Assembly: GCA_041398785.1 (NCBI GenBank)
Contig: JAWKUA010000009.1
Span: forward strand, 210,629-274,628
Reading direction: 5' to 3'
Length of the DNA: 64,000 bases
DNA from: Planctomycetaceae bacterium
GTDB taxonomy: Bacteria > Planctomycetota > Planctomycetia > Planctomycetales > Planctomycetaceae
Position numbers and translations under genes: made by a program
The notes under the pieces: model-generated
What the model was told of the DNA's origin: nothing
Databases searched by the model: none
Seen by the model: only the letters and a program-made list of their open reading frames with translations
Shown here: positions 1 to 64,000 of the stretch, one piece after another
Layout: each line of letters starts with the position of its first letter
Numbering within the stretch: the first letter of the stretch is position 1

Positions 1-882
1 CTTCGAACGTGACGTCATCCGCGTCAGGTTTCGAGGACGTGAGCGTTGCCTCCGGCCTGGTGTCGGCATCACTTTTCGGCCTGTCCGTGAAGAAGGAATC
101 AGCGTCTCTGCCGTCCGAACGCTGGCTGAGATTCGTGTCGTGGTTGAAACGAACCAGTACAGTATCGCCGACCTTGAAGCGGCTCTTGTGAACCTCATCA
201 ACATGCACAATGGCTTTCACGACATCGATGTTGACGATCGTCAGGATCGGATCCCCCTGGCGGACGGACTCGCCCGCGGGATGCACAACATCTGTAACGA
301 TCCCGTCGATTTCGGAGTGAACCGTGTATTGCTCAAGCTCCCGCTGCTTGGCCTCAATCTCGACGGACTTCGTATCGGCCGCCAGCCCGGCAATTTTCCG
401 GTCGTGCATTGCCTTCCTGATTTCCGCGTCTCCCTGCTTCACGTCAAGTTCGGCACGATTGATTTCGGTCGCTGTGAACACCGGAGCACGGCCGAGTTTT
501 TCCACCTTCTGGTTTGCTTCCAGCCTGACCTGCAGTTCCACCTGAGCAGTGGCATGCTTGACCTTCGCGAATTCGACCAGCACATCCGACTCCGCGGCGG
601 CCTTTGCTTCATTGTATTGAGCTTCGATAACGCTCAGTTCACCACGCACGAGCGAATCGTTCAGTCGCACGACCAGATCGCCCTTGCGGATGATGTCCCC
701 GACGCGGACGACTTCCTTCAGCGTGCCGGGGATGTCGACGGAGATTTCCAGCGTATCGCGGATCTCTATTCGCGGAGTCTGCGCCGCAATCGCTTGGGAG
801 CTGGTCCACCGATCAGGCTCCTGTGCAACACTTGTCGTCGCCAGCAACATTGCTGCCGTCAGGAAGTGGATTCGCATCTCAA
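1..882 (-). CDS. HlyD-family membrane-fusion / efflux periplasmic adaptor protein (5' partial, runs off window start)
   Basis: Reverse complement from ATG at 880-882 reads MRIHFLTAAMLLATTSVAQEPDRW... (signal peptide), then KGDLVVRLNDSLVRGELSVIEAQYNEAKAAAESD... (coiled-coil / biotin-lipoyl-like adaptor pattern). Not in the ORF track because it has no stop inside the window. The listed + ORF 140..946 is its antisense shadow. Confidence 0.6.
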
Positions 883-1394
883 TCCTCGCTGTTTCGGTTC
901 GCGGACTTTCGGTTTTAAGACCGCCATCCACGCTGAAAATTCCTGAAGAATCACGGACAAAACCCGCATTCCGGCCTACTCCCCGCAGTATCCCGACAGG
1001 GAAACGCAAAGCAAGGCCGTGACCATCGCATTCGCCCGGTCACCGCAAACTGACGGCACGACACCGCAAACTTCCGGAACTGCCTCCGCTGCCGGATTTG
1101 CCCGACAAGGCGCATTTCGCGCGGCGGACACGTATGATGTCTTCTCAGTAAACCTCGTTTCCATGTAAGGTTCGTGATCGGTCGATTGTCAACGATGAGC
1201 CAGAATCCATTGCCGTCTGCGGCATTCGTGGCCGGCAGATCCTGCCGGTATGTGTCGATTCTGTGAACGGTTGCCATCGGCGCCCGACATTCCATGGAAT
1301 GCGGTCGCTCCTGCGGCTGACGTTTCGCGGAACTGTCGGCATCCTCGTGATTGCTGTCTGCAATCGGCTCGCCCTGCCCATCGGAAGCCCTGCC

Positions 1395-4007
1395 ATGTTT
1401 TTCAGACTGCTGTCCATCGCTCTGCTCGGGTGTCTTTCTGCAACGTCGTTCGCTCAGGGAGTGAATGTCCGTTCGTTGAGTCTTGACTTCGGGGGGCCGA
1501 ACCGGCCACCAGCCGCGGACGATGTGCTAACGGTATCAGCGGAACTGGTCGCCATCGACGAAACCAGCGCCGAACTGCAGGTAACCGCTGAGCTTCAGGA
1601 CGGCTACTACATCTACCCGACGAACCCGGGTTTCGGCACAGCCACTCAGATCACTCTGACGAACACCGGCGGCCTGACAGCTGCTGGCGGCGAGTTCGTC
1701 GCCGATCATGAACCAAAGGTTGTCTTTGACGACATCCTGAAGCTGGATATCGAAAAATACTTCGGAACGGTCACCTGGACGCGCCGGCTGACGTCAACGA
1801 ACGGGCCGCTCAAACCAGGAATCAGCGTTGAGGGCGAACTGACGGGACAATACTGTTCCAGCGGCGAAGGCGGAGTCTGTGTGCAGATCACCCCCGCACG
1901 GCAATTCACCGCGACGCTTTCAGAGTCCACCGTATCAGCGCCTGCGACGACGCGAGACAATGTCGCTGCACCAGAACGAACGAGTGGCAATGGTGATGCC
2001 GCAGATTCGCAGTCTCGGGTCACCATTATCCCCGACGTGAAGGGGGATGAGGACGAAAAGTCGCCGATCGAATTCACGATTTCTCTGACTCCGGCTGACG
2101 CGTCTGTCGGCGACGAAGTCACGCTTTCTGTCACCGCAAACATCGCCCGGCCCTGGCACACGTATTCACTGACTCAGGACGCCGAACAGGGCGGCGGGCA
2201 GCCAACGGAGATTCTGCTGGACGAAGTCACGGGACTTCAGGCGATCGGCACGGACTTTACTGCGTCGGAAAAACCGGAAATTGAAGAACCGCTCGAAGGC
2301 TTCGTTCTGGAAACGCACTACGACCACGTGACATGGTCCCGACCGTTCGTGCTGACTGACGAACAGGCTCACATCGCCGGCACGGTCATCTTTCAGATCT
2401 GCAACAACGGGTCCTGCCTGCCTCCTGCTGACTTTGAATTTCGTGTTTCCCTGGGAACGGCGACGACCGGACAGATTCCCGCAGTGCCCGGACCGGCAGG
2501 GCCGGACGTACTACCGGAAACACAGCCGACAGCAACCGAAACCGATGCCGCGCTGGCTGTGAACAATCCCGCCAAAGACGGGCTGTGGGCATTCCTGCTG
2601 ACGGCTGTGGTGGCTGGTTATGTCGCTCTGCTGACACCGTGCGTGTTTCCCATGATTCCGGTGACCGTCAGCTTCTTCCTGAAACAGGGCGAAACCGGCA
2701 AGGACAACACGCTCAGACTGGCCATCGTTTATTGTCTGGGAATCGTCGGAACATTCACGGTGCTCGGGCTGCTGACGGCAACGTTCTTCGGCGGAGAAGC
2801 GCTGAACCAGCTTGCAAACAACCCGTGGCTGAATCTGTTCTTTGCACTTGTGTTCACACTGTTCGCAATGATGCTGCTGGGAATGTTCGAACTGCGAGTT
2901 CCGTCGTGGCTGCTGACGTGGTCGGCAAAGCGCGAATCCACCGGAGGAATCGTGGGTGTGTTGTTTATGGCGCTGACATTCACGCTGGTGTCATTTACCT
3001 GCACATTTGCCTTTGTAGGCACACTGCTGGTGGTAGCGGCGAAGGGCAGCTATTTCTGGCCGATCATCGGGATGCTGGCGTTTTCAACGGCGTTCGCTTC
3101 ACCGTTTTTCTTCCTCGCACTGTTTCCCGGCATGCTGAAGAAGCTACCGAAAAGCGGCGGCTGGATGAATCGCGTGAAGGTCACGCTGGGTCTGCTGGAA
3201 CTGGCAATCGTGGCGAAATTCCTGAGTGTCGCCGACATCGGGTTCAGCGCAACACAGACTCCCTACCTGCTGGACTTCAGTCTTGTCGTCGGAGCGTGGA
3301 TTGCCGTGGCCGTCGTCACCGGACTGTATCTGCTGGGAATGTTCAGCATCGGACATGATGACAACAACAGGAGCACCGGTCCGCTGCAGGCTGTCTTCGC
3401 GCTGACATTTATCGGCATCGGCGTTTACATGGCCGTCGGACTCTTCGCGCGGGAAGAACCCAAAGGGATCGTATGGCAGCAGATCGCGGCCTTCGCTCCA
3501 CCGACGGCAGCGATCTCCGAAACGGACAATGGTTATTTTCTTGAGCACGACGGCCTGCAGTATGCTCTGGAATTCGACACCGCCGTCGAACAGGCTCGCG
3601 GCGCCAACAAGCCGATTTTCGTCGACTTCACCGGAGTCAACTGCATCAACTGCCGCGTGATGGAACGCACGGCCCTGCGGACTCCGAAAGTCCACGAAGT
3701 CATCAGCGACCTCCCGCGGGCACAGCTCTACGTCGACACGGTTCCGGGCGTCGAGGACGCCGCGCGCAGCAAGCAGATTCTCAACAGAAATATCGATCTG
3801 CAGAAATCGCTGTTTGGTGACGTGGCAATCCCGGCTTATGCAATCGTCTCTCCCGACGGAACACAGATCCTTGCACGTTTCACCGGCCTGGACACATCCG
3901 GGGAGAAGTTCCGGGCGTTTCTGGACGAGGGTCTGAACGCTTGGCGTCAGCGGTCCGGCACATCAGGCGCACGCGCCACAACGACCGGCCTGGTTTCCGT
4001 GCACTGA
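1395..4007 (+). CDS. dsbD: thiol:disulfide interchange protein DsbD (N-terminal DsbD-alpha domain, CcdA-like TM core, C-terminal thioredoxin domain)
   Basis: Signal peptide MFFRLLSIALLGCLSATSFAQG at internal ATG 1395 (ORF opens at 1263). TM core carries the paired Cys motifs LLTPCVFPMIPV and FTCTFAF. C-terminal thioredoxin fold carries VDFTGVNCINCRVME (CxxC). Confidence 0.85.
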   Translation: MFFRLLSIALLGCLSATSFAQGVNVRSLSLDFGGPNRPPAADDVLTVSAELVAIDETSAELQVTAELQDGYYIYPTNPGFGTATQITLTNTGGLTAAGGEFVADHEPKVVFDDILKLDIEKYFGTVTWTRRLTSTNGPLKPGISVEGELTGQYCSSGEGGVCVQITPARQFTATLSESTVSAPATTRDNVAAPERTSGNGDAADSQSRVTIIPDVKGDEDEKSPIEFTISLTPADASVGDEVTLSVTANIARPWHTYSLTQDAEQGGGQPTEILLDEVTGLQAIGTDFTASEKPEIEEPLEGFVLETHYDHVTWSRPFVLTDEQAHIAGTVIFQICNNGSCLPPADFEFRVSLGTATTGQIPAVPGPAGPDVLPETQPTATETDAALAVNNPAKDGLWAFLLTAVVAGYVALLTPCVFPMIPVTVSFFLKQGETGKDNTLRLAIVYCLGIVGTFTVLGLLTATFFGGEALNQLANNPWLNLFFALVFTLFAMMLLGMFELRVPSWLLTWSAKRESTGGIVGVLFMALTFTLVSFTCTFAFVGTLLVVAAKGSYFWPIIGMLAFSTAFASPFFFLALFPGMLKKLPKSGGWMNRVKVTLGLLELAIVAKFLSVADIGFSATQTPYLLDFSLVVGAWIAVAVVTGLYLLGMFSIGHDDNNRSTGPLQAVFALTFIGIGVYMAVGLFAREEPKGIVWQQIAAFAPPTAAISETDNGYFLEHDGLQYALEFDTAVEQARGANKPIFVDFTGVNCINCRVMERTALRTPKVHEVISDLPRAQLYVDTVPGVEDAARSKQILNRNIDLQKSLFGDVAIPAYAIVSPDGTQILARFTGLDTSGEKFRAFLDEGLNAWRQRSGTSGARATTTGLVSVH

Positions 4008-4057
4008 ACAATCCTGGCTGCGCGATGGCCGGTTGACAATCTGCGGTCTTGAGAGTC

Positions 4058-5230
4058 CTACTCCGGTCCGAACAGCACGCAGATCGCTGCAGGGGCGAAC
4101 ACAACGCTTTGGTTGTACGTCAGTTCTCCGCTGTTCTGATCGACGACAAACGAAGCCAGCGTGTGAGAATCCTGGCCCGCTGCCAACAGCCAGCGAGCTG
4201 ATGGATCGAGGTTGAAGTTGCGCGGCGTGGCACCGCGGACGAACTCTCGTTCGACTACTTTCAATTCGCCGGTGTCGGGGTTGACGGCAAATACGGTGAT
4301 CGTGTCATGTCCACGATTGGCCGAATACACAAAGCGACCGTTCGGATGCACACGGATTTCCGAAGCGCTCGTGAACTGTTCCTTCGCCAGCTCCGCTTTC
4401 GGAACAGCTTCAATCGTTTGCTTTGCCGTCATCGTGCCGGCATCGGCGTTGTAGTCGAAGACGGTCACTGTCAGATCCAGTTCATTCAGCACGTAAACCC
4501 ACTTTCCGGACGTGTGGAACTTCATGTGACGAGGCCCCGCACCGGCAGGAACTTCGCCGAAGCCGTGCGGCGTTATCTTTGAGTTCGCGGCGTCGACTGT
4601 GTAGATAACCACCTTGTCCAGCCCCAGATCCGGCACGAATGCGAAACGGTTGTCAGGCGAGAATCCTGTCCAGTGAGGATGTGGGGCGTCCTGCCGGTTT
4701 CCCACGACGCGCGATCCGCCATTGTGCTCGATCAACTGAGTACGTTCCTTCAGCGTTCCATCATCGTTGAGCGAAAAAACGGCGACCGAGCCTCCGCCGT
4801 ATTGTGCCGTCAGCACAGTCTTCGCGGTGGCATCCACGCTGACGTGAGTTCCGCCACCGTCGCCGATTTCCAAAGCATTCAGAAGCGCCAGTGCGGAATG
4901 ACCATCGTGCGATTCAATGGCATAGCAGATGACGGACGGCTTGCCGCCGACAGAACCGACAGCGTACAGGCGATTTCGGTTGGGGTGCATCGCCAGAAAC
5001 CCGGGACCGCTGACCTCCGCCGCGACCGTCGGGTTCGAAAGCCTGCCGGTGCGCGTGTCCAGCAGGCAATGGTAGATCCCTCTGCTCAGTGAGTTACCGC
5101 CGGTTCCGATCCAGACATCAATGGAATCTGTCTGAGCGATGGACGTGGAACTTGCAGTCGTCACCAGCAGGCCTCCCGTAATGAATATGGCTTGAATCAG
5201 TTTCCGGAAACGGGTCATGCGATCCTCCAC
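4058..5230 (-). CDS. lactonase family protein (6-phosphogluconolactonase-like 7-bladed beta-propeller), secreted
   Basis: 390 aa. N-terminal signal-like MTRFRKLIQAIFITGGLLVTTASSTSIAQ. Repeated ...VHPNGRFVYSANRG... and ...GAGPRHMKFHTSGKWVYVLNE... blades typical of the YbhE/3-carboxymuconate-cycloisomerase-type lactonase family. Confidence 0.75.
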   Translation of the reverse strand: MEDRMTRFRKLIQAIFITGGLLVTTASSTSIAQTDSIDVWIGTGGNSLSRGIYHCLLDTRTGRLSNPTVAAEVSGPGFLAMHPNRNRLYAVGSVGGKPSVICYAIESHDGHSALALLNALEIGDGGGTHVSVDATAKTVLTAQYGGGSVAVFSLNDDGTLKERTQLIEHNGGSRVVGNRQDAPHPHWTGFSPDNRFAFVPDLGLDKVVIYTVDAANSKITPHGFGEVPAGAGPRHMKFHTSGKWVYVLNELDLTVTVFDYNADAGTMTAKQTIEAVPKAELAKEQFTSASEIRVHPNGRFVYSANRGHDTITVFAVNPDTGELKVVEREFVRGATPRNFNLDPSARWLLAAGQDSHTLASFVVDQNSGELTYNQSVVFAPAAICVLFGPE

Positions 5231-5233
5231 TGG

Positions 5234-5836
5234 TCAATAGTCTTCGTCCACCTGTGCCGCCTGCCACAGTTCGAGAAACTTCTCACGAACGTACGGGTTG
5301 AGCTGTTCAGCGAAGACCGCAGGAAGCTGGTTGACGCGGATCAGATTCATTACATCTGCCATGTCCTGCATCCGGTGAGCGGCGGTCATGCCGCTGGCCA
5401 GTTTCAGTTCCAGCAGTGCCTTGAGCGACACATACGGAATTCCCTCTTCGTGCCGTTCAGCAACTGTTTCAGGCTCAGGGAAGGCCACCGGTTTTGGAAG
5501 GCCGTCGCCTGGGTATTCGCCAACCATCAGAGCGTCAATGCTGACATTGGTCACCGCGTCACGAAAACTCTTCGACCCCTCAAATTTGTTGACCCAGCCG
5601 CGCCCGATGTATCTGTCTTTGAATTTCTTCAGATCCTCCCGGCGAATCAGGATATCGACATCAGCGGTTGTGCGTTTGTGGCCGTGAGCATTCGCAGCCA
5701 TGGCACCGGCGATCGCGAACGGAATGTTCATCTCCGTAAGCGTCTTCGTCAGCCGGCGCATAGCTTCGTGTATCGGTGACTGCTGCATGAAGAAGGCGTC
5801 TGCCTGCCTGGCGGCTTCCAGAATGGGTACTCTCAT
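5234..5836 (-). CDS. hypothetical protein (possible nucleotidyltransferase-fold protein)
   Basis: ORF 5234..5935. The internal start MRVPILEAARQ (ATG complement at 5834-5836) removes the overlap with purD. GAMAANAHGHKRTTADVDILIRRED resembles a nucleotidyltransferase core. No firm family assignment is possible by eye. Confidence 0.45.
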   Translation of the reverse strand: MRVPILEAARQADAFFMQQSPIHEAMRRLTKTLTEMNIPFAIAGAMAANAHGHKRTTADVDILIRREDLKKFKDRYIGRGWVNKFEGSKSFRDAVTNVSIDALMVGEYPGDGLPKPVAFPEPETVAERHEEGIPYVSLKALLELKLASGMTAAHRMQDMADVMNLIRVNQLPAVFAEQLNPYVREKFLELWQAAQVDEDY

Positions 5837-5904
5837 GGCGCACGATTCTACCGTGGTCTCACAGCGGAAACGAGCCTGTGGAATTCTCGCTGATCCGAAA
5901 TGAA

Positions 5905-7176
5905 TCATGCCTTGTCCGAGATATCTGAGCGACACCAGCCGCCCGCCCAGTGAATTTGTTCGACTGCGGCGTAGGCGGCAACTTTGGCATCCGCGATGGT
6001 TGCTCCGGTCGCCGTGACACCCAAAACACGCCCGCCGGCGTTCAGAATTCGACTGTCCTTTTCGACGGTTCCGGCGTGAAACACTTTCACATCGGGCATG
6101 GCGTCCGCTTCGTCAATGCCGGAGATCTCGCGGCCCTTTTCGTAGTCTCCCGGATAGCCTTCTGATGCCATGACCACGCACACAGCCGGACGAGGATCCC
6201 AGTCCAGGCCTTCCAGTTCCGCAAGCCGACCATCGGCCGCCAGAGAAAGCACCTGCGCCAGATCGGACTTCAGTCGCATCAGCACGGGTTGTGCTTCCGG
6301 ATCTCCGAAGCGAACGTTGTATTCAAGCACTTTCGGCCCCTGGTGCGTCAGCATCAGGCCGGCGTACAGGATGCCGGAAAACGGACAGCCGCGGTTCTTC
6401 ATCGCGCTGACTGTTGGAATCAGGATGCGCGTAACGATCTCGTCCATCATGGGCTCGGTGACCGATGGAGCCGGGCTGTAGGCTCCCATGCCGCCTGTAT
6501 TGGGGCCTCGATCGCCGTCCAGTGCTCGTTTGTGATCCTGGGAAGTTTCCAGAGGAATGATCGTGTCGCCATCGATGATGGCCAGAATGCTGGCTTCCTG
6601 ACCTTCCAGGCATTCTTCGATCACGATCTTTCGCCCCGCGGTACCGAATTCGTCGTGCTTCAGCATCGACGTCGCGGCGTCGATCGCTTCGCGTCGGTTG
6701 CGGCAGACATAGACCCCCTTGCCGGCAGCCAGCCCGTCCGCTTTCACAACCAGCGGCAAGTCGTGTTCGACGGAATCCAGATAACTGAGCGCCGGCTGCA
6801 GACTTGTAAACGCTTTGAACGCGGCTGTCGGGATTCCGGCCTTCTTCATGATCTCCTTGCAGAACGACTTGCTGCCTTCCAGCTGCGCGGCGGCTTTCGA
6901 CGGTCCGAAGATGCGAAGCCCCGCGCTGCGGAATTCGTCCACGATGCCGGCCACAAGCGGAGCCTCCGGGCCGACAACCGTCAGGTCGATGGAGTTCTGT
7001 TTCGCGAAACTCAGCAGACGGCTGATGTCGTCGGCCGCAATACTGACGTTTTCGCCATCCTGTGACGTTCCGGCGTTGCCTGGTGCGCAGTACACGCGTT
7101 CCACGTTGCGCGACTGAGAAAGCTTCCAGACCAGAGCGTGTTCGCGGCCACCCTGACCAATGACGAGAATCTTCAT
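5905..7176 (-). CDS. purD: phosphoribosylamine--glycine ligase
   Basis: MKILVIGQGGREHALVWKL... N-terminus (internal ATG, complement at 7174-7176). ATP-grasp body and the ...DPEAQPVL... C-terminal PurD signature are present. ORF track gives 5905..7218. Confidence 0.95.
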   Translation of the reverse strand: MKILVIGQGGREHALVWKLSQSRNVERVYCAPGNAGTSQDGENVSIAADDISRLLSFAKQNSIDLTVVGPEAPLVAGIVDEFRSAGLRIFGPSKAAAQLEGSKSFCKEIMKKAGIPTAAFKAFTSLQPALSYLDSVEHDLPLVVKADGLAAGKGVYVCRNRREAIDAATSMLKHDEFGTAGRKIVIEECLEGQEASILAIIDGDTIIPLETSQDHKRALDGDRGPNTGGMGAYSPAPSVTEPMMDEIVTRILIPTVSAMKNRGCPFSGILYAGLMLTHQGPKVLEYNVRFGDPEAQPVLMRLKSDLAQVLSLAADGRLAELEGLDWDPRPAVCVVMASEGYPGDYEKGREISGIDEADAMPDVKVFHAGTVEKDSRILNAGGRVLGVTATGATIADAKVAAYAAVEQIHWAGGWCRSDISDKA

Positions 7177-7351
7177 GAAATTCGTTTTGCCCTTCGTTTG
7201 TCCACAGCGAAAGCCCATGAGTTCCGCACGTCGCGGTGCCGCGTGTCAGAAACCGTCATTCCGGAACGCTCGCGGCACAAAAAAAGCTCGCGGCAGAGTA
7301 CCGCGAGCTTCTGTGTTTTTCGACGCCGTCGCCGCAGCGAATCCCGAGTCC

Positions 7352-7924
7352 TCAGGAACTGGCGGCCATGCTGACCGGCTTCAGCAGGAACGGAAACACA
7401 CGAACGGCCAGCCCCGGTGCATGATCTTTCTTGTAGGCCAGTTGAGCCGCGCGGTCGGCCGCGAACTGCAGACGCGTAAAGTCCAGCCCGCAAAAGCTGT
7501 CGGTATCCGCCTCGGCAGCGACGTCAGCAAACATTTCGCCGGCCGAAGCCGCGTGACGCCGAACACCGTGAATACTGCGTTCCCGGACTTTCACGCCGGC
7601 GGCGGAAAGCTTGATTAGTCCCTTCAGGAACCTTCCAACCGTGGTATCCGCTCCGGACACTCGCCACAGCCGTTCCCACTCTTCATGGGCCTCCCAATAG
7701 AAGCCCAGGTTGAAGAAGTCGATTGCGAGCAGAAAGTTGCGGTTGTCAGACCAGTTTTCGTTGCTGAGCGCCTTGGGACCGTTGCCTGCCGCATGTTTGC
7801 GACCGTAACTGTGACCCTTGGGATCTCGAATCGGGTGCGGAAGTCCCGACCCGGGATAGAAGGCATATTCGGGAAGTGGAACGGACGGAAGCAGACGAGC
7901 ACATTCCGCGTCAGCCGGTGTCAT
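7352..7924 (-). CDS. DUF309 domain-containing protein
   Basis: [25 protein letters not shown] matches the DUF309 signature (F..G.Y.EAHE.WE..W). Confidence 0.6.
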
Positions 7925-8319
7925 GGGTGAGAAACTCCGAATAAATTGCTGTGGGATGGTGTGGACGCAGGCAGGGCGGGAAACGATCCGCGCGAAGGTG
8001 GGACAGGTGATCCAGTGTTCAGTGCCTGATTGGCTTCCGTTCCGGTTGCACTGACTTTACACGCTTTTCTGCAGACTTCGAGCGCTTCTTTTGTCGAAAT
8101 CTGCACTTTCCGGACGTTCAGAGTGAACGGTCCCGTTCGCTGTCGGAACCTGTGAACTTCACCCGTTCAGCCCAGCTTTCGCCAACGCCGGGGATTCGGA
8201 AACTGTGCGGTTTTCGCCGTGGCGGAACGCCGGGAGACCCGCCTTCGGGGCAGGTATTCAGAGGCGGCGGCGATGCCTCGCACCAGCGTTGGGATCGGCC
8301 AGCATGACCACGCGTCACG

Positions 8320-9372
8320 TCAATTTCGAAGAAACGGATCGAAACCTTCCTGCAGGGCTTTCAGAGCGTGTGGAATCTCCGAAGAACCATCAGCCGCCGA
8401 CGAAACGGATGGCAATGGTGATCGCGTAAACGGCTCGATATCGGAATTCGACGTCACGTCGGAAAACATGGTCGACACAGATTCCGGCACGTATTCGCGC
8501 GCCCGGTCGCGAACATAGCCGCTGACCACACCGGCGCCGTCACTCATGGTGCCGGACAATTCATCCTGGAACCCGGACCGTGCTCGCGCCAAAGCGTCCG
8601 ACGCGCGGCGATCGAGAGCGCTGGTGACGTCCTGGAAGATTCCGCCGTCCTCCGGCGCCGGCGCCACGCGCGAAGAATCGTCCGTTGAAACCTCATCGCC
8701 AAACAACAGACTTTCCAATTCGCTGGTTTCCTGACGGATCTGACGAGTGGAAACGGACGTTTCTGCAGATGTTTCGGTTTCGGTCGTTTCGGGTCTCTGA
8801 TCCTGTCGCAACCCGGCGCTCCCGGACCGGAAAACGTCCTCGGCGGAAAGTTCGCCTGGATTCATCGCAATCGTTGCACGAGCAGCCGATTCGGTTGTTT
8901 CCGTCAACTGCCGAAGCGGCTGAATCCTTTGCGCCGAATCCGGAAACGGAACGCGAAAGATGTCATCGCCGTCATTCGCAGGAGCACGAATCGGTTCCGA
9001 GAAAAACCCGGGATCACCGAGCAGATCGTCAGCATCGGAACTCTGCGCAGGAGTTTCATTGATGAATGACCGCAGTTGATCCAGCGTTGAATTTCCTGAA
9101 GTGATCGAATCGGCCAGATCGTCAGCCACCGTCGTCGCAATCAGGTCAGAAGACCCGTGGGCCACCAGCGCCCGCGCCAATTCCGGACGATCTGCCCACT
9201 GAGCGGCGTCCCAGTTGCGCACGTCGGAATAGGCGAGTCCCAGCGAATGCTGCGGCGTTCTCGGAATGAACTGAAACCCGTCGTGCCCGCGAACGAGATG
9301 ATACTGCAGAGCGACAAAGATGGATCCGGCCCCCACGCAGCAGCCGATCAGAAACGGTTTCAGTTTGCCCAT
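8320..9372 (-). CDS. hypothetical membrane-anchored low-complexity (acidic, Ser/Thr/Asp-rich) protein
   Basis: N-terminal TM segment KPFLIGCCVGAGSIFVALQY. The remainder is acidic and disordered-looking. No recognisable domain. Confidence 0.45.
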   Translation of the reverse strand: MGKLKPFLIGCCVGAGSIFVALQYHLVRGHDGFQFIPRTPQHSLGLAYSDVRNWDAAQWADRPELARALVAHGSSDLIATTVADDLADSITSGNSTLDQLRSFINETPAQSSDADDLLGDPGFFSEPIRAPANDGDDIFRVPFPDSAQRIQPLRQLTETTESAARATIAMNPGELSAEDVFRSGSAGLRQDQRPETTETETSAETSVSTRQIRQETSELESLLFGDEVSTDDSSRVAPAPEDGGIFQDVTSALDRRASDALARARSGFQDELSGTMSDGAGVVSGYVRDRAREYVPESVSTMFSDVTSNSDIEPFTRSPLPSVSSAADGSSEIPHALKALQEGFDPFLRN

Positions 9373-9787
9373 TGCCAGACCTCATTCGTGATCTTCACAG
9401 ACACCAGGAACGTGCTGCACGATGTTCGTCACGATCAAACGTATCACCTCCGGCACTGCAATCTTGTGTGAAGTCACCGCACCCGCGGCAGTTTGGAACC
9501 GTTTGCCGCTGGTCCGCCCGCCAGGTCTTCGCGGGCAGACAACTTTCACCAGCCGTCACCAGCCGTCTGAACTGCGTTGACGCCACTCCTTTGCGTGAGT
9601 CGGGCGAACCCGAATTTTGTGAATTATCGGAAAAACCGGATGTCAGTCCGTTGCTGACAACAGGACATCACAATAAGGTCCGCTGTGGGATTAATGCCCG
9701 ATGAATCAAAAAACAGACGGTTGAATGTGGTATGGCTGCCCATTATCGTAAGAAGGCAAAACCCAGGAATCTCACCGGCAGCCATTC

Positions 9788-10258
9788 ATGTTCATCACCG
9801 GCGAAGTCAGACGAACGATCGACGAGCGACATCGCCTGACTCTTCCCGCCGACTTTGCGGAAGCAGTTGCAGATGAAATTGGCGACGTAATCCTCGCTAA
9901 GGAACGTTCCGGATGCGTCAGTTTGTGGCGGCGGGACGAATGGCAGCGACGACTGGACAGCGGCGTCAGTCTGCTGCGGCAGAAGATTGAATCCGGCCGC
10001 ATGGAACAGCGGTGGGGAGACGTCCAGCGGCTCGGCCGGTTGCTGTCAACCCGCCATCAGCAGGTAAGCCTTGCAAAGCGGTCACGCCTTCTGATTCCTG
10101 AGGGATTTCGTCAGTTCTTGGGAGTGGATGCCGGAAAGGAAGTGGTGATTGTCGGGGCGGTGATCTGCGTTGAAATCTGGCACCCGGATCGGTGGATGGA
10201 CGTGCTGAAGGATGAGATGCCCGAATTCGGAGAGCTGTTTAAGACGTTGACGCAATAG
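9788..10258 (+). CDS. mraZ: transcriptional regulator MraZ
   Basis: Two MraZ half-domains: [23 protein letters not shown]... and ...[48 protein letters not shown]. These match the E. coli MraZ pattern (KGRLxLPA / QGRLLIP...FEIW). No rsmH/ftsL follows. Confidence 0.85.
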
Positions 10259-10632
10259 TCCGCGGGAGCACACTGGAAGCAGAAGAATCGAACGAGAGCG
10301 GGGCGCGCTTACTCACTCAACAACCCTCCATCTTGGCCGCTCACTCCATGGATGGCCCTTTCGGCAGGGATGCCGCCCTTCTCTCTTCGATTCGAATCAT
10401 TTCGAAAAGCACGCAGCCCGGGCGGTTCATCGCCCGGGCTGTTTTCGTTGGCGACGGATTTTGTCGACACCACACACTTGCGCAATCGACAAATCCTGCA
10501 CGTTCCGGAATCTCGGGTTGCTTTGCCTGTCTTTCGTGGCCGGCCCACGCAAATGCGCAACTAAGCTGTCGATAAGTCGATTGCCGAGCCTCGGCGTCAC
10601 GAATTCAGATCGACTTAGCAGGCAGCAATCCG

Positions 10633-11901
10633 ATGAAACGCACCGTAGAACGACTCCAGGAATTTTCCGCACCCCTCATTCTGGGCGTCATCGTCGCTGT
10701 AATCTGGGCGAATCTGAGCCCCAACAGCTACTACGCTGCCGTCCACGCCCCATTCCACCAGTTTGGCGACTGGCTCTCGATGGGAAACAGCGTGACCGAA
10801 ATGCATGCTCACGGCTGGGCTCATTACTTCACGCTGCACTTCCTGATCAACGACATTTTCATGGTGGTCTTCTTCGGCATCGCCGCGAAGGAAATCACAG
10901 AAGCCTGCCTTCCCGAAGGTGCGCTGAATCCGGTGTCGAAGGCCATCAACCCGCTGTTTGGAACAGTTGGCGGCGTACTGGGACCGATCTGTGTGTTCCT
11001 TACGCTGAACGCCGTGGTCGGCAAACCGGAGTGGATCAAGGGCTGGGGAGTTCCCACCGCAACAGATATCGCACTGGCGTGGCTGGTGATTCGCTGTCTG
11101 TTTGGAAAGACTCATCCCGCGGTCAGTTTTCTGCTGCTGCTGGCAGTGGCTGATGACGCGATCGGGCTGGGAATCATCGCCATCGGCTACCCCGACCCGG
11201 CACATCCGACCGAATGGGCAAACCTGATTTGGCTGATCCCGGGAATGGCGACTGCCTGGGGACTGAGAATGAAGGGCGTTCGAAACTGGGTTCCGTATGT
11301 CGTCATCGGCGGAGCTCTGTGCTGGTGGGGACTTTACAGCGCTCACCTGCATCCGGCCCTGGCGCTTGTCTTCATCGTTCCGTTCCTGCCGGCACCGACT
11401 CACGACGAAGGTCTGTTCGTGGACGCCGAGCGTGACGCGACACATGGTCACTCGCCGCTGGAAAACTTCGAACACGATATGAAGCGGCTGGTCGACTTCG
11501 GGCTGTTCTTCTTCGCACTGGCCAATGCCGGCGTCGGATTTTCAGAAGTGAATGGTCTGAGCTGGATGATTCTGGGAGCCCTGATTGTCGGCAAGACGGC
11601 GGGAATCACATTGTTTTCGGGCGTTGCCGCGGCAATCGGATTTCCACTGCCGAAGGGCATGACGATGGCCCACCTGCTGGTCACCAGCGTGGTTGCGGGC
11701 CTTGGCCTGACGGTGGCTCTGTTCGTCTGCGGGCAGGCGTTTCCGGATCCGTCGATGCAGGGAGCCGCAAAAATGGGAGCTGTGTTTTCCGTCGCGGCCG
11801 CCGTGGTTGCTTTTGGCCTGAAGGCGTTTCTGCGGTTCGAAAAAGCTGCGGAAAAGCTGATCGACGAAGCGCGACCTTCGTCCTCAGTCACAGCAAACTG
11901 A
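10633..11901 (+). CDS. nhaA: Na+/H+ antiporter NhaA
   Basis: 422 aa polytopic membrane protein with the WGVPTATDIALAWLV motif (NhaA GIPxATDIAFAL family signature) and a typical NhaA N-terminus LILGVIVAVIWANL. Confidence 0.9.
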   Translation: MKRTVERLQEFSAPLILGVIVAVIWANLSPNSYYAAVHAPFHQFGDWLSMGNSVTEMHAHGWAHYFTLHFLINDIFMVVFFGIAAKEITEACLPEGALNPVSKAINPLFGTVGGVLGPICVFLTLNAVVGKPEWIKGWGVPTATDIALAWLVIRCLFGKTHPAVSFLLLLAVADDAIGLGIIAIGYPDPAHPTEWANLIWLIPGMATAWGLRMKGVRNWVPYVVIGGALCWWGLYSAHLHPALALVFIVPFLPAPTHDEGLFVDAERDATHGHSPLENFEHDMKRLVDFGLFFFALANAGVGFSEVNGLSWMILGALIVGKTAGITLFSGVAAAIGFPLPKGMTMAHLLVTSVVAGLGLTVALFVCGQAFPDPSMQGAAKMGAVFSVAAAVVAFGLKAFLRFEKAAEKLIDEARPSSSVTAN

Positions 11902-12197
11902 TTGGGCATTGCAGGCGAGCCTCCACTCCAAATGCGCAGTCACATCGATCACACATGCGACGGAATCGCGACAGACGAAGTTTGAACGATGTGGCTGCCG
12001 TATTCGGTAAATCCTGCAGTCACCACGACTTGAGAAAATCCGGCAAATTCGGCATCTCCATCGCTCATTGCTGCGTGCAGTAAGTCATTTCAGGAGATGA
12101 CGGCGGCTTTGTCATCAGAGTCTGGCACCCGCGGGGGGCCGTCGGGCTGGCACCGACCCGAATCTCAGGTTTCTCAGAAAGAAACAGGGAGCAGGAA

Positions 12198-12563
12198 ATG
12201 AGCAGGTTCATGGTCGGAGCATGCGCGGCACTGGCAATGGGAATTCTCGGCGCTGATGATGCCTCCGCACAGTACTATCGCGGCGGATACGGTATCGGAT
12301 ATTCGTCGCCGGGTTTCTCGATCGGCATCAACACAGGTCGCGGGTACGGTGGCAATTTCGGCTACGGCCGAACGACGCGTGTCTGGCACAACACGAGTCA
12401 CTACGACTTCCACCCCACAACAGTTTACCGGCACGGAAATCACTACCACGTTCAGCCGGCACACTATGACTTCCACCAGACCGGTCACGTCGACCGGATC
12501 CGCGGCGGACGTGTCATTCACGGTCGCAGCCGAACGGTCTACGGCGGTCATCACCACTGGTGA
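12198..12563 (+). CDS. small secreted Gly/Tyr/His-rich protein
   Basis: RBS-like aaacagggagcaggaa then ATG. Signal peptide MSRFMVGACAALAMGILGADDASAQ. Mature part is built from YGIGY / GYGGNFGYG / HYDFH / HGNHYH / GGHHHW repeats. Confidence 0.55.
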   Translation: MSRFMVGACAALAMGILGADDASAQYYRGGYGIGYSSPGFSIGINTGRGYGGNFGYGRTTRVWHNTSHYDFHPTTVYRHGNHYHVQPAHYDFHQTGHVDRIRGGRVIHGRSRTVYGGHHHW

Positions 12564-12752
12564 TGCCACAACATCGCGACCGCCGATTTCACGACTGATC
12601 ACAGAATCGACGACTGAATCCCGCCGACCGGTACACTGGTCGACGGGATTCACTTTGCGCCGCTCGTGGTCGGTTCGAAGGGAAAGTCTGCATCGGCAGC
12701 TACGAAGATTACTCATCACTGACCGCACTTCGTTGCAGCCTGCGTCGACGTG

Positions 12753-13346
12753 CTACTCGCCCTCGTGCGACGCATCAGCGCTATCACTGTGACCGTCGGC
12801 ACTGTGGCCGGCAGCATGATCGTCTTCCGCGTGTTCGTCGCCGTGGTCGTGCGCGTGGCGAATCACGCCGCTGTACGACTTGCCTCCGATCATCACGACC
12901 AGTTTCGGCTCCGCATCGTGCTGGTCGAGATGCTCGGCGAGTTCGCTGTCGCTGGAAACGAACCGCGACGATTTCCCTTCTGCATCTGAGGCATCGGGCT
13001 CAGCGGCCAGCGCAAATTGTTCGGGCGTTCCGTCGTGGCTGACGTTGATTTTCAGATCCGCGGCATCGACGGCAACCTGCTGTTTCGCCGCCGAATCGAG
13101 AATAAACACAGTCACCGTTTCGGCCTCATCGTCGTGCACGACCTCGGCGTGGTACTCCTCATCGCCAAGTTCTACCAGATCACCGTGGTGCGGCCCCTCG
13201 GACGGATGGCTGTGCCCGCCCGCGGTGGATTCGCTGGCCGGTGCCGATCCATAGTCCACGAAATCTTCCTGTTGTTGACATCCGATGCCGCTGACTGCTG
13301 CCAGAATCAAGGCCATGACTGCGACTGAAATCGCTGTTTTCATCAT
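12753..13346 (-). CDS. His/Asp/Glu-rich putative lipoprotein (candidate periplasmic metal-binding protein)
   Basis: MMKTAISVAVMALILAAVSGIGC (lipobox-like). HSHPSEGPHHGD ... HAHDHGDEHAEDDHAAGHSADGHSDSADASHEGE His-rich tail. Confidence 0.55.
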   Translation of the reverse strand: MMKTAISVAVMALILAAVSGIGCQQQEDFVDYGSAPASESTAGGHSHPSEGPHHGDLVELGDEEYHAEVVHDDEAETVTVFILDSAAKQQVAVDAADLKINVSHDGTPEQFALAAEPDASDAEGKSSRFVSSDSELAEHLDQHDAEPKLVVMIGGKSYSGVIRHAHDHGDEHAEDDHAAGHSADGHSDSADASHEGE

Positions 13347-13503
13347 TCGTATCCTGCCTCTGTGAGAATCAGTGAATAAGTTTGCCGAGTATCATACGCC
13401 GCTGGCAGTTTCGGCCAATGGCTTTGTCATTACAATCCGGCTGCGGGAGCCTGATGGCTCATGTTTTCACCGGCTCAGAGGCTCTCACGAACAGAATTGC
13501 GGT

Positions 13504-14301
13504 ATGGACTTTCTGCAGCTTCAGGGAAAGAACGTCCTGGTCCTGGGCGTGGCCAACCGGAAAAGCGTCGCATGGCACACGGCGGAACTGCTGCTGGAAG
13601 CAGGCGCCAACGTCTTGTTTGGAGTCCGATCGGAACAGCGCGCGGAAGCAGTGAAAAAGCTCGCTCCCGATTCCCACGTTTTTGTCTGCGATGTCGAACG
13701 ACAGGCCGATATTGACCGAATGGCGAAAGATGTCAGCGGCGCGGTGGACGTGCTGCACGGAATCGTGCATTCGATTGCCTTTGCCGACTATTCCGCCGGA
13801 TGGCTGCCGTTCCACGAAACTCCGCGCGATGCCTTTCTTCAGGCGGTCAATGTGTCGTGCTTTTCACTGATTGCCATCTGCAACGCGCTGAAGTCGGTGC
13901 TCGATCCGAACACCGGCAGCGTCGTCACAATTTCCATTTCGACAACTCGAATGGCGGCGGAGAATTATGGATTCATGGCTCCGGTCAAGGCGGCTCTGGA
14001 TTCCTCGATCTGCTTCCTGGCCAAGTCGTTTTCGAAGTTTTCGAAGGTTCGCTTCAATGCAGCCTGTCCGGGACTGTTGAAGACTTCGGCGTCCGCCGGC
14101 ATTCCCGGCTACGTCGATAGTTACCTGTTCGCTGAAAAGGCGACGCTGCGAAAACAGGCCGTCCGGACCGAAGAAGTGGCGTCGACAGTTGTGTTCCTGT
14201 TGAGTCCCCGATCCGCTGGTATCAACTCCCAGGGCATCGTGATCGACGCCGGCATGAGTACGAACTACTTTGATGACGAACTCATCCGAGAAGGCGGCTG
14301 A
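13504..14301 (+). CDS. fabI: enoyl-[acyl-carrier-protein] reductase (NADH) FabI
   Basis: [30 protein letters not shown]... (FabI Rossmann start, compare E. coli [28 protein letters not shown]). Active-site region [22 protein letters not shown] matches the FabI Y-x6-K spacing. ORF opens at 13372 but the first 44 aa are not FabI-like. Confidence 0.8.
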
Positions 14302-15613
14302 CGACCGCACTGCCGGAAATCTGAAGCGAGTACCGGTGCCGCTGGCCGTCCTGCTGGTCGCGGCACTGTTGCTGCGCATCGCAGCCGTGATGGCGCTTGG
14401 CGACGACCTGCGGACCGATCCGGACGGCTATGTCGGCCTGGCTCAAAGCGTCGCCGCCGGTTCAGGCCTTTCGGTGCCGGGTTCTGATCGTGCAACCGCG
14501 TTCCGACCACCGCTGTTGCCTTTGATGATTGCCGTGGGAATTCGGATCGGTTTGTCCGGCGTCGCTGCGGTCGTTTTGCTGAACATCGCCGCGGGCGTGA
14601 TCACCGTTGCCGCCACCTGGATGCTCGGCAGAACTCTGCAACTGAACGGCCGGTGGATTTTCGCTGCGGCCGCGGTTCCCGTCTTCGACCCCCTTCTTCT
14701 GCGCTACACGGCAATTCCAATGACGGAAGTTCCAAGCGCCGCCCTGGCAACGATCGCCGTCTGGCTGTTCGTCCGATATCAGCAGTCTCACGAAATGAAG
14801 GATGGTGCTGGATCCGGAGTCGCCTTTGGTCTCGCTGCGCTTTGTCGTCCGGTCCTGCTGGTCACGGGAGTACTGCTGGCAGTCATCGGCGCGACAAGCC
14901 GGTGGCGACGCTGGCGAATCACGAATGGACGGTTTTTTCGAATGATCCTGCTGTCGACAGTGCCGGCTGCGGCCATGGCGGTCACAGTCGCTCCGTGGAT
15001 CGTCCGAAACGAAGTCGTGTTCGGCAAATCTATCCCGGCAACAACGCACGGAGGCTACACACTGCTGCTGGGCAACAATTCTGTGTTCTTCCGCGAAGTG
15101 GTTGATGCCCCCGGCCAGCCGGTCTGGTCAGGTCAGAGCCTCTCTGAATGGCAGCAGGACATGAATCATCAGATGACGAATGATGGCGTCGCGCCTGGTG
15201 ACGAAATCGCCGCCGATCGGTGGATGTATGCACGTGCGCGCGAGGAAATCCATGCTCAACCCGGCGTCTTCCTTAAGGCCTGCCTTCTGCGATGGAAGCG
15301 ATTCTGGGGGCTCAGTCCCGCCACCGGCAGCCACGGCGTTCCAATCGATCTGGCTGTCGGCACGTGGTACGCTGTCCTGTGGATCGGACTCCTGGGCAGT
15401 CTGATTCCGCGCGGAGTCCGGCAGCGCACGGATTGCATTTGGCTGCTGTGGACCGCCATACTCTCCTTCCTGCTGCTGCACACGTTTTATTGGACCGACA
15501 CCCGGATGCGAGCGCCGCTGACAGGCGTGCTGGCCGTTCTGGCGATCGTCGGCTATCAGAATTGGCTGCGGCTGTCTTCACGCCTGAGGCGTACGACGGA
15601 GCTCAGTTCATGA
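14270..15613 (+). CDS. glycosyltransferase family 39/83-like polytopic membrane protein (ArnT/PMT-like)
   Basis: About 11 predicted TM helices and a [17 protein letters not shown] loop pattern typical of dolichyl/undecaprenyl-phosphate sugar transferases. Start is uncertain because of a 32-nt overlap with the fabI end. Confidence 0.55.
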
Positions 15614-15810
15614 ATCGCACCGAACAACTCGCAGCGGCTGACCTCAGACTGAGTGACGAAGATGACGGCAGAGTCCCGGCAAGACCATGATCCCGCGGCC
15701 CGATTTGGCGCGGACGAAAACACTTGCGAGCACAACCGCCCGAGAATCGGCCATCCACAACGGTCTGACATTCACTTCGACGGAAACATGCCTGCTGACG
15801 GACGACGCCG

Positions 15811-17259
15811 ATGATCTGTATTTCCGTTTCACCGTCGTCCCGCACGCTTGCTCCCGTGGATTTGCTGAACGCTTCCCGCAAGTGCGATTTGATTGAACTC
15901 TGCCTGGACCAGTTCATCAAGACTCCGGACGTTGCCGAACTGCTCCGGAGCGTCGACAAACCGGTGTTGGTTTCGTGTCGTCGACAGCGTGACGGCGGCC
16001 ACTGGCGGCACAGCGAAGAACAGCGGCTGCAATTGCTGCGCAACTCCATCGTCGCCGGTCCGGCCTACATCGAACTGGAATTGGATGTGGCTGACAAGGT
16101 GCCGCGTTTCGGCAATACCAGGCGAGTGATCAGCTATACAAGTCTGAATCGGCCACCGGCGAAGATCGATGATGTCTTCGAAAAGTGCTGGAACGCGAAA
16201 GCTGACGTGGTCAAGTTCACCTGGCCAACAGACGATCTCGACGCCGCGTGGCCGTTGCTGGCGGCGGTGACTCAGAAACGCGAACTGCCGGTCGTCGGAC
16301 AGGGAATCGGACCGTCCGGACTGACGTTTTCACTGCTGAGCCGGAAGTACGGATCTCCGTGGATTTACGCGGCGCTGGAAAAGGGCATGGAAACCTGGCC
16401 CGGCCAGCCGACGGTCTGGGAACTGGAAGAAGAATATCGGTGGAACGAAATCGGCAGGGGCACCCGGTTCCTGGGCATCATCGGGATGGGTGCCGCCGAA
16501 AACACGTCCACGCGTATCCTGAATTTCTCGTTCCAGGAACTTGGCAGGCGCATCCGGTGCCTGCCGCTGATACCGGGCAAGTCTGATCGGCTGAAGAAGA
16601 TGCTGCAGGTGATGAAGATCAACGGACTGATTGTCGATCCGATGTGTTCAGCACACCTCGACGATTTCGCTGAACCCGGCGACGAGGTTGCCCGAAAGTC
16701 CGGTTACATGGATCTGTTCATGGAGAAGAGCAGCGGCTGGAAGGGCGTCGCCACACTGTTATCAGCGCTGGAAACTGTCATTCACAACCAGCGGGAAGAT
16801 CTGTTGCGAATGAACGGCCGCGCCGTCACGGTGATTGGCAGTGGTCCTCTGGGAATGGCGGCCGCCGTCTGGGCGGCATCAAAGAACGCCGCCGTCAGCA
16901 TTGCCGCTCCTTCTGATAACGCGGCAACGTCCGCCGCCAGACACTGCGGGGTACGACACCTGCCGTGGAGTGCCGTTCACGGAGTACGGACGGAAATCCT
17001 GATTCTGGCGGGTTGTGAAATTCGCTGTGGCACGGATCGCCGCGAATTGAATCCGTCGCTCATCCGTGAAGGCATGACGGTTGTCGATCTGACCCGGTAT
17101 CCCAACGAATCAGCGTTCGCCGACGAGGCAGCCGCTCGGGGAGCACACTATCCTTCGCCGCCGCGAATCTTTGCCGAACAGCTTCAACTTCAGTTCCGAA
17201 CACTGACCGGGCTCGACTTGCCGCCGGGAGCGTTCGAAAAGGGACTTGGCCCGCGATAG
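15811..17259 (+). CDS. bifunctional 3-dehydroquinate dehydratase (type I) / shikimate dehydrogenase-like protein
   Basis: N-terminus MICISVSPSS... with the KADVVKF...PLL layout of type I DHQase (E. coli AroD KIIVSL). C-terminal Rossmann VTVIGSGPLGMAAAVWAASKNAAV is typical of AroE-like shikimate dehydrogenase. Confidence 0.6.
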   Translation: MICISVSPSSRTLAPVDLLNASRKCDLIELCLDQFIKTPDVAELLRSVDKPVLVSCRRQRDGGHWRHSEEQRLQLLRNSIVAGPAYIELELDVADKVPRFGNTRRVISYTSLNRPPAKIDDVFEKCWNAKADVVKFTWPTDDLDAAWPLLAAVTQKRELPVVGQGIGPSGLTFSLLSRKYGSPWIYAALEKGMETWPGQPTVWELEEEYRWNEIGRGTRFLGIIGMGAAENTSTRILNFSFQELGRRIRCLPLIPGKSDRLKKMLQVMKINGLIVDPMCSAHLDDFAEPGDEVARKSGYMDLFMEKSSGWKGVATLLSALETVIHNQREDLLRMNGRAVTVIGSGPLGMAAAVWAASKNAAVSIAAPSDNAATSAARHCGVRHLPWSAVHGVRTEILILAGCEIRCGTDRRELNPSLIREGMTVVDLTRYPNESAFADEAAARGAHYPSPPRIFAEQLQLQFRTLTGLDLPPGAFEKGLGPR

Positions 17260-17403
17260 CTCGGGAGGCATGATTTCCCCTTGCGATCGCAAAACGGCGA
17301 ACAACCGCTGGCGATCAGTTCCGGTGCGCAAACACGAAAGCCCGCCATTTGCAGAAATGGCGGGCTTTCAGACGATTCAGAAACTGGCTCAGCAGGCGGA
17401 GAA

Positions 17404-20400
17404 TTACACGCCTGGCAACTCCATGGCCGCGCGGCTGGTGTCATCCATTTCGATTGCCAGCCTTGCAGTGGGATCGGCAAGCTCAGCCATCACAGCCGAC
17501 ACAGCGTCGTGTGTCGCCGATTCCAGCGCGGGTGCGGCGACCTCTTCCCGTGCTTCCGACCGTTCGACCGTCGCAGCGTCGGCCTGTTCGACTTCGTGAA
17601 CGACAACCGTTCTACGTGCAGACTCAGCCGGCTGCCGTTCCCGGATCTGACTGCTTCGATCTTGCTCTGTCAGCAGAAGATCACCGGAGACAAGGTCAAA
17701 ATGCGGATTGAAACCGGTCGCCGAGTCAGCGCTGGCCATGATGGCGAAGGATCGATCACTGCTCCAGCTACTGGCCGATCCCTGAGAATTGAAGGCTCGA
17801 ATCCAGAAGCGATACGTTCCCGTGCGGAAGTCGGTCTGCGATGTGTAGGCCGCGGTGCCACTGGAACCGTCGACGGAAAAGTCCTCCACGTCCAGCACGA
17901 TGTTCTCGTTTCTCTCCAGATCGCGTACCAGGATCTGGTAGCGCACGTTGCCGTCGGTGTGTTCCCAGATAAACGTCGGCCGCGAAGTCGTCACGGTTCC
18001 GGTCGGGGCAATGATGATCGGCGTCGTGGCATTCGGCACGTCAATTCGGAAGACAAACGGTTCGCTCCAGCGGCTGAATTCTCCGACGCTGTTACCTGCC
18101 CTCACCCATGCGGTATAGACGTGTTCTTCCAGAATCTGGCTGTCCGGAACTGTGAAGGACGTTGTGTCCAGGTCCTGAACGCGAATGACCTGCGACTTGT
18201 TGCTGGTGGTGTCGTTCAGCCACAGGTCGTAGACGGTACCGGGCACATCGACCAGCCAGTTGATCGTGGGTGTCGCATCCGTCACGCTTCCGGACGGTCC
18301 GGAAGTTGGCGCGACAATCACCGGTTGCGAAGGAACGGGCACGTCGATGCTGAATCTCAGCGGCACACTCCACGGGCCGGCTTCGCCGGCGGAATTAAAG
18401 GCTCGCACCCACGCCCGGAAGTCTCCTTCCGGCAACTCGTCCGTTGCAGGATACGTCAGGCCGCCGATGCCAGTCTGGTGGACAATCCGCACAGTGCCCG
18501 AAGTGTCGTGATTGACCCACAGTTCATACGACACCGCACGTTCAGCGGCGGTCCACTGGAATGTCGGTGTCGGCGTCCTGACAACTCCGTTGGCGTCTCC
18601 CGCCGGTCCGGTGACTGTGGGACGCGTCGGTGCCAGGATGTCAATCAGGAATGTCTCCGGCGTGCTCCACGCACTGTACTCGCCGGCTCCGTTGACCGCG
18701 CGAACCCAGGCCCGATACGTTCCCTGTGGCATCGCATTGACGATGTTGTAGAACGTCTGACCTTCGATATCACGAACCCGAATCACCTGAGACTTGCCGT
18801 GCGACAGGTCATTGACCCAAAGGTCGTATTGATAAGCGTACTCAACCGCATTCCAGGTAATCTTTGGAGTCGCGGTTTCCACGGCTCCCGCGAAGGGAAC
18901 CAGGACCGGCGCCGCCGGTGTGGGGATGTCAATTCGGAATTCCTCGTAAAGGCTCCATGCACTGACTTCACCGATCGAATTGAATGCACGTGCCCGAACA
19001 CGATACATCGCTTCTCCCAGCGGGGAGAAGTGCGTGTATGACTGGGTGGTATGGTTCGTACGATTGATCACTCGCACCCAGGCACCGGTCGCGGCGTCCT
19101 GGCGATCGACCTCCAGCGAATAGCTGGTTGCATTTTCCGCGGTCCAGGCAAAATTCGGAAACGCGCTGGTGGTCACATCAACCGAAGGATTCGTGATGAC
19201 CGGGCGCGTCGGAGCCGGCAGATCCACGTTGAAGCTGACAACGTTACTCCATTCGCTGACGACACCATTCGACTGAATCGCCCGAACCCGGGCTGTGTAG
19301 TCACCCTCCGGGAACTGAAAACCGGGCGTAAACACCACAGCGGTGATGTTGGCATTACTATATGTTACGTTGCCGGTGCCGGTATTGGTGACTTCCAGTT
19401 CATAGCGGGCGGCATTCAGCGTCGGCGTCCACAGGAACGTAAGCGTCGACTGTGTCTGCAGGCCATTCGGGCCGATCATCGTCGGTGCCGCCGCCAGCGG
19501 GATGATCGTTCCGTCCAGCGTGTAAGCGCCCAGGGAACCATACTGGCCCGTGCTTCCGACGGCGATGTAGTACGTCCCGGCTGCAACGTTCGCAGTCAGC
19601 GACGCGTTCAGGCTATTGGTCGGATTGCCGGTGGCAACGACATTACCCTGGTTGTCATACAGTGTCAGCACGATGTCCAGGTTCGTGCCGGGGTTGTTTG
19701 TATTCGCCGGATAGATCTGTGTGAGATCCAGGCCGCTGGCGGAGAACGAGAGATCGCCGGCGTCGGTATCAAACTCGAAATAGTCCGCGTCGCCGACCCG
19801 CTCAATGATCCCGCTGCCGGAGACACCCGGCAGGGAAGAGTCCAGAACCGTGGCAGTCGCCCGGTTGTTGCCGTGATCATCGACCCGGTAGGCAAACGTC
19901 TGGTTCTGGGCTCGTGTCATCACGGCCAGGTCGTCCTGCAGAACAGTGGCGCCCAGCGAACTCGGGCCGTCGTTCCACAGTTCACGCAGCGAATCAAACG
20001 GAGCACCCATGATCGGGCCGAGCGTCGGAGTGCCGCCGTCATACTCGGCGGTCTTGTTGCCGCTGGCGTCAAAGACGCTGTGGTGCTGCAGTCCGAGAGC
20101 ATGGCCGGCCTCGTGAGAGGCAGTCAGCGCGGTGTACTTCGCGAAGCCGTTTCCAAGGTTATCTGTGAATGCGTAAACCGTGTTGGAAAGGTCGTTGCTG
20201 AAGGAATCCAACCAGGCGACGCCGCCCGCTGCGGTACCCAGCCACGGCCCGGCACCACCGATCGAGACCAGCAGCGTTTCGAAGTTGTTATATGACCCCG
20301 GATCGATAGTCGTCACGTTGACGTTGAATGGGGCGAAGTCCTCACTGACGCGATACCAGATTTCTTCAATCCGCCGCAGTTCTTCATCACTGAACGTGGT

Positions 20401-20775
20401 CTGGTCGCCGTCGATGTCATAGACGGGAGTGATGATGTCATTGTCGTTGTTGAACTGAGCGGTCCACTGGGAATTGCTCTCGACGTGGCCGTCAAAGTCC
20501 AGGTAGATCGTCACCGGTGCCCCCGGAAGACTGTCCAACTGGGGAATCGAAGTCAGCGGGTTCATCTGTCCCGGATTTCCGACCCCGGGTTCCGGCCCCA
20601 CATAGCTTTGCCCCAGAACTGCGGTCGCACTCAAGAGTGTTCGCGGCTCGCACAACTCAATGGACGGTATAGAGTTGCGCCGCGGTTGAGGACGCCGGAC
20701 TGCGCGACGATTGCGGGAAATCAGGCTGCCGAGGAATTCACTGATTGCCATGCGAAAGGGATCCTTTTCGATCAC
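17404..20775 (-). CDS. secreted multidomain zinc metalloprotease-like protein (HExxHxxGxxH metzincin motif, PPC-like domain, about 8 FN3-like repeats)
   Basis: SHEAGHALGLQHHSVFD zinc-binding motif. GDADYFEFDTDAGDLSFSASG (pre-peptidase C-terminal-like). Eight roughly 95-aa repeats of form TPTFQWTA...Y.LWV......W..P..F.ID. Acidic C-terminal tail. Confidence 0.75.
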   Translation of the reverse strand: MIEKDPFRMAISEFLGSLISRNRRAVRRPQPRRNSIPSIELCEPRTLLSATAVLGQSYVGPEPGVGNPGQMNPLTSIPQLDSLPGAPVTIYLDFDGHVESNSQWTAQFNNDNDIITPVYDIDGDQTTFSDEELRRIEEIWYRVSEDFAPFNVNVTTIDPGSYNNFETLLVSIGGAGPWLGTAAGGVAWLDSFSNDLSNTVYAFTDNLGNGFAKYTALTASHEAGHALGLQHHSVFDASGNKTAEYDGGTPTLGPIMGAPFDSLRELWNDGPSSLGATVLQDDLAVMTRAQNQTFAYRVDDHGNNRATATVLDSSLPGVSGSGIIERVGDADYFEFDTDAGDLSFSASGLDLTQIYPANTNNPGTNLDIVLTLYDNQGNVVATGNPTNSLNASLTANVAAGTYYIAVGSTGQYGSLGAYTLDGTIIPLAAAPTMIGPNGLQTQSTLTFLWTPTLNAARYELEVTNTGTGNVTYSNANITAVVFTPGFQFPEGDYTARVRAIQSNGVVSEWSNVVSFNVDLPAPTRPVITNPSVDVTTSAFPNFAWTAENATSYSLEVDRQDAATGAWVRVINRTNHTTQSYTHFSPLGEAMYRVRARAFNSIGEVSAWSLYEEFRIDIPTPAAPVLVPFAGAVETATPKITWNAVEYAYQYDLWVNDLSHGKSQVIRVRDIEGQTFYNIVNAMPQGTYRAWVRAVNGAGEYSAWSTPETFLIDILAPTRPTVTGPAGDANGVVRTPTPTFQWTAAERAVSYELWVNHDTSGTVRIVHQTGIGGLTYPATDELPEGDFRAWVRAFNSAGEAGPWSVPLRFSIDVPVPSQPVIVAPTSGPSGSVTDATPTINWLVDVPGTVYDLWLNDTTSNKSQVIRVQDLDTTSFTVPDSQILEEHVYTAWVRAGNSVGEFSRWSEPFVFRIDVPNATTPIIIAPTGTVTTSRPTFIWEHTDGNVRYQILVRDLERNENIVLDVEDFSVDGSSGTAAYTSQTDFRTGTYRFWIRAFNSQGSASSWSSDRSFAIMASADSATGFNPHFDLVSGDLLLTEQDRSSQIRERQPAESARRTVVVHEVEQADAATVERSEAREEVAAPALESATHDAVSAVMAELADPTARLAIEMDDTSRAAMELPGV

Positions 20776-21379
20776 GGTTGCTGTCTACGAGTCGACTGTT
20801 CCGTCACCATGTCCGGCTCCGATGTACCGAGGCCTGGCCCGGGTCCGGTAAGGTTTTCGATTCTGCCGATTTGTGTGCCGCTGGAAACCGAAATGCCGGT
20901 CATTGCAGACTCTTCAGCGCACAGAACACCTATCTGAATCGTTCTTCGGACGCGAATCCAGATTTTCTTACCGTCCCATGTCGGTTCTTCTGCATTTCCG
21001 CCATCAGTTCAACGTTCGACGGTACCGTCCGAAGAAGCGGTCGAACCCCCATCGGAAGGCGTGGAACGACCGAATCGACTGGAAGCAGCCGCGTGACCGG
21101 CACAAACCGATTCGACCGTGACTTCCACAGGACGCCGATCTGGCCCCGACCTAACACGATTGACCCCCGGAGCCTCCCGCTGGAAGCAGTCGCCCGGCGG
21201 CGATTCTGCATCGTGCAACTCACCTGCGAAAACGTCGCGACGAATCGGTCCTCGCCATTTCACCGCCCGCCTCCCGGATCCGCGATTGCCGGACTGGCCG
21301 CGTCTTCCTGTGTCCGGCTGTATTGACGGACCGCTGTGCTGACCGGCCCGAGTCGTGGCCTTTTCGCTCGAAGGACAGG

Positions 21380-21802
21380 CTACTCGCCGATGATTTTGAC
21401 CAGCACACGTTTCCGGCGCCGGCCATCGAATTCGTAGTAAAAGATGTGTTCCCATGGTCCCAGATGCAGCTTTCCTTCGGTAATTGCAACGACAACCTCC
21501 CGACCCATGATTTGCCGCTTGTGGTGAGCGTCGGCGTTGTCTTCGCCCGTGCGATTGTGGTGATACCGCTCCGGCGACGGGTCGAACGGAGCCAGTTCCT
21601 CCAGCCACCTGTCGTAGTCACGATGCAGCCCGGATTCGTTGTCGTTGATGAAGACCGATGCCGTAATGTGCATCGCGTTGACCAGAACCAGCCCTTCCCG
21701 GACACCGCTTTCCTGAACCAGAGATGCGACGTCTTCGTGAATGGAGACAATCGCGCGGCGTTCGGGGACGTTCATCCAGAGTTCTTTGGTCAGACTTTTC
21801 AT
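21380..21802 (-). CDS. YjbQ/UPF0047 family secondary thiamine-phosphate synthase enzyme
   Basis: 140 aa. ...[36 protein letters not shown]...[47 protein letters not shown]. The YjbQ fold signature is present throughout. Confidence 0.85.
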
Positions 21803-23037
21803 GATGTCGCCAGTTGCTTCAACAGGTCGTCATCCACGACGGTGCCCTTTGGTAGCTGCTTGATGAGTTCCACGACGGACATCACCTGATTGTCCGTCGG
21901 AGCCAGGCCGAGATCCTGCAAACGATGGGCGACAGCGCGACGTCCGCTGTGCCGCCCCAGCACGAGCTGAATACCGCCGGCACCGACCTTTTCCGGCCGA
22001 AACGGCAGGTACGTATCGGGATTCTTCAACAGGCCGTCCTGGTGAATACCGGCTTCCGTGGCAAAGATGTTTTGTCCGCCGATCGGCTTCATTCGAGGAA
22101 TCACGACACCTGTCAATTCCGCCACCAGATGGCAAAGCGGCGCCAGCTTTGTTGTGTCGACGCGGAACGTTCGCCGGTACTGATCCGGATGCATCGCCAG
22201 CGTCATCACGACTTCTTCCAGCGACGCGTTGCCGGCGCGTTCGCCGATGCCGTTGACCGTACACTGCACCACGTTTGCTCCTTCCTCAATGCAGGCCAGT
22301 GTATTCGCCACCGCCAGGCCAAGGTCGTTGTGGAAGTGAACGGCCAGCAGTGCCCGGTTCAGATTCGGCACTCCATCCTGAATTCGTCGAATGAAGTCGG
22401 CGGCCTTCCTCGGTGTCAGAATCCCCACCGTGTCAGGAAACCCGATGGTGGTGGCTCCGGCGTCGATGGCTTCGCGATAACACCGGCACAGAAAATCGAC
22501 TTCCGTGCGGCTGGCGTCTTCCGGACTGAACGCAACGATCCGGAATTTCGACGACGCATAGCTGACGCTGTCCGAAATGATCTTCAGGACTTCCGTCTGA
22601 GACTTCCGCAGCTTGTGCTGGCGGTGCAGCGGACTGGTGCCGCAAAACAAACTGACTCCGCGCTTGTGGTGCGGATTCCCTTCCAGTGCCCGATCGGCTG
22701 CGTCGATGTCTGCATTGACGGTGCGGCAAAGAGCCGTCAGCACCGGCTTCTTCACGACGCCGATCATTTTCCGGATCGCTTCGACATCCGCTTCACTGGA
22801 TGCCGGAAACCCGGCGTCCAGCGAGTGTACTCCGGCCGCCTCCAGGGCCTGCGCGATTTGCAGCTTGTCATCCGGTTCCAGCGTTGCTCCCGGCATCTGC
22901 TCACCGTCTCGAAGCGTCGTGTCGCTGAACAACACGGCTCCGGAGCGCTTGTGATGACTGATGACCGCCTGAGCAATCGTGTCCAGCACGTTCCGGCCAA
23001 GCCGCTGAAACAGGTTGTCAGACGTTTCCAATGACAT
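21799..23037 (-). CDS. 2-isopropylmalate synthase / homocitrate synthase family protein (short form, no LeuA regulatory domain)
   Basis: [13 protein letters not shown] (LRDGEQ), [15 protein letters not shown] and [17 protein letters not shown], typical of the HMGL-like/LeuA-NifV-CimA family. Stop TGA overlaps the yjbQ ATG (ATGA). Confidence 0.8.
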
Positions 23038-23150
23038 GAAGTACTCGCGGAAGACAAAATTGGCGACGACGGCATTCTGCCAGCATCGCGCGATCCACGC
23101 GAGAGACTCGCGGAACGGGCGGGCGAATTCAGCGTTCAGGCGTCAGTTGT

Positions 23151-23192
23151 CAGATCTCAGATCTCAGATCTCAGATTTGTAATTTCAGATCT
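23151..23192. repeat. heptanucleotide tandem repeat (CAGATCT)n, about 6 units
   Basis: cagatctcagatctcagatctcagatttgtaatttcagatct lies in the intergenic space between the LeuA-family gene and the BatA/VWA gene. Confidence 0.8.
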
Positions 23193-23255
23193 TTACAACG
23201 TTGCTGTTGCCGACGGCGCGGGTTGTCGAAGCCGGGTTCACAAGCAGTCGCGTGT

Positions 23256-25541
23256 TCATTGACCTTCCAGTCCGCCGTGTCCCCGCAGCACAAGCCGCCT
23301 GGTCATCCACAGTTCAAACACCAGCATTCCCAGAAAACTAAACATCAGCAAAGCCCACAATTCGCTGTGAGACTCGTCGCCGTACAGCAACCTGGCAAGC
23401 GTCGCTGTGGAATCCACGAATGTCATTCTGTTGTTGACGATCAGACGGCTGCGGTCATCGTCATTCAGCTCGGCCGAATCGTCTTCGGAATGATCATAGT
23501 TGACGACGAAGGAATCGATTGGCCTGGACCCGACGTCTGCGTCCCTGCCCGCGGGTCGCAATTCGTAGACCCCCGGCAGCGTCGTGCGAGCCAGCATGGC
23601 GATTGACTCGGATTCACCGGTCGACAGCTCCGCATCCAGCCGCCGGTTAAAAGGAGCGTCAAACTTCAGTTCCGGAAGCGGCATGTCGTTGGCCGGCAGC
23701 GGCAACGTGGCCAGCAGCGGTTCACCAAAGCTGACATTGCGGCGAACTTTGGACGACGCCATTTGAAAGATGGCTTCGTGAATAAACGGCACGAAATCGG
23801 GCCTCGCGGGAAGGTTGTTCCAGCGTGTGTCGAGTGTTGTCGTCGAAATCAGCACGGTTCCCCTGCCGCACCTGACACTGAACAGCAGTGGATCTCCGGT
23901 CGCCAATTGAGCCAGCGCAATCGGCGGTTCTGCGGGAAGCACATCGTCATCGAGTTCGTCGACCAGCGCTTCGCCGTCAGCATCGTTCGAAGGAACCGGC
24001 GCCGCGGAAAGATCCGCCAGCCACCACTTTTCGTAAGATGCCTTCAGAAAGCTGCTGTCCTCGCGTGCCCGAAAACGGTCCAACCAGCCTGCCTGCAGAC
24101 TGTAGGGAAGCACGCGCGTCGGTTCCGGAGCATCCGGGTCGACCTCACGGATCCGAGTGAGCTTCATCGCCGGCAGCAATCCGGATTCCACAAACAGAGC
24201 ATTGAACGCTGCCGGTGTCGTATCGGGTCCCAGCGAAATGAAGACTCCGCTGCCGCGCTTCACGGAATCCCGGATCACTTCTGAGATCCCATCGGGCAGA
24301 CGATCGACGTCCGGCAGAACAACGACAGCGGCTGCCGTGACGTCGTCTGCAGTGACATCCGAAGCCCGCACGACCCTGGCCTTCACCCACGGCGACTTGT
24401 TCTGCGGAGCCGTCAGTGCCGCGGCGGCAAAGAACGTGTGGCCTTCCGAGGCAACCAGACTGCGCGACGATTCGACCAGCAGCACAGGAATGGCCGAAGT
24501 GACGCGCACGGCGGCGTCGGCTGAATTGTCGATCAGCAGCGGATCATTCGGCACGTCGGCCTGAACCGACAGCCGACGCGTGCCTTCCGACGGAAAACGA
24601 TACTCCAGCTCAACGACCGCATCGGAATTTGCCGGAACGGAAACGCTGGTGTCCTTCTCAGCCAGCCGCTGACCATCGACCAGCACGTGCAGCGGCACAA
24701 CAACGGCCGTGCTGCCGGAATTCCGGACAGCTACACGAAATCGCACCGGAAATCCAGGAACCGTCAGGTCTCGCGACAGATCCAGCCGACCAACGGCAAT
24801 GTTCTGTCCCAACGGTGCCAGTCCGTCGCTGATGTCGACGACCCAGAACCGGGGACGCACTGACGGAAAACTCAGAAGGTCGTCGAATCGCTTCCACAAC
24901 GGATCATTTTCCACAGCCCACCCGGCTCGCTGGCGATCGGTCAGCACAATGATCTCGCGTCTGCCGTTGCTGCTGCGGCTCAGCATTCCGACGGCCAGTT
25001 CGCCGGCCGCCTGGAGGTTTGCGGCTCCCGACGGCGGTGCCAGTTGAACGATGCTGTCACGGACAAGGTCGCGGTCGTGAATCGGCGATTCAATCACGGC
25101 GACCGGTCGGTCACGAGCGTCAATGACGGCGACCGTGTCTCCGGGCTGCAGCGTGTCCAGAAACTCAATCGCGCGCTTCACTGCCTTTTGGTGCAGCGTC
25201 GTCAACCCGTCGCTGCGAGCCATGGAATTCGATCCGTCGATCACCAGCACCACATCGCGTGATCCGCCGGATCGATAACCGGTCAGAAACCCGGTGTCGA
25301 TCCACGGACGAGCCGCCGCGAACGCAAGCAGGAAGATCAGTCCGATTCGAACAAGCAGCAGCAGCAATTCTTCCAGCTTCAGCCGGCGACGCGTGCGCCG
25401 ACTGGGGTCCAGAAACTGCATGGCTCCCCATTCGACAATGTCGAATTTTCGGCGACTGAGCAAATGGGCAATCACCGGTAACGCGACACCGGCCAGCCCG
25501 AGCAGCATCAGCGGGTTCAGAAAAAACTGCAGCATCGACAC
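23256..25541 (-). CDS. BatA-type double-TM N-terminal domain + von Willebrand factor A domain protein
   Basis: N-terminal LLGLAGVALPVIAHLLSRRKFDIVEWGAMQFL (TIGR02226-like double TM). VLVIDGSNSM...TVAVIDARDRP (VWA MIDAS-like). C-terminal TM. Confidence 0.75.
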   Translation of the reverse strand: MSMLQFFLNPLMLLGLAGVALPVIAHLLSRRKFDIVEWGAMQFLDPSRRTRRRLKLEELLLLLVRIGLIFLLAFAAARPWIDTGFLTGYRSGGSRDVVLVIDGSNSMARSDGLTTLHQKAVKRAIEFLDTLQPGDTVAVIDARDRPVAVIESPIHDRDLVRDSIVQLAPPSGAANLQAAGELAVGMLSRSSNGRREIIVLTDRQRAGWAVENDPLWKRFDDLLSFPSVRPRFWVVDISDGLAPLGQNIAVGRLDLSRDLTVPGFPVRFRVAVRNSGSTAVVVPLHVLVDGQRLAEKDTSVSVPANSDAVVELEYRFPSEGTRRLSVQADVPNDPLLIDNSADAAVRVTSAIPVLLVESSRSLVASEGHTFFAAAALTAPQNKSPWVKARVVRASDVTADDVTAAAVVVLPDVDRLPDGISEVIRDSVKRGSGVFISLGPDTTPAAFNALFVESGLLPAMKLTRIREVDPDAPEPTRVLPYSLQAGWLDRFRAREDSSFLKASYEKWWLADLSAAPVPSNDADGEALVDELDDDVLPAEPPIALAQLATGDPLLFSVRCGRGTVLISTTTLDTRWNNLPARPDFVPFIHEAIFQMASSKVRRNVSFGEPLLATLPLPANDMPLPELKFDAPFNRRLDAELSTGESESIAMLARTTLPGVYELRPAGRDADVGSRPIDSFVVNYDHSEDDSAELNDDDRSRLIVNNRMTFVDSTATLARLLYGDESHSELWALLMFSFLGMLVFELWMTRRLVLRGHGGLEGQ

Positions 25542-25641
25542 AAGCTACGGAACACACCGGCCTCGCCGCAAGGATCACACCACCCGTCGGCTCAGGCCGC
25601 CGACTTGAGTGCCGCGTGCCGGATGTCGGGCGGCGGAACGG

Positions 25642-28600
25642 TCAGTCTTCGTCCTGTTCCCACAGTCCCGTACCGTCCGAGATCACGATGTCGAAGCATT
25701 CTTCCGGCGTGGCAGCAACCAGCAGTCGGAAGTCGGCTCCGTGTCCGTACCGCAGAGCGTTGGGCTTACCGGTTGCGGCCAGTTGTTCCAGGTCGCGACG
25801 AAGCAGTGACGTGCCGCGGCGAAAGTCGATCAGCAGCCACGCCTGCAGCCACTGATCGAACAGAGAAACACCGCCCTCGCCGCGAGGAATCTGGGCTTCT
25901 TTTTCGGCGATGCTGTTCAGCAGATCGCGGGCCGCGAACTGATCGACGAGTGCCAGAATCTTTGCCGATGTAATCGTCGCCTGCAGCCGCTGCTGACCGG
26001 AATTCACAGATCCTTTGGCTCGCGCGGCAAACCTGACGTGCCACACGACGCTTTCCAAATCCGGATACCCGGCCTGTTTTGCCTGAAACGCCAGAGCGGC
26101 AGCGAATGGACCACCTTCACCATAGTTGCTCCAACCGGAGTACGCGTTCTCTTCCGCGCGATGAATCGCCAGCGCTTCGTCAATCAGAGTCCACGCCAGG
26201 GGCTGATCCAGGCGGGCAACTTCGACGGCAAGGCAGCCGAGCGCCTGAGCACGATTGTCCGGTTCTTCGCACTGGCGGACGAGTCGGATGGCCTGATCCA
26301 GATCGGTTCCGATCAGTTGCCTTGCGATCCGTAGCCGCGCGCGATTGCGGATGTTGGGAGCGTTGCCGTCTCCCTGCAGAGATTCCACGTCGCGAATGCT
26401 CCTGTCGAGATCCACCGTCGCCGCGGCCACCGCGACATCGGCCTGAGCGTCCGTGCGCTGGTAACCGGCTTCTTCCTGATCGGCCAGAGAACGGGCTCGA
26501 GCATAGTCGTAGACCGCCAATGCCGTTGCCGCATCCTTCCTGATCCAGCGGTTCCGTTCACCAGCAGCTTCTTCCAGCCGCGTCAGAGTCTTTTCAATCA
26601 GTTCGCGAGCTTCATCGTCGCGCCCAAGAAGCCGGTACAACCTTGCCAGCGGTGGGTAGTATTGCGGCGAATCCTCGTTGTCTGCGATCTGCCGGGCGAG
26701 TTCCGCCAGCTTGACCACCGTCGCTCTGTCTGTTGCGTCATCGGAACCTGCCAGTTCCCGCGCTAAGGTGAGAGCCGTGTGAAGTCCGTGACCATTTCGC
26801 GTTTCGGACAACAACTCCACAGCGCGCTCCGGGTCTTCGTGGATCGACCACCTGGCGAATTCACACCGAACCACACGATTGAAAGTCCCGCCCGCAAGTT
26901 CAGACATTGCCATCGCGGCGTCCGGGTCAATCCGGACCATCGCCTCCAGCAACCCGATCCGCGACGTGATCCGCGGATTCATGGGCATCTTCCATGCAGA
27001 TTCGACGAGTTCCCGGGCTGTCGCCAGTTGGTCTTCCCGCTTTGGCGTCACGCGTTTCCGGACGCCGACGGGCGGAGAGTCGTTCGACCGAAGCGTGATT
27101 TCCGTGGATGGCTGGCCTCGCACAACAGTCGCTCCGCCGAATCGAAAACCGTTCGCGTCAGCAAAGACATAGCGCACGTCCGGCGCGACGCCTTCAAGCT
27201 TCCAGGCCCCCTGGCTGTCGGAGATACCGGACGCCATCCTCCATTCCTTGCCGGCGGAATAAATTTTCGCACCGGCGATCGGATCTCCGTTCGCGTCGAC
27301 CAACCGACCACTGACTTCCGCGGGCTGCGCGTCTGCCAGCACAATCGGTTCCAGTTCGACGACATCGCCGCGACTGCCGCTTGTAAAAGGCGATTCGGCC
27401 GGCGTGAACCCTTCGGCCCGAACGGTGATGCGATAGCCGCGATCAGGCCATAGTGGACCGGTCGTGGCAACACCGTCTGCGTCGGTTTGGACCGTGCCCG
27501 CGCCACCGGATATCGCCAGACCGGAATCGATCCACTTCGACACGTATTCGTAGGTCGTGCCGACCAGGACGTTCGCGTTCGGGATCGGATCGCGGCGAGA
27601 ATCGACGATCCGGCAGCGAATCCGAAAGCCATGTTCCGGCGAGATCCTGACTTGCAGCGGCTGGCTGAGATTCAGTTCACCGGGTGTCACGACCAAAGCC
27701 GGATCGCTGATCGCTTCAGAAGTCCGGATTCGAATCGGCAGCGTGTCATTGAGTGCGACCTGACGGATCACAAATCGGCCGCGATCGTCGGTCAACTGTT
27801 CCCTTCCGTAATCTTTCTGTGCCGGATAGCCGGCCGGCGTGACGACCTTCACGACGGCGCGTGGAACGGCCTGCCCCCGCTCGTCAACGACCTCGATTTC
27901 CACATTTCCGGCCGGGTCCAGTAACAAATCCGGCCAATCCGTGTCGTCAGTGACATCCAGCGTCGGTATGCGAGACTTGTGTTCTTCGGAACGGCCTTCC
28001 GGGTCCAGGGGAACGTAGTCTTCCGGAACGTCGACGACCGTCGCGCGGTACCGGGCCGAAGTTCCGTGCAGGAGAAATCGCCCGTCGGCATCGGTTGTCG
28101 CTCGCGGCCCCCAGTGCAGCGTTCCCTCGACGAGTTTCATGAACTGCACCGTCGCCCCCGGGACTGGTTTCTGATCGGCCAGTCCCAGCACGCGGCCGGA
28201 GATTCGCAGACCTCGTTCGGCCGGCAACCTGAAATCTTCAGTTGACTGACCCGGTTCCAGCCGCACGACCGCAGCCTGAGCCGGCGAAAGCGGCATCGCC
28301 GGGTCATACTCGGCCGACACGCTGTAGTTTCCAGGCGGCAACGAGTCCCATGCAAACGTGCCGTCGGAAGCGATATCGACCGTGTCGTAGAAACTGATTC
28401 CATACGCAGCCGACTTTACGTCCGTGACGATACTACCGGAGGCATCGTAATAGGCGGCAGCCCGGACGCTGACGGTTCCGAGTTTCTTTCGAACTTCCGG
28501 CAACCGTTCCACCGTACCCGCGGGCCAGCCGATTGAGCCGGACAACCGCGCGGCCGGCCGAAGCGTGATGGTCAGTTGCTGGTCGAGATTGAACGTCAGC

Positions 28601-29292
28601 CGCGGCGCCGCGAAGCCATTCGTGGTGACGGTTGAATAAACCGCAGCGCCGGCGGGCACCATCGGTATCACGAACCGACCATCAGCGTCCGTCGTCGCGG
28701 TTCGCTGTTCCGCCATCTCCGCCGAAAACTTTGCGTAGTTGATGTCGTCCAGCCCCAGCTTCCGCGACGACAGTGTTTGTGGAACGATCTTCGCACCGGA
28801 AATCGGTTGCCCCTGATCGTCAACCAGACGACCTGCGAACGTCGTCGCCGGCTTCGTAGTCACGGTCAGAGGACGCCGGCGGTGGTTATACAGTCGGCTG
28901 AAGAATCCCATCTCTGCCGTGCCGTACATCGCCCAGACGCTGAGCTGTCCGGGATTCGCGAAAACGACGTCCTCTTCGGGCAGATCGGTAAAGGTGAAAT
29001 GGCCGTCGGCATCCGCCGTCGTCTGACCCAATGTGACCGGGGCGTCGTAGCTGCCCCCGAGCAACAACACCACGGCGCCCGCGGCGGGAGCTCCCGTCGA
29101 TGTTTCAACGGCACCCAGCACAAGCGGCTGATCAGTTTCGTCAGCAGGTCCCGCCAGCCCCGACTGCGCCCGCACGTCGGAGGACAAGGCAAGCACCAGC
29201 AACGGAAACAACACGACCAGGCACCGCCGCGTGCGGTGGCAATCAATCAGCCGTCTGAACATTGCCCTTCCTCCAACTGATGACCGTGGCAA
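25642..29292 (-). CDS. large secreted protein with multiple carboxypeptidase-regulatory-like beta-sandwich domains and a C-terminal helical-repeat (TPR/HEAT-like) region
   Basis: Signal peptide MFRRLIDCHRTRRCLVVLFPLLVLALSSDVRAQ. Repeated GRLVD.NG.PIAGAKI / GRVLGLADQKPVPGATVQF units. C-terminal third is alpha-helical. Confidence 0.6.
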   Translation of the reverse strand: MPRSSVGGRAMFRRLIDCHRTRRCLVVLFPLLVLALSSDVRAQSGLAGPADETDQPLVLGAVETSTGAPAAGAVVLLLGGSYDAPVTLGQTTADADGHFTFTDLPEEDVVFANPGQLSVWAMYGTAEMGFFSRLYNHRRRPLTVTTKPATTFAGRLVDDQGQPISGAKIVPQTLSSRKLGLDDINYAKFSAEMAEQRTATTDADGRFVIPMVPAGAAVYSTVTTNGFAAPRLTFNLDQQLTITLRPAARLSGSIGWPAGTVERLPEVRKKLGTVSVRAAAYYDASGSIVTDVKSAAYGISFYDTVDIASDGTFAWDSLPPGNYSVSAEYDPAMPLSPAQAAVVRLEPGQSTEDFRLPAERGLRISGRVLGLADQKPVPGATVQFMKLVEGTLHWGPRATTDADGRFLLHGTSARYRATVVDVPEDYVPLDPEGRSEEHKSRIPTLDVTDDTDWPDLLLDPAGNVEIEVVDERGQAVPRAVVKVVTPAGYPAQKDYGREQLTDDRGRFVIRQVALNDTLPIRIRTSEAISDPALVVTPGELNLSQPLQVRISPEHGFRIRCRIVDSRRDPIPNANVLVGTTYEYVSKWIDSGLAISGGAGTVQTDADGVATTGPLWPDRGYRITVRAEGFTPAESPFTSGSRGDVVELEPIVLADAQPAEVSGRLVDANGDPIAGAKIYSAGKEWRMASGISDSQGAWKLEGVAPDVRYVFADANGFRFGGATVVRGQPSTEITLRSNDSPPVGVRKRVTPKREDQLATARELVESAWKMPMNPRITSRIGLLEAMVRIDPDAAMAMSELAGGTFNRVVRCEFARWSIHEDPERAVELLSETRNGHGLHTALTLARELAGSDDATDRATVVKLAELARQIADNEDSPQYYPPLARLYRLLGRDDEARELIEKTLTRLEEAAGERNRWIRKDAATALAVYDYARARSLADQEEAGYQRTDAQADVAVAAATVDLDRSIRDVESLQGDGNAPNIRNRARLRIARQLIGTDLDQAIRLVRQCEEPDNRAQALGCLAVEVARLDQPLAWTLIDEALAIHRAEENAYSGWSNYGEGGPFAAALAFQAKQAGYPDLESVVWHVRFAARAKGSVNSGQQRLQATITSAKILALVDQFAARDLLNSIAEKEAQIPRGEGGVSLFDQWLQAWLLIDFRRGTSLLRRDLEQLAATGKPNALRYGHGADFRLLVAATPEECFDIVISDGTGLWEQDED

Positions 29293-29346
29293 CTGATGAC
29301 CGTGGCAGCGCCGCCATCGGATCGGAAAACGTTCACACCGCGCCTG

Positions 29347-29883
29347 CTATGAGCGCCGCGACGAACTCCTGAGAACCTGCAGCAAACGCGCCAGCTCGTT
29401 CAGGTCTTCAGCAATCCACTTCAGTTCCAGTTCGTTTTCCAGCACGGCATTCACATCTTTTTCCGGATGGCTTTTGGCCACGACGGACCGAAATTCCGAA
29501 GCGATGTCGTGAACTGAGGTCGGGCCGAGCGATGAACCGCTGCCGCTGGTTGTATCGACGAGCCGCAATCGGAATGCCAGGTCGGATCGCAGCCGTTCGT
29601 CGAGCAACCGGCAGGATTCGATTCTCGCGGCAACGTCTTTGCGAACCCGCTGAATCTCGCCGAAGGTTGCTCCGCTGCAATCAGAGCCGCCCGTGCTGAA
29701 TCCCATCGACGCAGCCAGCGCCTCCGCGTTGTTACTGAAGTCACGCCGCCGGCTTGAGGCGCTCTCGGACTCCGCGGCGCTGTGGCGAACGGTCATGTCT
29801 CGGTCGGCAAAGTCGTCGGCCTGGTTGTAAGGACGCTTCGACATCGTTCGCCCTCCGGAAAACCAGCCGGTCTCGTTGTACAT
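29347..29883 (-). CDS. hypothetical protein
   Basis: 178-aa ORF between the large secreted protein gene and purH. No recognisable motif. Kept only because of size and non-overlap. Confidence 0.3.
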   Translation of the reverse strand: MYNETGWFSGGRTMSKRPYNQADDFADRDMTVRHSAAESESASSRRRDFSNNAEALAASMGFSTGGSDCSGATFGEIQRVRKDVAARIESCRLLDERLRSDLAFRLRLVDTTSGSGSSLGPTSVHDIASEFRSVVAKSHPEKDVNAVLENELELKWIAEDLNELARLLQVLRSSSRRS

Positions 29884-29967
29884 CCACAGGGGCGCGTCGG
29901 ACCGGCAGTGTTGAGGAGAGACAAAGTATGGACTGCCGCGGCGGCAAAGGGAACACAGCGCTGCTAT

Positions 29968-31554
29968 TCAATGCCGGAAGTGCCTCCGTCCCGTGAAGAT
30001 CATCGCCATGCCGTGTTCGTTGCAGGCGGCGATGACTTCGTCGTCATTGCGGGAACCGCCGGGCTGGATGACCGCCCTGATTCCGGCCTTTGCGGCTTCG
30101 TCGATACCGTCCCGAAACGGAAAGAAGGCGTCACTGGCAACCACGCCCTCGCGGCTGCGGTCGCCTGATTTTGTGGCTGCGATGAATGAGCTGTCCAGGC
30201 GGCTCATCTGGCCGGCCCCGGCTCCCAGCAACATGCCGTCCTTTGCAAACACGATCGCGTTGGACTTCACGTGACGGCAGACCTTCCAGGCAAACCGCAG
30301 ATCACGTCGTTCCGGATCGGTGGGCTGGCGTTCGGTAACGGTCTTCCAGTCATCTTCCGGCTGCGGCAGATCGTCGCGGTCCTGAACCAACAGGCCTCCG
30401 GTGACTCGGCGGTATTCCGCTTCGCCGCGACCCGCGTCGGAGAATTCGACCTGCATCAGCCGCACGTTGTTCTTCCACTTTGGTTTCGTCGTGAGAATTC
30501 TGAACGCGTCTTCGTCGTAACCGGGGGCAATCACGGCTTCGATGAATCGGCCGGGTTCACACAAACGTTCGGCGGTGGCCGCGTCGACGATCCGATTCAG
30601 ACCGATGATCGAACCGAACGCGCTGACGGGATCTCCGGCGTGAGCATTCTCGAAGGCGGCCGCCAGAGTTTCCGCAACCGCACACCCGCACGGATTACTG
30701 TGCTTGATGACGCAGGCCGCCGGCTCGTCAAAGTCGGCGGCGATCGACTTCGCTGCGTCAAGATCCATCAGATTGTTGTACGACAATTCCTTCCCGTGCA
30801 GTTGCTCAGCACTCGCCAGTGATGTGCGGGAAGGGCTGTCTTCAACGTAGAACGCTGCCTTCTGATGAGGATTCTCGCCGTACCGCAGGGCCGACTTCAG
30901 GCGAAACGAAAGACACAGCCGCGATCCCCACTCGGAAGCCTGTTCGCCTTTCGCCGCGTCGGAGGTGATCTGTGCCATGTAGTTGGAAATCGCCCGATCG
31001 TACTGAGCCGTCATTTCGAAGGCTGCGGCGGCCAGCCTGCGGCGAAATGCTTCGTCAAGACTGTTCGACCGCAGGCGATCCAGCACGTCGTCGTATTGCG
31101 CGGACGACGTCACGATGGCCACGTGAGCATGGTTCTTGGCGGCCGAGCGGACCATTGACGGACCGCCGATATCGATCTGCTCGATGGCTTCGGGAATGGT
31201 CACGCCGGGTTTCGCGATGGTTTGCCGAAACGGGTACAGATTGCAGACGACCACCTGAAACGGAACGATCCCGTGTTCCGCGATGGCTGCCGCGTCGGAT
31301 GCCAGGTTCGGCCGCCCGAGTATCGCTCCGTGAACCTTCGGATGCAGCGTCTTGACCCGCCCGTCCATGATCTCCGGAAACTGCGTGTACGCGGTGACGT
31401 CGATGACCGGAATGCCGGCTTCTTCCAGAAACTTTCGCGTTCCTCCGGTCGACAGGATCTCGAAGCCGAGTTCCGCGAGACCTTTGACGAACGAATCCAG
31501 TCCCTGCTTGTCACTCACGCTGACAAGCGCCCGACGCGGCGATTCCTGAGCCAT
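29968..31554 (-). CDS. purH: bifunctional AICAR formyltransferase / IMP cyclohydrolase
   Basis: RRALVSVSDKQGLDSFVKGLAELGFEILSTGGTRKFLEEAGIPVIDV...LHPKVHGAIL. Canonical PurH MGS-like and AICARFT domains are present. Confidence 0.95.
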   Translation of the reverse strand: MAQESPRRALVSVSDKQGLDSFVKGLAELGFEILSTGGTRKFLEEAGIPVIDVTAYTQFPEIMDGRVKTLHPKVHGAILGRPNLASDAAAIAEHGIVPFQVVVCNLYPFRQTIAKPGVTIPEAIEQIDIGGPSMVRSAAKNHAHVAIVTSSAQYDDVLDRLRSNSLDEAFRRRLAAAAFEMTAQYDRAISNYMAQITSDAAKGEQASEWGSRLCLSFRLKSALRYGENPHQKAAFYVEDSPSRTSLASAEQLHGKELSYNNLMDLDAAKSIAADFDEPAACVIKHSNPCGCAVAETLAAAFENAHAGDPVSAFGSIIGLNRIVDAATAERLCEPGRFIEAVIAPGYDEDAFRILTTKPKWKNNVRLMQVEFSDAGRGEAEYRRVTGGLLVQDRDDLPQPEDDWKTVTERQPTDPERRDLRFAWKVCRHVKSNAIVFAKDGMLLGAGAGQMSRLDSSFIAATKSGDRSREGVVASDAFFPFRDGIDEAAKAGIRAVIQPGGSRNDDEVIAACNEHGMAMIFTGRRHFRH

Positions 31555-31723
31555 CTTGCTAACCAGTATCTCACACCAATAGGATCAACGAAAAAGCCGC
31601 TGGCAACAATTCGCCAGCGGCTGTGTCGGTTTGAAATCTATCGGTGACCTGCACCAGCGTCAAATGTCGGAAACCCGAGGGCAGGATCGTTTCCGGGCAA
31701 TGCAGATCAGCCCCGGTTTCGCA

Positions 31724-33043
31724 TCATTCTTCAGCGGCTGCGTCAGCGTTCGGGGCGGGTTCCGTGACTTCGACTGCGATGGGTTCCTTTTCAGGATTCT
31801 GGTGATAGGTGGCAAATTCGCTGCCCTGCTCGCGCAGACACACCACTTCGCCGGCGCTGGAAATCAGATAGATGCGATCGGTAACCGCGTTCCGAAACCG
31901 ATGCTCGAAGGAATCCACCGAAACCCAGTGATCCGGGTTGCCGGCATCGGCCGTCGCACGGTCAATGGCCACCAGCCGATTCGTCACATCGACCGCGTAG
32001 ACCCGATCCTTGCTGACCGCGACAACACCGGCCATGCCCGCCACATACCAATCGGCGGTTCGTCCGCCTTCACCCGGCAGTTGGACGGGGCGCCCGGTAT
32101 CGCGATCGATGTCATGCAGACCTCCACCTGTCGTGGTCACAAAGACGTGGTTACCAACCGGCACCGGACGTTCGGTAACGGTGCGGTCCATCGGCAGCGT
32201 CCAACTGACTTCGGAGACCGTCCGGGTTCCCGCGGGACGTTCCAGTTTGATGTCGTACAACAGGTTATTTCCGGTCGCCAGCAGAACGCTGGAACTCTCG
32301 GAATCCCGCACCGTTGCCATCGGCGTTGTGGCGGACTCGTTCAGCATGAGCTGGTAGAGCGATTTTCCTTCGGGATTCAGGATGTGCAGACTTCGGGACT
32401 TCGTGGCAACCAGAACAGATTCTTCCGCAAACACCGGCGGTTCAGCAATGGGCTCCTTGCAGATGAACCGCCAAAGAAAAGGACGGGCGACCTGCGGAGG
32501 CAGCGTGCCGTATCGGTTCAGGTGCAGCAGCGTTCGCAGTTCGTATGCGTAGACGGAACCTTCGGAAAGCGGCACGTACAGGTAGTCGTAACGAACATCG
32601 TCTCGTGCGATCGTACCCACGCCGGAACCGGCGCCCGGGAGATGCGGCAGTCGGTGTTCGATCACCTGGTCGCCGGTGAATTTGTCGTATCCGTAAATCA
32701 CAGGCCCGGCCACGACAAGCACGTACCGGTCGCTGGTCACGGCTGGCTGTGAAGGTTCGTCATTGCGACCGGCCTGAGCTGCCCAGCGCCGGCGACCGTC
32801 TTCCGCATTGAAAACGCTGACGACGCCCGCAGTTGACTGGACGACGATAACATCTTCGTCGCTGGTAACGTATCTGACTTCGTCACGGGACACGTCCAGA
32901 ACCGCCTGACCCTGCCACTTGGTTTCCAGTCCCAGTTGCTGCAACTGATCCGCCGACGGAACCTCAGCGGCAATTGTCCGAGGCTCGCCGATGACGGCAA
33001 TACAACTCAACAGCAGCAGGGTACACCGGCAATGTCTCAGCAT
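31724..33043 (-). CDS. PQQ-like beta-propeller repeat protein (BamB-like fold), secreted
   Basis: Signal peptide MLRHCRCTLLLLSCIAVIGEP from the internal ATG (complement 33041-33043). Repeated ...RVYAVD.../...YLISSAGEVVCL... propeller blades. Confidence 0.65.
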   Translation of the reverse strand: MLRHCRCTLLLLSCIAVIGEPRTIAAEVPSADQLQQLGLETKWQGQAVLDVSRDEVRYVTSDEDVIVVQSTAGVVSVFNAEDGRRRWAAQAGRNDEPSQPAVTSDRYVLVVAGPVIYGYDKFTGDQVIEHRLPHLPGAGSGVGTIARDDVRYDYLYVPLSEGSVYAYELRTLLHLNRYGTLPPQVARPFLWRFICKEPIAEPPVFAEESVLVATKSRSLHILNPEGKSLYQLMLNESATTPMATVRDSESSSVLLATGNNLLYDIKLERPAGTRTVSEVSWTLPMDRTVTERPVPVGNHVFVTTTGGGLHDIDRDTGRPVQLPGEGGRTADWYVAGMAGVVAVSKDRVYAVDVTNRLVAIDRATADAGNPDHWVSVDSFEHRFRNAVTDRIYLISSAGEVVCLREQGSEFATYHQNPEKEPIAVEVTEPAPNADAAAEE

Positions 33044-33487
33044 AATTTGAGCTTTCCGCGACTGACCACGACCGAAACGGCGGATGAACAGGAAACGCAG
33101 GTCCGCCACTTCCGCGGGCCTTCGTTTCAAACCGGACAACATGCTAACAGAGTGCGATTCGAACAGCAGCCATGCCCTCGCACCGCTGCCAGCGCCGGAG
33201 AACCAGCAACATTATCTCAATCTCACATACGGGTCGTTTGAGAGTCTAACCGCCTTCGGAAAGTGAACTCCAGACCAGAACTCTGACATTCCGCGGCGGT
33301 GCCGGAATCCCGCGTGACTGTTCGAATGCTGGCGATTCTGCCTGGCAGGCAGTTCGGGCGGTGATGTGCCTCGCCGAACGCTCCCGTCGACCCCTACGTT
33401 CGTTAAATTCGAATCAGCGCCTGTGGAAACAATGTTCAACAGCGACACAGGGCCGCGCGGGTTCTGATCTGCCGCCGTCATTCCGGA

Positions 33488-34963
33488 TCATTCCCGATCG
33501 AATCCGTCGTCCGGTCGCGCAGACTTGCTGGCCTTCAGTTTTTCTCGGACGACCGGAATCTCGTCGGCGACGTCCCTGGGCGACGGCTGCACCCAGTCGG
33601 GGAAGTGGTATCCCAGCCCGTGTTCACACAGCTTTGCCGTCGTGACGGTTCCGTCTTTGATGTCGAACAGTTCCGGATAGCGTTTCGCCCAGCGGGCGCT
33701 CGGTCCGGGACAATACTGCCGGGCATTTCCTTCGACGGCGGCGACTCCGGGAATATGTGCGGCCAGACTGCACGAATGCAGGAACGAAGCGCCGGGACAC
33801 GTCAGATCCTGCACGCAGAGATACATGCCGAACTTCTGAGCCGCAGCGGCCGCCAGCAGCGATTCCGTCTGACCCTTGCAGGCTTTCAATGCGACTCCCG
33901 AATAACCCAGGTCGCGACAGTCGGTCAGCGCTTCGTAGTCGACCAGCGCTTCATCGATCACGACGGGCTTCAGCTTCGCCACATCGTGCATCCTGATCGC
34001 GGACGCGGCTTTCAGGTCGCGACTGGTTGGCTGTTCGATGTATTGGATCCGTTCAAACGCGGCGGGTGACTTCTTCTGCAATTGCTTCAGAAAATCGACG
34101 ACGTACTGCGCCGAATCACATTTTTCATTGAAATCACAGCTATACGCCCACGACTGGCAGCCCCGAGCGGCCTGAGCCGCCGCGGCCACGCGTTCGACGG
34201 ACAATACGCGGTCCAGATCCCACTTCAGATCATCACCCGCGAGCTTGATTTTCAGATGAGTCAGCCCGTCGGCGGCGATCCATTCACCCAGCGTGACCGG
34301 CAGCCCGTCGTTTGGACGGCTGCTGACGTCAGCATCGGTCAGCGGATCAAGTGCTCCTACCAGATGATACAGCGGCAGCACGGCAGTCGGCTGACGCAGC
34401 GTGTATTGATCCAGATATTCGCCCTTGAACTGGTCATCCAGAAAGTGGCTCAGGTCGACGTTGCAGAATCGTGAAGTCAGCAGGTCAAAGCTGTTGGCCC
34501 GATGAACGCGTCCAAAGGCGTCATGCAGCGCTGCGTCGATCGGACTGGTGGCCACAAGCTGGGCCAGTGGAGGCACCGGTTCGGCGATATCGCAGGCCGA
34601 CGAAACCTTCCGTGCCAGATGATAGAACTCGGCCGCGACGTTGTACTGGATTTCGACCGGATGTCCGTATTCGGGGTAGCTGGCGAACAATTCGCCGCCG
34701 CGTTCGGCATAGGCTTTCACGGCTCGTTCCGTATCCGCGGAATCAACGTCTGTCGCAGGCCAGGCCCAGACGTTTCCCACAGGCATGCTGCCGTATCCGC
34801 TGGCGGAATGGCCGTCGCGAGTCTCCACGGTCACGACGGCGTTGATCAGGCTGGTTTGGTCGACAATGCGTCCGCCGAATTTCAGCGGAGTTCGAAATTC
34901 CACCGGTTCGAACGACACTTCCACATTCAATATGCGAATGTCGGAAGCCTTCACCTTCCCCAT
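33488..34963 (-). CDS. enolase-superfamily protein (mandelate racemase / muconate lactonizing enzyme family)
   Basis: N-terminal capping domain ILNVEVSFEPVEFRTPLKFGG. Barrel residues LKIKLAGDD (K-x-K), CDFNE, YIEQP, CVQDL. Confidence 0.7.
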   Translation of the reverse strand: MGKVKASDIRILNVEVSFEPVEFRTPLKFGGRIVDQTSLINAVVTVETRDGHSASGYGSMPVGNVWAWPATDVDSADTERAVKAYAERGGELFASYPEYGHPVEIQYNVAAEFYHLARKVSSACDIAEPVPPLAQLVATSPIDAALHDAFGRVHRANSFDLLTSRFCNVDLSHFLDDQFKGEYLDQYTLRQPTAVLPLYHLVGALDPLTDADVSSRPNDGLPVTLGEWIAADGLTHLKIKLAGDDLKWDLDRVLSVERVAAAAQAARGCQSWAYSCDFNEKCDSAQYVVDFLKQLQKKSPAAFERIQYIEQPTSRDLKAASAIRMHDVAKLKPVVIDEALVDYEALTDCRDLGYSGVALKACKGQTESLLAAAAAQKFGMYLCVQDLTCPGASFLHSCSLAAHIPGVAAVEGNARQYCPGPSARWAKRYPELFDIKDGTVTTAKLCEHGLGYHFPDWVQPSPRDVADEIPVVREKLKASKSARPDDGFDRE

Positions 34964-35154
34964 CTGTCCGGGTCCTCAAACGTCTCGAAGTAGAAACTCG
35001 AAGTGATCCAGGCCGCGGTCGCTGACTTGCATAATTCTTCACTCCGCAGGCCGACATCCTGTCATTCAAAGGTCATTCAAACCCGCTCACAGCCTCGTCA
35101 TGAACCAGCGATGTTCGTCAATTCGCAGTACCTGAATTCACCGAACGCCGCAGG

Positions 35155-36561
35155 TTACGACGGATCGTATGATAGATTCCGCCACGGTACTGAGGCCCGC
35201 CGCAAACTGAGAATATTATCGGTTTGGGAAATTTCTGGAAGCTCTTCGAATCGCCGGAACTGCTCCCCGATACGGAAATTCTGATTCCCGCAGACGTCGC
35301 GAAGCAACGGTTCAAACGTCGCGGCGTTCGGCAGATCTGACTGATTGCCGAAGGCCATCGGCAGCTTCTGTGCGTAGACGGACACGAACGGCGCCCCGGC
35401 AGGAACCGTCGACGGGGCCGGAATGTCCGCCAGCCAGACTCGCAGCAATGCGTCGTCGGTGGCGTCGCCATCCGTCGGTTCCAGCCGAATCGTCTGAGCC
35501 AGTCCCCGCGGAGGTCTGGTCAGGGCGAGCATTTGATTCGATCGTTCAGCCGTCACAACAACGTCCCGCGCGGCGTACAGGACCATTCTGCAGATTGCTC
35601 CCCCGGACCAAACTCTGCCGACCGACGCCTGTGCCGTCTTGTGGTCGTCGTGCTTCGGAGGCAACAGGTCGAACGCCCGCAACTGAGCGTCGATCGTGTT
35701 CCAGTCCGGCGACCGACAGAATTCCGGAATCTCGTGCGACGCCGTGATGCGGGGATTCACTTCGATAAAAAATGCGCGGCTGTTTCGCACGACAAAGTCC
35801 ACGCCGAAACAACCCTGAACCGCAAACGATTTCGCAATTTCGTCGCCGCACCGCATGATCTGAACGTGCAGGTCATCATCGGGATTCAGCGGACCAAAGT
35901 TCCCGCAGAATTGAAAGCCCGTCGCGCCAAAGGCAGATTCGCCCGCCAGTTGCAGGCACGTCCCGACCAGACTTGTTCCCGCGTCGGTCGCCCAAAACAT
36001 CGCCGATATCGGAATCCCTTCGACGAACTGCTGAAGATAACAGTCGCTGGTCCCGGTCGGCCGCTTCCGGTTTGGTTGCGGCGAATCGCCGAGTCGCCGG
36101 ATTCCGATTCCGCCGGCGCCGCGCAGAGGCTTGATGAGCCATTCATCGGCCTGCAGTCCGGCGCCAAATTCTCCGGCCGTGCGGACCGCGGGAACATCGC
36201 AACCGGCTTCTGTCAGCACGCGGCACAATTCCAGCGGATTCCGAACGCGACGCAGACTTTCCGCGTCAGGGCCGGCGACAGGACGAGCAGCAGCGATTTC
36301 CGCAAGCAGGTCCGGGTGATTCTCCAGTCCGCCGCTCCAGATCATCGGTAACCGACGGTCGAACCCGGTCAACACGCGAGGCAGGTCGGCAAAGTCGTCG
36401 ATCCGGCAGTGCCGCAGCCGAAATCCCTGATCGGTTCCGGCCGCGGGAAGATCAGCGTCTCCAAACAGATCAACACAGACCGGGTCGAAGCCGGCTGCCA
36501 GCGCGGATTCCGCAAGACTGCGAACACTGGCACCTGCCAGGATGATGCTAGCCATCGGCAC
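35155..36561 (-). CDS. ATP-grasp domain protein (H4MPT-pathway associated ATP-grasp-like)
   Basis: WLIKPLRGAGGIGIRRL and FFIEVNPRITAS ATP-grasp motifs. Divergently transcribed from fae. Confidence 0.65.
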   Translation of the reverse strand: MPMASIILAGASVRSLAESALAAGFDPVCVDLFGDADLPAAGTDQGFRLRHCRIDDFADLPRVLTGFDRRLPMIWSGGLENHPDLLAEIAAARPVAGPDAESLRRVRNPLELCRVLTEAGCDVPAVRTAGEFGAGLQADEWLIKPLRGAGGIGIRRLGDSPQPNRKRPTGTSDCYLQQFVEGIPISAMFWATDAGTSLVGTCLQLAGESAFGATGFQFCGNFGPLNPDDDLHVQIMRCGDEIAKSFAVQGCFGVDFVVRNSRAFFIEVNPRITASHEIPEFCRSPDWNTIDAQLRAFDLLPPKHDDHKTAQASVGRVWSGGAICRMVLYAARDVVVTAERSNQMLALTRPPRGLAQTIRLEPTDGDATDDALLRVWLADIPAPSTVPAGAPFVSVYAQKLPMAFGNQSDLPNAATFEPLLRDVCGNQNFRIGEQFRRFEELPEISQTDNILSLRRASVPWRNLSYDPS

Positions 36562-36894
36562 CGACCCGCTTCCCGCCAGCGCGACGTTGACGGGCGATAC
36601 TGCCGCCGCACCACCGAACTCGTGAGCTGCCCTGCCGGCTCCGTGCCCGAACTCCGGGAACGCCGATCCGGATTGTGGAAGGAATCCGTGTCGTGGTCAG
36701 TCGGTCGGTTGAACAGCAGAGCGAAAATCGCGATCCTCTGCGGTCTTCGACAGCGATGCACCGGGCCGAATTCCGGCCGGACGGCATTCCTGTTTGTTCA
36801 CGGGCAACTGTCATCACGGCGCTCGCCCGATTCACGGCCATGTCAGCGGACACTCTGCCGCGCGACCGAACTGTCTTTTCTGAAGGAAACTCGA

Positions 36895-37392
36895 ATGTCC
36901 ATGTACGTTGGTGAATCTCTCGTCGGCGAAGGTAATGAAGTCGCGCACATCGATCTGCTGATCGGCGACAAGAATGGTCCTGTGGGTCATGCATTTGCAA
37001 ATGCTCTCGCCGGGCAGAAAATGGGGCACAGCAATCTGCTGGCCGTGATGGAACCAAACGTCGCCGTCAAACCGTCCACGGTGATGATCACCAAGGTCAC
37101 GATCAAAGGCGCACGACAGGCCGTTCAGATGTTCGGCCCCGCGCAGAAAGCCGTGGCGGACGCCGTTTCCGATTGCGTGAAGTCCGGTGTCATCCCGAAG
37201 GACCAGTGCGACAATCTGTGCATCGTCTGCGGTGTGTTCATTCACTGGCAGGCTGAAGATGACAAGAAAATCTACGAATACAACTACCAGGCCACGAAGG
37301 AGTCGATTGAACGAGCGATGAAGAACGAGCCATCGGCGGATCAGATGCTCGCCAAGCGAGACACCGCAGCGCATCCGTTCTATCAGGGCTGA
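36895..37392 (+). CDS. fae: formaldehyde-activating enzyme (5,6,7,8-tetrahydromethanopterin hydro-lyase)
   Basis: [55 protein letters not shown]...[19 protein letters not shown]...[30 protein letters not shown]...AHPF. Near-colinear with methylotroph Fae ([23 protein letters not shown]...[12 protein letters not shown]...GVFIHWEA). Internal ATG of ORF 36409..37392. Confidence 0.9.
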   Translation: [165 protein letters not shown]

Positions 37393-37421
37393 CCAGCCTG
37401 AGTTCGCAAGTGTCTTCCCGA

Positions 37422-37460
37422 AGCCCGGCCGATCACCGAATCGCCGGGCTCTTTTTTTTT
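37422..37460 (+). terminator. Rho-independent terminator after fae
   Basis: gcccggccgatcaccgaatcgccgggc hairpin followed by T9 (ctcttttttttt). Confidence 0.8.
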
Positions 37461-37472
37461 GAAGGCGGCTGA

Positions 37473-38165
37473 ATGACGATTCCCCGAGTCACCGAACCGG
37501 AAGTCATGGACACCGCGGAGGAAGCCGCAGCCTATGATTCGATGGACCATGCCGCGGTGAACCAGTGTTTCGTGGATGACTTCCTGAAATTCCTGCAGCA
37601 TCGCGCTCCCGCACTTCGCAAGACGTCGCCGACCGTTCTGGATCTTGGAACCGGCACCGCTCTGATCCCGATTCAGCTGCGGCGCGACTGGCCGGACTGC
37701 GGTCCGATCGCTGCCTGCGATCTTTCGACGGAAATGCTGAAGCTGGCCCAGCGCAATATTGAGTCAGCGAACAGCTCCGGGCAAGTTCTGCCGCTGTTCT
37801 TCGACGCCAAGCAGATGCCCGTCCGTGATCATTCGTGCGACGTCGTGATCTCCAACAGCATCGTTCACCACATCCCGGAACCGGCTCTGGTCTTCCGCGA
37901 AATTGCCCGCGTTGCCAAAGGCGGCGCGGCCATCTTTATTCGCGACCTGATGAGGCCGGAAACTTCGTCCGCCGTCGACCATCTGGTGGCGACTCATGCC
38001 GGCAGCGAAAACGCATTTCAGCAGCGCATGTTTCGCGAATCACTTCACGCGGCACTGACGGTCGACGAGGTTCGGGAGCTTCTGGCTGGTGCGGGTTTCA
38101 ACTCCGCGTGGGTCTGTGCCACAACCGACCGCCACTGGACGATCTCCGGAATCGTCGAATCCTAA
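37473..38165 (+). CDS. class I SAM-dependent methyltransferase
   Basis: VLDLGTGTALIP (motif I), ...CDVVISNSIVHHIPEP..., GGAAIFIRDL. Confidence 0.8.
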   Translation: MTIPRVTEPEVMDTAEEAAAYDSMDHAAVNQCFVDDFLKFLQHRAPALRKTSPTVLDLGTGTALIPIQLRRDWPDCGPIAACDLSTEMLKLAQRNIESANSSGQVLPLFFDAKQMPVRDHSCDVVISNSIVHHIPEPALVFREIARVAKGGAAIFIRDLMRPETSSAVDHLVATHAGSENAFQQRMFRESLHAALTVDEVRELLAGAGFNSAWVCATTDRHWTISGIVES

Positions 38166-38172
38166 AGACCGG

Positions 38173-38826
38173 TCAGACGTACATGTGAATTTCCAGCACC
38201 CCGTCGCAGAAGTTGCAGGCGACCGGTCGTGACACATACTTCCGGGCACATCGCAGCTCACGATGGCAATGTGGACAGTCCAGAAACAGATACGCAGCGG
38301 ACTGCAGTTCCTCAGCGGTCACATGAAAGTCGCGGTGACAGTCACCGCACTTAACCTCGTGTCCCAGTTGATGCTTGCTGATCCTCTGTTCGCACGAACA
38401 TTTCGGACACGGAACAAAATATCCCTCCACGGCCGCGCGCTTCGCGCCGTCAGCATTCTCTGCCGTCGACACCGACGACGGCTCAGCGGCCGGAGGAAGC
38501 TGGATTTCGTTGACGTGAATCAGCGTGTTCAGCTTCGTGACCTGCATGATCTCCACGACCTCCTCGGGAGCGTTCACGAGATGCAGATCGGCTCCGCCTC
38601 GTTTCACCAGAGTCAGCACGCCCAGCACGGCGCTTGGCAGGTACTTTGTTTTCAGCAGATCGATGATCAGCACGCGACAGTCATTGTCGAACAGGAACTG
38701 GTTCAGTTCGGCTCGCAGTTCGTCCGTCCGATCCGCCGCTTCAACAATCGACGAATCAAACTCGATGACGCTGCGCTGGCCTGCCTCGCGAATTCGAAAG
38801 AACGGATTCTGCCGCGATTCGTCCAT
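38173..38826 (-). CDS. STAS-domain protein with C-terminal Cys-rich (double CxxC) zinc-ribbon-like region
   Basis: Start at MDESRQNPFFRIREAGQRSVIEFDSSIV... (ATG complement 38824-38826, GGAG 10 nt upstream; ORF track extends to 38991). Anti-sigma-antagonist-like fold. CPKCSC...CGDCHRDFH...CPHCHREL...CNFCDG. Confidence 0.6.
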   Translation of the reverse strand: MDESRQNPFFRIREAGQRSVIEFDSSIVEAADRTDELRAELNQFLFDNDCRVLIIDLLKTKYLPSAVLGVLTLVKRGGADLHLVNAPEEVVEIMQVTKLNTLIHVNEIQLPPAAEPSSVSTAENADGAKRAAVEGYFVPCPKCSCEQRISKHQLGHEVKCGDCHRDFHVTAEELQSAAYLFLDCPHCHRELRCARKYVSRPVACNFCDGVLEIHMYV

Positions 38827-39261
38827 GGTCACATTCACTCCGGGACAACGGTATCTGGCACTGCACGACTGCCGTAAATTACCGAACAGAACTACCGGCC
38901 GCCTCCGGAAGACCGGCCGGTGATTCGGTTTTCTGCTTTTCCAGAAATTGCGCGAACTCCCGGCAATCCGCCGCGTCCTATCCACGGACACCGCGTTTCA
39001 GCCGTCGGCCCGGAACGCGTGCCGTCAAGAATCATTGTCAACAGCGAAAGCCATAGGTCGTGCATTCCCGGACCCGAAATCCCAAAAACCGCCACGGCAA
39101 CTTCGACACCATGCGAAACGAAGGGCATTCCTTCGATCACATCGGTCGCCGGGGCGACCGGATTGCGCGATCGGGTGAGTCTGCCCGCTGGCCGCAGTTC
39201 GGCGGCCTGATACAGAACCACGACTTTTGACTTCCGGCATTCACTGCCACGGCAGCGCCAC

Positions 39262-39292
39262 GCCCGGAGTCACCAATACTCCGGGCTTTTTT
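39262..39292 (+). terminator. strong Rho-independent terminator immediately upstream of the tRNA array
   Basis: cccggagt-caccaat-actccggg (perfect 8-bp stem) followed by cttttttt. Confidence 0.8.
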
Positions 39293-39312
39293 TGTGCGCG
39301 GACAGAATCGCA

Positions 39313-39384
39313 CGGGTCGGTAGCTGAGACGGTTTAGCGGCGGTCTGAAGAACCGCAGACGAGGATTCGAGCGCCTCTCGACCC
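39313..39384 (+). tRNA. tRNA-Phe(GAA)-like
   Basis: Hand fold. Acceptor GGGTCGG/TCGACCC. Anticodon stem GCGGT/ACCGC with loop CTGAAGA. 3-bp D stem. T arm GAGGA-TTCGAGC-GCCTC has a 53-61 A-G mismatch. No CCA encoded. Confidence 0.5.
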
Positions 39385-39451
39385 ACTTTCCGCATGTCCA
39401 TTTCCCCAACGGGTGAGAACGTGCCCAAAGGGTGGATGAAGGGGCACAACA

Positions 39452-39520
39452 TCGCCGACGGTCAAGTGACCAGTGAAGCCTCATAAGCTTCGACAGTCAG
39501 GTGCAAGTCCTGAGTCGGCC
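39452..39520 (+). pseudogene. tRNA-Met(CAT)-like unit with truncated D arm
   Basis: Anticodon arm GAAGC-CTCATAA-GCTTC. T arm TCAGG-TGCAAGT-CCTGA (G at position 55). D arm reduced to GGTC-AAGT-GACC. Acceptor 6/7. Confidence 0.35.
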
Positions 39521-39541
39521 ATTTTCGACAACGAGATCTCA

Positions 39542-39614
39542 AGGGCGCGGTCGTCTACAGGAAGGACACACGGGCTTTCACCTCGTGGACGCCGGTTCGA
39601 ATCCAGTTCGCGTC
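39542..39614 (+). pseudogene. tRNA-Glu(TTC)-like unit with poorly pairing acceptor stem
   Basis: Anticodon arm ACGGG-CTTTCAC-CTCGT. T arm GCCGG-TTCGAAT-CCAGT (one mismatch). No good 7-bp acceptor pairing found by eye. Confidence 0.3.
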
Positions 39615-39639
39615 ACTCATTCTGTTCATCAACTCATGA

Positions 39640-39712
39640 TGGCCTGTTAGTGAAATTGGATATCACGAGACGCTTCGAACGTCTTATTCCAGGTTCGAAT
39701 CCTGGGCGGGCT
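39640..39712 (+). tRNA. tRNA-Arg(TCG)
   Basis: Acceptor GGCCTGT/GCGGGCT (3 G-U). D GTGA/TCAC. Anticodon AGACG-CTTCGAA-CGTCT. T CCAGG-TTCGAAT-CCTGG. Confidence 0.55.
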
Positions 39713-39845
39713 GCTCAGTGCAACCACGATTTACTATTCCCAGTTCCCTGTTGACTACCTCCACACCGATGTGCTCCTGGGAGAGCAGCGAGCTTCCAAA
39801 CCTCGCGGAAGGCGTTCGAATCGTCTCGTCGCTGCTTCTCAACGA

Positions 39846-39916
39846 CAGCCCGGTCGTTCAACGGAAGGACGTCGCTCTGATAAGGCGGAAACGAAGGTTC
39901 GACTCCTTCCCGGGCT
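39846..39916 (+). tRNA. tRNA-Ile(GAT)
   Basis: Acceptor AGCCCGG/CCGGGCT. Anticodon TCGCT-CTGATAA-GGCGG (2 G-U). T GAAGG-TTCGACT-CCTTC. 3-bp D stem. Confidence 0.55.
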
Positions 39917-39989
39917 ATTCAATGACATTGACGGAAACAACTCCAATGCCCACACGACTCAAACGCACGGCCCCTCGAATACCAATTCA

Positions 39990-40061
39990 CGGGCTTGTGG
40001 CAGACAGGAATGCACCCGGCTTTTAACCGGCGCATATGAGAGTTCGAATCTCTCCGGGCCC
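39990..40061 (+). tRNA. tRNA-Lys(TTT)
   Basis: Acceptor GGGCTTG/CGGGCCC. Anticodon CCCGG-CTTTTAA-CCGGC (27-43 mismatch). T GAGAG-TTCGAAT-CTCTC. Paralog of the CTT unit. Confidence 0.6.
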
Positions 40062-40070
40062 ACTGACTTT

Positions 40071-40142
40071 CGGGAAGTGTTGTCGATGGTTCGACAGCCG
40101 TTCTTATAAAGCGGTCCACGAGGTTCGATTCCGCGGCTTCCC
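40071..40142 (+). tRNA. tRNA-Ile(TAT)-like (anticodon UAU)
   Basis: Acceptor GGGAAGT/GCTTCCC. D TGTC/GACA. Anticodon CCGTT-CTTATAA-AGCGG. T CGAGG-TTCGATT-CCGCG (one A-G). Confidence 0.5.
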
Positions 40143-40167
40143 ATCTTGCATGAAGACAAACTCATCA

Positions 40168-40239
40168 ACCGTCGATGGCAGAGCGGCGATGCACCCGGCT
40201 CTTAACCGGACCAACGGGGGTTCGAATCCCTCTCGGCGG
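40168..40239 (+). tRNA. tRNA-Lys(CTT)
   Basis: Acceptor CCGTCGA/TCGGCGG. Anticodon CCCGG-CTCTTAA-CCGGA. T GGGGG-TTCGAAT-CCCTC. Confidence 0.6.
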
Positions 40240-40255
40240 ATTTGGAAATCAGTTT

Positions 40256-40326
40256 TGGCACTGTCGTCTAACGGCAAGATTCCTGTTTTGTACTCAGGAG
40301 ATGCGGGTTCAATTCCTGTCGGTGCC
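40256..40326 (+). tRNA. tRNA-Thr(TGT)
   Basis: Acceptor GGCACTG/CGGTGCC. D GTCT/AGAT. Anticodon CCTGT-TTTGTAC-TCAGG (31-39 T-T). T GCGGG-TTCAATT-CCTGT. Confidence 0.5.
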
Positions 40327-40357
40327 TCTTTGTGAATTCAACAGAGCGATGACATTT

Positions 40358-40428
40358 CGCAGCCGTCGTTCAATGGCAGGACGTCACGTTGCCAACGTGA
40401 GGACGCCGGTTCGATTCCGGTCGGCTGC
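40358..40428 (+). tRNA. tRNA-Gly(GCC)
   Basis: Acceptor GCAGCCG/CGGCTGC. D CGTT/GACG. Anticodon TCACG-TTGCCAA-CGTGA. T GCCGG-TTCGATT-CCGGT. Confidence 0.6.
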
Positions 40429-40448
40429 ATTTGGATGTTTTGAAATTC

Positions 40449-40529
40449 CGGCGTTGCTTCAGAGTGGGATCTGAACGCGGCTGTAACCCGCGTGCCATCC
40501 GGATAAGCGGTTCGATTCCGTACAGCGCC
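40449..40529 (+). tRNA. tRNA-Tyr(GTA), class II long variable arm
   Basis: Acceptor GGCGTTG/CAGCGCC. D TCAG/CTGA. Anticodon CGCGG-CTGTAAC-CCGCG. About 13-nt variable arm. T AGCGG-TTCGATT-CCGTA. Confidence 0.6.
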
Positions 40530-40534
40530 ACTTT

Positions 40535-40576
40535 GTAGATCTGAAATCTGAAATCTCAAATTTGAAATCTCAAATC
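40535..40576. repeat. heptanucleotide tandem repeat (AAATCTG/AAATCTC)n inside the tRNA array
   Basis: agatctgaaatctgaaatctcaaatttgaaatctcaaatcc. Same core family as the repeat at 23151. Confidence 0.8.
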
Positions 40577-40581
40577 CATCA

Positions 40582-40656
40582 TTCCGGTGGAGTCTGTGCT
40601 GGTACAGGCAGGCGGCTGTTAACCGTTGTGTCGCAGGTTCGATTCCTGCCGCCGGA
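40582..40656 (+). tRNA. tRNA-Asn(GTT)
   Basis: Acceptor TCCGGTG/CGCCGGA. Anticodon GGCGG-CTGTTAA-CCGTT. T GCAGG-TTCGATT-CCTGC. Confidence 0.6.
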
Positions 40657-40667
40657 GCTTTTAAGTC

Positions 40668-40748
40668 AGGAGGTCATCCGAATGGTGAGGAAGCGGTTTC
40701 GAAAACCGCCGCGGCTTGTCCGTTGAGGGTTCAAGTCCCTCGGCCTCC
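40668..40748 (+). tRNA. tRNA-Ser(CGA), class II
   Basis: Acceptor GGAGGTC/GGCCTCC. Anticodon GCGGT-TTCGAAA-ACCGC. Long variable arm CGCGGCTTGTCCGTT. T GAGGG-TTCAAGT-CCCTC. Confidence 0.65.
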
Positions 40749-40756
40749 GCTCGTTA

Positions 40757-40827
40757 CACGGACGAAGTGTTATGGCAGCACGCCGGTCTTCCACACCGGA
40801 AGCGGGAGTTCAACTCTCCCTGTCCGT
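40757..40827 (+). tRNA. tRNA-Gly(TCC)
   Basis: Acceptor ACGGACG/TGTCCGT. D GTGT/GCAC. Anticodon CCGGT-CTTCCAC-ACCGG. T GGGAG-TTCAACT-CTCCC. All stems regular. Confidence 0.75.
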
Positions 40828-40858
40828 ATTTGCCGCTGCTCGCGGCGCCAACCACACA

Positions 40859-40929
40859 TTGCCTCATGGTGTAACGGCAGCACCGCAGTCTCTGAAACTG
40901 TGTGATCAGGTTCGAATCCTGGTGAGGCA
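40859..40929 (+). tRNA. tRNA-Gln(CTG)
   Basis: Acceptor TGCCTCA/TGAGGCA. D GTGT/GCAC. Anticodon GCAGT-CTCTGAA-ACTGT. T TCAGG-TTCGAAT-CCTGG. Confidence 0.7.
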
Positions 40930-40980
40930 TCTTTGGAATGAGGAAGGTTCAAGGCAGAAGCGTCAACAGCGTCTGCTCTG

Positions 40981-41013
<33 letters not shown>

Positions 41014-41015
41014 TT

Positions 41016-41100
41016 CGGAAGTCATCCGGCTGGATGAGGACGCAGTCTTGAAAACTGTTGCGTCGGCAACGGCGTTGTGGGTTCGAGTCCCACGGCTTCC
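41016..41100 (+). tRNA. tRNA-Ser(TGA), class II
   Basis: Acceptor GGAAGTC/GGCTTCC. Anticodon GCAGT-CTTGAAA-ACTGT. Variable arm GTTGC-GTCG-GCAAC. T GTGGG-TTCGAGT-CCCAC. Confidence 0.65.
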
Positions 41101-41108
41101 GCATGATC

Positions 41109-41181
41109 CGGTCCCGTAGCATAGCGGCAAATGCATCTGTCCTACACACAGACAATCGTTGGTTCGAGTCCAACCGGGATC
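41109..41181 (+). tRNA. tRNA-Val(TAC), C33
   Basis: Acceptor GGTCCCG/CGGGATC. D GCAT/ATGC. Anticodon TCTGT-CCTACAC-ACAGA (position 33 is C). T GTTGG-TTCGAGT-CCAAC. Confidence 0.6.
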
Positions 41182-41193
41182 AATCAAGACACG

Positions 41194-41266
41194 CAGCACC
41201 GTAGCCCAATGGCAGAGGCGGTCGTTTCAAACACGGCGCAGTGTGAGTTCGACTCTCACCGGTGCT
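41194..41266 (+). tRNA. tRNA with Leu anticodon CAA on a class I (short variable arm) scaffold
   Basis: Acceptor AGCACCG/CGGTGCT, A73. D-loop AATGGCAGA. Anticodon GTCGT-TTCAAAC-ACGGC. Variable arm only 5 nt. T GTGAG-TTCGACT-CTCAC. Confidence 0.5.
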
Positions 41267-41284
41267 ATGGAGACATTTAATAAA

Positions 41285-41359
41285 CGCCCTCGCAGAGCAG
41301 CCAGGAGTGCTCGCCACCCTGTCACGGTGGAGATCACCGGTTCAAATCCGGTCGGGGGT
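41285..41359 (+). tRNA. tRNA-Asp(GTC)
   Basis: Acceptor GCCCTCG/CGGGGGT. D GAGC/GCTC. Anticodon CCACC-CTGTCAC-GGTGG. T ACCGG-TTCAAAT-CCGGT. Confidence 0.7.
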
Positions 41360-41365
41360 GCTTTT

Positions 41366-41440
41366 TGGCACCGTAGCCCAATTTGGCAGAGGCACTCGGC
41401 TTAGACCCGAGACGTTGAGAGTTCGAATCTCTCCGGTGCT
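41366..41440 (+). tRNA. tRNA with Leu anticodon TAG on a class I scaffold (paralog of 41194 unit)
   Basis: Acceptor GGCACCG/CGGTGCT, A73. D-loop AATTTGGCAGA. Anticodon CTCGG-CTTAGAC-CCGAG. Short variable arm. T GAGAG-TTCGAAT-CTCTC. Confidence 0.5.
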
Positions 41441-41457
41441 ATTTGTGAGTTTATCCA

Positions 41458-41525
41458 TGCGGACGAGCCGGTGCTCAGTTGGCTTTCATAAGGCCGACCT
41501 GACGGGATCAACACCCGTGTCCGCG
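41458..41525 (+). pseudogene. tRNA-Met(CAT)-like unit with non-canonical T loop (ATCAACA) and shortened D loop
   Basis: Acceptor GCGGACG/TGTCCGC. D GAGC-CGGT-GCTC (4-nt loop). Anticodon TGGCT-TTCATAA-GGCCG. T ACGGG-ATCAACA-CCCGT. Confidence 0.35.
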
Positions 41526-41665
41526 ATTCTGTTCGTTCGAGACTTGTAGGCTGAGATTTGAGTGTTCCAACAAGGGGCCGCCGGAAGGTCGGACTTTTCC
41601 TTTGCAAGGAAGATGGTGGGGAGCGTTACCCCGTGGCTCCATTTGCGTTTGTGTAATTTGTGTTT

Positions 41666-41751
41666 CGGAGGATAGCCGGATACGGCTTGCCGGGCCGGTT
41701 TGCTAAACCGTGCGGCGTTCGCGTCGTGAGGGTTCGAATCCCTTGTCCTCC
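41666..41751 (+). tRNA. tRNA-Ser(GCT), class II
   Basis: Acceptor GGAGGAT/GTCCTCC. Anticodon CCGGT-TTGCTAA-ACCGT (27-43 C-T). Long variable arm GCGGCGTTCGCGTCGT. T GAGGG-TTCGAAT-CCCTT. Confidence 0.55.
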
Positions 41752-41753
41752 GC

Positions 41754-41829
41754 TGTGGCCGGGTCCGGTGCTGGTTTCCGGAGGCAGTTTGTGAAGCTGT
41801 TTGTCGGCGGTTCGATTCCGCTCGGTCAC
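41754..41829 (+). tRNA. tRNA-His(GTG), no genomically encoded G-1
   Basis: Acceptor GTGGCCG/CGGTCAC, C73. Anticodon GCAGT-TTGTGAA-GCTGT. T GGCGG-TTCGATT-CCGCT. The base at -1 is T. Begins 2 nt after the preceding Ser unit. Confidence 0.55.
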
Positions 41830-41842
41830 CCTCATTGTTTGT

Positions 41843-41915
41843 TGTCCTCGGAGTGTGCAGGATTTGCACGCGACTCTGCGAAGGTCGAAGACCAGGTTCG
41901 ATTCCTGGCGAGGAC
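41843..41915 (+). tRNA. tRNA-Arg(GCG)
   Basis: Acceptor GTCCTCG/CGAGGAC. D GTGT/GCAC. Anticodon CGACT-CTGCGAA-GGTCG. T CCAGG-TTCGATT-CCTGG. Confidence 0.65.
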
Positions 41916-41919
41916 ATTC

Positions 41920-42059
41920 GGTTTAACCGCGACCCCTGGGGGAGCGCTCTGGTATGACGGTTGCGAAGTCCGGCACTGGAAGTCGATTTCATTCAGCGAT
42001 GGCTTTGTTGGTCGCAGTGCCGTCTGTCGGCGCAGCGCTCGCCAGGGCTCGCGGTTAAA
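41920..42059 (+). other. ~140-nt long-stem inverted-repeat element (18-bp outer stem + nested inner stems) between tRNA units
   Basis: GTTTAACCGCGACCCCTGG (41920-41938) pairs with CCAGGGCTCGCGGTTAAAC (42041-42059). Nested pairs GAGCGCT/AGCGCTC and GGCACTG/CAGTGCC around a ~35-nt loop. MITE-like or structured-RNA-like. No coding potential. Confidence 0.6.
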
Positions 42060-42178
42060 CGATGGAAACACGGAGTATCAATGAAAGCTTGATGCTGTCA
42101 GGGCCAGCGGCGCGCCGGACTTCTCGTTCAGAGATCAGCCGCACGTGTCCCGAACATGGGTTCTGAACCGGATGGCAT

Positions 42179-42252
42179 CGAAGTGGTAGCCCAATTGGGT
42201 AGGGCATCAGGTTGCTCACCTGAAGGTTGCGGGTTCGAATCCCGTCCACAGC
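42179..42252 (+). pseudogene. degenerate tRNA-like unit (anticodon loop TTGCTCA, GCT; acceptor mismatched)
   Basis: D arm GCCC-AATTGGGTA-GGGC and anticodon stem TCAGG/CCTGA are intact, as is T arm GCGGG-TTCGAAT-CCCGT. Acceptor GAAGTGG/CCACAGC has 2 mismatches and position 37 is C. Confidence 0.3.
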
Positions 42253-42743
42253 TCCCGTTCGGCTGAAAACCGAACCAACACGAACGCGACTGCGTTCACC
42301 AAAGGCCCGAGGAAGACGAACGATTGTCTGATCTGCGGGTGATGACGTTGCGTCGATCGTTTTGGATTCACGGCAAGTCCGTGAACCCCACGGCGGCGAC
42401 AATGTCCATCACCGCAGCATGTACGGCTCGCCCTGCAGTTCACGGATACCGCGTTCCGAACGTGTGGTTGACTTCGATGGAATCAGATCCTGATGGCCTG
42501 CGGCAACGCGGCTTTCGGTGAGATGACGAGATCGACCGACGCCGCACGTTTCGGTTCGCTCAAGGGATACTCCGCGAGTCACCATGTGATCGGCAGTTGT
42601 GTCGTCTTCCGACGGCTGTTTTCTGCGTTCCGGCGATCCGGATCGTTTACCCCGTGGTCGCAGACCAGGCCGGCTTGAGACTACGTACACGACAGACCAC
42701 GTGGTCTGCGATCACGGGACAAGCGAAGAAGAAAGGCAAGTCC

Positions 42744-43850
42744 ATGTACCCATTCAACCGAATCCGAATCCGCAGCTATGAAGTCGGCCTGGTCTTCCAT
42801 GAAGACGAGTTCCGGGGTCTGCTGCACGAAGGTGGTCACCGGCGATTCGATCCGCTGTACAAGCTGCGTGTAGACGTCGTGTCGAAGCGTGATCCGTGGC
42901 TGCAGCACGACAAACTGGACGTCATCGTCAAGTCGGGATCGCTCGACGGTCACGCGATTGTTGTTGACCTGAAGGACCACCAGCGAGGACTGGTGTGGAT
43001 TGAAGGTCGCTTCAGCCACGTGTTGCCGGCGGGACTGTACGCATACTGGACCGGAGTGAAGGACGTGAAGATCGACATCGTTGATGCTCGATCGGTGCGT
43101 TTCGAACACCCGGATCTGCGAGTCATCACGGCGTCGCCAATGGTGTCGCGCGTGCTCGATGTCTGCACAATCAACCGGCAGAACGTGGGAGTCCTGTTCA
43201 TCGACGGCAAGTACGTCGATACGCTGGCTCCAGGTCTGTATGCGTACTGGAAGGGAACCGGTGACGCGAAGATCGCGGAAATCGACATGCGTGAAACGAT
43301 GGTCGACGTCAGCGGTCAGGAAATCATGACGCTGGACAAGGTGTCTCTGCGCATGAACGCGGCCGTGACGTACCGTGTCGTTGATGCGGTGAAAGCCGTG
43401 TCGTCAACCGACGACGTTCGTCAGGCGCTGTACCGCGAGGTGCAGCTGGCTCTGCGAGCGGTCGTGGGAACTCGTGAACTGGATGCGTTCCTGACAGAAA
43501 AGGAAGCTGTTGCGAATGACATCGAGGAACTCGTGAAGGGGCGCGCAAGTGACCTGGGTCTGGATATTGCTTCGGTCGGAATCCGGGATGTGATTCTGCC
43601 GGGCGAAATGAAGGATCTGATGAACCGGGTGACGGAGGCGAAGAAGGCGGCCGAAGCCAACCTCATCTCACGTCGCGAAGAAACGGCTGCGATGCGAAGC
43701 CAGGCGAACACCGCGAAGGTGCTGGCTGACAACCCGACGTTGATGCGTCTTCGGGAACTGGAAGTTCTGGAAAAGATCGCATCGAGCGGCAAGATGAACA
43801 TCGTGCTCGGCGAAAAAGGACTGGCCGACCGCGTTGTGAACCTGCTGTGA
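42744..43850 (+). CDS. SPFH / band 7 (stomatin/prohibitin/HflK-C-like) domain protein
   Basis: Internal ATG at 42744 with gaaaggcaag RBS-like purine run (ORF opens at 42597). ...LDAFLTEKEAVANDIEELVKGRASDLGLDIASVGIRDVILPGEMKDLMNRVTEAKKAAEANLI... is the typical SPFH C-terminal helical region. Confidence 0.85.
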   Translation: MYPFNRIRIRSYEVGLVFHEDEFRGLLHEGGHRRFDPLYKLRVDVVSKRDPWLQHDKLDVIVKSGSLDGHAIVVDLKDHQRGLVWIEGRFSHVLPAGLYAYWTGVKDVKIDIVDARSVRFEHPDLRVITASPMVSRVLDVCTINRQNVGVLFIDGKYVDTLAPGLYAYWKGTGDAKIAEIDMRETMVDVSGQEIMTLDKVSLRMNAAVTYRVVDAVKAVSSTDDVRQALYREVQLALRAVVGTRELDAFLTEKEAVANDIEELVKGRASDLGLDIASVGIRDVILPGEMKDLMNRVTEAKKAAEANLISRREETAAMRSQANTAKVLADNPTLMRLRELEVLEKIASSGKMNIVLGEKGLADRVVNLL

Positions 43851-43853
43851 ACC

Positions 43854-43903
43854 AGCCGGTTTTGAACTGCAGACATCTGCAGGCTTCGAAACCGGCTTTT
43901 CTT
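43854..43903 (+). terminator. Rho-independent terminator after the SPFH gene
   Basis: agccggttttgaactgcagacatctgcaggcttcgaaaccggct long imperfect hairpin followed by tttctt. Confidence 0.6.
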
Positions 43904-44360
43904 ATGCGCTGACGGCCGGCTCGGGTACCCGGCGATTTCGCGCCATCAGGCCCGAAACGCCGACACGTGCACTTTCCACACTGGTGTGTCGGCCCGTTTC
44001 GCCTGAAACGCATTTGGATCAACACCCCCATTTACTCGATGAGCCGCGAGCTACGAGCGCGCTTCCCGGCTCACGCCCTGGCGGCGTTTCCGAGCCGTAG
44101 CGGCGACCCGGCTGCATTTTTTCCGTTTTTTTCTGAAAGGATCCGGAAGCTCGCGCATTTCAGATTGTGGGCCGGATTTGGCGACGCCGCCACGTGCGCA
44201 GCAGGATACCGCGTGGCATTCAGCGTCCCGACGCTGCGTTCACCTGAAACGACATCAAGAGTCTGCACCCCCGGCATCAGGTCATTCACACCCGACTCGC
44301 CCGCCGCCAGGCGGCATTACGTTCGGGTTCCTGTCGTGTCCAGAATTGAGGGACGAACCG

Positions 44361-47300
44361 ATGTTCCTGTCTGCGTGGCTGTGCCGAGTGCGTTCCGTGC
44401 TGTTCGACCGAGTCCGTGCTGACGGGAGGTCTTCCGCGGCCTGCAAACGTCGTCGGCAGAGACTCTTCTCATCCGTGCCTTCGGAATCGCTGGAAGAGCG
44501 CCTGCTGCTCAGCGGCGACGGCCTGACAGATCTCGGGCTGTTTGTTGTGCCCGGCAGTCCCGACGAACAGGTCACGCTGAACTTCGAACTGTCCGACCGC
44601 AACGGCGCGTTTCGCAGTGAACTGGGACTGTTCATCGCCGACGACGATTCCGGAGCCGTCGACGGCGTCGATCCCGACCGCAACAAGTACGCTCGCGAGG
44701 CCCTGCAGGACGACAGCCATACCTTGCTGTTCGACCGATTCGATGCGATCGGCGAAACCGAATCGCTGACGGTCCCCGGCGGTTCTCACGTCGCCTTCTA
44801 TCTGATTCAGAACAGCGACTCGCGGCGGTTCCTGCGAAACAACCCGCAGAACCGACTGAATCGCTCGCCGAAGACGTTCTTTTCCGTCACCGAGGCCAAT
44901 CCCGATCACTTCGATCATCTGCGGTCGGAAGATCTGGGCTCCGGCACGTGGCAGTTCGGCTGGGAAGACCTGACCTTCGGCGGCGACCGCGATTTCGACG
45001 ACGTCGTGGTGACGCTGACTGTCGGTGACCTGCCGGGGCCGACAATCCTGACGCCTCCGTCGCCGACGGGAGTCGTCTCGGCGACGTTTACGCTCGACGA
45101 ACGCATGGCGGCGTATCGCAGTGAATTCGGCATCTTCAAAGTCGATGACGAAACCGGACGCATCGGAAATCTGACGCCCGACGACCGCGGCTACGCGCGA
45201 GCCGCGCTGACGTCGGCCTCTCAACTGACGATCTTCGAACGCAACGCTGCCGTCGGTTCTCAGGTCACCGTCGAACTGGAAGCCGACGCCCACTACGGTG
45301 TGTACCTGATTCAGAACTCATCGCTCAGCTACTGGCTGCGCCGCAATCCGCAGAACCGGCTGTGCAATTTCCCGAAGGCGTTCTTCGGATTCGTGGACGC
45401 CAATCCGGACAACTTTGACCACACGCGCTGGGACGAGAACACGATCTTCTGGGAAGACCTGACTCGCGGCGGAGACCGGGACTTCGACGACCTGGTGATT
45501 TCGTTCGAATTCGGAACGTCGACGAACCAACCTCCCGCACTGAACGCAGTCGCCGATCAGACTGTCGACGAAGATTCCACCGCTTCCGTTCAGCTCACGG
45601 CGAGCGATCCTGATTCTGACCCGGCGGACCTGATGTTCTCGCTGGTCAGCGGTCCGGCAACCGCGACGGTCAACCAGACGACCGGGCTGTTCGAATGGAC
45701 TCCATTGGAAGCCGACGGCCCCGGAACGTTTCCGGTCACTGTGCGAGTCGAAGACGAAACCGGACTGTTCGACGAGCTGACGTTCTCCGTAATCGTCAAC
45801 GAAGTGAATCAGCCTCCCGTGCTGGCTCCGATCGGCAATCGAACGGTCGACGAGGAACAAACGCTGACGTTCACGGCATCGGCCACGGACAGCGACCTGC
45901 CGCCGAACACGCTGACGTTCAGTCTCACTAACGCGCCGGCCGGTGCGTCGATCGATCCGCAGACGGGCGAATTCTCGTGGATGCCGTCCGAATCTGACGG
46001 TCCCGGAACATTCGACGTGACGGTCAACGTTCACGACGGAGTCGGCGGCAGCGATTCCGAAACGATCACGATCTCCGTCAACGAAGTGAACCAGGCTCCG
46101 GTGCTGGATCCGGTGGACGATCGTACTGTTCCGGAAAACGGCGTCGTGGCGATTCTGATTCCGGCCACCGACAACGACCTTCCGGCGAACACGCTGACCT
46201 GGTCGCTGATCGGCACCGTTCCGGCCGGAGTCAACATCGACGGCGCGACGGGGCAGTTCAACTGGACTCCGTCGGAAGCTCAGGGGCCAGGCAGCTACCC
46301 GATTACGGTTCAGGTCGACGACGGAGCCGGCGGCAGCGATCAGGTTGCGTTCACGATCACGGTGGAAGAAGTCAATGAAGCGCCGGTACTCGATCCAATC
46401 GGCAACCGGACGGCGGACGTCGACGTCGAACTGACGTTCACGGCGACGGCATCTGATCCGGACATTCCGCCGAATGCGCTGACGTTTTCGCTCGACGCAG
46501 GTGCTCCGGCGGGCGCGACGATTGATCCGGTCACCGGCGTCTTTCGCTGGACGCCGACAACCGCATTCAGCGGACAGGACGTGCCAGTCACCGTGCGAGT
46601 CACCGACGACGGCAATCCGTCGCTGGATGACTTCGAAACGATCATCATTGCAGTCGACCGCTGCGTTTTCGACGACAATCTGACGGGCTGGACGGTGACG
46701 GAATCCGGTGGTTCTGCTACCGGTCGCGGAGGTGTTGTCGCTCAGGACTGCACCGCCGTGCTAACCGAAGGTGATTCCTTTTTTGTCCAGATTCAGACCA
46801 CGTTCGACATCGTCACGACCGATTCTCAACTGTTGCTCAGCTTCAGCGGCCTGACGTTCGACACGACCGATCCGGCGTTCGTCAACGATGCATTCGAACT
46901 GGCTCTGCTGGATCAGAACGGAGTCTCGCTGGTCAGCACGACAGCTCCCGGTCGCGATGTCTTTTTCAACGTGACCGAAGAACTCTCGCCGGAAACCGCC
47001 GCCGGAGTCACGTTCGACGGTGCGACCGTGACCGTGAACCTGTCTGCCGTGCCGATCGGTTCGACGGCCACGCTGGTGGCTCGGCTGGTCAACAACGACA
47101 GCGACACGACGACATCTGTGACTCTGACGGACATGCAGATCACTCCCGGCGCGGCTCCGCTGTTGGTTGCTCCAGAGCCGTCGGGTGGTTCGAGTCAGCA
47201 GGGCTCCGCGCCGCAATCCGGTGCGAACAGTTCGGGCACCGCCGCGGTTCCGCCTGGAATCGTCACCGGTTTGTCCGCTGGCACACGGAATCCGGCCGTC

Positions 47301-50300
47301 AGCACTCCGTCGAACGGCACAGCGTCGTCGAACGGCATTGCGTTCACCGATTCGCCATTACAGGCCGGGGCTGCCGGAGTTCAGTCGCCGACATTCGATT
47401 CCCGCGGCACGGAGTTCTGGATCGGGTTCATGGACAACCTGCTGGAAAGCGGCAACGTGCCGAAGAAGCAGTTGTTCGTCACCGGTGACGTCGCCACGAC
47501 GGGATTCGTGGAGATTCCGGGGCTGATCGACCCGAGCACGTCGGTTCCATTCCGAGCGGACTTTGTTGTGAATCCCGGCGAGGTGACGACGGTCGACCTG
47601 CCGAGTCTCGACAGCCGCGAGGATTCGTTCGACACCCAAACAGACTTCGACGTTGAAGCGGAACTGATCGCCGAAATCCAGGCGCTCGGTGTGCATGTGG
47701 TGACGCAGGATGACGTGACGGTGTACGGCCTGAACCGCGCCGTGAACACGACGGACGCATTCCTTGCCCTGCCCGTCGACGCGCTGGGAACCGAGTACAT
47801 CAACCTGGGCTACAACAACGGCTCGCGACTGATCTCCAGCACTCCGAATACCGAATTTCTGGTGGTCGCCACCGAAGATGACACTGTCGTCACGATCGTG
47901 CCGGGAGAAGGATCGTTCAGCGTCGAATCGAACCTTGCCGCGATCGTCCGTCCATCTGGGACCAGCGGCCTTGGCTACACGCGGAACAACGGTACCGACA
48001 TTGGAACTCTGCTGCTGGACCAGTCCGGCACACACACGATCACGGTTGACGCGTTGCTGGAGGGTTACGCCGGCACGTATACGTTCGAACTGCTCGATTT
48101 CGCCACCGCCGCGACGCCGATCAATTTCGGCGAAACCGTCACCACGACGCTTCCGACCGGTCGCGAAGCCCGCGTGTTTTCGTTCGGCGCCACTACCGGC
48201 CAGCGGATCTACTACGACGCAATCAGTCCCGGCGGCCCCACCACGACAGTCCGCCTGGTTTCGCCCAGCGGCGTCATCACAGCCCTCAACACAAACAACG
48301 ATTTTCCCAACCCGCTCCAGACCACAACGACGCTTGCTCCGGAAACCGGTACCTACTACGTGCTTGTCGTTGGCGAAGGGGATGCCGCTTACGACTTCTC
48401 GTTCCGGATGCTTGACCTGGAGACTGCCCCGCTGCTGCCGTTCGGCACGGAAGTGACCGGCACGATGCCGCTCGGCCGTGAGACGGATGTCTTCCGTTAC
48501 AACGGCACCGCCGGCCAGCGAATCATCTACGACGGATTCGACCCAAACGGGAGCCTCGTGACGCTCGATTTGTGGGATCCGGGCATCACGCTGCTGTCGC
48601 GAACGAACGCGTTCGCCGATCTGGATCCCCGGACTCTGCCGGAAGACGGCGAATACTTCGTGACTCTGGCGAGCGGCACATTCGGTCCGCAGGCGAGCTA
48701 CGGTTTCCGCATGTTCGACGTCGCCGATCTGCCCGTCCTGCCGCTCGGCACCAGCGTCACGGGAACGTTCGGAGACGGCCGGGCTGAATTCTTCCGTCTG
48801 CCTGCCGGGCCGGCTCAGGCCGCTGCATTCAGCAATATCACCGTCACTGGCCGAATCCAGATCGATGTGTTTGATCCGTCGAACCGCAGAGTCGCAACCT
48901 TCTCGAACGGTGCCTTCGACGCGCGACTGGCACAGGAAGGCGATTACGTCGTTCGCTTGCGCGGGGTCGGAATTCTGGACAGCGGCACGTTCGACTTCCA
49001 GGTCGACCTGACCGATGACGCGCTCGTCGCCAAATCCGGACTGAACACCGAAACAACGCTCACAATCAATGCTGGTGAAACCGCGACGTATGACTTCACG
49101 GCACCGGCCGGAACACCGGTCATCCTCGATGCCCGCGATACCGTCAATGAGAACCTGCGAGTTCGCATTTTCGATCCGGACGGTGTGCTGGTTGTCGGTG
49201 GAGTTTTCGGTCTTAACGAACTCACCGATTCAGGTCCGTTCTTCCTTGAAAAATCCGGCACGTACACGCTCTCGGTCGTGGGTGACACCGCTTCGGCCGC
49301 CGGCAGCTACACGTTCCAGATCCTCGACCTGCAATCCGGTTCGACGCCGATCAGCTTCGACACGATCGTCTCCGGCACGCTTCCGACCGGTCGCGAAGCC
49401 GTTGCGTTCTCTTTCGACGGCACGGCCAATCAACTGGTCGCATACGACGGAATTGCCCCCGGTACGACCACGATCGCCACGTACGACGAAAACCTGAATC
49501 GCGTTGACGGCGTCTTCGGCAGCCTTGCTGAACGGGACGGCGGCAACAACCTGATCCGGACCGGAAAACACTACGTCGTACTGCAGGGCGTGCAGAACAC
49601 TGCCGCCGACTTCGCGTTCCGCATTCAGGACGTCAGCGCCGCCCCCGTCATCAGTCTCGGCGAAGTGATCTCCGGAACGATTACTCCCGCGCGCACCGAA
49701 CAGCACTTTCAGATCGACCTGACCGCGGGGCAGAGGCTCCTGGTGGACGGGCTCGACGACGACACAGAACGCGTGCTGCTGCAAATCACCGACCCCGGCC
49801 GCTTCACGTTTTACAGTGGCACCGCCGATCAGAACGGCGACTCATCAACCACGTTCCTGCTGACGGTTCCCCGCACCGCTCGCTATGTGGTCTCCGTGCA
49901 GGGCGACACCACCATTGATCCCGCGGACTTTTCGTTCCGCATTCTCGATCTGGACAACGCGCCGCTGCTGACGTTCGACACGGACATCGACATCACGCTC
50001 AACCCTGGCCGGCAGGCGCAGTTCTTCCGCATCGACGCTGACACCGCCGCCAGCATCGACTTCGACAACATCACCGAAACCGGTATCGGCGGGTTCTTCT
50101 GGCACCTGTTCGACCCCGCCGGACGCAATCTCGGCGGTGACAACAACGGCCGCGACTTTACCGGACGCACATGGATCGAAGGCACCTACCTTCTGGGAAT
50201 CGTCGGTCGCGTGAACACACCGATCGATTTCACGTTCCGAGCCACGCGAACGCCGGACACGCCCGTCACGCCGACCGGCTTCAATTCGCTCGAAACCATC

Positions 50301-53300
50301 ACCGTGCCGATCAACGGCCGAGGAACGTACACCTTTGACAGTCCCGCCGGACGGCTCGTGTACCTGAACGTTGTCGACAGCCAGTTCCGCATACCGGAAC
50401 ACACCGTCACGCTGGATGCCGGCGAAACGTATCTGATTCGCGATCAGCTCAACAACTTCGGCGCCGTGGCCGACCTGACCGGCACGATCATCACCGGCGA
50501 CAAACCATTCGCGCTGTTCGGCGGCAGCCGCGCGGCATTCGTGCCCACGAACTTCTTCGCGGCCGATCACCTGGTCGAACAGATGACGCCCACCAGCACG
50601 TGGGGCCGGCGGTTCGTCACGTTCCCGCTGGCCACGGGCACGACTGTCGGCGATCGCTACCGCTTTCTTGCGCAGGCGGACGGCACCGAAGTCTTCGTCG
50701 ACGGCACACTCGTCGCCACGCTCAATCGTGGACAATTCCACGAAATGGTCCTCGTCGACGCCGCGGAGGTTACGTCGAACAACCCGATCCTGGTCGCGCA
50801 GTACGCTCAGTCGCAGGAGTTCTACCGGAACCAGCCCGGCGGTGATCCGAACTTCCTGGGCGATCCGTTCATGATGCTGGTACCGCCGTTCGAACAGTTC
50901 CTGGCCAATTACACGGTGGCGACTCCGGCGGAAGACGCGATTCCCGAAGGCGAACGTTTCGATCGCAATTTCCTGAACATTGTCGCACCGGCTGACGCGG
51001 TCGGATTGATCGAAGTCAACGGAACGCCGGTCGACGCGAGCGACTACACCGCCATCGGAACCAGCGGCTTCTTCGGAGTCCAGGTGCCAATTGATCTCGG
51101 TTCGTACGAAGTCGCCGGGCCGCAGCCGTTCGGTTTGTTCGTGTACGGCTTCGGCAGCTTCGATTCGTACGGCTATGTCGGCGGCCAGTCGCTGAGCGAA
51201 GTGGCAACCGTCAGCGCCGTCACGCTGGTTCCGGAAACCGTCAGCCTGCCGATCAACACGCTGCAGGATTTCACCGCCACCGTCACCGATAGCGACGGCA
51301 ATTCTGTGGAAGGCGTGCGAGTGGACTTTTCGGTTGCCGGAGCCAACCCGCAGACCGGCTTCGCGTTCACGGACTCCGCTGGAGTCGCCGTGTTCACGTA
51401 CACCGGAACGATCGAAGGCCGCGATGTCGTGTCCGCTTCTGTCGGAACGATCGTGGATGATTCGATCGTCGACTGGCTCGGCGACGTAGCGCCGCCAACG
51501 ATCACCATTCTGTCTCCGGCGGCCGGCACGACCGTGCCCGCCGGAACCACGCTGGTTGTCACTGGCATCGCCGCTGCCGACCGGCCGTTCGCGTCGCTGG
51601 ACTACGTGTCGGTCAACGGAATTCCCGTCGAAAGCTTCGACGCCGCTGGAAACTTCTTCACGCGAGTCTTTGTCGGTCCCGGCGACAACGTGTTCCAATT
51701 CGCCGCTCACGATTCCCGCGATCAGACCGCTACCGTCACGCTGATTCTGACCGGCGAACAGATCCCTGACGGCGAAGTCGACTTCTCGCAGTTCTCCGAC
51801 GTCACGGGCAGCTTCGACGTCGCGTACGCTCAGACGTCGTTCAATGCGGCGACACAGACGCTGTTCGCGGACATCGCCGTTCGCAACACCGGACAGTTCT
51901 CAGCCGACGTCCCGCTGCTGGTCGGAATCACCAACATCACCGATCCGCGAGTTCTCGTCCGCAACATCGACGGCACGACCCCCGACGGCATTCCGTTCTA
52001 CGACTTCACCGGGCTGGTCATGAGCGGATCGCTCGATCCGAACAGCGAAACCGGCTTCCTGTCGGCTGAGTTCTTCAATCCGAACGGCACACAATTCGAC
52101 TACGACCTGGTCTTCTTCGGCCGCCTGAACGAAGCACCGGCGATCGTATCTCTTCCGACAACGACTGCGATCGTCGACCGAACGTTTGCCTACGACGCCG
52201 ACGCGACTGATGCGAACAACGACGCGCTGACATTTTCGCTGCTGCAGGCTCCGGCCGCGATGACGATCGACCCGGTCAGCGGTTTCGTTTCGTGGACACC
52301 GACCGCCGTCGACCGCGGCTCGCATTCCGTCACGGTCGAAGTCACCGACGGCCGCGGCGGTCGTGCCGAACAGTCATTCGTCTTGACCGTCGTCGACGCG
52401 CCGGCCAATCGAGCACCTGCGTTCACGACAACTCCGCCCGTGCTGGCAACGCTGGACACGCAATATGTCTACGACGCCGACGCCATCGATGCCGACGGCG
52501 ATTCGCTGACATTCTCGCTGGTCGACGGCCCTGCCGGAATGACGGTTGATCCGGCGACGGGACTCGTCACCTGGACACCGACCGCTGCTCAGTTGGCGAC
52601 CCACTCCGTGACGCTGGAAGTCTCCGACGGCAACGGAGGCACCGCGCGGCAGTCGTTCACCCTCTGCAGCATCGACCCAGCTTCGATTCCCGCCGACGAT
52701 GCCAACACCGCTCCGGTGATTACATCCACGCCGCCGCTGACGGCGTTGACCGGCCAGCCATTCGAGTACCGAATCTTCGCCCAGGACGCGAACGACGACG
52801 CGCTGACATTCAGCCTGAACGCCCCGCCTGCCGGAGCAACCATCACGCCGATAACCGGGCTGCAGGCCGCAACGTTCTCGTTCACTCCTGCAACTGTCGG
52901 AACGCAGACAGTCGAAATTCAGGTCGGCGACGGCAACGGTGGAGTCACGATTCAGGCATTCGACATTCAGGTCAGCGATCCGACAGGAAACAACGCCCCG
53001 GTCATCAGTTCGAATCCGCGACTCACAATTCCGATCGGCCGCACATGGGCGTATTTCGTTGACGCCTTCGATGTTGACAACGACGCTCTTGTGCTGTCAC
53101 TAACGACATCGCCTGCCGCGATGACGCTGGACGCAGATGCTCGGCAGTTGCTGTGGATGCCGACCGCCGCCGACATCGGCACGCACGATGTTACCGTATC
53201 CGTTGATGACGGGCAGGGTGGCATCGTCACGCAGTCGTTCACACTGGACGTGGTTTCTCAGGAAGCGAATACCGCACCGCAGATCGTCTCAACACCGCAG

Positions 53301-54221
53301 ACGTTCGCGGTCGCCGGCACTGCGTTCGAATACGACCTGCTGGCCTTCGACGCCGACAACGATCCGGTACAGTGGTCGTTGGTCCAGGCACCTGCCGGAG
53401 TTTCCATCGATCCGCTCAACGGAACGCTGCGCTGGACGCCAACTCTGAATCAACTCGGGCTGCAGCAATTTGTCGTGCAGGGAACTGACCCGTCGTTCGC
53501 GGCCGTGACGCAGGAATTCACGGTTTCCGTAACGTGTCTGAACCTTCCTCCAACGATCGCATCGGCACCGGGAACCGCAGCCGTCACCGATCAGCGCTAT
53601 GTTTATCCGGTGCGAGCATTCGATCCGGAAGGCGATGTCCTGACGTTCTCGCTGACGACGGCCCCGGCCGGAATGCAGGTTGATCCGCTCACCGGAGTCA
53701 TCCGCTGGACGCCCGATTCAACGCAAACCGGTTTGGCGAATGTCACCGTCGTCGTCACGGATGCGGCCGGCAATTCGGCTACGCAGAGCTTTGCCGTTAA
53801 CGTGACTCAGCAGGTCGTGAACCTCGACCCCGTCATTACGTCACGGCCCGGCTTCCGAGCCACCGTTGACGCTCTGTACGAATATCAGGTCGACGCCGAA
53901 GACCCGGAAGGCGAAGTTGTCACGTTCAGTCTGCTGACTTCGCCGACAGGAATGACGATCGACGCGAATGGCCTGATTCTGTGGACACCCGCCTCAACGC
54001 AGGCGGGTCCGCACATTGTTGAAGTTGCCGTCGACGACGGTCAGGGCGGCCGAGCCATCCAGCGGTTCGCGATTCTCGCGCGAATCAACCAGGCACCGGC
54101 AATCACGTCGACCGCACCGGCGACCGTTTCCAGCCACGCAACGTTCCGCTACGACGTCGTCGCCGAGGATCCGGAAGGCGATGCGGTGACGTTCTCGCTG
54201 ACCACTCGCCGGCCGGCATGA
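44361..54221 (+). CDS. giant secreted adhesin-like protein, N-terminal ~3300 aa of a frameshifted DUF4114 / cadherin-like / RHS fusion
   Basis: Start taken at MFLSAWLCRV (ATG 44361; ORF opens 44178). Two DUF4114-like modules (WQFGWEDLTFGGDRDFDDVVVT; FWEDLTRGGDRDFDDLVIS). About 8 then about 12 cadherin-like/putative-Ig ~95-aa repeats (VNQPPVL...TLTFSL...IDP.TG.F.WTP). A lectin-like module. Nine ~95-aa beta-sandwich repeats (FELLDFATAATPINFGETVTTTLPTGREA...). Frame ends at TGA 54219-54221 by frameshift, not by a domain boundary. Confidence 0.8.
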   Translation: MFLSAWLCRVRSVLFDRVRADGRSSAACKRRRQRLFSSVPSESLEERLLLSGDGLTDLGLFVVPGSPDEQVTLNFELSDRNGAFRSELGLFIADDDSGAVDGVDPDRNKYAREALQDDSHTLLFDRFDAIGETESLTVPGGSHVAFYLIQNSDSRRFLRNNPQNRLNRSPKTFFSVTEANPDHFDHLRSEDLGSGTWQFGWEDLTFGGDRDFDDVVVTLTVGDLPGPTILTPPSPTGVVSATFTLDERMAAYRSEFGIFKVDDETGRIGNLTPDDRGYARAALTSASQLTIFERNAAVGSQVTVELEADAHYGVYLIQNSSLSYWLRRNPQNRLCNFPKAFFGFVDANPDNFDHTRWDENTIFWEDLTRGGDRDFDDLVISFEFGTSTNQPPALNAVADQTVDEDSTASVQLTASDPDSDPADLMFSLVSGPATATVNQTTGLFEWTPLEADGPGTFPVTVRVEDETGLFDELTFSVIVNEVNQPPVLAPIGNRTVDEEQTLTFTASATDSDLPPNTLTFSLTNAPAGASIDPQTGEFSWMPSESDGPGTFDVTVNVHDGVGGSDSETITISVNEVNQAPVLDPVDDRTVPENGVVAILIPATDNDLPANTLTWSLIGTVPAGVNIDGATGQFNWTPSEAQGPGSYPITVQVDDGAGGSDQVAFTITVEEVNEAPVLDPIGNRTADVDVELTFTATASDPDIPPNALTFSLDAGAPAGATIDPVTGVFRWTPTTAFSGQDVPVTVRVTDDGNPSLDDFETIIIAVDRCVFDDNLTGWTVTESGGSATGRGGVVAQDCTAVLTEGDSFFVQIQTTFDIVTTDSQLLLSFSGLTFDTTDPAFVNDAFELALLDQNGVSLVSTTAPGRDVFFNVTEELSPETAAGVTFDGATVTVNLSAVPIGSTATLVARLVNNDSDTTTSVTLTDMQITPGAAPLLVAPEPSGGSSQQGSAPQSGANSSGTAAVPPGIVTGLSAGTRNPAVSTPSNGTASSNGIAFTDSPLQAGAAGVQSPTFDSRGTEFWIGFMDNLLESGNVPKKQLFVTGDVATTGFVEIPGLIDPSTSVPFRADFVVNPGEVTTVDLPSLDSREDSFDTQTDFDVEAELIAEIQALGVHVVTQDDVTVYGLNRAVNTTDAFLALPVDALGTEYINLGYNNGSRLISSTPNTEFLVVATEDDTVVTIVPGEGSFSVESNLAAIVRPSGTSGLGYTRNNGTDIGTLLLDQSGTHTITVDALLEGYAGTYTFELLDFATAATPINFGETVTTTLPTGREARVFSFGATTGQRIYYDAISPGGPTTTVRLVSPSGVITALNTNNDFPNPLQTTTTLAPETGTYYVLVVGEGDAAYDFSFRMLDLETAPLLPFGTEVTGTMPLGRETDVFRYNGTAGQRIIYDGFDPNGSLVTLDLWDPGITLLSRTNAFADLDPRTLPEDGEYFVTLASGTFGPQASYGFRMFDVADLPVLPLGTSVTGTFGDGRAEFFRLPAGPAQAAAFSNITVTGRIQIDVFDPSNRRVATFSNGAFDARLAQEGDYVVRLRGVGILDSGTFDFQVDLTDDALVAKSGLNTETTLTINAGETATYDFTAPAGTPVILDARDTVNENLRVRIFDPDGVLVVGGVFGLNELTDSGPFFLEKSGTYTLSVVGDTASAAGSYTFQILDLQSGSTPISFDTIVSGTLPTGREAVAFSFDGTANQLVAYDGIAPGTTTIATYDENLNRVDGVFGSLAERDGGNNLIRTGKHYVVLQGVQNTAADFAFRIQDVSAAPVISLGEVISGTITPARTEQHFQIDLTAGQRLLVDGLDDDTERVLLQITDPGRFTFYSGTADQNGDSSTTFLLTVPRTARYVVSVQGDTTIDPADFSFRILDLDNAPLLTFDTDIDITLNPGRQAQFFRIDADTAASIDFDNITETGIGGFFWHLFDPAGRNLGGDNNGRDFTGRTWIEGTYLLGIVGRVNTPIDFTFRATRTPDTPVTPTGFNSLETITVPINGRGTYTFDSPAGRLVYLNVVDSQFRIPEHTVTLDAGETYLIRDQLNNFGAVADLTGTIITGDKPFALFGGSRAAFVPTNFFAADHLVEQMTPTSTWGRRFVTFPLATGTTVGDRYRFLAQADGTEVFVDGTLVATLNRGQFHEMVLVDAAEVTSNNPILVAQYAQSQEFYRNQPGGDPNFLGDPFMMLVPPFEQFLANYTVATPAEDAIPEGERFDRNFLNIVAPADAVGLIEVNGTPVDASDYTAIGTSGFFGVQVPIDLGSYEVAGPQPFGLFVYGFGSFDSYGYVGGQSLSEVATVSAVTLVPETVSLPINTLQDFTATVTDSDGNSVEGVRVDFSVAGANPQTGFAFTDSAGVAVFTYTGTIEGRDVVSASVGTIVDDSIVDWLGDVAPPTITILSPAAGTTVPAGTTLVVTGIAAADRPFASLDYVSVNGIPVESFDAAGNFFTRVFVGPGDNVFQFAAHDSRDQTATVTLILTGEQIPDGEVDFSQFSDVTGSFDVAYAQTSFNAATQTLFADIAVRNTGQFSADVPLLVGITNITDPRVLVRNIDGTTPDGIPFYDFTGLVMSGSLDPNSETGFLSAEFFNPNGTQFDYDLVFFGRLNEAPAIVSLPTTTAIVDRTFAYDADATDANNDALTFSLLQAPAAMTIDPVSGFVSWTPTAVDRGSHSVTVEVTDGRGGRAEQSFVLTVVDAPANRAPAFTTTPPVLATLDTQYVYDADAIDADGDSLTFSLVDGPAGMTVDPATGLVTWTPTAAQLATHSVTLEVSDGNGGTARQSFTLCSIDPASIPADDANTAPVITSTPPLTALTGQPFEYRIFAQDANDDALTFSLNAPPAGATITPITGLQAATFSFTPATVGTQTVEIQVGDGNGGVTIQAFDIQVSDPTGNNAPVISSNPRLTIPIGRTWAYFVDAFDVDNDALVLSLTTSPAAMTLDADARQLLWMPTAADIGTHDVTVSVDDGQGGIVTQSFTLDVVSQEANTAPQIVSTPQTFAVAGTAFEYDLLAFDADNDPVQWSLVQAPAGVSIDPLNGTLRWTPTLNQLGLQQFVVQGTDPSFAAVTQEFTVSVTCLNLPPTIASAPGTAAVTDQRYVYPVRAFDPEGDVLTFSLTTAPAGMQVDPLTGVIRWTPDSTQTGLANVTVVVTDAAGNSATQSFAVNVTQQVVNLDPVITSRPGFRATVDALYEYQVDAEDPEGEVVTFSLLTSPTGMTIDANGLILWTPASTQAGPHIVEVAVDDGQGGRAIQRFAILARINQAPAITSTAPATVSSHATFRYDVVAEDPEGDAVTFSLTTRRPA

Positions 54222-57200
54222 CAATCGATCGCTCGGCCGGATTCTGTGGGCGACCACCGCCGCCGACGTTGGCACGCACACCGCGACCGTCGTCGTCACA
54301 GACATCTACGGAGCCACCGGGACGCACTCGTTCACGCTCGACGTGACTCCCGACATGACAGCTCCTGTCGTCGACCTGCTGCTGAGCCGCCAATCCGGCG
54401 GCCATCAGCTCGGACGTTGTCATTCAGGTCCTGGCAACCGACGACGTTGCCGTCGACCGGACGCGCTGACGATCGACGGAACACCGGTCGTCGTCGATTC
54501 GTTCGGTACGGCGTCGTTCCGCTCTGCGACTCCCGGCCTGTTCGACATTGTCGCCACGGCCTTCGACGAAGCCGGCAACGAAACGACCGCTTCGGTCACG
54601 CTGCGAGTTATCGATCCCGCGGACACGCTCGGACCGGTCATCGACATCACCGGACCGTCGCCGAATTCTGAAGTCACAACGCTGACCGACATCATCGGTT
54701 CGGTGACCGACGACAACCTGGAATTCTTCACGGTGGAATTCGGCCGAGCGGATCTGGTCGACATCAACGACCCGACAGCATTCGATCCGGACTACGTCAC
54801 GATCGCCACCGGAACAGCCGACGTCACCAACGCGCTGCTCGGCACATTCGACCCGACGCTGCTGATGAATGACTCGTACATCATCCGAGTCTTCGCACAA
54901 GACCTCAGCGGCAACGTATCGGCTCAAACGCTGCCAATCAGCATAGACGGGCAACTGAAATTCGGACAGTTCACACTGAATCAGACTGATCTAGCGGTGT
55001 CCGTGGCGGGAACTCCAATCGAACTCACGCGAACCTACGACACTCGCCAGTCGGGTGAACAGGGAGATTTTGGATTTGGCTGGAACCTCGCAATTCAAGA
55101 CGCTCAGATTCGTGAAACGATTCCGGTCAATCCCCTGGAGAAAGATGGGCTGATCCTGGCGGCGACTCCATTCAAAGCCGGAACGCGAGTCTATCTCACC
55201 AATCCCGAAGGTAAACGTGTTGGATTCACGTTCGACCCCGAGCCGCAGTTCAGCCTCTTTGGCGGCGGTTCGTTCTCGCCGAGGTTTGTTCCCGATCCCG
55301 GTGTGTACGACACACTGGATGTGGGCTCGATCCCGCTGCGTTTGGTGAATGGGGCGTTCTATAGCGGATTCTTCGGCAACCCGTTCAATCCGTCGGCGTA
55401 CAGACTGACAACGCGTGATGGAGTCGTCTACGAGTACGGTCAGTTCTCCGGACTGCAGAATGTCATTGATCGAAACGGTAACCGGTTGGAGTTCCGCGAA
55501 GACGGGATCTTCAGTTCCACGGGTGAATCCGTTCGGTTCGTGCGAGATCCTGCGGGCCGGATCTCGCAGGTCATTGACCCCGCTGGCCGGTCGTTGACTT
55601 ACGAATACGATGCGAACGGAGACCTGACCCGTTTCACTGATCAGGCCGGCCTGCTCACGCAATATACGTACCTGACGGCCCCGGCGCACTTCATGGAAAC
55701 GGCGGTCGATCCCAACGGCAACACGGTTTTCGAGCTGCAATACGACGCCGACGGACGGTTGACGAGAAGCACAGACGCCGGCGGTGCGACGATTCAGAAC
55801 ACGTACAATCCGGGGCAACTCAGCGAAACGATCACTGACCCGCTCGGCAACGAAATCACCACGCGGTTCGACTCCCGCGGCAACCTGCTTTCATTCACGG
55901 ACGCCCTCGGTGAATCGGTCTCGTTCACCTACGACGCCAGCGACAACATCATCACGGCCACCGATGGCAACGGAAATGTTGTTACACGCACCATCGACAC
56001 CCGCGGCAACCTGACCAGCCTCAAGGACCCGCTCGGCAACAGCTTCGTCCTGACCTACGGCGAAGACAACCAGGTGACGTCCATCATGGACTCAGCCGGC
56101 AATGTATCTCGCTCCAGATACGACGAAGCCGGCAACCTGATTCAGTACGTCAACGCGGCTGGAGTCGTCAGTTCCTACCAATACGATGCACAGGGCCGTC
56201 CGACATCGTACACCGACAACAACGGCAACAGCACGCAGTACGTATACGGCAGCGGACCTCGCCCTGAAGAAGTCATCCACGCCGACGGCACGCGGGAACG
56301 CTACGAATACAATTACCTCGGCCAGGTCACCAGAGCAGTCGACGAAAACGGCTTCGCGACACTTTACACGTACGACGCAATCGGACGGCCCACGTCCGTC
56401 GAAAACGCTCTTGGTCAAACCACGACCTACACCTACGACGGTCGCTATCTCAGCAGTCGAACGGATGCCCTTGGGCGAATCACCCGGTATGTGTTCGACG
56501 AGAAGGGTCGCCGGACTGCGGTAACGGATGCTGCCGGTAACACGACTCAATTCGGATACGACGATAATAACCAGTTGGTTACGGTCACCGACCCGCTCGG
56601 CGGCATCACGACGACAGACTACCGCGCTGACGGCGAAGTCGAGTCCGTCGTCGATGCACTCGGAAATACTGTGAGGTATGAATATGACTCGGTCGGAAAT
56701 GTCACCGCGGTCATCGATCCCAGGGGAAATCGTACTGAGTACCAATATGACGCAATGGGCCGATTGCTGGAGACGATGGATTCTCTCGGCGGTACGACCT
56801 CTTACACGTACGATGCGGCCGGCAACCTGCTGACAGCGATGCAGGCAAACGGCGCCACCGTGACTTACGTCTATGACAGCCTCAACCGTCTCGTTTCGGC
56901 GACCGATCCGCTGGGCGGTCGCTTTGAATACACATACGACGCCAACGGCAACCTGCGAACGTTCACCGACGCGAACGACCACGTGTCGAACCTGTTCTAC
57001 GACTCGCGCGATCGAGTGACGCGGATCGTTGATCCCGCTGGCGAGACACTTCACTTCACCTACGATGCGGCCGGTAACATCGAGACCGCAATTGACCCTG
57101 CAGATCAAACAACGTCCTATGTGTACGACGCGCTGGACAGGCTGATCAGAGTTACTGATCCGATCGGCAATACGACCGCTTATACGTATGATGCCGTCGG

Positions 57201-59874
57201 CAATTTGGAATCACTCACTGACCCCACTGCCCGCACAACAACCTATTCTTATGACAGCCTTTATCGCCTGACGGCAGTTACTGACGCGGCGGGCGAACGA
57301 ACGCAGTTCGGCTATGACGCACTCGGACGGCGAACATCGGTCACCGATGCACTCGACCAGAAGACAACATTCGCTTACGACGCAATCGGCCGTCTGACTA
57401 CCGAAACCGACCCTCTCGGGCTGTCAACGTCATTTGCTTACGACGCGAACGGTAACCGGATTCGAGTCACGGACCGCAATGATCGAGTGACCGAATTCAA
57501 CTACGACGCGCTGAATCGTGTCGTCGAGGAACGTTGGCTGGACAATGCGTCGTCTGTGCTTCGACAGGTCACTTTCGTGTACGACGCCGTCGGGAATCTC
57601 CTCGCGGCGAGCGACCCCGACAGCGTCCTGACCTTTACTTACGACCTGCTGAGCCGCGTCAGCACAGCCGATGTTACGGGAACACCGCGACTGCCGGATA
57701 TTGTTCTGACATACACCTATGACGCCGTCGGCAACCTGCTGAATACTCACGACGACAGCGGCGTCCAGGTAACTTCGCTGTACGATGAACGCGATCTGCT
57801 GATCAATCGAGTATGGCAGGGAGGAGGCATCGATCCGGCCAGTGTCGATGTAGACTACAACGCCCGACGCGAACGTACTCACGTGACTCGCTACTCCGAT
57901 GCCAGCGGTTTGGCTGCAATTGGCAGCTCGATTTACGACTACGACGCCGCAGGCCGGCTGACTGATATTCAACATCAGGACGAACTCGATCAGGTCTTCG
58001 TCGACTATGACTATCTGTTCGATGAAGCGGGCCGCCTGGTGAATGAAGCCCATCACGGCGCTTCCGTTGCCTATGAATACGATGCGCTCGGCCAGTTGAC
58101 TGCCGCCGACTACAGCAGCGGTGCGTCTGTCGCGGATCAGACCTTCCAGTATGACGAGAACGGCAACCGAACAGATCCCGGCTTCGTTGTTGCCGCGAAC
58201 AACCGCATCGAATCCGACGGGACCTACAACTACGCGTATGACAACGAAGGCAATCTGATTCGCCGAACACAGATCGGGTCCGGCGACTACACGGAATTCA
58301 CATGGGACTACCGCAATCGCCTGACGCAGGTCGAACAATTCGATTCAACAGGAACGTCGCAAAGCTTCGCAACATATACCTACGATGCGCTGAACCGGCG
58401 CATTCGAAAGGATGTCGACGGAATTGTGACTGCAACGGTGTACTCATTCGACGCTGCCTGGGCCGACTTTGATGATGCCAAAAATGTGACCGCCCGTTAT
58501 CTGCCCAGCGGCCAGGTCGACGAATTCTTTGCTCGCTGGCGGCCAGGCGAAGGAACAGCGTGGTATCTGACCGACCGTCTCGGCACGGTTCGCGACATTG
58601 CCGACGAAACAGGCACAACCGTTGACCATATCGACTACGACAGCTTCGGAAATGTCGCGGACGAGTCAAACCCTGCGTTCGGCGATCGGTTCAAGTTCAC
58701 CGGCCGGGAATACGACGCCGAAACGGGTCTGTATTACTACCGGGCACGCTACTACGATCCGACGCTTGGCCGGTTCATCAGCGAAGATCCGCTGGGCTTC
58801 AGCGGTGGCGACGCAAACCTTCAACGCTACGTCGCCAACGACCCGCTGAACGCCGTCGATCCAACCGGCATGCAGGCCATTGCATCGTACGGCGGAGCGC
58901 TGGCGGCGAACCAGGCTGTTGCTCAGGCCGCGATCTTCTACGGCAAGGATGTCCCATTCCGCTTCCAGATTCAGTGTCAGGGAGCGAACTGTGTTGTTTC
59001 GGGCGGCCCGTCTGGACTGGGTGACCTATCGAAGGTTCCTGACTTTGACCTCGGCGGCGGTATTTCCGTGGGCGGGAGTGGGGTTTCGATTTCCGATGGC
59101 TTTGGCGAGAAGCTCACAGTTGGTGCCGGCGGAATCACGGCCTCCGGCGGCGAAACCTCCGTTGGGATCAACGGCGATGGAGTGACTTTTAGGGCGCCCG
59201 GGACTCAAACGACTGTTGGTCCAGGCGGAGCGTCGGGCAGTGGCGGCGGAGCCAGCTACACTTCAAATGGTGCCGGTGGTCCCTTCTTCAAGGTCGGCCC
59301 GTTTCACTACGGTCAACCGGTGAAGACTGGCAGCACTGCCTTGCCCGCGCAGCCATCTGACGGCGAATTCGATTTCCTTGTCGAATCGGTGGCAAAGTCG
59401 TCAAACATCATCATTAGTGCAAACACCGCGATCTTTGCCGGAGTCGCCACCGAACTAAACATCATCGCTCAGGCAGCTGCGGCAGATGATGCGACTCGGC
59501 TGGTCCAGGCGAACTTTGAAAAGTCTGTCCTGAGCGGTGACTTCAAAGCGACCGTCCAGGCTCGCGGATTCGCGCGTCTACCGGGCCGACGCCCCGGCAT
59601 TTCCAGTGGAGCATCAGGCCCGGCCGGTCCGAACGCAGGTCCGGGCGGCGGTACAGCTGGTGGAGGCAGCGGTCCGGCCGGCGGAGGCGGCGGGGCTGGC
59701 GGCCCAGGGGGAGGATCCGGTTCCGGTTCGAATTTCAGCGGCAGCGTCATTCCTCTGAATTCGCGTTCGTATCTTCGGCGGCCGTTTCTGATGTTCATCG
59801 ATCCTCGGCAGTTCGATGCGTTTTCGCAACTGATCGTTGATCCGTTTAACAACATCTCAGTCGTCGTTGAATGA
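54202..59874 (+). pseudogene. continuation of the giant gene: RHS/YD-repeat core with C-terminal polymorphic-toxin tail (frame broken by several 1-nt shifts between 54204 and 54468)
   Basis: The repeat consensus continues across frames: FSLTT (frame 0), SPAGMTID (frame 2), RSLGRILWATTAADVGTHTATVVVTD (frame 1), SAANPAAISSDVVIQVLATDDVAVDRT (frame 2), LTIDGTPVVVDSF (frame 1). Then RHS hallmarks: LTRTYDTRQSGEQGDFGFGWNLA, dozens of YD repeats, core end DPLGFSGGDANLQRYVANDPLNAVDPTGMQ, and a ~330-aa Gly-rich C-terminal domain. ORF track lists 54343..59874. Confidence 0.75.
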
Positions 59875-59973
59875 CACTCCGACCAGCAAAACGAATGAAG
59901 GACCGGCTGGGGCATTGCGCCATTACAGAGATACCATCGTGCGTTTTCGGCGTCACCAAATTGTGAGACTCGT

Positions 59974-64000: not shown

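Follow-up and report, generated by a model that had tools for sequence, protein, structure and literature searches.

A long tRNA array at the slipin locus of Planctomycetia as a probable second, largely redundant tRNA set

Long tRNA arrays (L-arrays, also named tRNA array units) supply supernumerary tRNAs (PMC8421152). The array of Anabaena is silent until translation is impaired, upon which 23 of the 26 tRNAs become aminoacylated, and array tRNAs are present on polysomes (PMC8421152). In Mycobacterium avium an HNH gene is embedded in such arrays, and the mycobacterial arrays have been discussed as anti-defence elements (PMC12803027). Elsewhere L-arrays are described as spreading horizontally (PMC8421152, PMC4758250). 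Two surveys (PMC4758250 and PMC8421152) also name arrays from Planctomycetes without analysing them, and the tentative remark in a preliminary description of this DNA, that no array of the kind was known from Planctomycetota, is therefore not supported. Here we analysed a stretch of 64 kb from a Planctomycetaceae bacterium (the window) carrying such an array. It belongs to the L-array class, as at least 22 related arrays contain an HNH gene with homology to that next to the trn operon of Anabaena (about 30% identical over the full length). From comparative sequence analysis we consider it probable that this chromosomal array is a second, largely redundant but functional tRNA set, residing at an ancient slipin locus and controlled by an attenuator.

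ARAGORN detected 24 tRNA units between 39314 and 42255, all on the + strand. Using related arrays for comparison we found three further real but non-canonical units that are missed by default ARAGORN, two with a CAT anticodon and one Ala-TGC-like, and the total is 26 units plus one terminal tRNA-like element, in agreement with the roughly 26 tRNA-like genes on one strand described before. All features of the array are listed here.

39314-41917, +, tRNA array proper (ARAGORN, Rfam, comparison with relatives)
39314-39386, +, Phe-GAA
about 39453-39521, +, CAT type 2 (related arrays only)
39544-39616, +, Glu-TTC
39641-39714, +, Arg-TCG
39765-39835, +, Trp-CCA, non-canonical
39847-39917, +, Ile-GAT
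39991-40063, +, Lys-TTT
40072-40143, +, Ile-TAT
40169-40240, +, Lys-CTT
40257-40328, +, Thr-TGT
40359-40429, +, Gly-GCC
40450-40531, +, Tyr-GTA
40583-40658, +, Asn-GTT
40669-40750, +, Ser-CGA
40758-40828, +, Gly-TCC
40860-40931, +, Gln-CTG
41017-41102, +, Ser-TGA
41110-41182, +, Val-TAC
41195-41441, +, region of the two Leu-anticodon tRNAs without a long variable arm
41195-41267, +, Leu-CAA
41286-41361, +, Asp-GTC
41367-41441, +, Leu-TAG
41458-41526, +, CAT type 1 (related arrays only)
41574-41641, +, Ala-TGC-like with G3:U70 and A73 (related arrays only)
41667-41753, +, Ser-GCT
41755-41831, +, His-GTG
41843-41917, +, Arg-GCG
41921-42073, no strand, lineage-specific MITE-like insertion of about 150 nt, bounded by 19-nt inverted repeats

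With the Rfam model RF00005 (gathering score 29), 17 of the 24 ARAGORN units score above the tRNA threshold (31-62.6 bits). The tRNA-Sec model of the clan gives sub-threshold matches for the three class II Ser units, Ile-TAT and His, the Trp-CCA unit reaches 19.9 bits and the Tyr-GTA unit has no Rfam match. The preliminary description was right about a Met unit, which is the CAT unit at about 39453-39521 with orthologues in related arrays, and partly right about what is absent: the array lacks Pro, Cys and a class II Leu but has Trp and an Ala-like unit. It also correctly placed the array between an intrinsic terminator (39262-39286) and an SPFH (slipin) gene and noticed that CCA is encoded after none of the units. 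CCA is likewise missing from non-array tRNAs in related loci and its absence is thus no sign of decay. Both microsatellites (40539-40576 and 40982-41013) and the inverted-repeat element (arms of 19 nt at 41921-41939 and 42042-42060) are real; the insertion is missing from the close relative L001, whose alignment is otherwise collinear.

Comparison with two close relatives shows how the units evolve. Between the window and L001 the 11 common units differ at 2.5% of sites and the spacers at 24.4% (Fisher p = 1e-30), and between the window and L082 all 26 units and the terminal tRNA-like element are 0-10% diverged, with 28.6% for the spacers, in which there are 722 gap columns as well. Over both relatives units thus range from 0-10% and spacers from 24-29%, with 7.5% for the slipin coding sequence. 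The Tyr unit is the most diverged (9.8%). The odd, low-scoring units (both CAT, Trp and Ala-like) are conserved to the same degree as the others and have equally odd orthologues in distant arrays. At least five units had been read as degenerate or pseudo, which does not agree with units that are all far more conserved than the spacers. As part of the same joint explanation, the units are probably functional and maintained by purifying selection.

How the array might be controlled is indicated by its leader, which contains three elements.

39012-39038, +, candidate ECF-sigma-type promoter (-35 GGAAC 39012-39016, 16-nt spacer, weak -10 CATTGT 39033-39038)
39111-39230, +, leader uORF of 39 codons (stop TGA 39228-39230)
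39228-39293, +, attenuator (R2 39228-39238; R3 and R4, terminator hairpin 39262-39286; T-run 39287-39293)

The motif (C/T)GAAC-N15-18-C(G/A)TCTA, which we take to be ECF-type by comparison with ECF promoters in general, is present in 14 of 19 related leaders at a distance of 176-238 nt before the uORF stop, compared to a background expectation of 0.16. In the window GGAAC is found at a matching distance of 216 nt, with a -10 matching at only 4 of 6 positions. An ORF starting with ATG and ending at the equivalent TGA is present in 14 of 15 related leaders (L046 starts with TTG), with lengths of 16-100 and mostly 26-45 codons. Nine of the peptides end in LRL, including six in PLRL, which could be a by-product of a constraint on the RNA instead of the peptide. 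R2 overlaps the uORF stop, and the conserved nucleotides past the stop are complementary to the terminator arm. Over 20 leaders the terminator helix is paired in 96.5% of cells and the R2:R3 antiterminator in 81%, with 21-44% for slid controls of the latter, and one position covaries in all three strands. The minimum free energy (MFE) structure of the nascent transcript is the antiterminator in 19 of 20 leaders, the window forming 10 of 13 pairs. Together, promoter, uORF, terminator and antiterminator suggest a translation-coupled attenuation, and this conserved leader ahead of the array appears not to have been described before.

According to this model, transcription would start at the ECF-type promoter, some 100 nt before the uORF, and would next meet the intrinsic terminator 20 nt before the first tRNA. 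R2, lying over the uORF stop, could pair with R3, the 5' arm of the terminator. A ribosome at the stop codon would mask R2, so that the terminator forms and the array is off; with ribosomes stalled or scarce, R2:R3 would pair and RNA polymerase would read into the array. The precursor would then be cut into tRNAs with CCA added post-transcriptionally, and these may supplement translation under stress, by analogy to the Anabaena array for which this was shown experimentally.

A simpler reading, in which the hairpin terminates an upstream small gene and the array is transcribed from its own unregulated promoter or by leaky read-through, is a real though rather doubtful possibility. It is favoured by modest antiterminator statistics, as the covariation rests mainly on one column and two whole-structure measures are not above shuffles, and by the full-length MFE structures, 15 of 20 of which include the terminator. 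Support for attenuation is poorest in the lineage of the window itself, where the attenuator diverges from L082 at the spacer rate (21.7%) and translation of the uORF is uncertain, since the window peptide is dissimilar to the related peptides ending in PLRL and L082 has just an 8-codon ORF up to the uORF stop TGA. Against a missing switch argue the complementarity and three-strand covariation described above and the distance from T-run to first tRNA, 20 nt (39294-39313) in the window and 18-87 nt in most arrays, a stretch that could hardly hold a separate promoter. Moreover, arrays of any length always carry the module at their 5' end, even the versions with one and five units.

The units also look like tRNAs that are charged and decode. 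Discriminator bases mostly agree with the amino acid of the anticodon when compared to the identity table in PMC9976931, with Gly carrying A73 and Gln carrying U73 as departures from the bacterial rules; the Trp unit has a C2xC71 mismatch. G3:U70 in the Ala-like unit, A1-U72 with G73 in Trp and C73 in His also fit the anticodons, and all this indicates charging with the cognate amino acid. The near-identical scaffolds reported before were not found: the best pairs inside the window are isoacceptors with 73-74% identity, the best pair of different identity reaches 71% and the median is 60%. Growth by tandem duplication with alloacceptor shifts is also disfavoured, by the mostly fitting discriminators and by the shared D-arm motifs being features of the array tRNA family that occur in the Anabaena array too. 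Both Leu-anticodon units indeed lack a long variable arm and are separated by Asp-GTC. In an alignment of 32 orthologues and paralogues, three of them from Anabaena, this family is paired in 98.1% of cells with compensatory changes in 19 of 20 pairs, and A73 is nearly invariant in the same 32 sequences. The D-arm of the two window units (TAGCCCAATGGCAGAGGC) matches the one in the Leu-CAA unit of Anabaena (TAGCCCAATTGGCAGAGGC), and these conserved short-arm tRNAs common to Anabaena appear to be previously undescribed.

The RNAs might instead be made for a role outside decoding, as decoys for tRNA-cleaving toxins or defence nucleases or as substrates of tRNA-dependent biosynthesis. Scaffolds unlike the housekeeping ones and unusual D and T loops in several units would be in line with this, as would phage tRNAs proposed to evade tRNA-targeting defences (PMC10264068, PMC11555353) and the anti-defence role discussed for mycobacterial arrays (PMC12803027). 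We regard it as unlikely given the identity elements, the charged and polysome-bound tRNAs of Anabaena (PMC8421152) and a near-complete anticodon set, which is the pattern expected for decoding tRNAs. A codon-usage booster, as suggested earlier, does not fit a set that reads the commonest codons and also the very rare ATA (2%) and CTA (1%).

In both Planctomycetales and Pirellulales the array adjoins the slipin gene on its upstream side with the unit order kept, and dozens of genomes of these two orders of Planctomycetia share both locus and order. Related arrays reach 40 units. For 56 loci the sequence extends 3 kb or more upstream of slipin; nine or more units are present in 26 of them and 0-2 units in 25. 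The window's copy is a reduced version, probably of an ancestor with about 40 units; compared to L003 and L005 it has about 13 units fewer and the HNH gene is gone, and L083 retains only five units. Such an array would have resided at one locus upstream of slipin since before the two orders split and would have been repeatedly trimmed or lost. The divergence of the array follows that of slipin (rho 0.52 both for HNH identity and for mean unit identity), and from synteny and this moderate correlation we infer vertical inheritance, with room for transfer of the array through recombination in the conserved flanks.

The recent mobile or phage-derived origin considered in the preliminary description, with a strain- or species-specific accessory array, is very unlikely in view of the shared locus, the unit order and the co-divergence with slipin. 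Furthermore, integrase, transposase and phage genes are absent from the flanks, the GC content of the array is near that of the flanks, no close DNA match to the array exists in the plasmid and phage collections searched, and relatives of the HNH gene in IMG/VR have no tRNAs nearby. In its favour are the horizontal transfer of L-arrays elsewhere, an HNH family also present in phages and plasmids, the short-arm Leu scaffold being common to the window and a cyanobacterial plasmid array, and the patchy distribution. What stands is the accessory, near-complete nature of the array.

Still more improbable is that the array is the main housekeeping tRNA operon. Strong purifying selection, a broad coverage (array tRNAs can read about 73% of the codons in long ORFs of the window) and the finding of no other credible tRNA in the 64-kb window would suit such an operon. 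However, the array has no Pro, no Cys and lacks several essential anticodons, so that other tRNA genes must exist, and the complete genomes of the relatives L015 (Planctomicrobium) and L062 (Aeoliella) have only 1-3 units at the slipin locus. Redundancy is directly shown in the relative L003, where a canonical Val-GAC scoring 70.1 bits lies outside the array and a divergent one with 52.4 bits within it; array units score about 45-65 bits versus about 70 for this outside gene. A terminator right before the array would also be unexpected for a constitutive operon. A set of tRNA-derived pseudogenes in decay and without present function is hardly credible as an explanation despite seven of 24 ARAGORN units below the Rfam threshold, the three units escaping default ARAGORN, the losses relative to L003 and L005 and in L083, and the MITE-like insertion and two microsatellites inside the array, as units including the low-scoring ones stay conserved between diverging spacers in two independent comparisons and the short-arm Leu cloverleaf is maintained by compensatory changes.

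Between the array and slipin three more features follow.

42180-42255, +, terminal tRNA-like element (labelled Ser-GCT by ARAGORN)
42256-42637, +, conserved structured leader RNA of about 380 nt upstream of slipin (helices 42305-42616)
42750-43850, +, slipin (SPFH/Band 7) gene, 366 aa (Pfam PF01145)

The first was the third of three Ser units claimed before, and for this unit the claim fails: as a decoding tRNA-Ser it was rejected, as the outer acceptor is largely unpaired and the anticodon loop hypervariable. Over 33 loci pairing is 98-100% in its D, anticodon and T stems, and each of the outer three acceptor pairs forms in 10-23 loci. The anticodon loop has 6-8 nt with at least 20 different triplets between loci; the window and L001 both have GCT and differ in the next loop base. 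The element is also found at loci without an array and probably marks a site of processing that separates the array from the structured leader of slipin. This leader has no Rfam match; nhmmer gave one match to it in each of 74 out of 75 slipin loci, in every case on the + strand and upstream of slipin, whose homologues have 366-368 aa and are 70-98% identical across Planctomycetia. RNAalifold predicts 46 pairs with compensatory changes in 36; 91.8% of cells are paired compared to 30-43% in slid controls, with no shuffle out of 500 attaining the observed value. Both the terminal element and this structured RNA appear to be described here for the first time.

Using ARAGORN we found 24 tRNA units on the forward strand between 39314 and 42255, 23 of them at 39314-41917, and three further units that were missed by its default settings were recognised through comparison with the arrays of relatives. 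With ~26 units in 2.6 kb the density is ~10 per kb. Against the Rfam tRNA model 17 units score above the gathering score (31-62.6 bits), namely 16 of the 23 array units and a terminal tRNA-like element; with a relaxed threshold, matches to the tRNA-Sec model appear for Ile-TAT, His and each of the three Ser units with long arm, and Trp-CCA reaches 19.9 bits, and Tyr-GTA gives no Rfam match even at that threshold. Both searches confirm the array reported in the preliminary description, and the two microsatellites, the inverted repeat, the upstream terminator and the downstream SPFH gene mentioned there are all present. All units lie on the forward strand with gaps of 1-83 nt between annotated units and a single 262-nt gap before the terminal element, and no strong terminator was seen inside the array. 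The earlier statement that CCA is not encoded holds for every unit of the window array, and as the non-array tRNA genes of related genomes likewise lack CCA this is the norm for the group. Since the window array contains neither Pro nor Cys, other tRNA genes must exist in this genome; relatives with complete genomes lack the array, and in L003, a slipin locus fetched from a relative like all L-numbered loci used here, Val-GAC is found both inside and outside of it. These observations hint at a supernumerary set next to housekeeping tRNAs, as is typical of L-arrays (PMC8421152). ARAGORN also predicted a 92-nt tRNA-Phe at 34893-34984 on the reverse strand, which is most likely a false positive as it is located inside an enolase-superfamily ORF (33488-34963) and has no Rfam support.

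A tRNA array unit has been defined as a region with 20 or more tRNA genes at a density of at least two per kb (Tran et al. 2016, PMC4758250), and L-arrays have been described as tRNA genes in the same orientation, close enough for co-transcription and much longer than arrays grown by accretion (Santamaria-Gomez et al. 2021, PMC8421152). The window array has the count and density of the former and the orientation, spacing and length of the latter. Both surveys name Planctomycetes among the array-bearing phyla without analysing them (PMC4758250, PMC8421152). The array is a member of this known kind, yet a distinct variant, and very probably it is functional and maintained by selection as an L-array.

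The opposite view, also raised in the preliminary description, is that of a decaying field of tRNA-derived repeats, and it does not agree with the divergence between close relatives. Comparing the window with L001 (slipin 97% identical), the 11 shared units differ at 2.5% of sites versus 24.4% in the spacers (Fisher p = 1e-30) and 7.5% in the slipin coding sequence. In the comparison with L082, a contig from a stromatolite metagenome carrying the whole array, each window unit is diverged by 0-10%, most of them by 0-4%, against 28.6% and 722 gap columns for the spacers. Judged from these alignments the array is not decaying. The units missed by default ARAGORN are equally conserved and have orthologues in distant arrays:

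~39453-39521, forward strand: CAT unit with a 4-nt D-loop, T-loop TGCAAGT and a C1xC72 mismatch (the 'Met' of the preliminary description)
41458-41526, forward strand: second CAT unit, T-loop ATCAACA
41574-41641, forward strand: Ala-TGC-like unit with G3:U70 and A73

We therefore rejected a reading of the gaps 39387-39543 and 41443-41666 as dead relics, as conserved non-canonical units are located inside them. Two conserved types of CAT tRNA can be distinguished, with a 4-nt D-loop and non-canonical T-loops of an AUCGAUA and a UGCGACU type, and both are also present at L005:4943-5013 and 5034-5103 as well as L011:570-640 and 654-722; the 1:72 mismatch in one of them recalls initiator tRNA. The low-scoring Trp-CCA is orthologous to Trp units elsewhere and carries A1-U72 and G73, with one disruptive change in the window (C2xC71, which is C2:G71 in L082). 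That it might be a decayed Pro unit was rejected, as L082 has both and the Trp unit is orthologous to the Trp of other arrays. Pro-TGG is present in L082 and absent from the window array, which is reduced by ~13 units and one embedded gene compared to L003 or L005. A MITE-like insertion of ~150 nt at 41921-42073, bounded by the 19-nt inverted repeats GTTTAACCGCGACCCCTGG and CCAGGGCTCGCGGTTAAAC, is absent from the close relative L001.

The array is located in an ordinary planctomycete chromosome, with a formaldehyde-activating enzyme, an ATP-grasp protein, a methyltransferase and a 3347-aa adhesin-like protein in its flanks. The slipin encoded directly downstream (42750-43850, forward strand) has 366 aa and shares 70-98% identity with proteins from Planctomycetaceae and Pirellulaceae; an extended ORF of 417 aa, which is not the real protein, gave no matches as search query. 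A search of species-representative genomes with slipin as query gave 80 loci, in which tRNAs were then predicted. Many of the loci, from both Planctomycetales and Pirellulales, carry a same-strand array of up to 40 units directly upstream of slipin in the unit order of the window, with Phe-Glu-Arg/Pro-Ile-Lys-Ile(TAT)-Lys(CTT)-Thr-Gly and, further on, Val-Leu-Asp-Leu, Ser-Arg-His and Arg-Cys. A rearranged version, with Lys-CTT, Thr-TGT, Arg-CCG, Arg-TCT, Thr-CGT, Arg-TCG, Lys-TTT and Arg-GCG following Trp, is found in L070, L072, L074, L076 and L078, which are MAGs labelled Planctomyces sp. SH-PL62 or Planctomyces sp. In 56 loci the sequence upstream of slipin extends over 3 kb or more, and here the array sizes are:

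20 or more units: 16 of 56 loci
9-19 units: 10 of 56 loci
3-8 units: 5 of 56 loci
0-2 units: 25 of 56 loci

This patchy presence fits repeated loss. Slipin identity correlates with the identity of the HNH endonuclease encoded in many of the arrays and with the mean identity of the tRNA units (rho 0.52 each). The scattered phylogenetic distribution of L-arrays has been read as horizontal transfer and not as vertical inheritance (PMC8421152), an attribute that belongs to the evolution of the class and not to its structural definition; it does not apply here, where locus and order are the same in both orders and the array diverges together with slipin. None of the upstream proteins of the window (Fae, methyltransferase, STAS-like, ATP-grasp) gave a tblastn match in the 80 loci, thus the upstream flank is not syntenic beyond the leader. 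A recent mobile or phage-derived origin, as suggested in the preliminary description, is not borne out: the flanks of the array contain no mobility genes, blastn of the whole array against plasmid and phage collections returned matches at the level of single tRNAs only and no donor, and viral relatives of the HNH gene have no adjoining tRNAs. Presence at the same locus throughout the phylum had itself been named there as an argument against a recent accessory origin, and at class level this is essentially what was found. The array occupies one fixed chromosomal locus throughout a bacterial class and is held under strong selection. For the family as a whole, an ancient horizontal origin is plausible because of the features shared with the Anabaena array.

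One of these features is a 198-aa HNH endonuclease gene (PF01844), which in 22 or more related arrays is flanked by the His and the Trp unit:

L005:8130-8723, HNH gene
L003:8264-8857, HNH gene
L011:1616-2209, HNH gene
at least 19 other loci, HNH gene

By tblastn no such gene is present in the window, and the lineage to which the window, L001 and L082 belong has lost it. The planctomycete proteins are ~30% identical over the full length to the HNH protein encoded beside the Anabaena trn operon on plasmid delta, and Mycobacterium avium arrays also contain an embedded HNH gene (PMC12803027). Scanning IMG/VR with the HNH sequence gave five loci, none with tRNAs, and in a 595-kb phage that carries the best match the surroundings of the gene are also free of tRNAs, therefore the family is not exclusive to arrays.

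The two Leu units of the window are unusual, as Leu-CAA (73 nt) and Leu-TAG (75 nt) each have a variable loop of 5 nt and are missing the long variable arm of canonical class II tRNA-Leu. The short form recurs for CAA, TAG, TAA and GAG in related arrays and in Anabaena; Leu-CAG has retained the long arm in most related arrays and is also short in the rearranged ones (L070, L072, L074, L076, L078). In an alignment of 32 short-arm Leu units 98.1% of the cells are paired with compensatory changes in 19 of 20 pairs, and A73 is nearly invariant and present in both window units. E. coli LeuRS requires A73 as main determinant together with D/T-loop contacts and does not require the arm (PMC9976931). 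As pairing is conserved, A73 is kept and the E. coli LeuRS is independent of the arm, the short-arm units are probably functional RNAs and could be leucylated. Leu tRNAs without long arm are said in a recent review to be confined to animal mitochondria, and we found no paper noting the class I form of the units described here.

Growth by recent duplication followed by anticodon shifts, as proposed before, is not supported by the similarity between units: within the window identity is highest, at 73-74%, for pairs of isoacceptors, cross-identity pairs reach a maximum of 71% with a median of 60%, and the discriminator bases mostly agree with the anticodons. The suggested role as codon-usage booster fares no better. 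The anticodons of the window read ~73% of the codons in 18 long ORFs, covering the commonest codons as well as the rare ATA (2%), CTA (1%) and GTA (3%), and full arrays cover nearly all anticodons, which describes a general and not a rare-codon set.

To the 5' end of 20 arrays, including versions with one and with five units, the same module is attached that consists of the following elements in order:

Element 1: uORF, mostly of 26-45 codons, with the shared start M..F/W-R-P/S-S; most peptides end with PLRL
Element 2: conserved segment TTGTGACGCTCGGCC, containing the uORF stop codon
Element 3: spacer of 20-45 nt
Element 4: GC-rich hairpin followed by a T-run
Element 5: usually 18-87 nt to the first tRNA, 20 nt in the window

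In the window the terminator at 39262-39293 has a 9-bp stem with seven G-C pairs and a T7 run, and across the alignment of 20 leaders the terminator helix is 96.5% paired. The segment around the stop codon (R2, 39228-39238 in the window) is complementary to the 5' arm and loop of the terminator (R3, its 3' arm being R4; both arms at 39262-39286), and this alternative helix is 81% paired versus 21-44% when the partner strand is slid. Most columns are invariant, and one position covaries in all three strands (R2 A/G/U, R3 U/C/A, R4 A/G/U; U-A-U in the window). In each of the 20 leaders R2 includes the putative uORF stop. Folding of the nascent transcript up to R3 gave the antiterminator in 19 of 20 leaders and folding of the full leader the terminator in 15 of 20. 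ECF promoters have a -35 element with GAAC and a -10 element with CGTC, 16-18 nt apart. In 14 of 19 leaders a motif of this type, (C/T)GAAC-N15-18-C(G/A)TCTA, is located 176-238 nt before the uORF stop, against an expectation of 0.16. No run of regulatory codons was identified in the uORFs. Following the logic of the trp operon, a ribosome at the stop codon would mask R2 and the array would be off; with ribosomes stalled or absent the antiterminator would form and the array would be transcribed. These predicted structures make a translation-sensing attenuator a serious candidate, which we rate slightly below an even chance, and the architecture is compatible with the predicted behaviour of an array that is normally off and is switched on by impaired translation. 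The model is weakest in the lineage of the window, because the window peptide is unrelated to the others, L082 has merely an 8-codon ORF at that stop, neither shows the shared start or PLRL, the leader diverges at the spacer rate, and in the window the -35 is present next to a poor -10 matching at 4 of 6 positions. That the switch still works there is accordingly less probable than the attenuator as such. At L033:7929-8035, in a Pirellulales genome, the 3' half of the terminator (CACCGGGTTTTTTGTTGG) is present in ~5 tandem copies.

At the other end of the array the tRNA-like element, ~390-575 nt before slipin, recurs in at least 33 loci, some of them without array:

Window 42180-42255, forward strand: tRNA-like element (Ser-GCT of ARAGORN)
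L062:9459-9531, tRNA-like element
L055:9448-9518, tRNA-like element

In these 33 loci pairing amounts to 98-100% in the D, anticodon and T stems and is accompanied by compensatory changes, and the outer acceptor pairs 1-3 are each unpaired in 10-23 loci, leaving an acceptor stem of effectively 4 bp. The anticodon loop has 6-8 nt and its triplet varies widely, with at least 20 different triplets between loci; the window and L001 have GCT in common and differ in the next loop base. Lacking the 7-bp acceptor stem and the conserved anticodon of a canonical decoding tRNA, 42180-42255 is on sequence grounds a tRNA-like structural element and not a decoder. It has probably retained the L-shape, as the D, anticodon and T arms are kept, and it appears to go back to a normal tRNA gene belonging to the array or the locus.

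Between this element and slipin follows a structured RNA of ~380 nt (42256-42637, forward strand in the window), for which RNAalifold predicts 46 pairs in eight nested long-range helices at 42305-42616. Compensatory changes occur in 36 of the 46 pairs and 91.8% of the cells are paired versus 30-43% in slid controls, values that were reached by 0 of 500 shuffles. A profile of this RNA has exactly one match in 74 of 75 slipin loci of Planctomycetales and Pirellulales, always upstream and on the same strand, for example:

L071:9505-9900, structured RNA
L003:9539-9913, structured RNA

No Rfam family matched in two genomes at gathering and E-value thresholds, and we regard it as a candidate for a new cis-regulatory leader or ncRNA. 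The hairpin and U-run at 42601-42616 were considered as a terminator and rejected, as covariation assigns them to the 3' strand of a long-range helix. These results suggest that the tRNA-like element is a putative processing site dividing the array transcript from the slipin leader. With its probable tRNA shape, its unconstrained 'anticodon' and its position at the junction of two RNA segments it resembles mascRNA of MALAT1, bacterial YrlA and viral TLS, tRNA-like structures that serve in processing or mimicry, and differs in showing no sequence or covariance-model relation to them (16.6 bits with the YrlA model versus a gathering score of 69).

The closest known system is the trn operon of Anabaena/Nostoc sp. 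PCC 7120, also a long single-strand array with 24 units according to ARAGORN and 26 in the literature (PMC8421152, PMC10272220). It is adjoined by an HNH gene of the same family and has short-arm Leu-CAA, TAG, TAA and GAG units, its Leu-CAA carrying the D-arm motif of the window. In Anabaena expression of the array sets in only once translation is impaired; 23 of the 26 tRNAs then become aminoacylated, those operonic tRNAs that were tested were present on polysomes, and survival is aided by the array (PMC8421152). Such default silence and induction by stress is the behaviour proposed for the planctomycete array. In contrast, the Anabaena array lies on plasmid delta with HNH upstream and not inside, has another unit order and encodes CCA in some units, and is controlled by the repressor TrcR on direct repeats of the promoter, whereas the planctomycete array is at a conserved chromosomal locus with an ECF-like promoter, uORF and terminator/antiterminator as candidates. 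The array units of Mycobacterium, Acidithiobacillus and Firmicutes likewise contain at least 20 tRNA genes at two or more per kb (PMC4758250, PMC5966550, PMC12803027), share a history of rearrangement, deletion and duplication, and consist of tRNAs redundant with chromosomal ones, with an HNH gene embedded in those of M. avium. However, they are found on plasmids, integrative conjugative elements, phages or varying chromosomal sites without flank synteny, whereas the downstream flank of the planctomycete array is constant across the whole class, and similarity at the DNA level is limited to single tRNAs. With the leader-peptide attenuators of trp, his and pheA the planctomycete leader shares a short uORF before the controlled genes and a terminator that a predicted, mutually exclusive hairpin with its 5' strand at the uORF end would replace, so that the position of the ribosome would decide which hairpin forms. 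In contrast to these, it has no identified run of regulatory codons and no defined 1:2 pause hairpin, the switch is a predicted one, and the controlled genes are tRNAs, possibly with slipin, and not those of amino-acid biosynthesis.

Taken together, the interpretation given in the preliminary description stands in part, namely as to a near-complete, probably accessory tRNA array that does not encode CCA, and not in recent mobile origin, tandem duplication and codon boosting. As a tentative proposal, rather unlikely to hold jointly in all of its parts, promoter, uORF attenuator, array, tRNA-like element, structured RNA and slipin could form one ancient, vertically inherited stress operon of Planctomycetia. 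Here an ECF sigma factor and the ribosome-sensing attenuator would jointly switch on back-up tRNAs when translation falters, including the short-arm Leu tRNAs and the CAT, Trp and Ala tRNAs with non-canonical elbows, slipin as a membrane-scaffold protein would be switched on alongside, and the tRNA-like element would be an RNase P/Z cut site releasing an undescribed regulatory RNA of ~380 nt. If true, an L-array would for the first time be established as a chromosomal trait that a bacterial class stably keeps, and leader-peptide attenuation would for the first time be seen to control a tRNA operon. Long tRNA arrays are usually regarded as cryptic, horizontally spread cargo, with a demonstrated role and a known regulator only for that of Anabaena; the planctomycete family indicates that a long array can be a long-lived, class-wide chromosomal feature under strong purifying selection. 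The candidate attenuator would be a second, mechanistically different and testable regulatory design that senses translation directly, which would explain the response of the arrays to translational stress. The family also offers a large comparative set of conserved rule-breaking tRNAs (short-arm Leu as well as CAT, Trp and Ala with reduced D and T loops) that is useful for identity studies and, in front of slipin genes, a structured RNA that is widely conserved, carries a tRNA-like module at its 5' end and is as yet undescribed.

Downstream of slipin the loci differ. In L082, which among relatives with more downstream sequence is the closest, two HSP20 small heat-shock genes follow (L082:5389-5856 and 5962-6408), and their proximity to slipin fits a stress regulon. 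In the window slipin is followed by a 151-aa ORF without Pfam match and then by the giant adhesin-like gene at 44178-54221 (3347 aa), which contains He_PIG, Big_9, cadherin-like and IgGFc-binding repeats, and a second giant ORF is located at 54343-59874 (1843 aa).

What the first reader, a model, noticed from the sequence alone, without database searches (positions are those of the whole stretch)
44361..59874. About 5,150-codon DUF4114 / cadherin-like / RHS fusion gene interrupted by about four frameshifts in 270 bp
The two giant ORFs (3347 aa and 1843 aa) are one gene. The 95-aa cadherin-like repeat consensus continues seamlessly if the frame is changed at about 54205 (0 to 2), 54228 (2 to 1), 54385 (1 to 2) and 54466 (2 to 1). 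These were worked out codon by codon. The product would join an adhesin-like N-terminal 3.3k aa (DUF4114 x2, about 20 cadherin-like Ig domains, 9 beta-sandwich repeats) to a complete RHS shell and a C-terminal toxin domain. That is an unusually large delivery scaffold. Four shifts in one short stretch, with none elsewhere in 15 kb, suggests either a localised assembly error or recent pseudogenisation at a slippery repeat junction. Less likely is a phase-variable region.
Basis: partly seen in the sequence, partly recalled or inferred. Interest (0 to 1): 0.7.

Follow-up and report, generated by a model that had tools for sequence, protein, structure and literature searches.

The report
Giant RHS surface-protein gene, frame broken
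Two neighbouring giant genes in this planctomycete genome bin are one roughly 5,170-codon gene for an Ig-domain stalk carrying an RHS toxin cage, and four single-base gains or losses within 257 bases split it, most likely through a local sequence error or otherwise a very recent mutation.

Summary
ORF1 (44361-54221, NCBI MEZ6061266.1) and ORF2 (to 59874, MEZ6061267.1) are collinear with one orthologous gene in a related Planctomycetaceae MAG (L003, 78.7% nt identity over 13.5 kb). The only uncompensated gaps that are not multiples of three are -1 at 54206, -1 at about 54229, +1 at 54387 and -1 at 54462. Repair gives a 5,171-codon ORF and restores a full He_PIG domain. An intact 4,882-aa single-ORF homologue exists (L004).

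The shifted stretch still shows purifying selection in the old frame (dN/dS 0.19), so the shifts are very recent or not real. About 35 other genes in the window are intact. Four indels this close together have p of about 2e-5 under a uniform model, and they sit on the window's GC maximum. No homopolymer, repeat or slippery site is present. I favour a local consensus error (about 0.6) over a real recent mutation cluster (about 0.33). Only reads can decide.

The product is an ordinary kind of protein for PVC bacteria: LEPR-XLL-like leader, DUF4114 x2, Ig-like arrays, complete RHS shell with core, and a rare, uncharacterised 333-aa C-terminal domain. No immunity gene was found. Interest is low to moderate.

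The parts
44361..54221 (+). ORF1, the N-terminal 3,286 codons of the ancestral gene, ending at a premature TGA (54219-54221) 13 nt after the first indel. Annotated at NCBI as MEZ6061266.1, 'putative Ig domain-containing protein'.
   Evidence: Collinear with L003 from residue 1.
44484..44525 (+). LEPR-XLL-like N-terminal motif (SESLEERLLLSGDG), probably an export leader of giant planctomycete surface proteins.
   Evidence: NCBIfam NF012209, 16.1 bits against a cut-off of 17, so marginal. The same L-E-x-R-x-L-L motif is present in the N-termini of L003, L004, L006 and L008.
44775..45512 (+). Two DUF4114 domains (aa about 139-220 and about 312-384).
   Evidence: Pfam PF13448, 2 stretches, E 1.5e-30. 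Coordinates of the second domain are read from the sequence.
45525..47500 (+). First array of Ig-like domains (He_PIG / Big_9 / RibLong / Cadherin_4).
   Evidence: pieces 1-2.
47500..51150 (+). Central region: two IgGFc_binding-like domains and about 550 aa with no Pfam match.
   Evidence: pieces 3-5; NCBIfam found nothing.
51267..51744 (+). Big_1 and Glucodextran_B-like beta-sandwich domains.
   Evidence: piece 5.
51900..54350 (+). Second array of about 95-aa He_PIG / Big_9 / Cadherin_5 domains. The last unit (about 54070-54350) contains indels 1 and 2.
54206..54208 (+). Indel 1: one base missing (frame 0 to 2), between ACC ACT and CCG GCC GGC ATG.
54229..54240 (+). Indel 2: one base missing (frame 2 to 1). 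The L003 alignment places it at 54229 (GAT-CG). It cannot be placed more precisely than 54229-54240.
54387..54388 (+). Indel 3: one extra C (AGC[C]GCC; frame 1 to 2), directly after (CTG)3.
54461..54462 (+). Indel 4: one base missing (CGG A-C GCG; frame 2 to 1). Together with indel 3 it is frame-neutral for ORF2.
54355..59874 (+). ORF2 as annotated at NCBI (MEZ6061267.1, 1839 aa, 'RHS repeat-associated core domain-containing protein'). Its first 36 codons or so are partly out-of-frame remains of the Ig-like domain that follows the last He_PIG unit. It has no leader of its own.
54961..58872 (+). RHS/YD shell of about 1,300 aa: DUF6531 plug (54961-55095), more than 22 RHS repeats, and the Rhs-associated core (58636-58872) with DPLGF...DPTGM.
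   Evidence: Pfam RHS_repeat E 1e-149; DUF6531 28.4 bits; TIGR03696 1-76/76, 89.1 bits; motif positions.
58873..59871 (+). 333-aa C-terminal domain after the core cleavage motif. Conserved core EFxFLVxSxA...AIFxGVAxELxxIA, then a Gly/Pro-rich linker and a conserved about 45-aa tail. Function unknown.
   Evidence: No Pfam hit at E<=1. 69% identical in L003 and 33% in L004. Only 11 cluster representatives in 1.84e9 proteins, always after an Rhs core. AF2 pLDDT 41.

Best explanation
The locus is one gene of 5,171 codons (44361-59874).

Inferred from domain content: the intact product is a secreted, cell-surface protein. An N-terminal LEPR-XLL-type leader and two DUF4114 domains are followed by about 3,000 aa of Ig-like and beta-sandwich domains that form a long stalk. 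The C-terminus is a complete RHS/YD cocoon (plug, shell, Rhs core). By analogy with solved Rhs and Tc proteins, the cocoon encloses the 333-aa C-terminal domain and cuts it free at DPTGM|Q with the core's aspartyl autoprotease, for delivery to a neighbouring cell.

Shown: in this assembly the frame is broken by four 1-nt indels (-1, -1, +1, -1) within 257 bp. Inferred: these are most likely local consensus errors of the MAG assembly, a short poorly supported patch at the GC-richest spot of the window, rather than mutations in the organism. The NCBI annotation as two proteins is therefore an artefact of the break.
For: One gene:
- The L003 orthologue is collinear over 13.5 kb and continuous at the break.
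- Single-ORF homologues of 4,287-4,882 aa occur in four other MAGs.
- Seven shorter database proteins span the junction at 100% query coverage.
- Repair restores a full He_PIG domain.

Recent or unreal shifts:
- Mismatches to L003 in the shifted stretch are 16/7/42 at codon positions 1/2/3 of the old frame, and dN/dS there is 0.19, against 0.08-0.13 elsewhere.
- 5.4 kb downstream remains open.

Error rather than mutation:
- Four indels within 257 bp and none in the other 15 kb of the gene gives p = 1.7e-5 under a uniform model.
- No frameshift is seen in about 35 other genes of the 64-kb window, which have full-length Pfam matches.
- The damage is indels only, about 1.5% per base, and deletion-biased.
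- The stretch is the GC maximum of the window (0.67; 99th percentile).
- The contig is 274,628 bp. From my own experience, not tested here, that length suggests a long-read or hybrid MAG assembly, in which unpolished patches look like this.

RHS identity.
Against: No reads, qualities or independent assembly of the same organism could be obtained, so the error reading is an inference from pattern only.

The sister orthologue L003 carries an in-frame TAA replacing a conserved Tyr codon. A megahit MAG, L012, has a frameshift in its He_PIG array. Genuine disruption of this gene family may therefore be common.

No homopolymer of 4 or more lies at the sites, so classic homopolymer miscalls are not an obvious cause. 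66% GC is not extreme.

For the function: the C-terminal domain matches no toxin family and is conserved among orthologues rather than polymorphic. No immunity gene was found. The leader motif scores just under its cut-off.
Confidence: 0.58

Rival explanations
1. The four indels are real, making this a very recent pseudogene. A single localised mutagenic event hit the GC-rich stretch and inactivated a giant gene that is a large mutational target and may be dispensable or costly in this population. An error-prone repair patch producing -1/+1 frameshifts is one candidate.
For: Independent disruptions occur in relatives: a TAA nonsense in L003 at a conserved Tyr (a substitution is an unlikely consensus error), a frameshift in short-read MAG L012, and many breaks in L001 and L002. 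The stretch is somewhat more diverged than usual: 69% aa identity against a median of 83%, which is the lowest 4-8% of windows. Purifying-selection signatures fit a recent event as well as they fit an error.
Against: Neutral decay after inactivation would scatter lesions over 15 kb, not place four within 257 bp (p = 1.7e-5). Four indels with at most about a dozen excess substitutions is an unusual ratio for natural decay (my own estimate from general knowledge of pseudogene decay). No selective logic links the four events: indel 1 alone creates a stop 13 nt later. The L001 and L002 breaks probably reflect error-prone assemblies.
Confidence: 0.33
2. The public annotation is right and these are two functional genes: an Ig-domain adhesin (MEZ6061266.1) and a separate RHS protein (MEZ6061267.1), evolved by gene fission.
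For: Both ORFs are long and open, and NCBI annotates them as proteins without a pseudogene flag. Indels 3 and 4 cancel in ORF2's frame, leaving it open from 54202.
Against: ORF1 ends in the middle of a He_PIG domain (1-45/96). ORF2 starts inside an Ig-like domain, includes 25 out-of-frame residues, and has no leader or secretion domain. Orthologues L003 and L004 are continuous here. Divergence in the 'intergenic' stretch is still codon-structured in the ancestral frame.
Confidence: 0.04
3. The break is a regulated or programmed frame change: phase variation at a simple repeat, or ribosomal frameshifting that yields the full-length protein.
For: A single +1 shift anywhere in the 17-nt overlap 54202-54218 would give one continuous ORF.
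Against: There is no homopolymer of 4 or more, and no repeat of non-3n unit, at any of the four sites. No recognisable slippery sequence precedes the TGA, judged by reading the sequence. Four changes of both signs are needed to recover the conserved protein. Orthologues need no shift.
Confidence: 0.02

Closest known systems
Rhs / YD-repeat polymorphic toxins with solved cocoon structures (T6SS Rhs effectors such as the Photorhabdus Rhs of PMC8636562 and Tse5 of PMC10684867; Tc toxin TcB-TcC)
   Same: It has more than 22 RHS repeats, a DUF6531 plug, and a full Rhs-associated core with the DPxG...DPxG autoprotease motif followed by a C-terminal cargo domain. The shell, about 1,300 aa, is of the usual size.
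   Different: There is no PAAR, VgrG-binding or TcA-binding N-terminus. In its place are about 3,300 aa of leader, DUF4114 and Ig-like domains. The cargo belongs to no described toxin family and is conserved between species rather than polymorphic. No adjacent immunity gene was found.
WapA of Bacillus subtilis and Streptococcus suis (Sec-exported, wall-associated Rhs toxins; PMC12704120, and Koskiniemi et al. 2013 from my own knowledge)
   Same: Both are T6SS-independent, surface-displayed RHS proteins, with N-terminal surface-association domains ahead of the RHS shell.
   Different: WapA is about 2,300 aa, uses cell-wall-binding repeats, has a nuclease-type CT and a cognate WapI immunity gene. 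This protein is 5,171 aa with Ig-like arrays, an unknown CT and no identified immunity gene.
Giant Ig-array plus RHS proteins of PVC and other MAGs (L004 4,882 aa Pirellulaceae; L008 4,308 aa; L016 4,462 aa Verrucomicrobiae; L010 4,287 aa cyanobacterial MAG; P0097 5,789 aa)
   Same: The order of modules matches (He_PIG array, Ig-like domain, DUF6531, RHS shell, core). L004 is collinear over window residues 738-5094 at 42-44% identity and shares the CT family.
   Different: Those are uninterrupted ORFs. L004, L006 and L008 carry dockerin-like repeats after the leader instead of DUF4114. None of them is experimentally characterised.
LEPR-XLL domain-containing giant proteins of Planctomycetota (NCBIfam NF012209); giant genes of PVC phyla (bioRxiv 10.1101/2023.11.21.568195)
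   Same: It has the N-terminal L-E-x-R-x-L-L motif, extreme length and repetitive extracellular domains. Proteins of 5,000 aa or more are frequent in Planctomycetota.
   Different: The score is just below the family cut-off (16.1 against 17 bits). An RHS cage at the C-terminus is not part of that family's definition.

Membership tests
Rhs / YD-repeat protein family | Many RHS/YD repeats, enough for a closed shell | tested here: met
   Pfam RHS_repeat has 22 stretches, E 1.1e-149; TIGR01643 E 1.9e-41. The shell span is about 1,300 aa.
Rhs / YD-repeat protein family | Rhs-associated core domain with the aspartyl autoprotease motif (DPxG...DPxG) at the end of the shell | tested here: met
   TIGR03696 matches 1-76/76 at 89.1 bits (cut-off 32.5). 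The sequence reads DPLGFSGGDANLQRYVANDPLNAVDPTGM, ending at nt 58872. Cleavage itself was not tested.
Rhs / YD-repeat protein family | N-terminal plug closing the shell | tested here: met
   Pfam DUF6531 scores 28.4 bits (cut-off 24.1) at 54961-55095.
Polymorphic toxin system (Zhang et al. 2012, PMC3482391) | C-terminal domain of a recognised toxin family that varies between strains | tested here: not met
   There is no Pfam hit at E<=1. The CT is conserved at 69% in L003 and 33% in L004. The family is rare, with 11 representatives. The AF2 model is too poor for a fold search.
Polymorphic toxin system (Zhang et al. 2012, PMC3482391) | Cognate immunity gene immediately downstream | tested here: not met
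   The next gene (59974-61017) is a PEP-CTERM protein with an HExxH motif and a signal-like N-terminus. It has no homologue next to L003 or L004. Only a weak 78-aa match links window 61375-61965 to L003.
Polymorphic toxin system (Zhang et al. 2012, PMC3482391) | N-terminal trafficking domain or signal | tested here: inconclusive
   LEPR-XLL NF012209 scores 16.1 bits against a cut-off of 17. The motif is conserved in homologues. No PAAR, VgrG-binding or TcdB hits were seen.
He_PIG / Big_9 bacterial Ig-like domain arrays | Tandem domains of about 90-96 aa matching the profiles above threshold | tested here: met
   He_PIG E 2e-93 with 10 stretches; Big_9 E 1e-61 with 11 stretches. The repaired junction unit matches 1-96/96.
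Frameshifted gene (pseudogene or assembly error) | Reading frame interrupted relative to intact orthologues, with homology continuing in other frames | tested here: met
   Four uncompensated 1-nt gaps against L003. Homologues are continuous.
Frameshifted gene (pseudogene or assembly error) | Indels supported, or not supported, by the underlying reads | not testable with these tools
   No reads are available. No second assembly of the organism was found.
Phase-variable contingency locus | Homopolymer or non-3n simple repeat at the shift site | tested here: not met
   There is no homopolymer of 4 or more in 54150-54520, only (CCG)3, (CGT)3, (CTG)3 and (GTC)3.

The most novel reading that the evidence does not exclude
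The four indels and L003's nonsense codon are both real. Natural populations of these planctomycetes would then repeatedly switch off a costly giant RHS surface weapon by mutation, with the GC-rich last He_PIG unit acting as a local frameshift hotspot. In addition, the rare conserved post-core domain (hydrophobic helix NIIISANTAIFAGVATELNIIAQAA, Gly/Pro linker, conserved R-S-Y-L-R-x-P tail) could be a new membrane-active cargo class specific to stalked RHS proteins that works without a dedicated immunity gene.
Probability: 0.12. Interest if true: 0.5.

Novelty: new member of a known kind. Interest (0 to 1): 0.25.

Why it matters
In practice this corrects a public annotation. MEZ6061266.1 and MEZ6061267.1 are two halves of one 5,171-aa protein. 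The case also shows how a short indel cluster can hide giant genes in MAGs.

Biologically, it adds a well-documented example, with orthologues, of T6SS-independent RHS cages mounted on multi-thousand-residue Ig stalks in Planctomycetota. It also flags a rare, uncharacterised post-core domain family. None of this would surprise a specialist. The break itself is most likely technical.

Tried and rejected
- **Finding the source contig or a second assembly.** The look-up of encoding contigs found nothing for two window proteins. The metagenome scan gave only distant relatives. The genome scan gave orthologues but not the organism itself. An exact look-up did identify the NCBI MAG and its protein accessions, but neither reads nor sequencing technology.
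- **Literature search** for accession prefixes and isolate names found nothing relevant. The same was true for 'LEPR-XLL' and for 'Rhs' with 'He_PIG'.
- **Systematic error at a methylation motif (CCGG near all four sites).** Rejected, because CCGG occurs 195 times in the gene.
- **Repeat-induced misassembly or gene conversion from another He_PIG unit.** Rejected. The best internal DNA match is 85% over 54 nt, there are no shared 20-mers at the junction, and the stretch stays orthologous to L003.
- **Homopolymer or SSR slippage.** Rejected.
- **Other frameshifts in the window.** None were found. The same-frame ORF triplet 25645-31584 on the minus strand is three separate genes with complete domains.
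- **C-terminal domain.** The word-indexed protein search returned nothing, probably because Gly-rich words swamped the candidate list. AlphaFold2 with a 10-sequence alignment gave pLDDT 41, so no fold search was run.
- **Internal repeats of the central region** were not detected by blastp.
- **Caveat.** That search listed only proteins of about 1,130 aa or less, so it could not show full-length giants. Those came from the loci.

Full report
**Observation**

The window holds two adjacent plus-strand ORFs, 44178..54221 (frame 0) and 54343..59874 (frame 1). Exact look-up shows the source is an NCBI MAG labelled 'Planctomycetaceae bacterium' (locus tags R3C19_*, contig 274,628 bp). There the ORFs are annotated as two proteins. 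MEZ6061267.1 has 1,839 aa and starts at ATG 54355. Neither carries a pseudogene flag.

Translating the three frames of 54061-54660 shows the He_PIG-type repeat leaving frame 0 after ...TFSLTT. It continues as PAGMTID in frame 2, then ILWATTAADVGTH...TAPVVDLLLS in frame 1, then ANPAAISSDVVIQVLATDDVAVDR in frame 2, then ALTIDGTPVVVDSFG... in frame 1. Splicing these gives a 5,171-codon ORF without stops.

**Independent test with an orthologue**

A scan of one genome per species found L003 (MAG Planctomycetaceae bacterium ABC2.145, JAWKUE010000004.1). Its gene aligns with the window at 78.7% nucleotide identity over 13,495 columns.

Every gap in that alignment is a multiple of three or is cancelled within 15 nt, except four. 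The window lacks one base at 54206, lacks one at 54229, has one extra at 54387, and lacks one at 54462.

The repaired junction matches Pfam He_PIG end to end (1-96/96, 52.2 bits). The unrepaired ORF1 tail matches only the first half (14.8 bits) and the ORF2 head matches nothing significant.

One refinement applies. Indels 3 and 4 cancel in ORF2's frame, which is open from 54202, so the net break (-2) comes from indels 1 and 2. Indel 1 creates the TGA at 54219.

**One gene**

The L003 protein is collinear with the repaired window protein from residue 1 to 5170 at 67-81% identity. L004, a megahit-assembled Pirellulaceae MAG, encodes a single 4,882-aa ORF collinear with window residues 738-5094. 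L008 (4,308 aa), L010 (4,287 aa, cyanobacterial MAG) and L016 (4,462 aa, Verrucomicrobiae) are also single ORFs with He_PIG arrays running into an RHS shell. Seven shorter database proteins span the junction at 100% query coverage. ORF2 has no leader and begins inside an Ig-like domain. Gene fission into two working genes is therefore very unlikely.

**Age of the shifts**

Against L003, mismatches in the shifted stretch fall 16/7/42 on codon positions 1/2/3 of the ancestral frame, as in the rest of the gene (550/368/1916). Nei-Gojobori dN/dS is 0.19 for the stretch, 0.11-0.13 for ORF1, 0.08 for the RHS shell and 0.12 for the C-terminal domain. The stretch was therefore translated in the old frame for essentially all of the divergence time. 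The indels are very recent or not real. Amino-acid identity in the stretch (69%) is in the lowest 4-8% of 83-codon windows, which is suggestive but not significant.

**Error or mutation**

Several observations favour a technical cause:
- The four indels span 257 bp while the other 15 kb of the gene has none (p = 1.7e-5 under a uniform model).
- A codon-usage gene map and Pfam scans of about 35 other genes in the 64-kb window show complete domains and no frame breaks.
- The stretch coincides with the GC maximum of the whole window (0.67 for 54000-54299; 54191-54480 is at the 99th percentile).
- The damage is indel-only, about 1.5% per base, and deletion-biased. From my own experience, this is what an unpolished or thinly covered long-read patch looks like in an otherwise clean hybrid assembly. 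Contigs of 274 kb and 446 kb fit that kind of assembly.

Specific alternatives were excluded. There are no DNA repeats at the site. There is no homopolymer of 4 or more and no non-3n repeat. CCGG lies near all four sites but occurs 195 times in the gene.

Other observations argue against a purely technical view. L003 has an in-frame TAA where the window has a conserved Tyr TAC. L012, a short-read MAG, has a frameshift inside its He_PIG array. L001 and L002 are broken many times along the whole gene, although that looks like generally error-prone assemblies.

Without reads I put a local consensus error at about 0.6 and a real recent mutation cluster at about 0.33.

**What the gene encodes**

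In order along the protein:
- A leader with SESLEERLLLSGDG. The NCBIfam LEPR-XLL score is 16.1 bits against a cut-off of 17, and the motif recurs in L003, L004, L006 and L008.
- Two DUF4114 domains.
- An Ig-like array (He_PIG, Big_9, RibLong, Cadherin_4).
- A central region with two IgGFc_binding-like domains and about 550 unassigned residues.
- Big_1 and Glucodextran_B-like domains.
- A second He_PIG/Big_9/Cadherin_5 array and one more Ig-like domain.
- The DUF6531 plug, more than 22 RHS repeats, and a full Rhs-associated core (TIGR03696 1-76/76, 89 bits) ending DPTGM at 58872.
- A 333-aa C-terminal domain.

Established structures of Rhs and Tc proteins (PMC8636562, PMC10684867) show that the shell encloses the C-terminal domain and that the core cleaves it. 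I infer the same here, with the Ig stalk presenting the cage away from the cell surface in a T6SS-independent, WapA-like manner. That inference was not tested.

**C-terminal domain**

It has no Pfam match even at E<=1. It is conserved in L003 (69%) and L004 (33%). An exhaustive HMMER scan of 1.84 billion representatives found only 11 relatives. They lie directly after an Rhs core, including in a 5,789-aa protein, or occur as short fragments.

The conserved core is EFxFLVxSxA...AIFxGVAxELxxIA...GFA. It is followed by a Gly/Pro-rich or acidic linker and, in some members, an SdrD_B-like domain. AlphaFold2 with ten sequences gave pLDDT 41, so no fold comparison was made. Calling it a toxin is a guess.

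No conserved immunity gene follows. The next gene is a PEP-CTERM HExxH protein that is absent beside L003 and L004.

**Comparison and novelty**

The locus passes the membership tests for the Rhs/YD family (repeats, plug, core). It fails two tests for a classical polymorphic toxin system: a recognised variable toxin, and an adjacent immunity gene.

The overall architecture is shared with uninterrupted giants in several phyla. Proteins of 5,000 aa or more are common in Planctomycetota (bioRxiv 10.1101/2023.11.21.568195). RHS toxins exported by the general secretory route are known in the phylum (PMC3482391).

It is a new member of a known kind. The frame break is most likely technical. Interest is 0.25.

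Noticed in passing
window 39314-42255 (+): A dense array of 24 tRNA genes lies in 2.9 kb, about 2 kb upstream of the giant gene (ARAGORN; 17 reach Rfam's gathering score). It covers 18 amino-acid identities and includes tRNA-Ile(tat), four tRNA-Ser, and two 'tRNA-Leu' of only 73-77 nt, which seems too short for a long variable arm. It may be a mobile or phage-type tRNA array.
   Followed up: partly
L003 8636-8638 (corresponds to window 52191-52193): The closest orthologue (MAG ABC2.145) is itself interrupted, by a single in-frame TAA that replaces the conserved Tyr codon TAC of a He_PIG motif (TFAY/DxDAxD). It is annotatable as two ORFs of 2,516 and 2,537 aa.
   Followed up: partly
L012 about 7790-7810; L001 and L002 throughout: Other homologues are also broken. 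L012, a megahit MAG, has one frame change inside its He_PIG array. L001 and L002 change frame many times along the gene. Disruption of this giant gene family in MAGs, whether real or technical, is frequent.
   Followed up: partly
window 54000-54480: The frameshift cluster lies on the highest-GC 300-bp stretch of the whole 64-kb window (0.67, against a mean of 0.594 and SD of 0.029).
   Followed up: yes
window 58873-59871; P0095-P0105: The post-core domain belongs to a very rare family, with 11 representatives in 1.84e9 proteins. In some members (P0096, P0098, P0103) an acidic linker and an SdrD_B-like domain follow it, which is odd for a cargo supposed to sit inside an RHS cage.
   Followed up: partly
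window 59974-61017 (+) and 62891-63436 (-): Two PEP-CTERM-tailed proteins flank the downstream region. The first carries an HELGH zinc-protease motif (weak Peptidase_M10/M43 hits).
   Followed up: no
window 35155-37392: An Fae (formaldehyde-activating enzyme) fusion protein sits beside an ATP-grasp gene. This is the H4MPT-linked C1 module typical of Planctomycetota and is consistent with the taxonomic label.
   Followed up: no
window aa about 380-470 of the giant protein (about 45500-45770): The window protein has one more Ig-like repeat unit of about 95 aa than L003 (alignment offset 470 to 375), which is repeat-number variation between orthologues.
   Followed up: no
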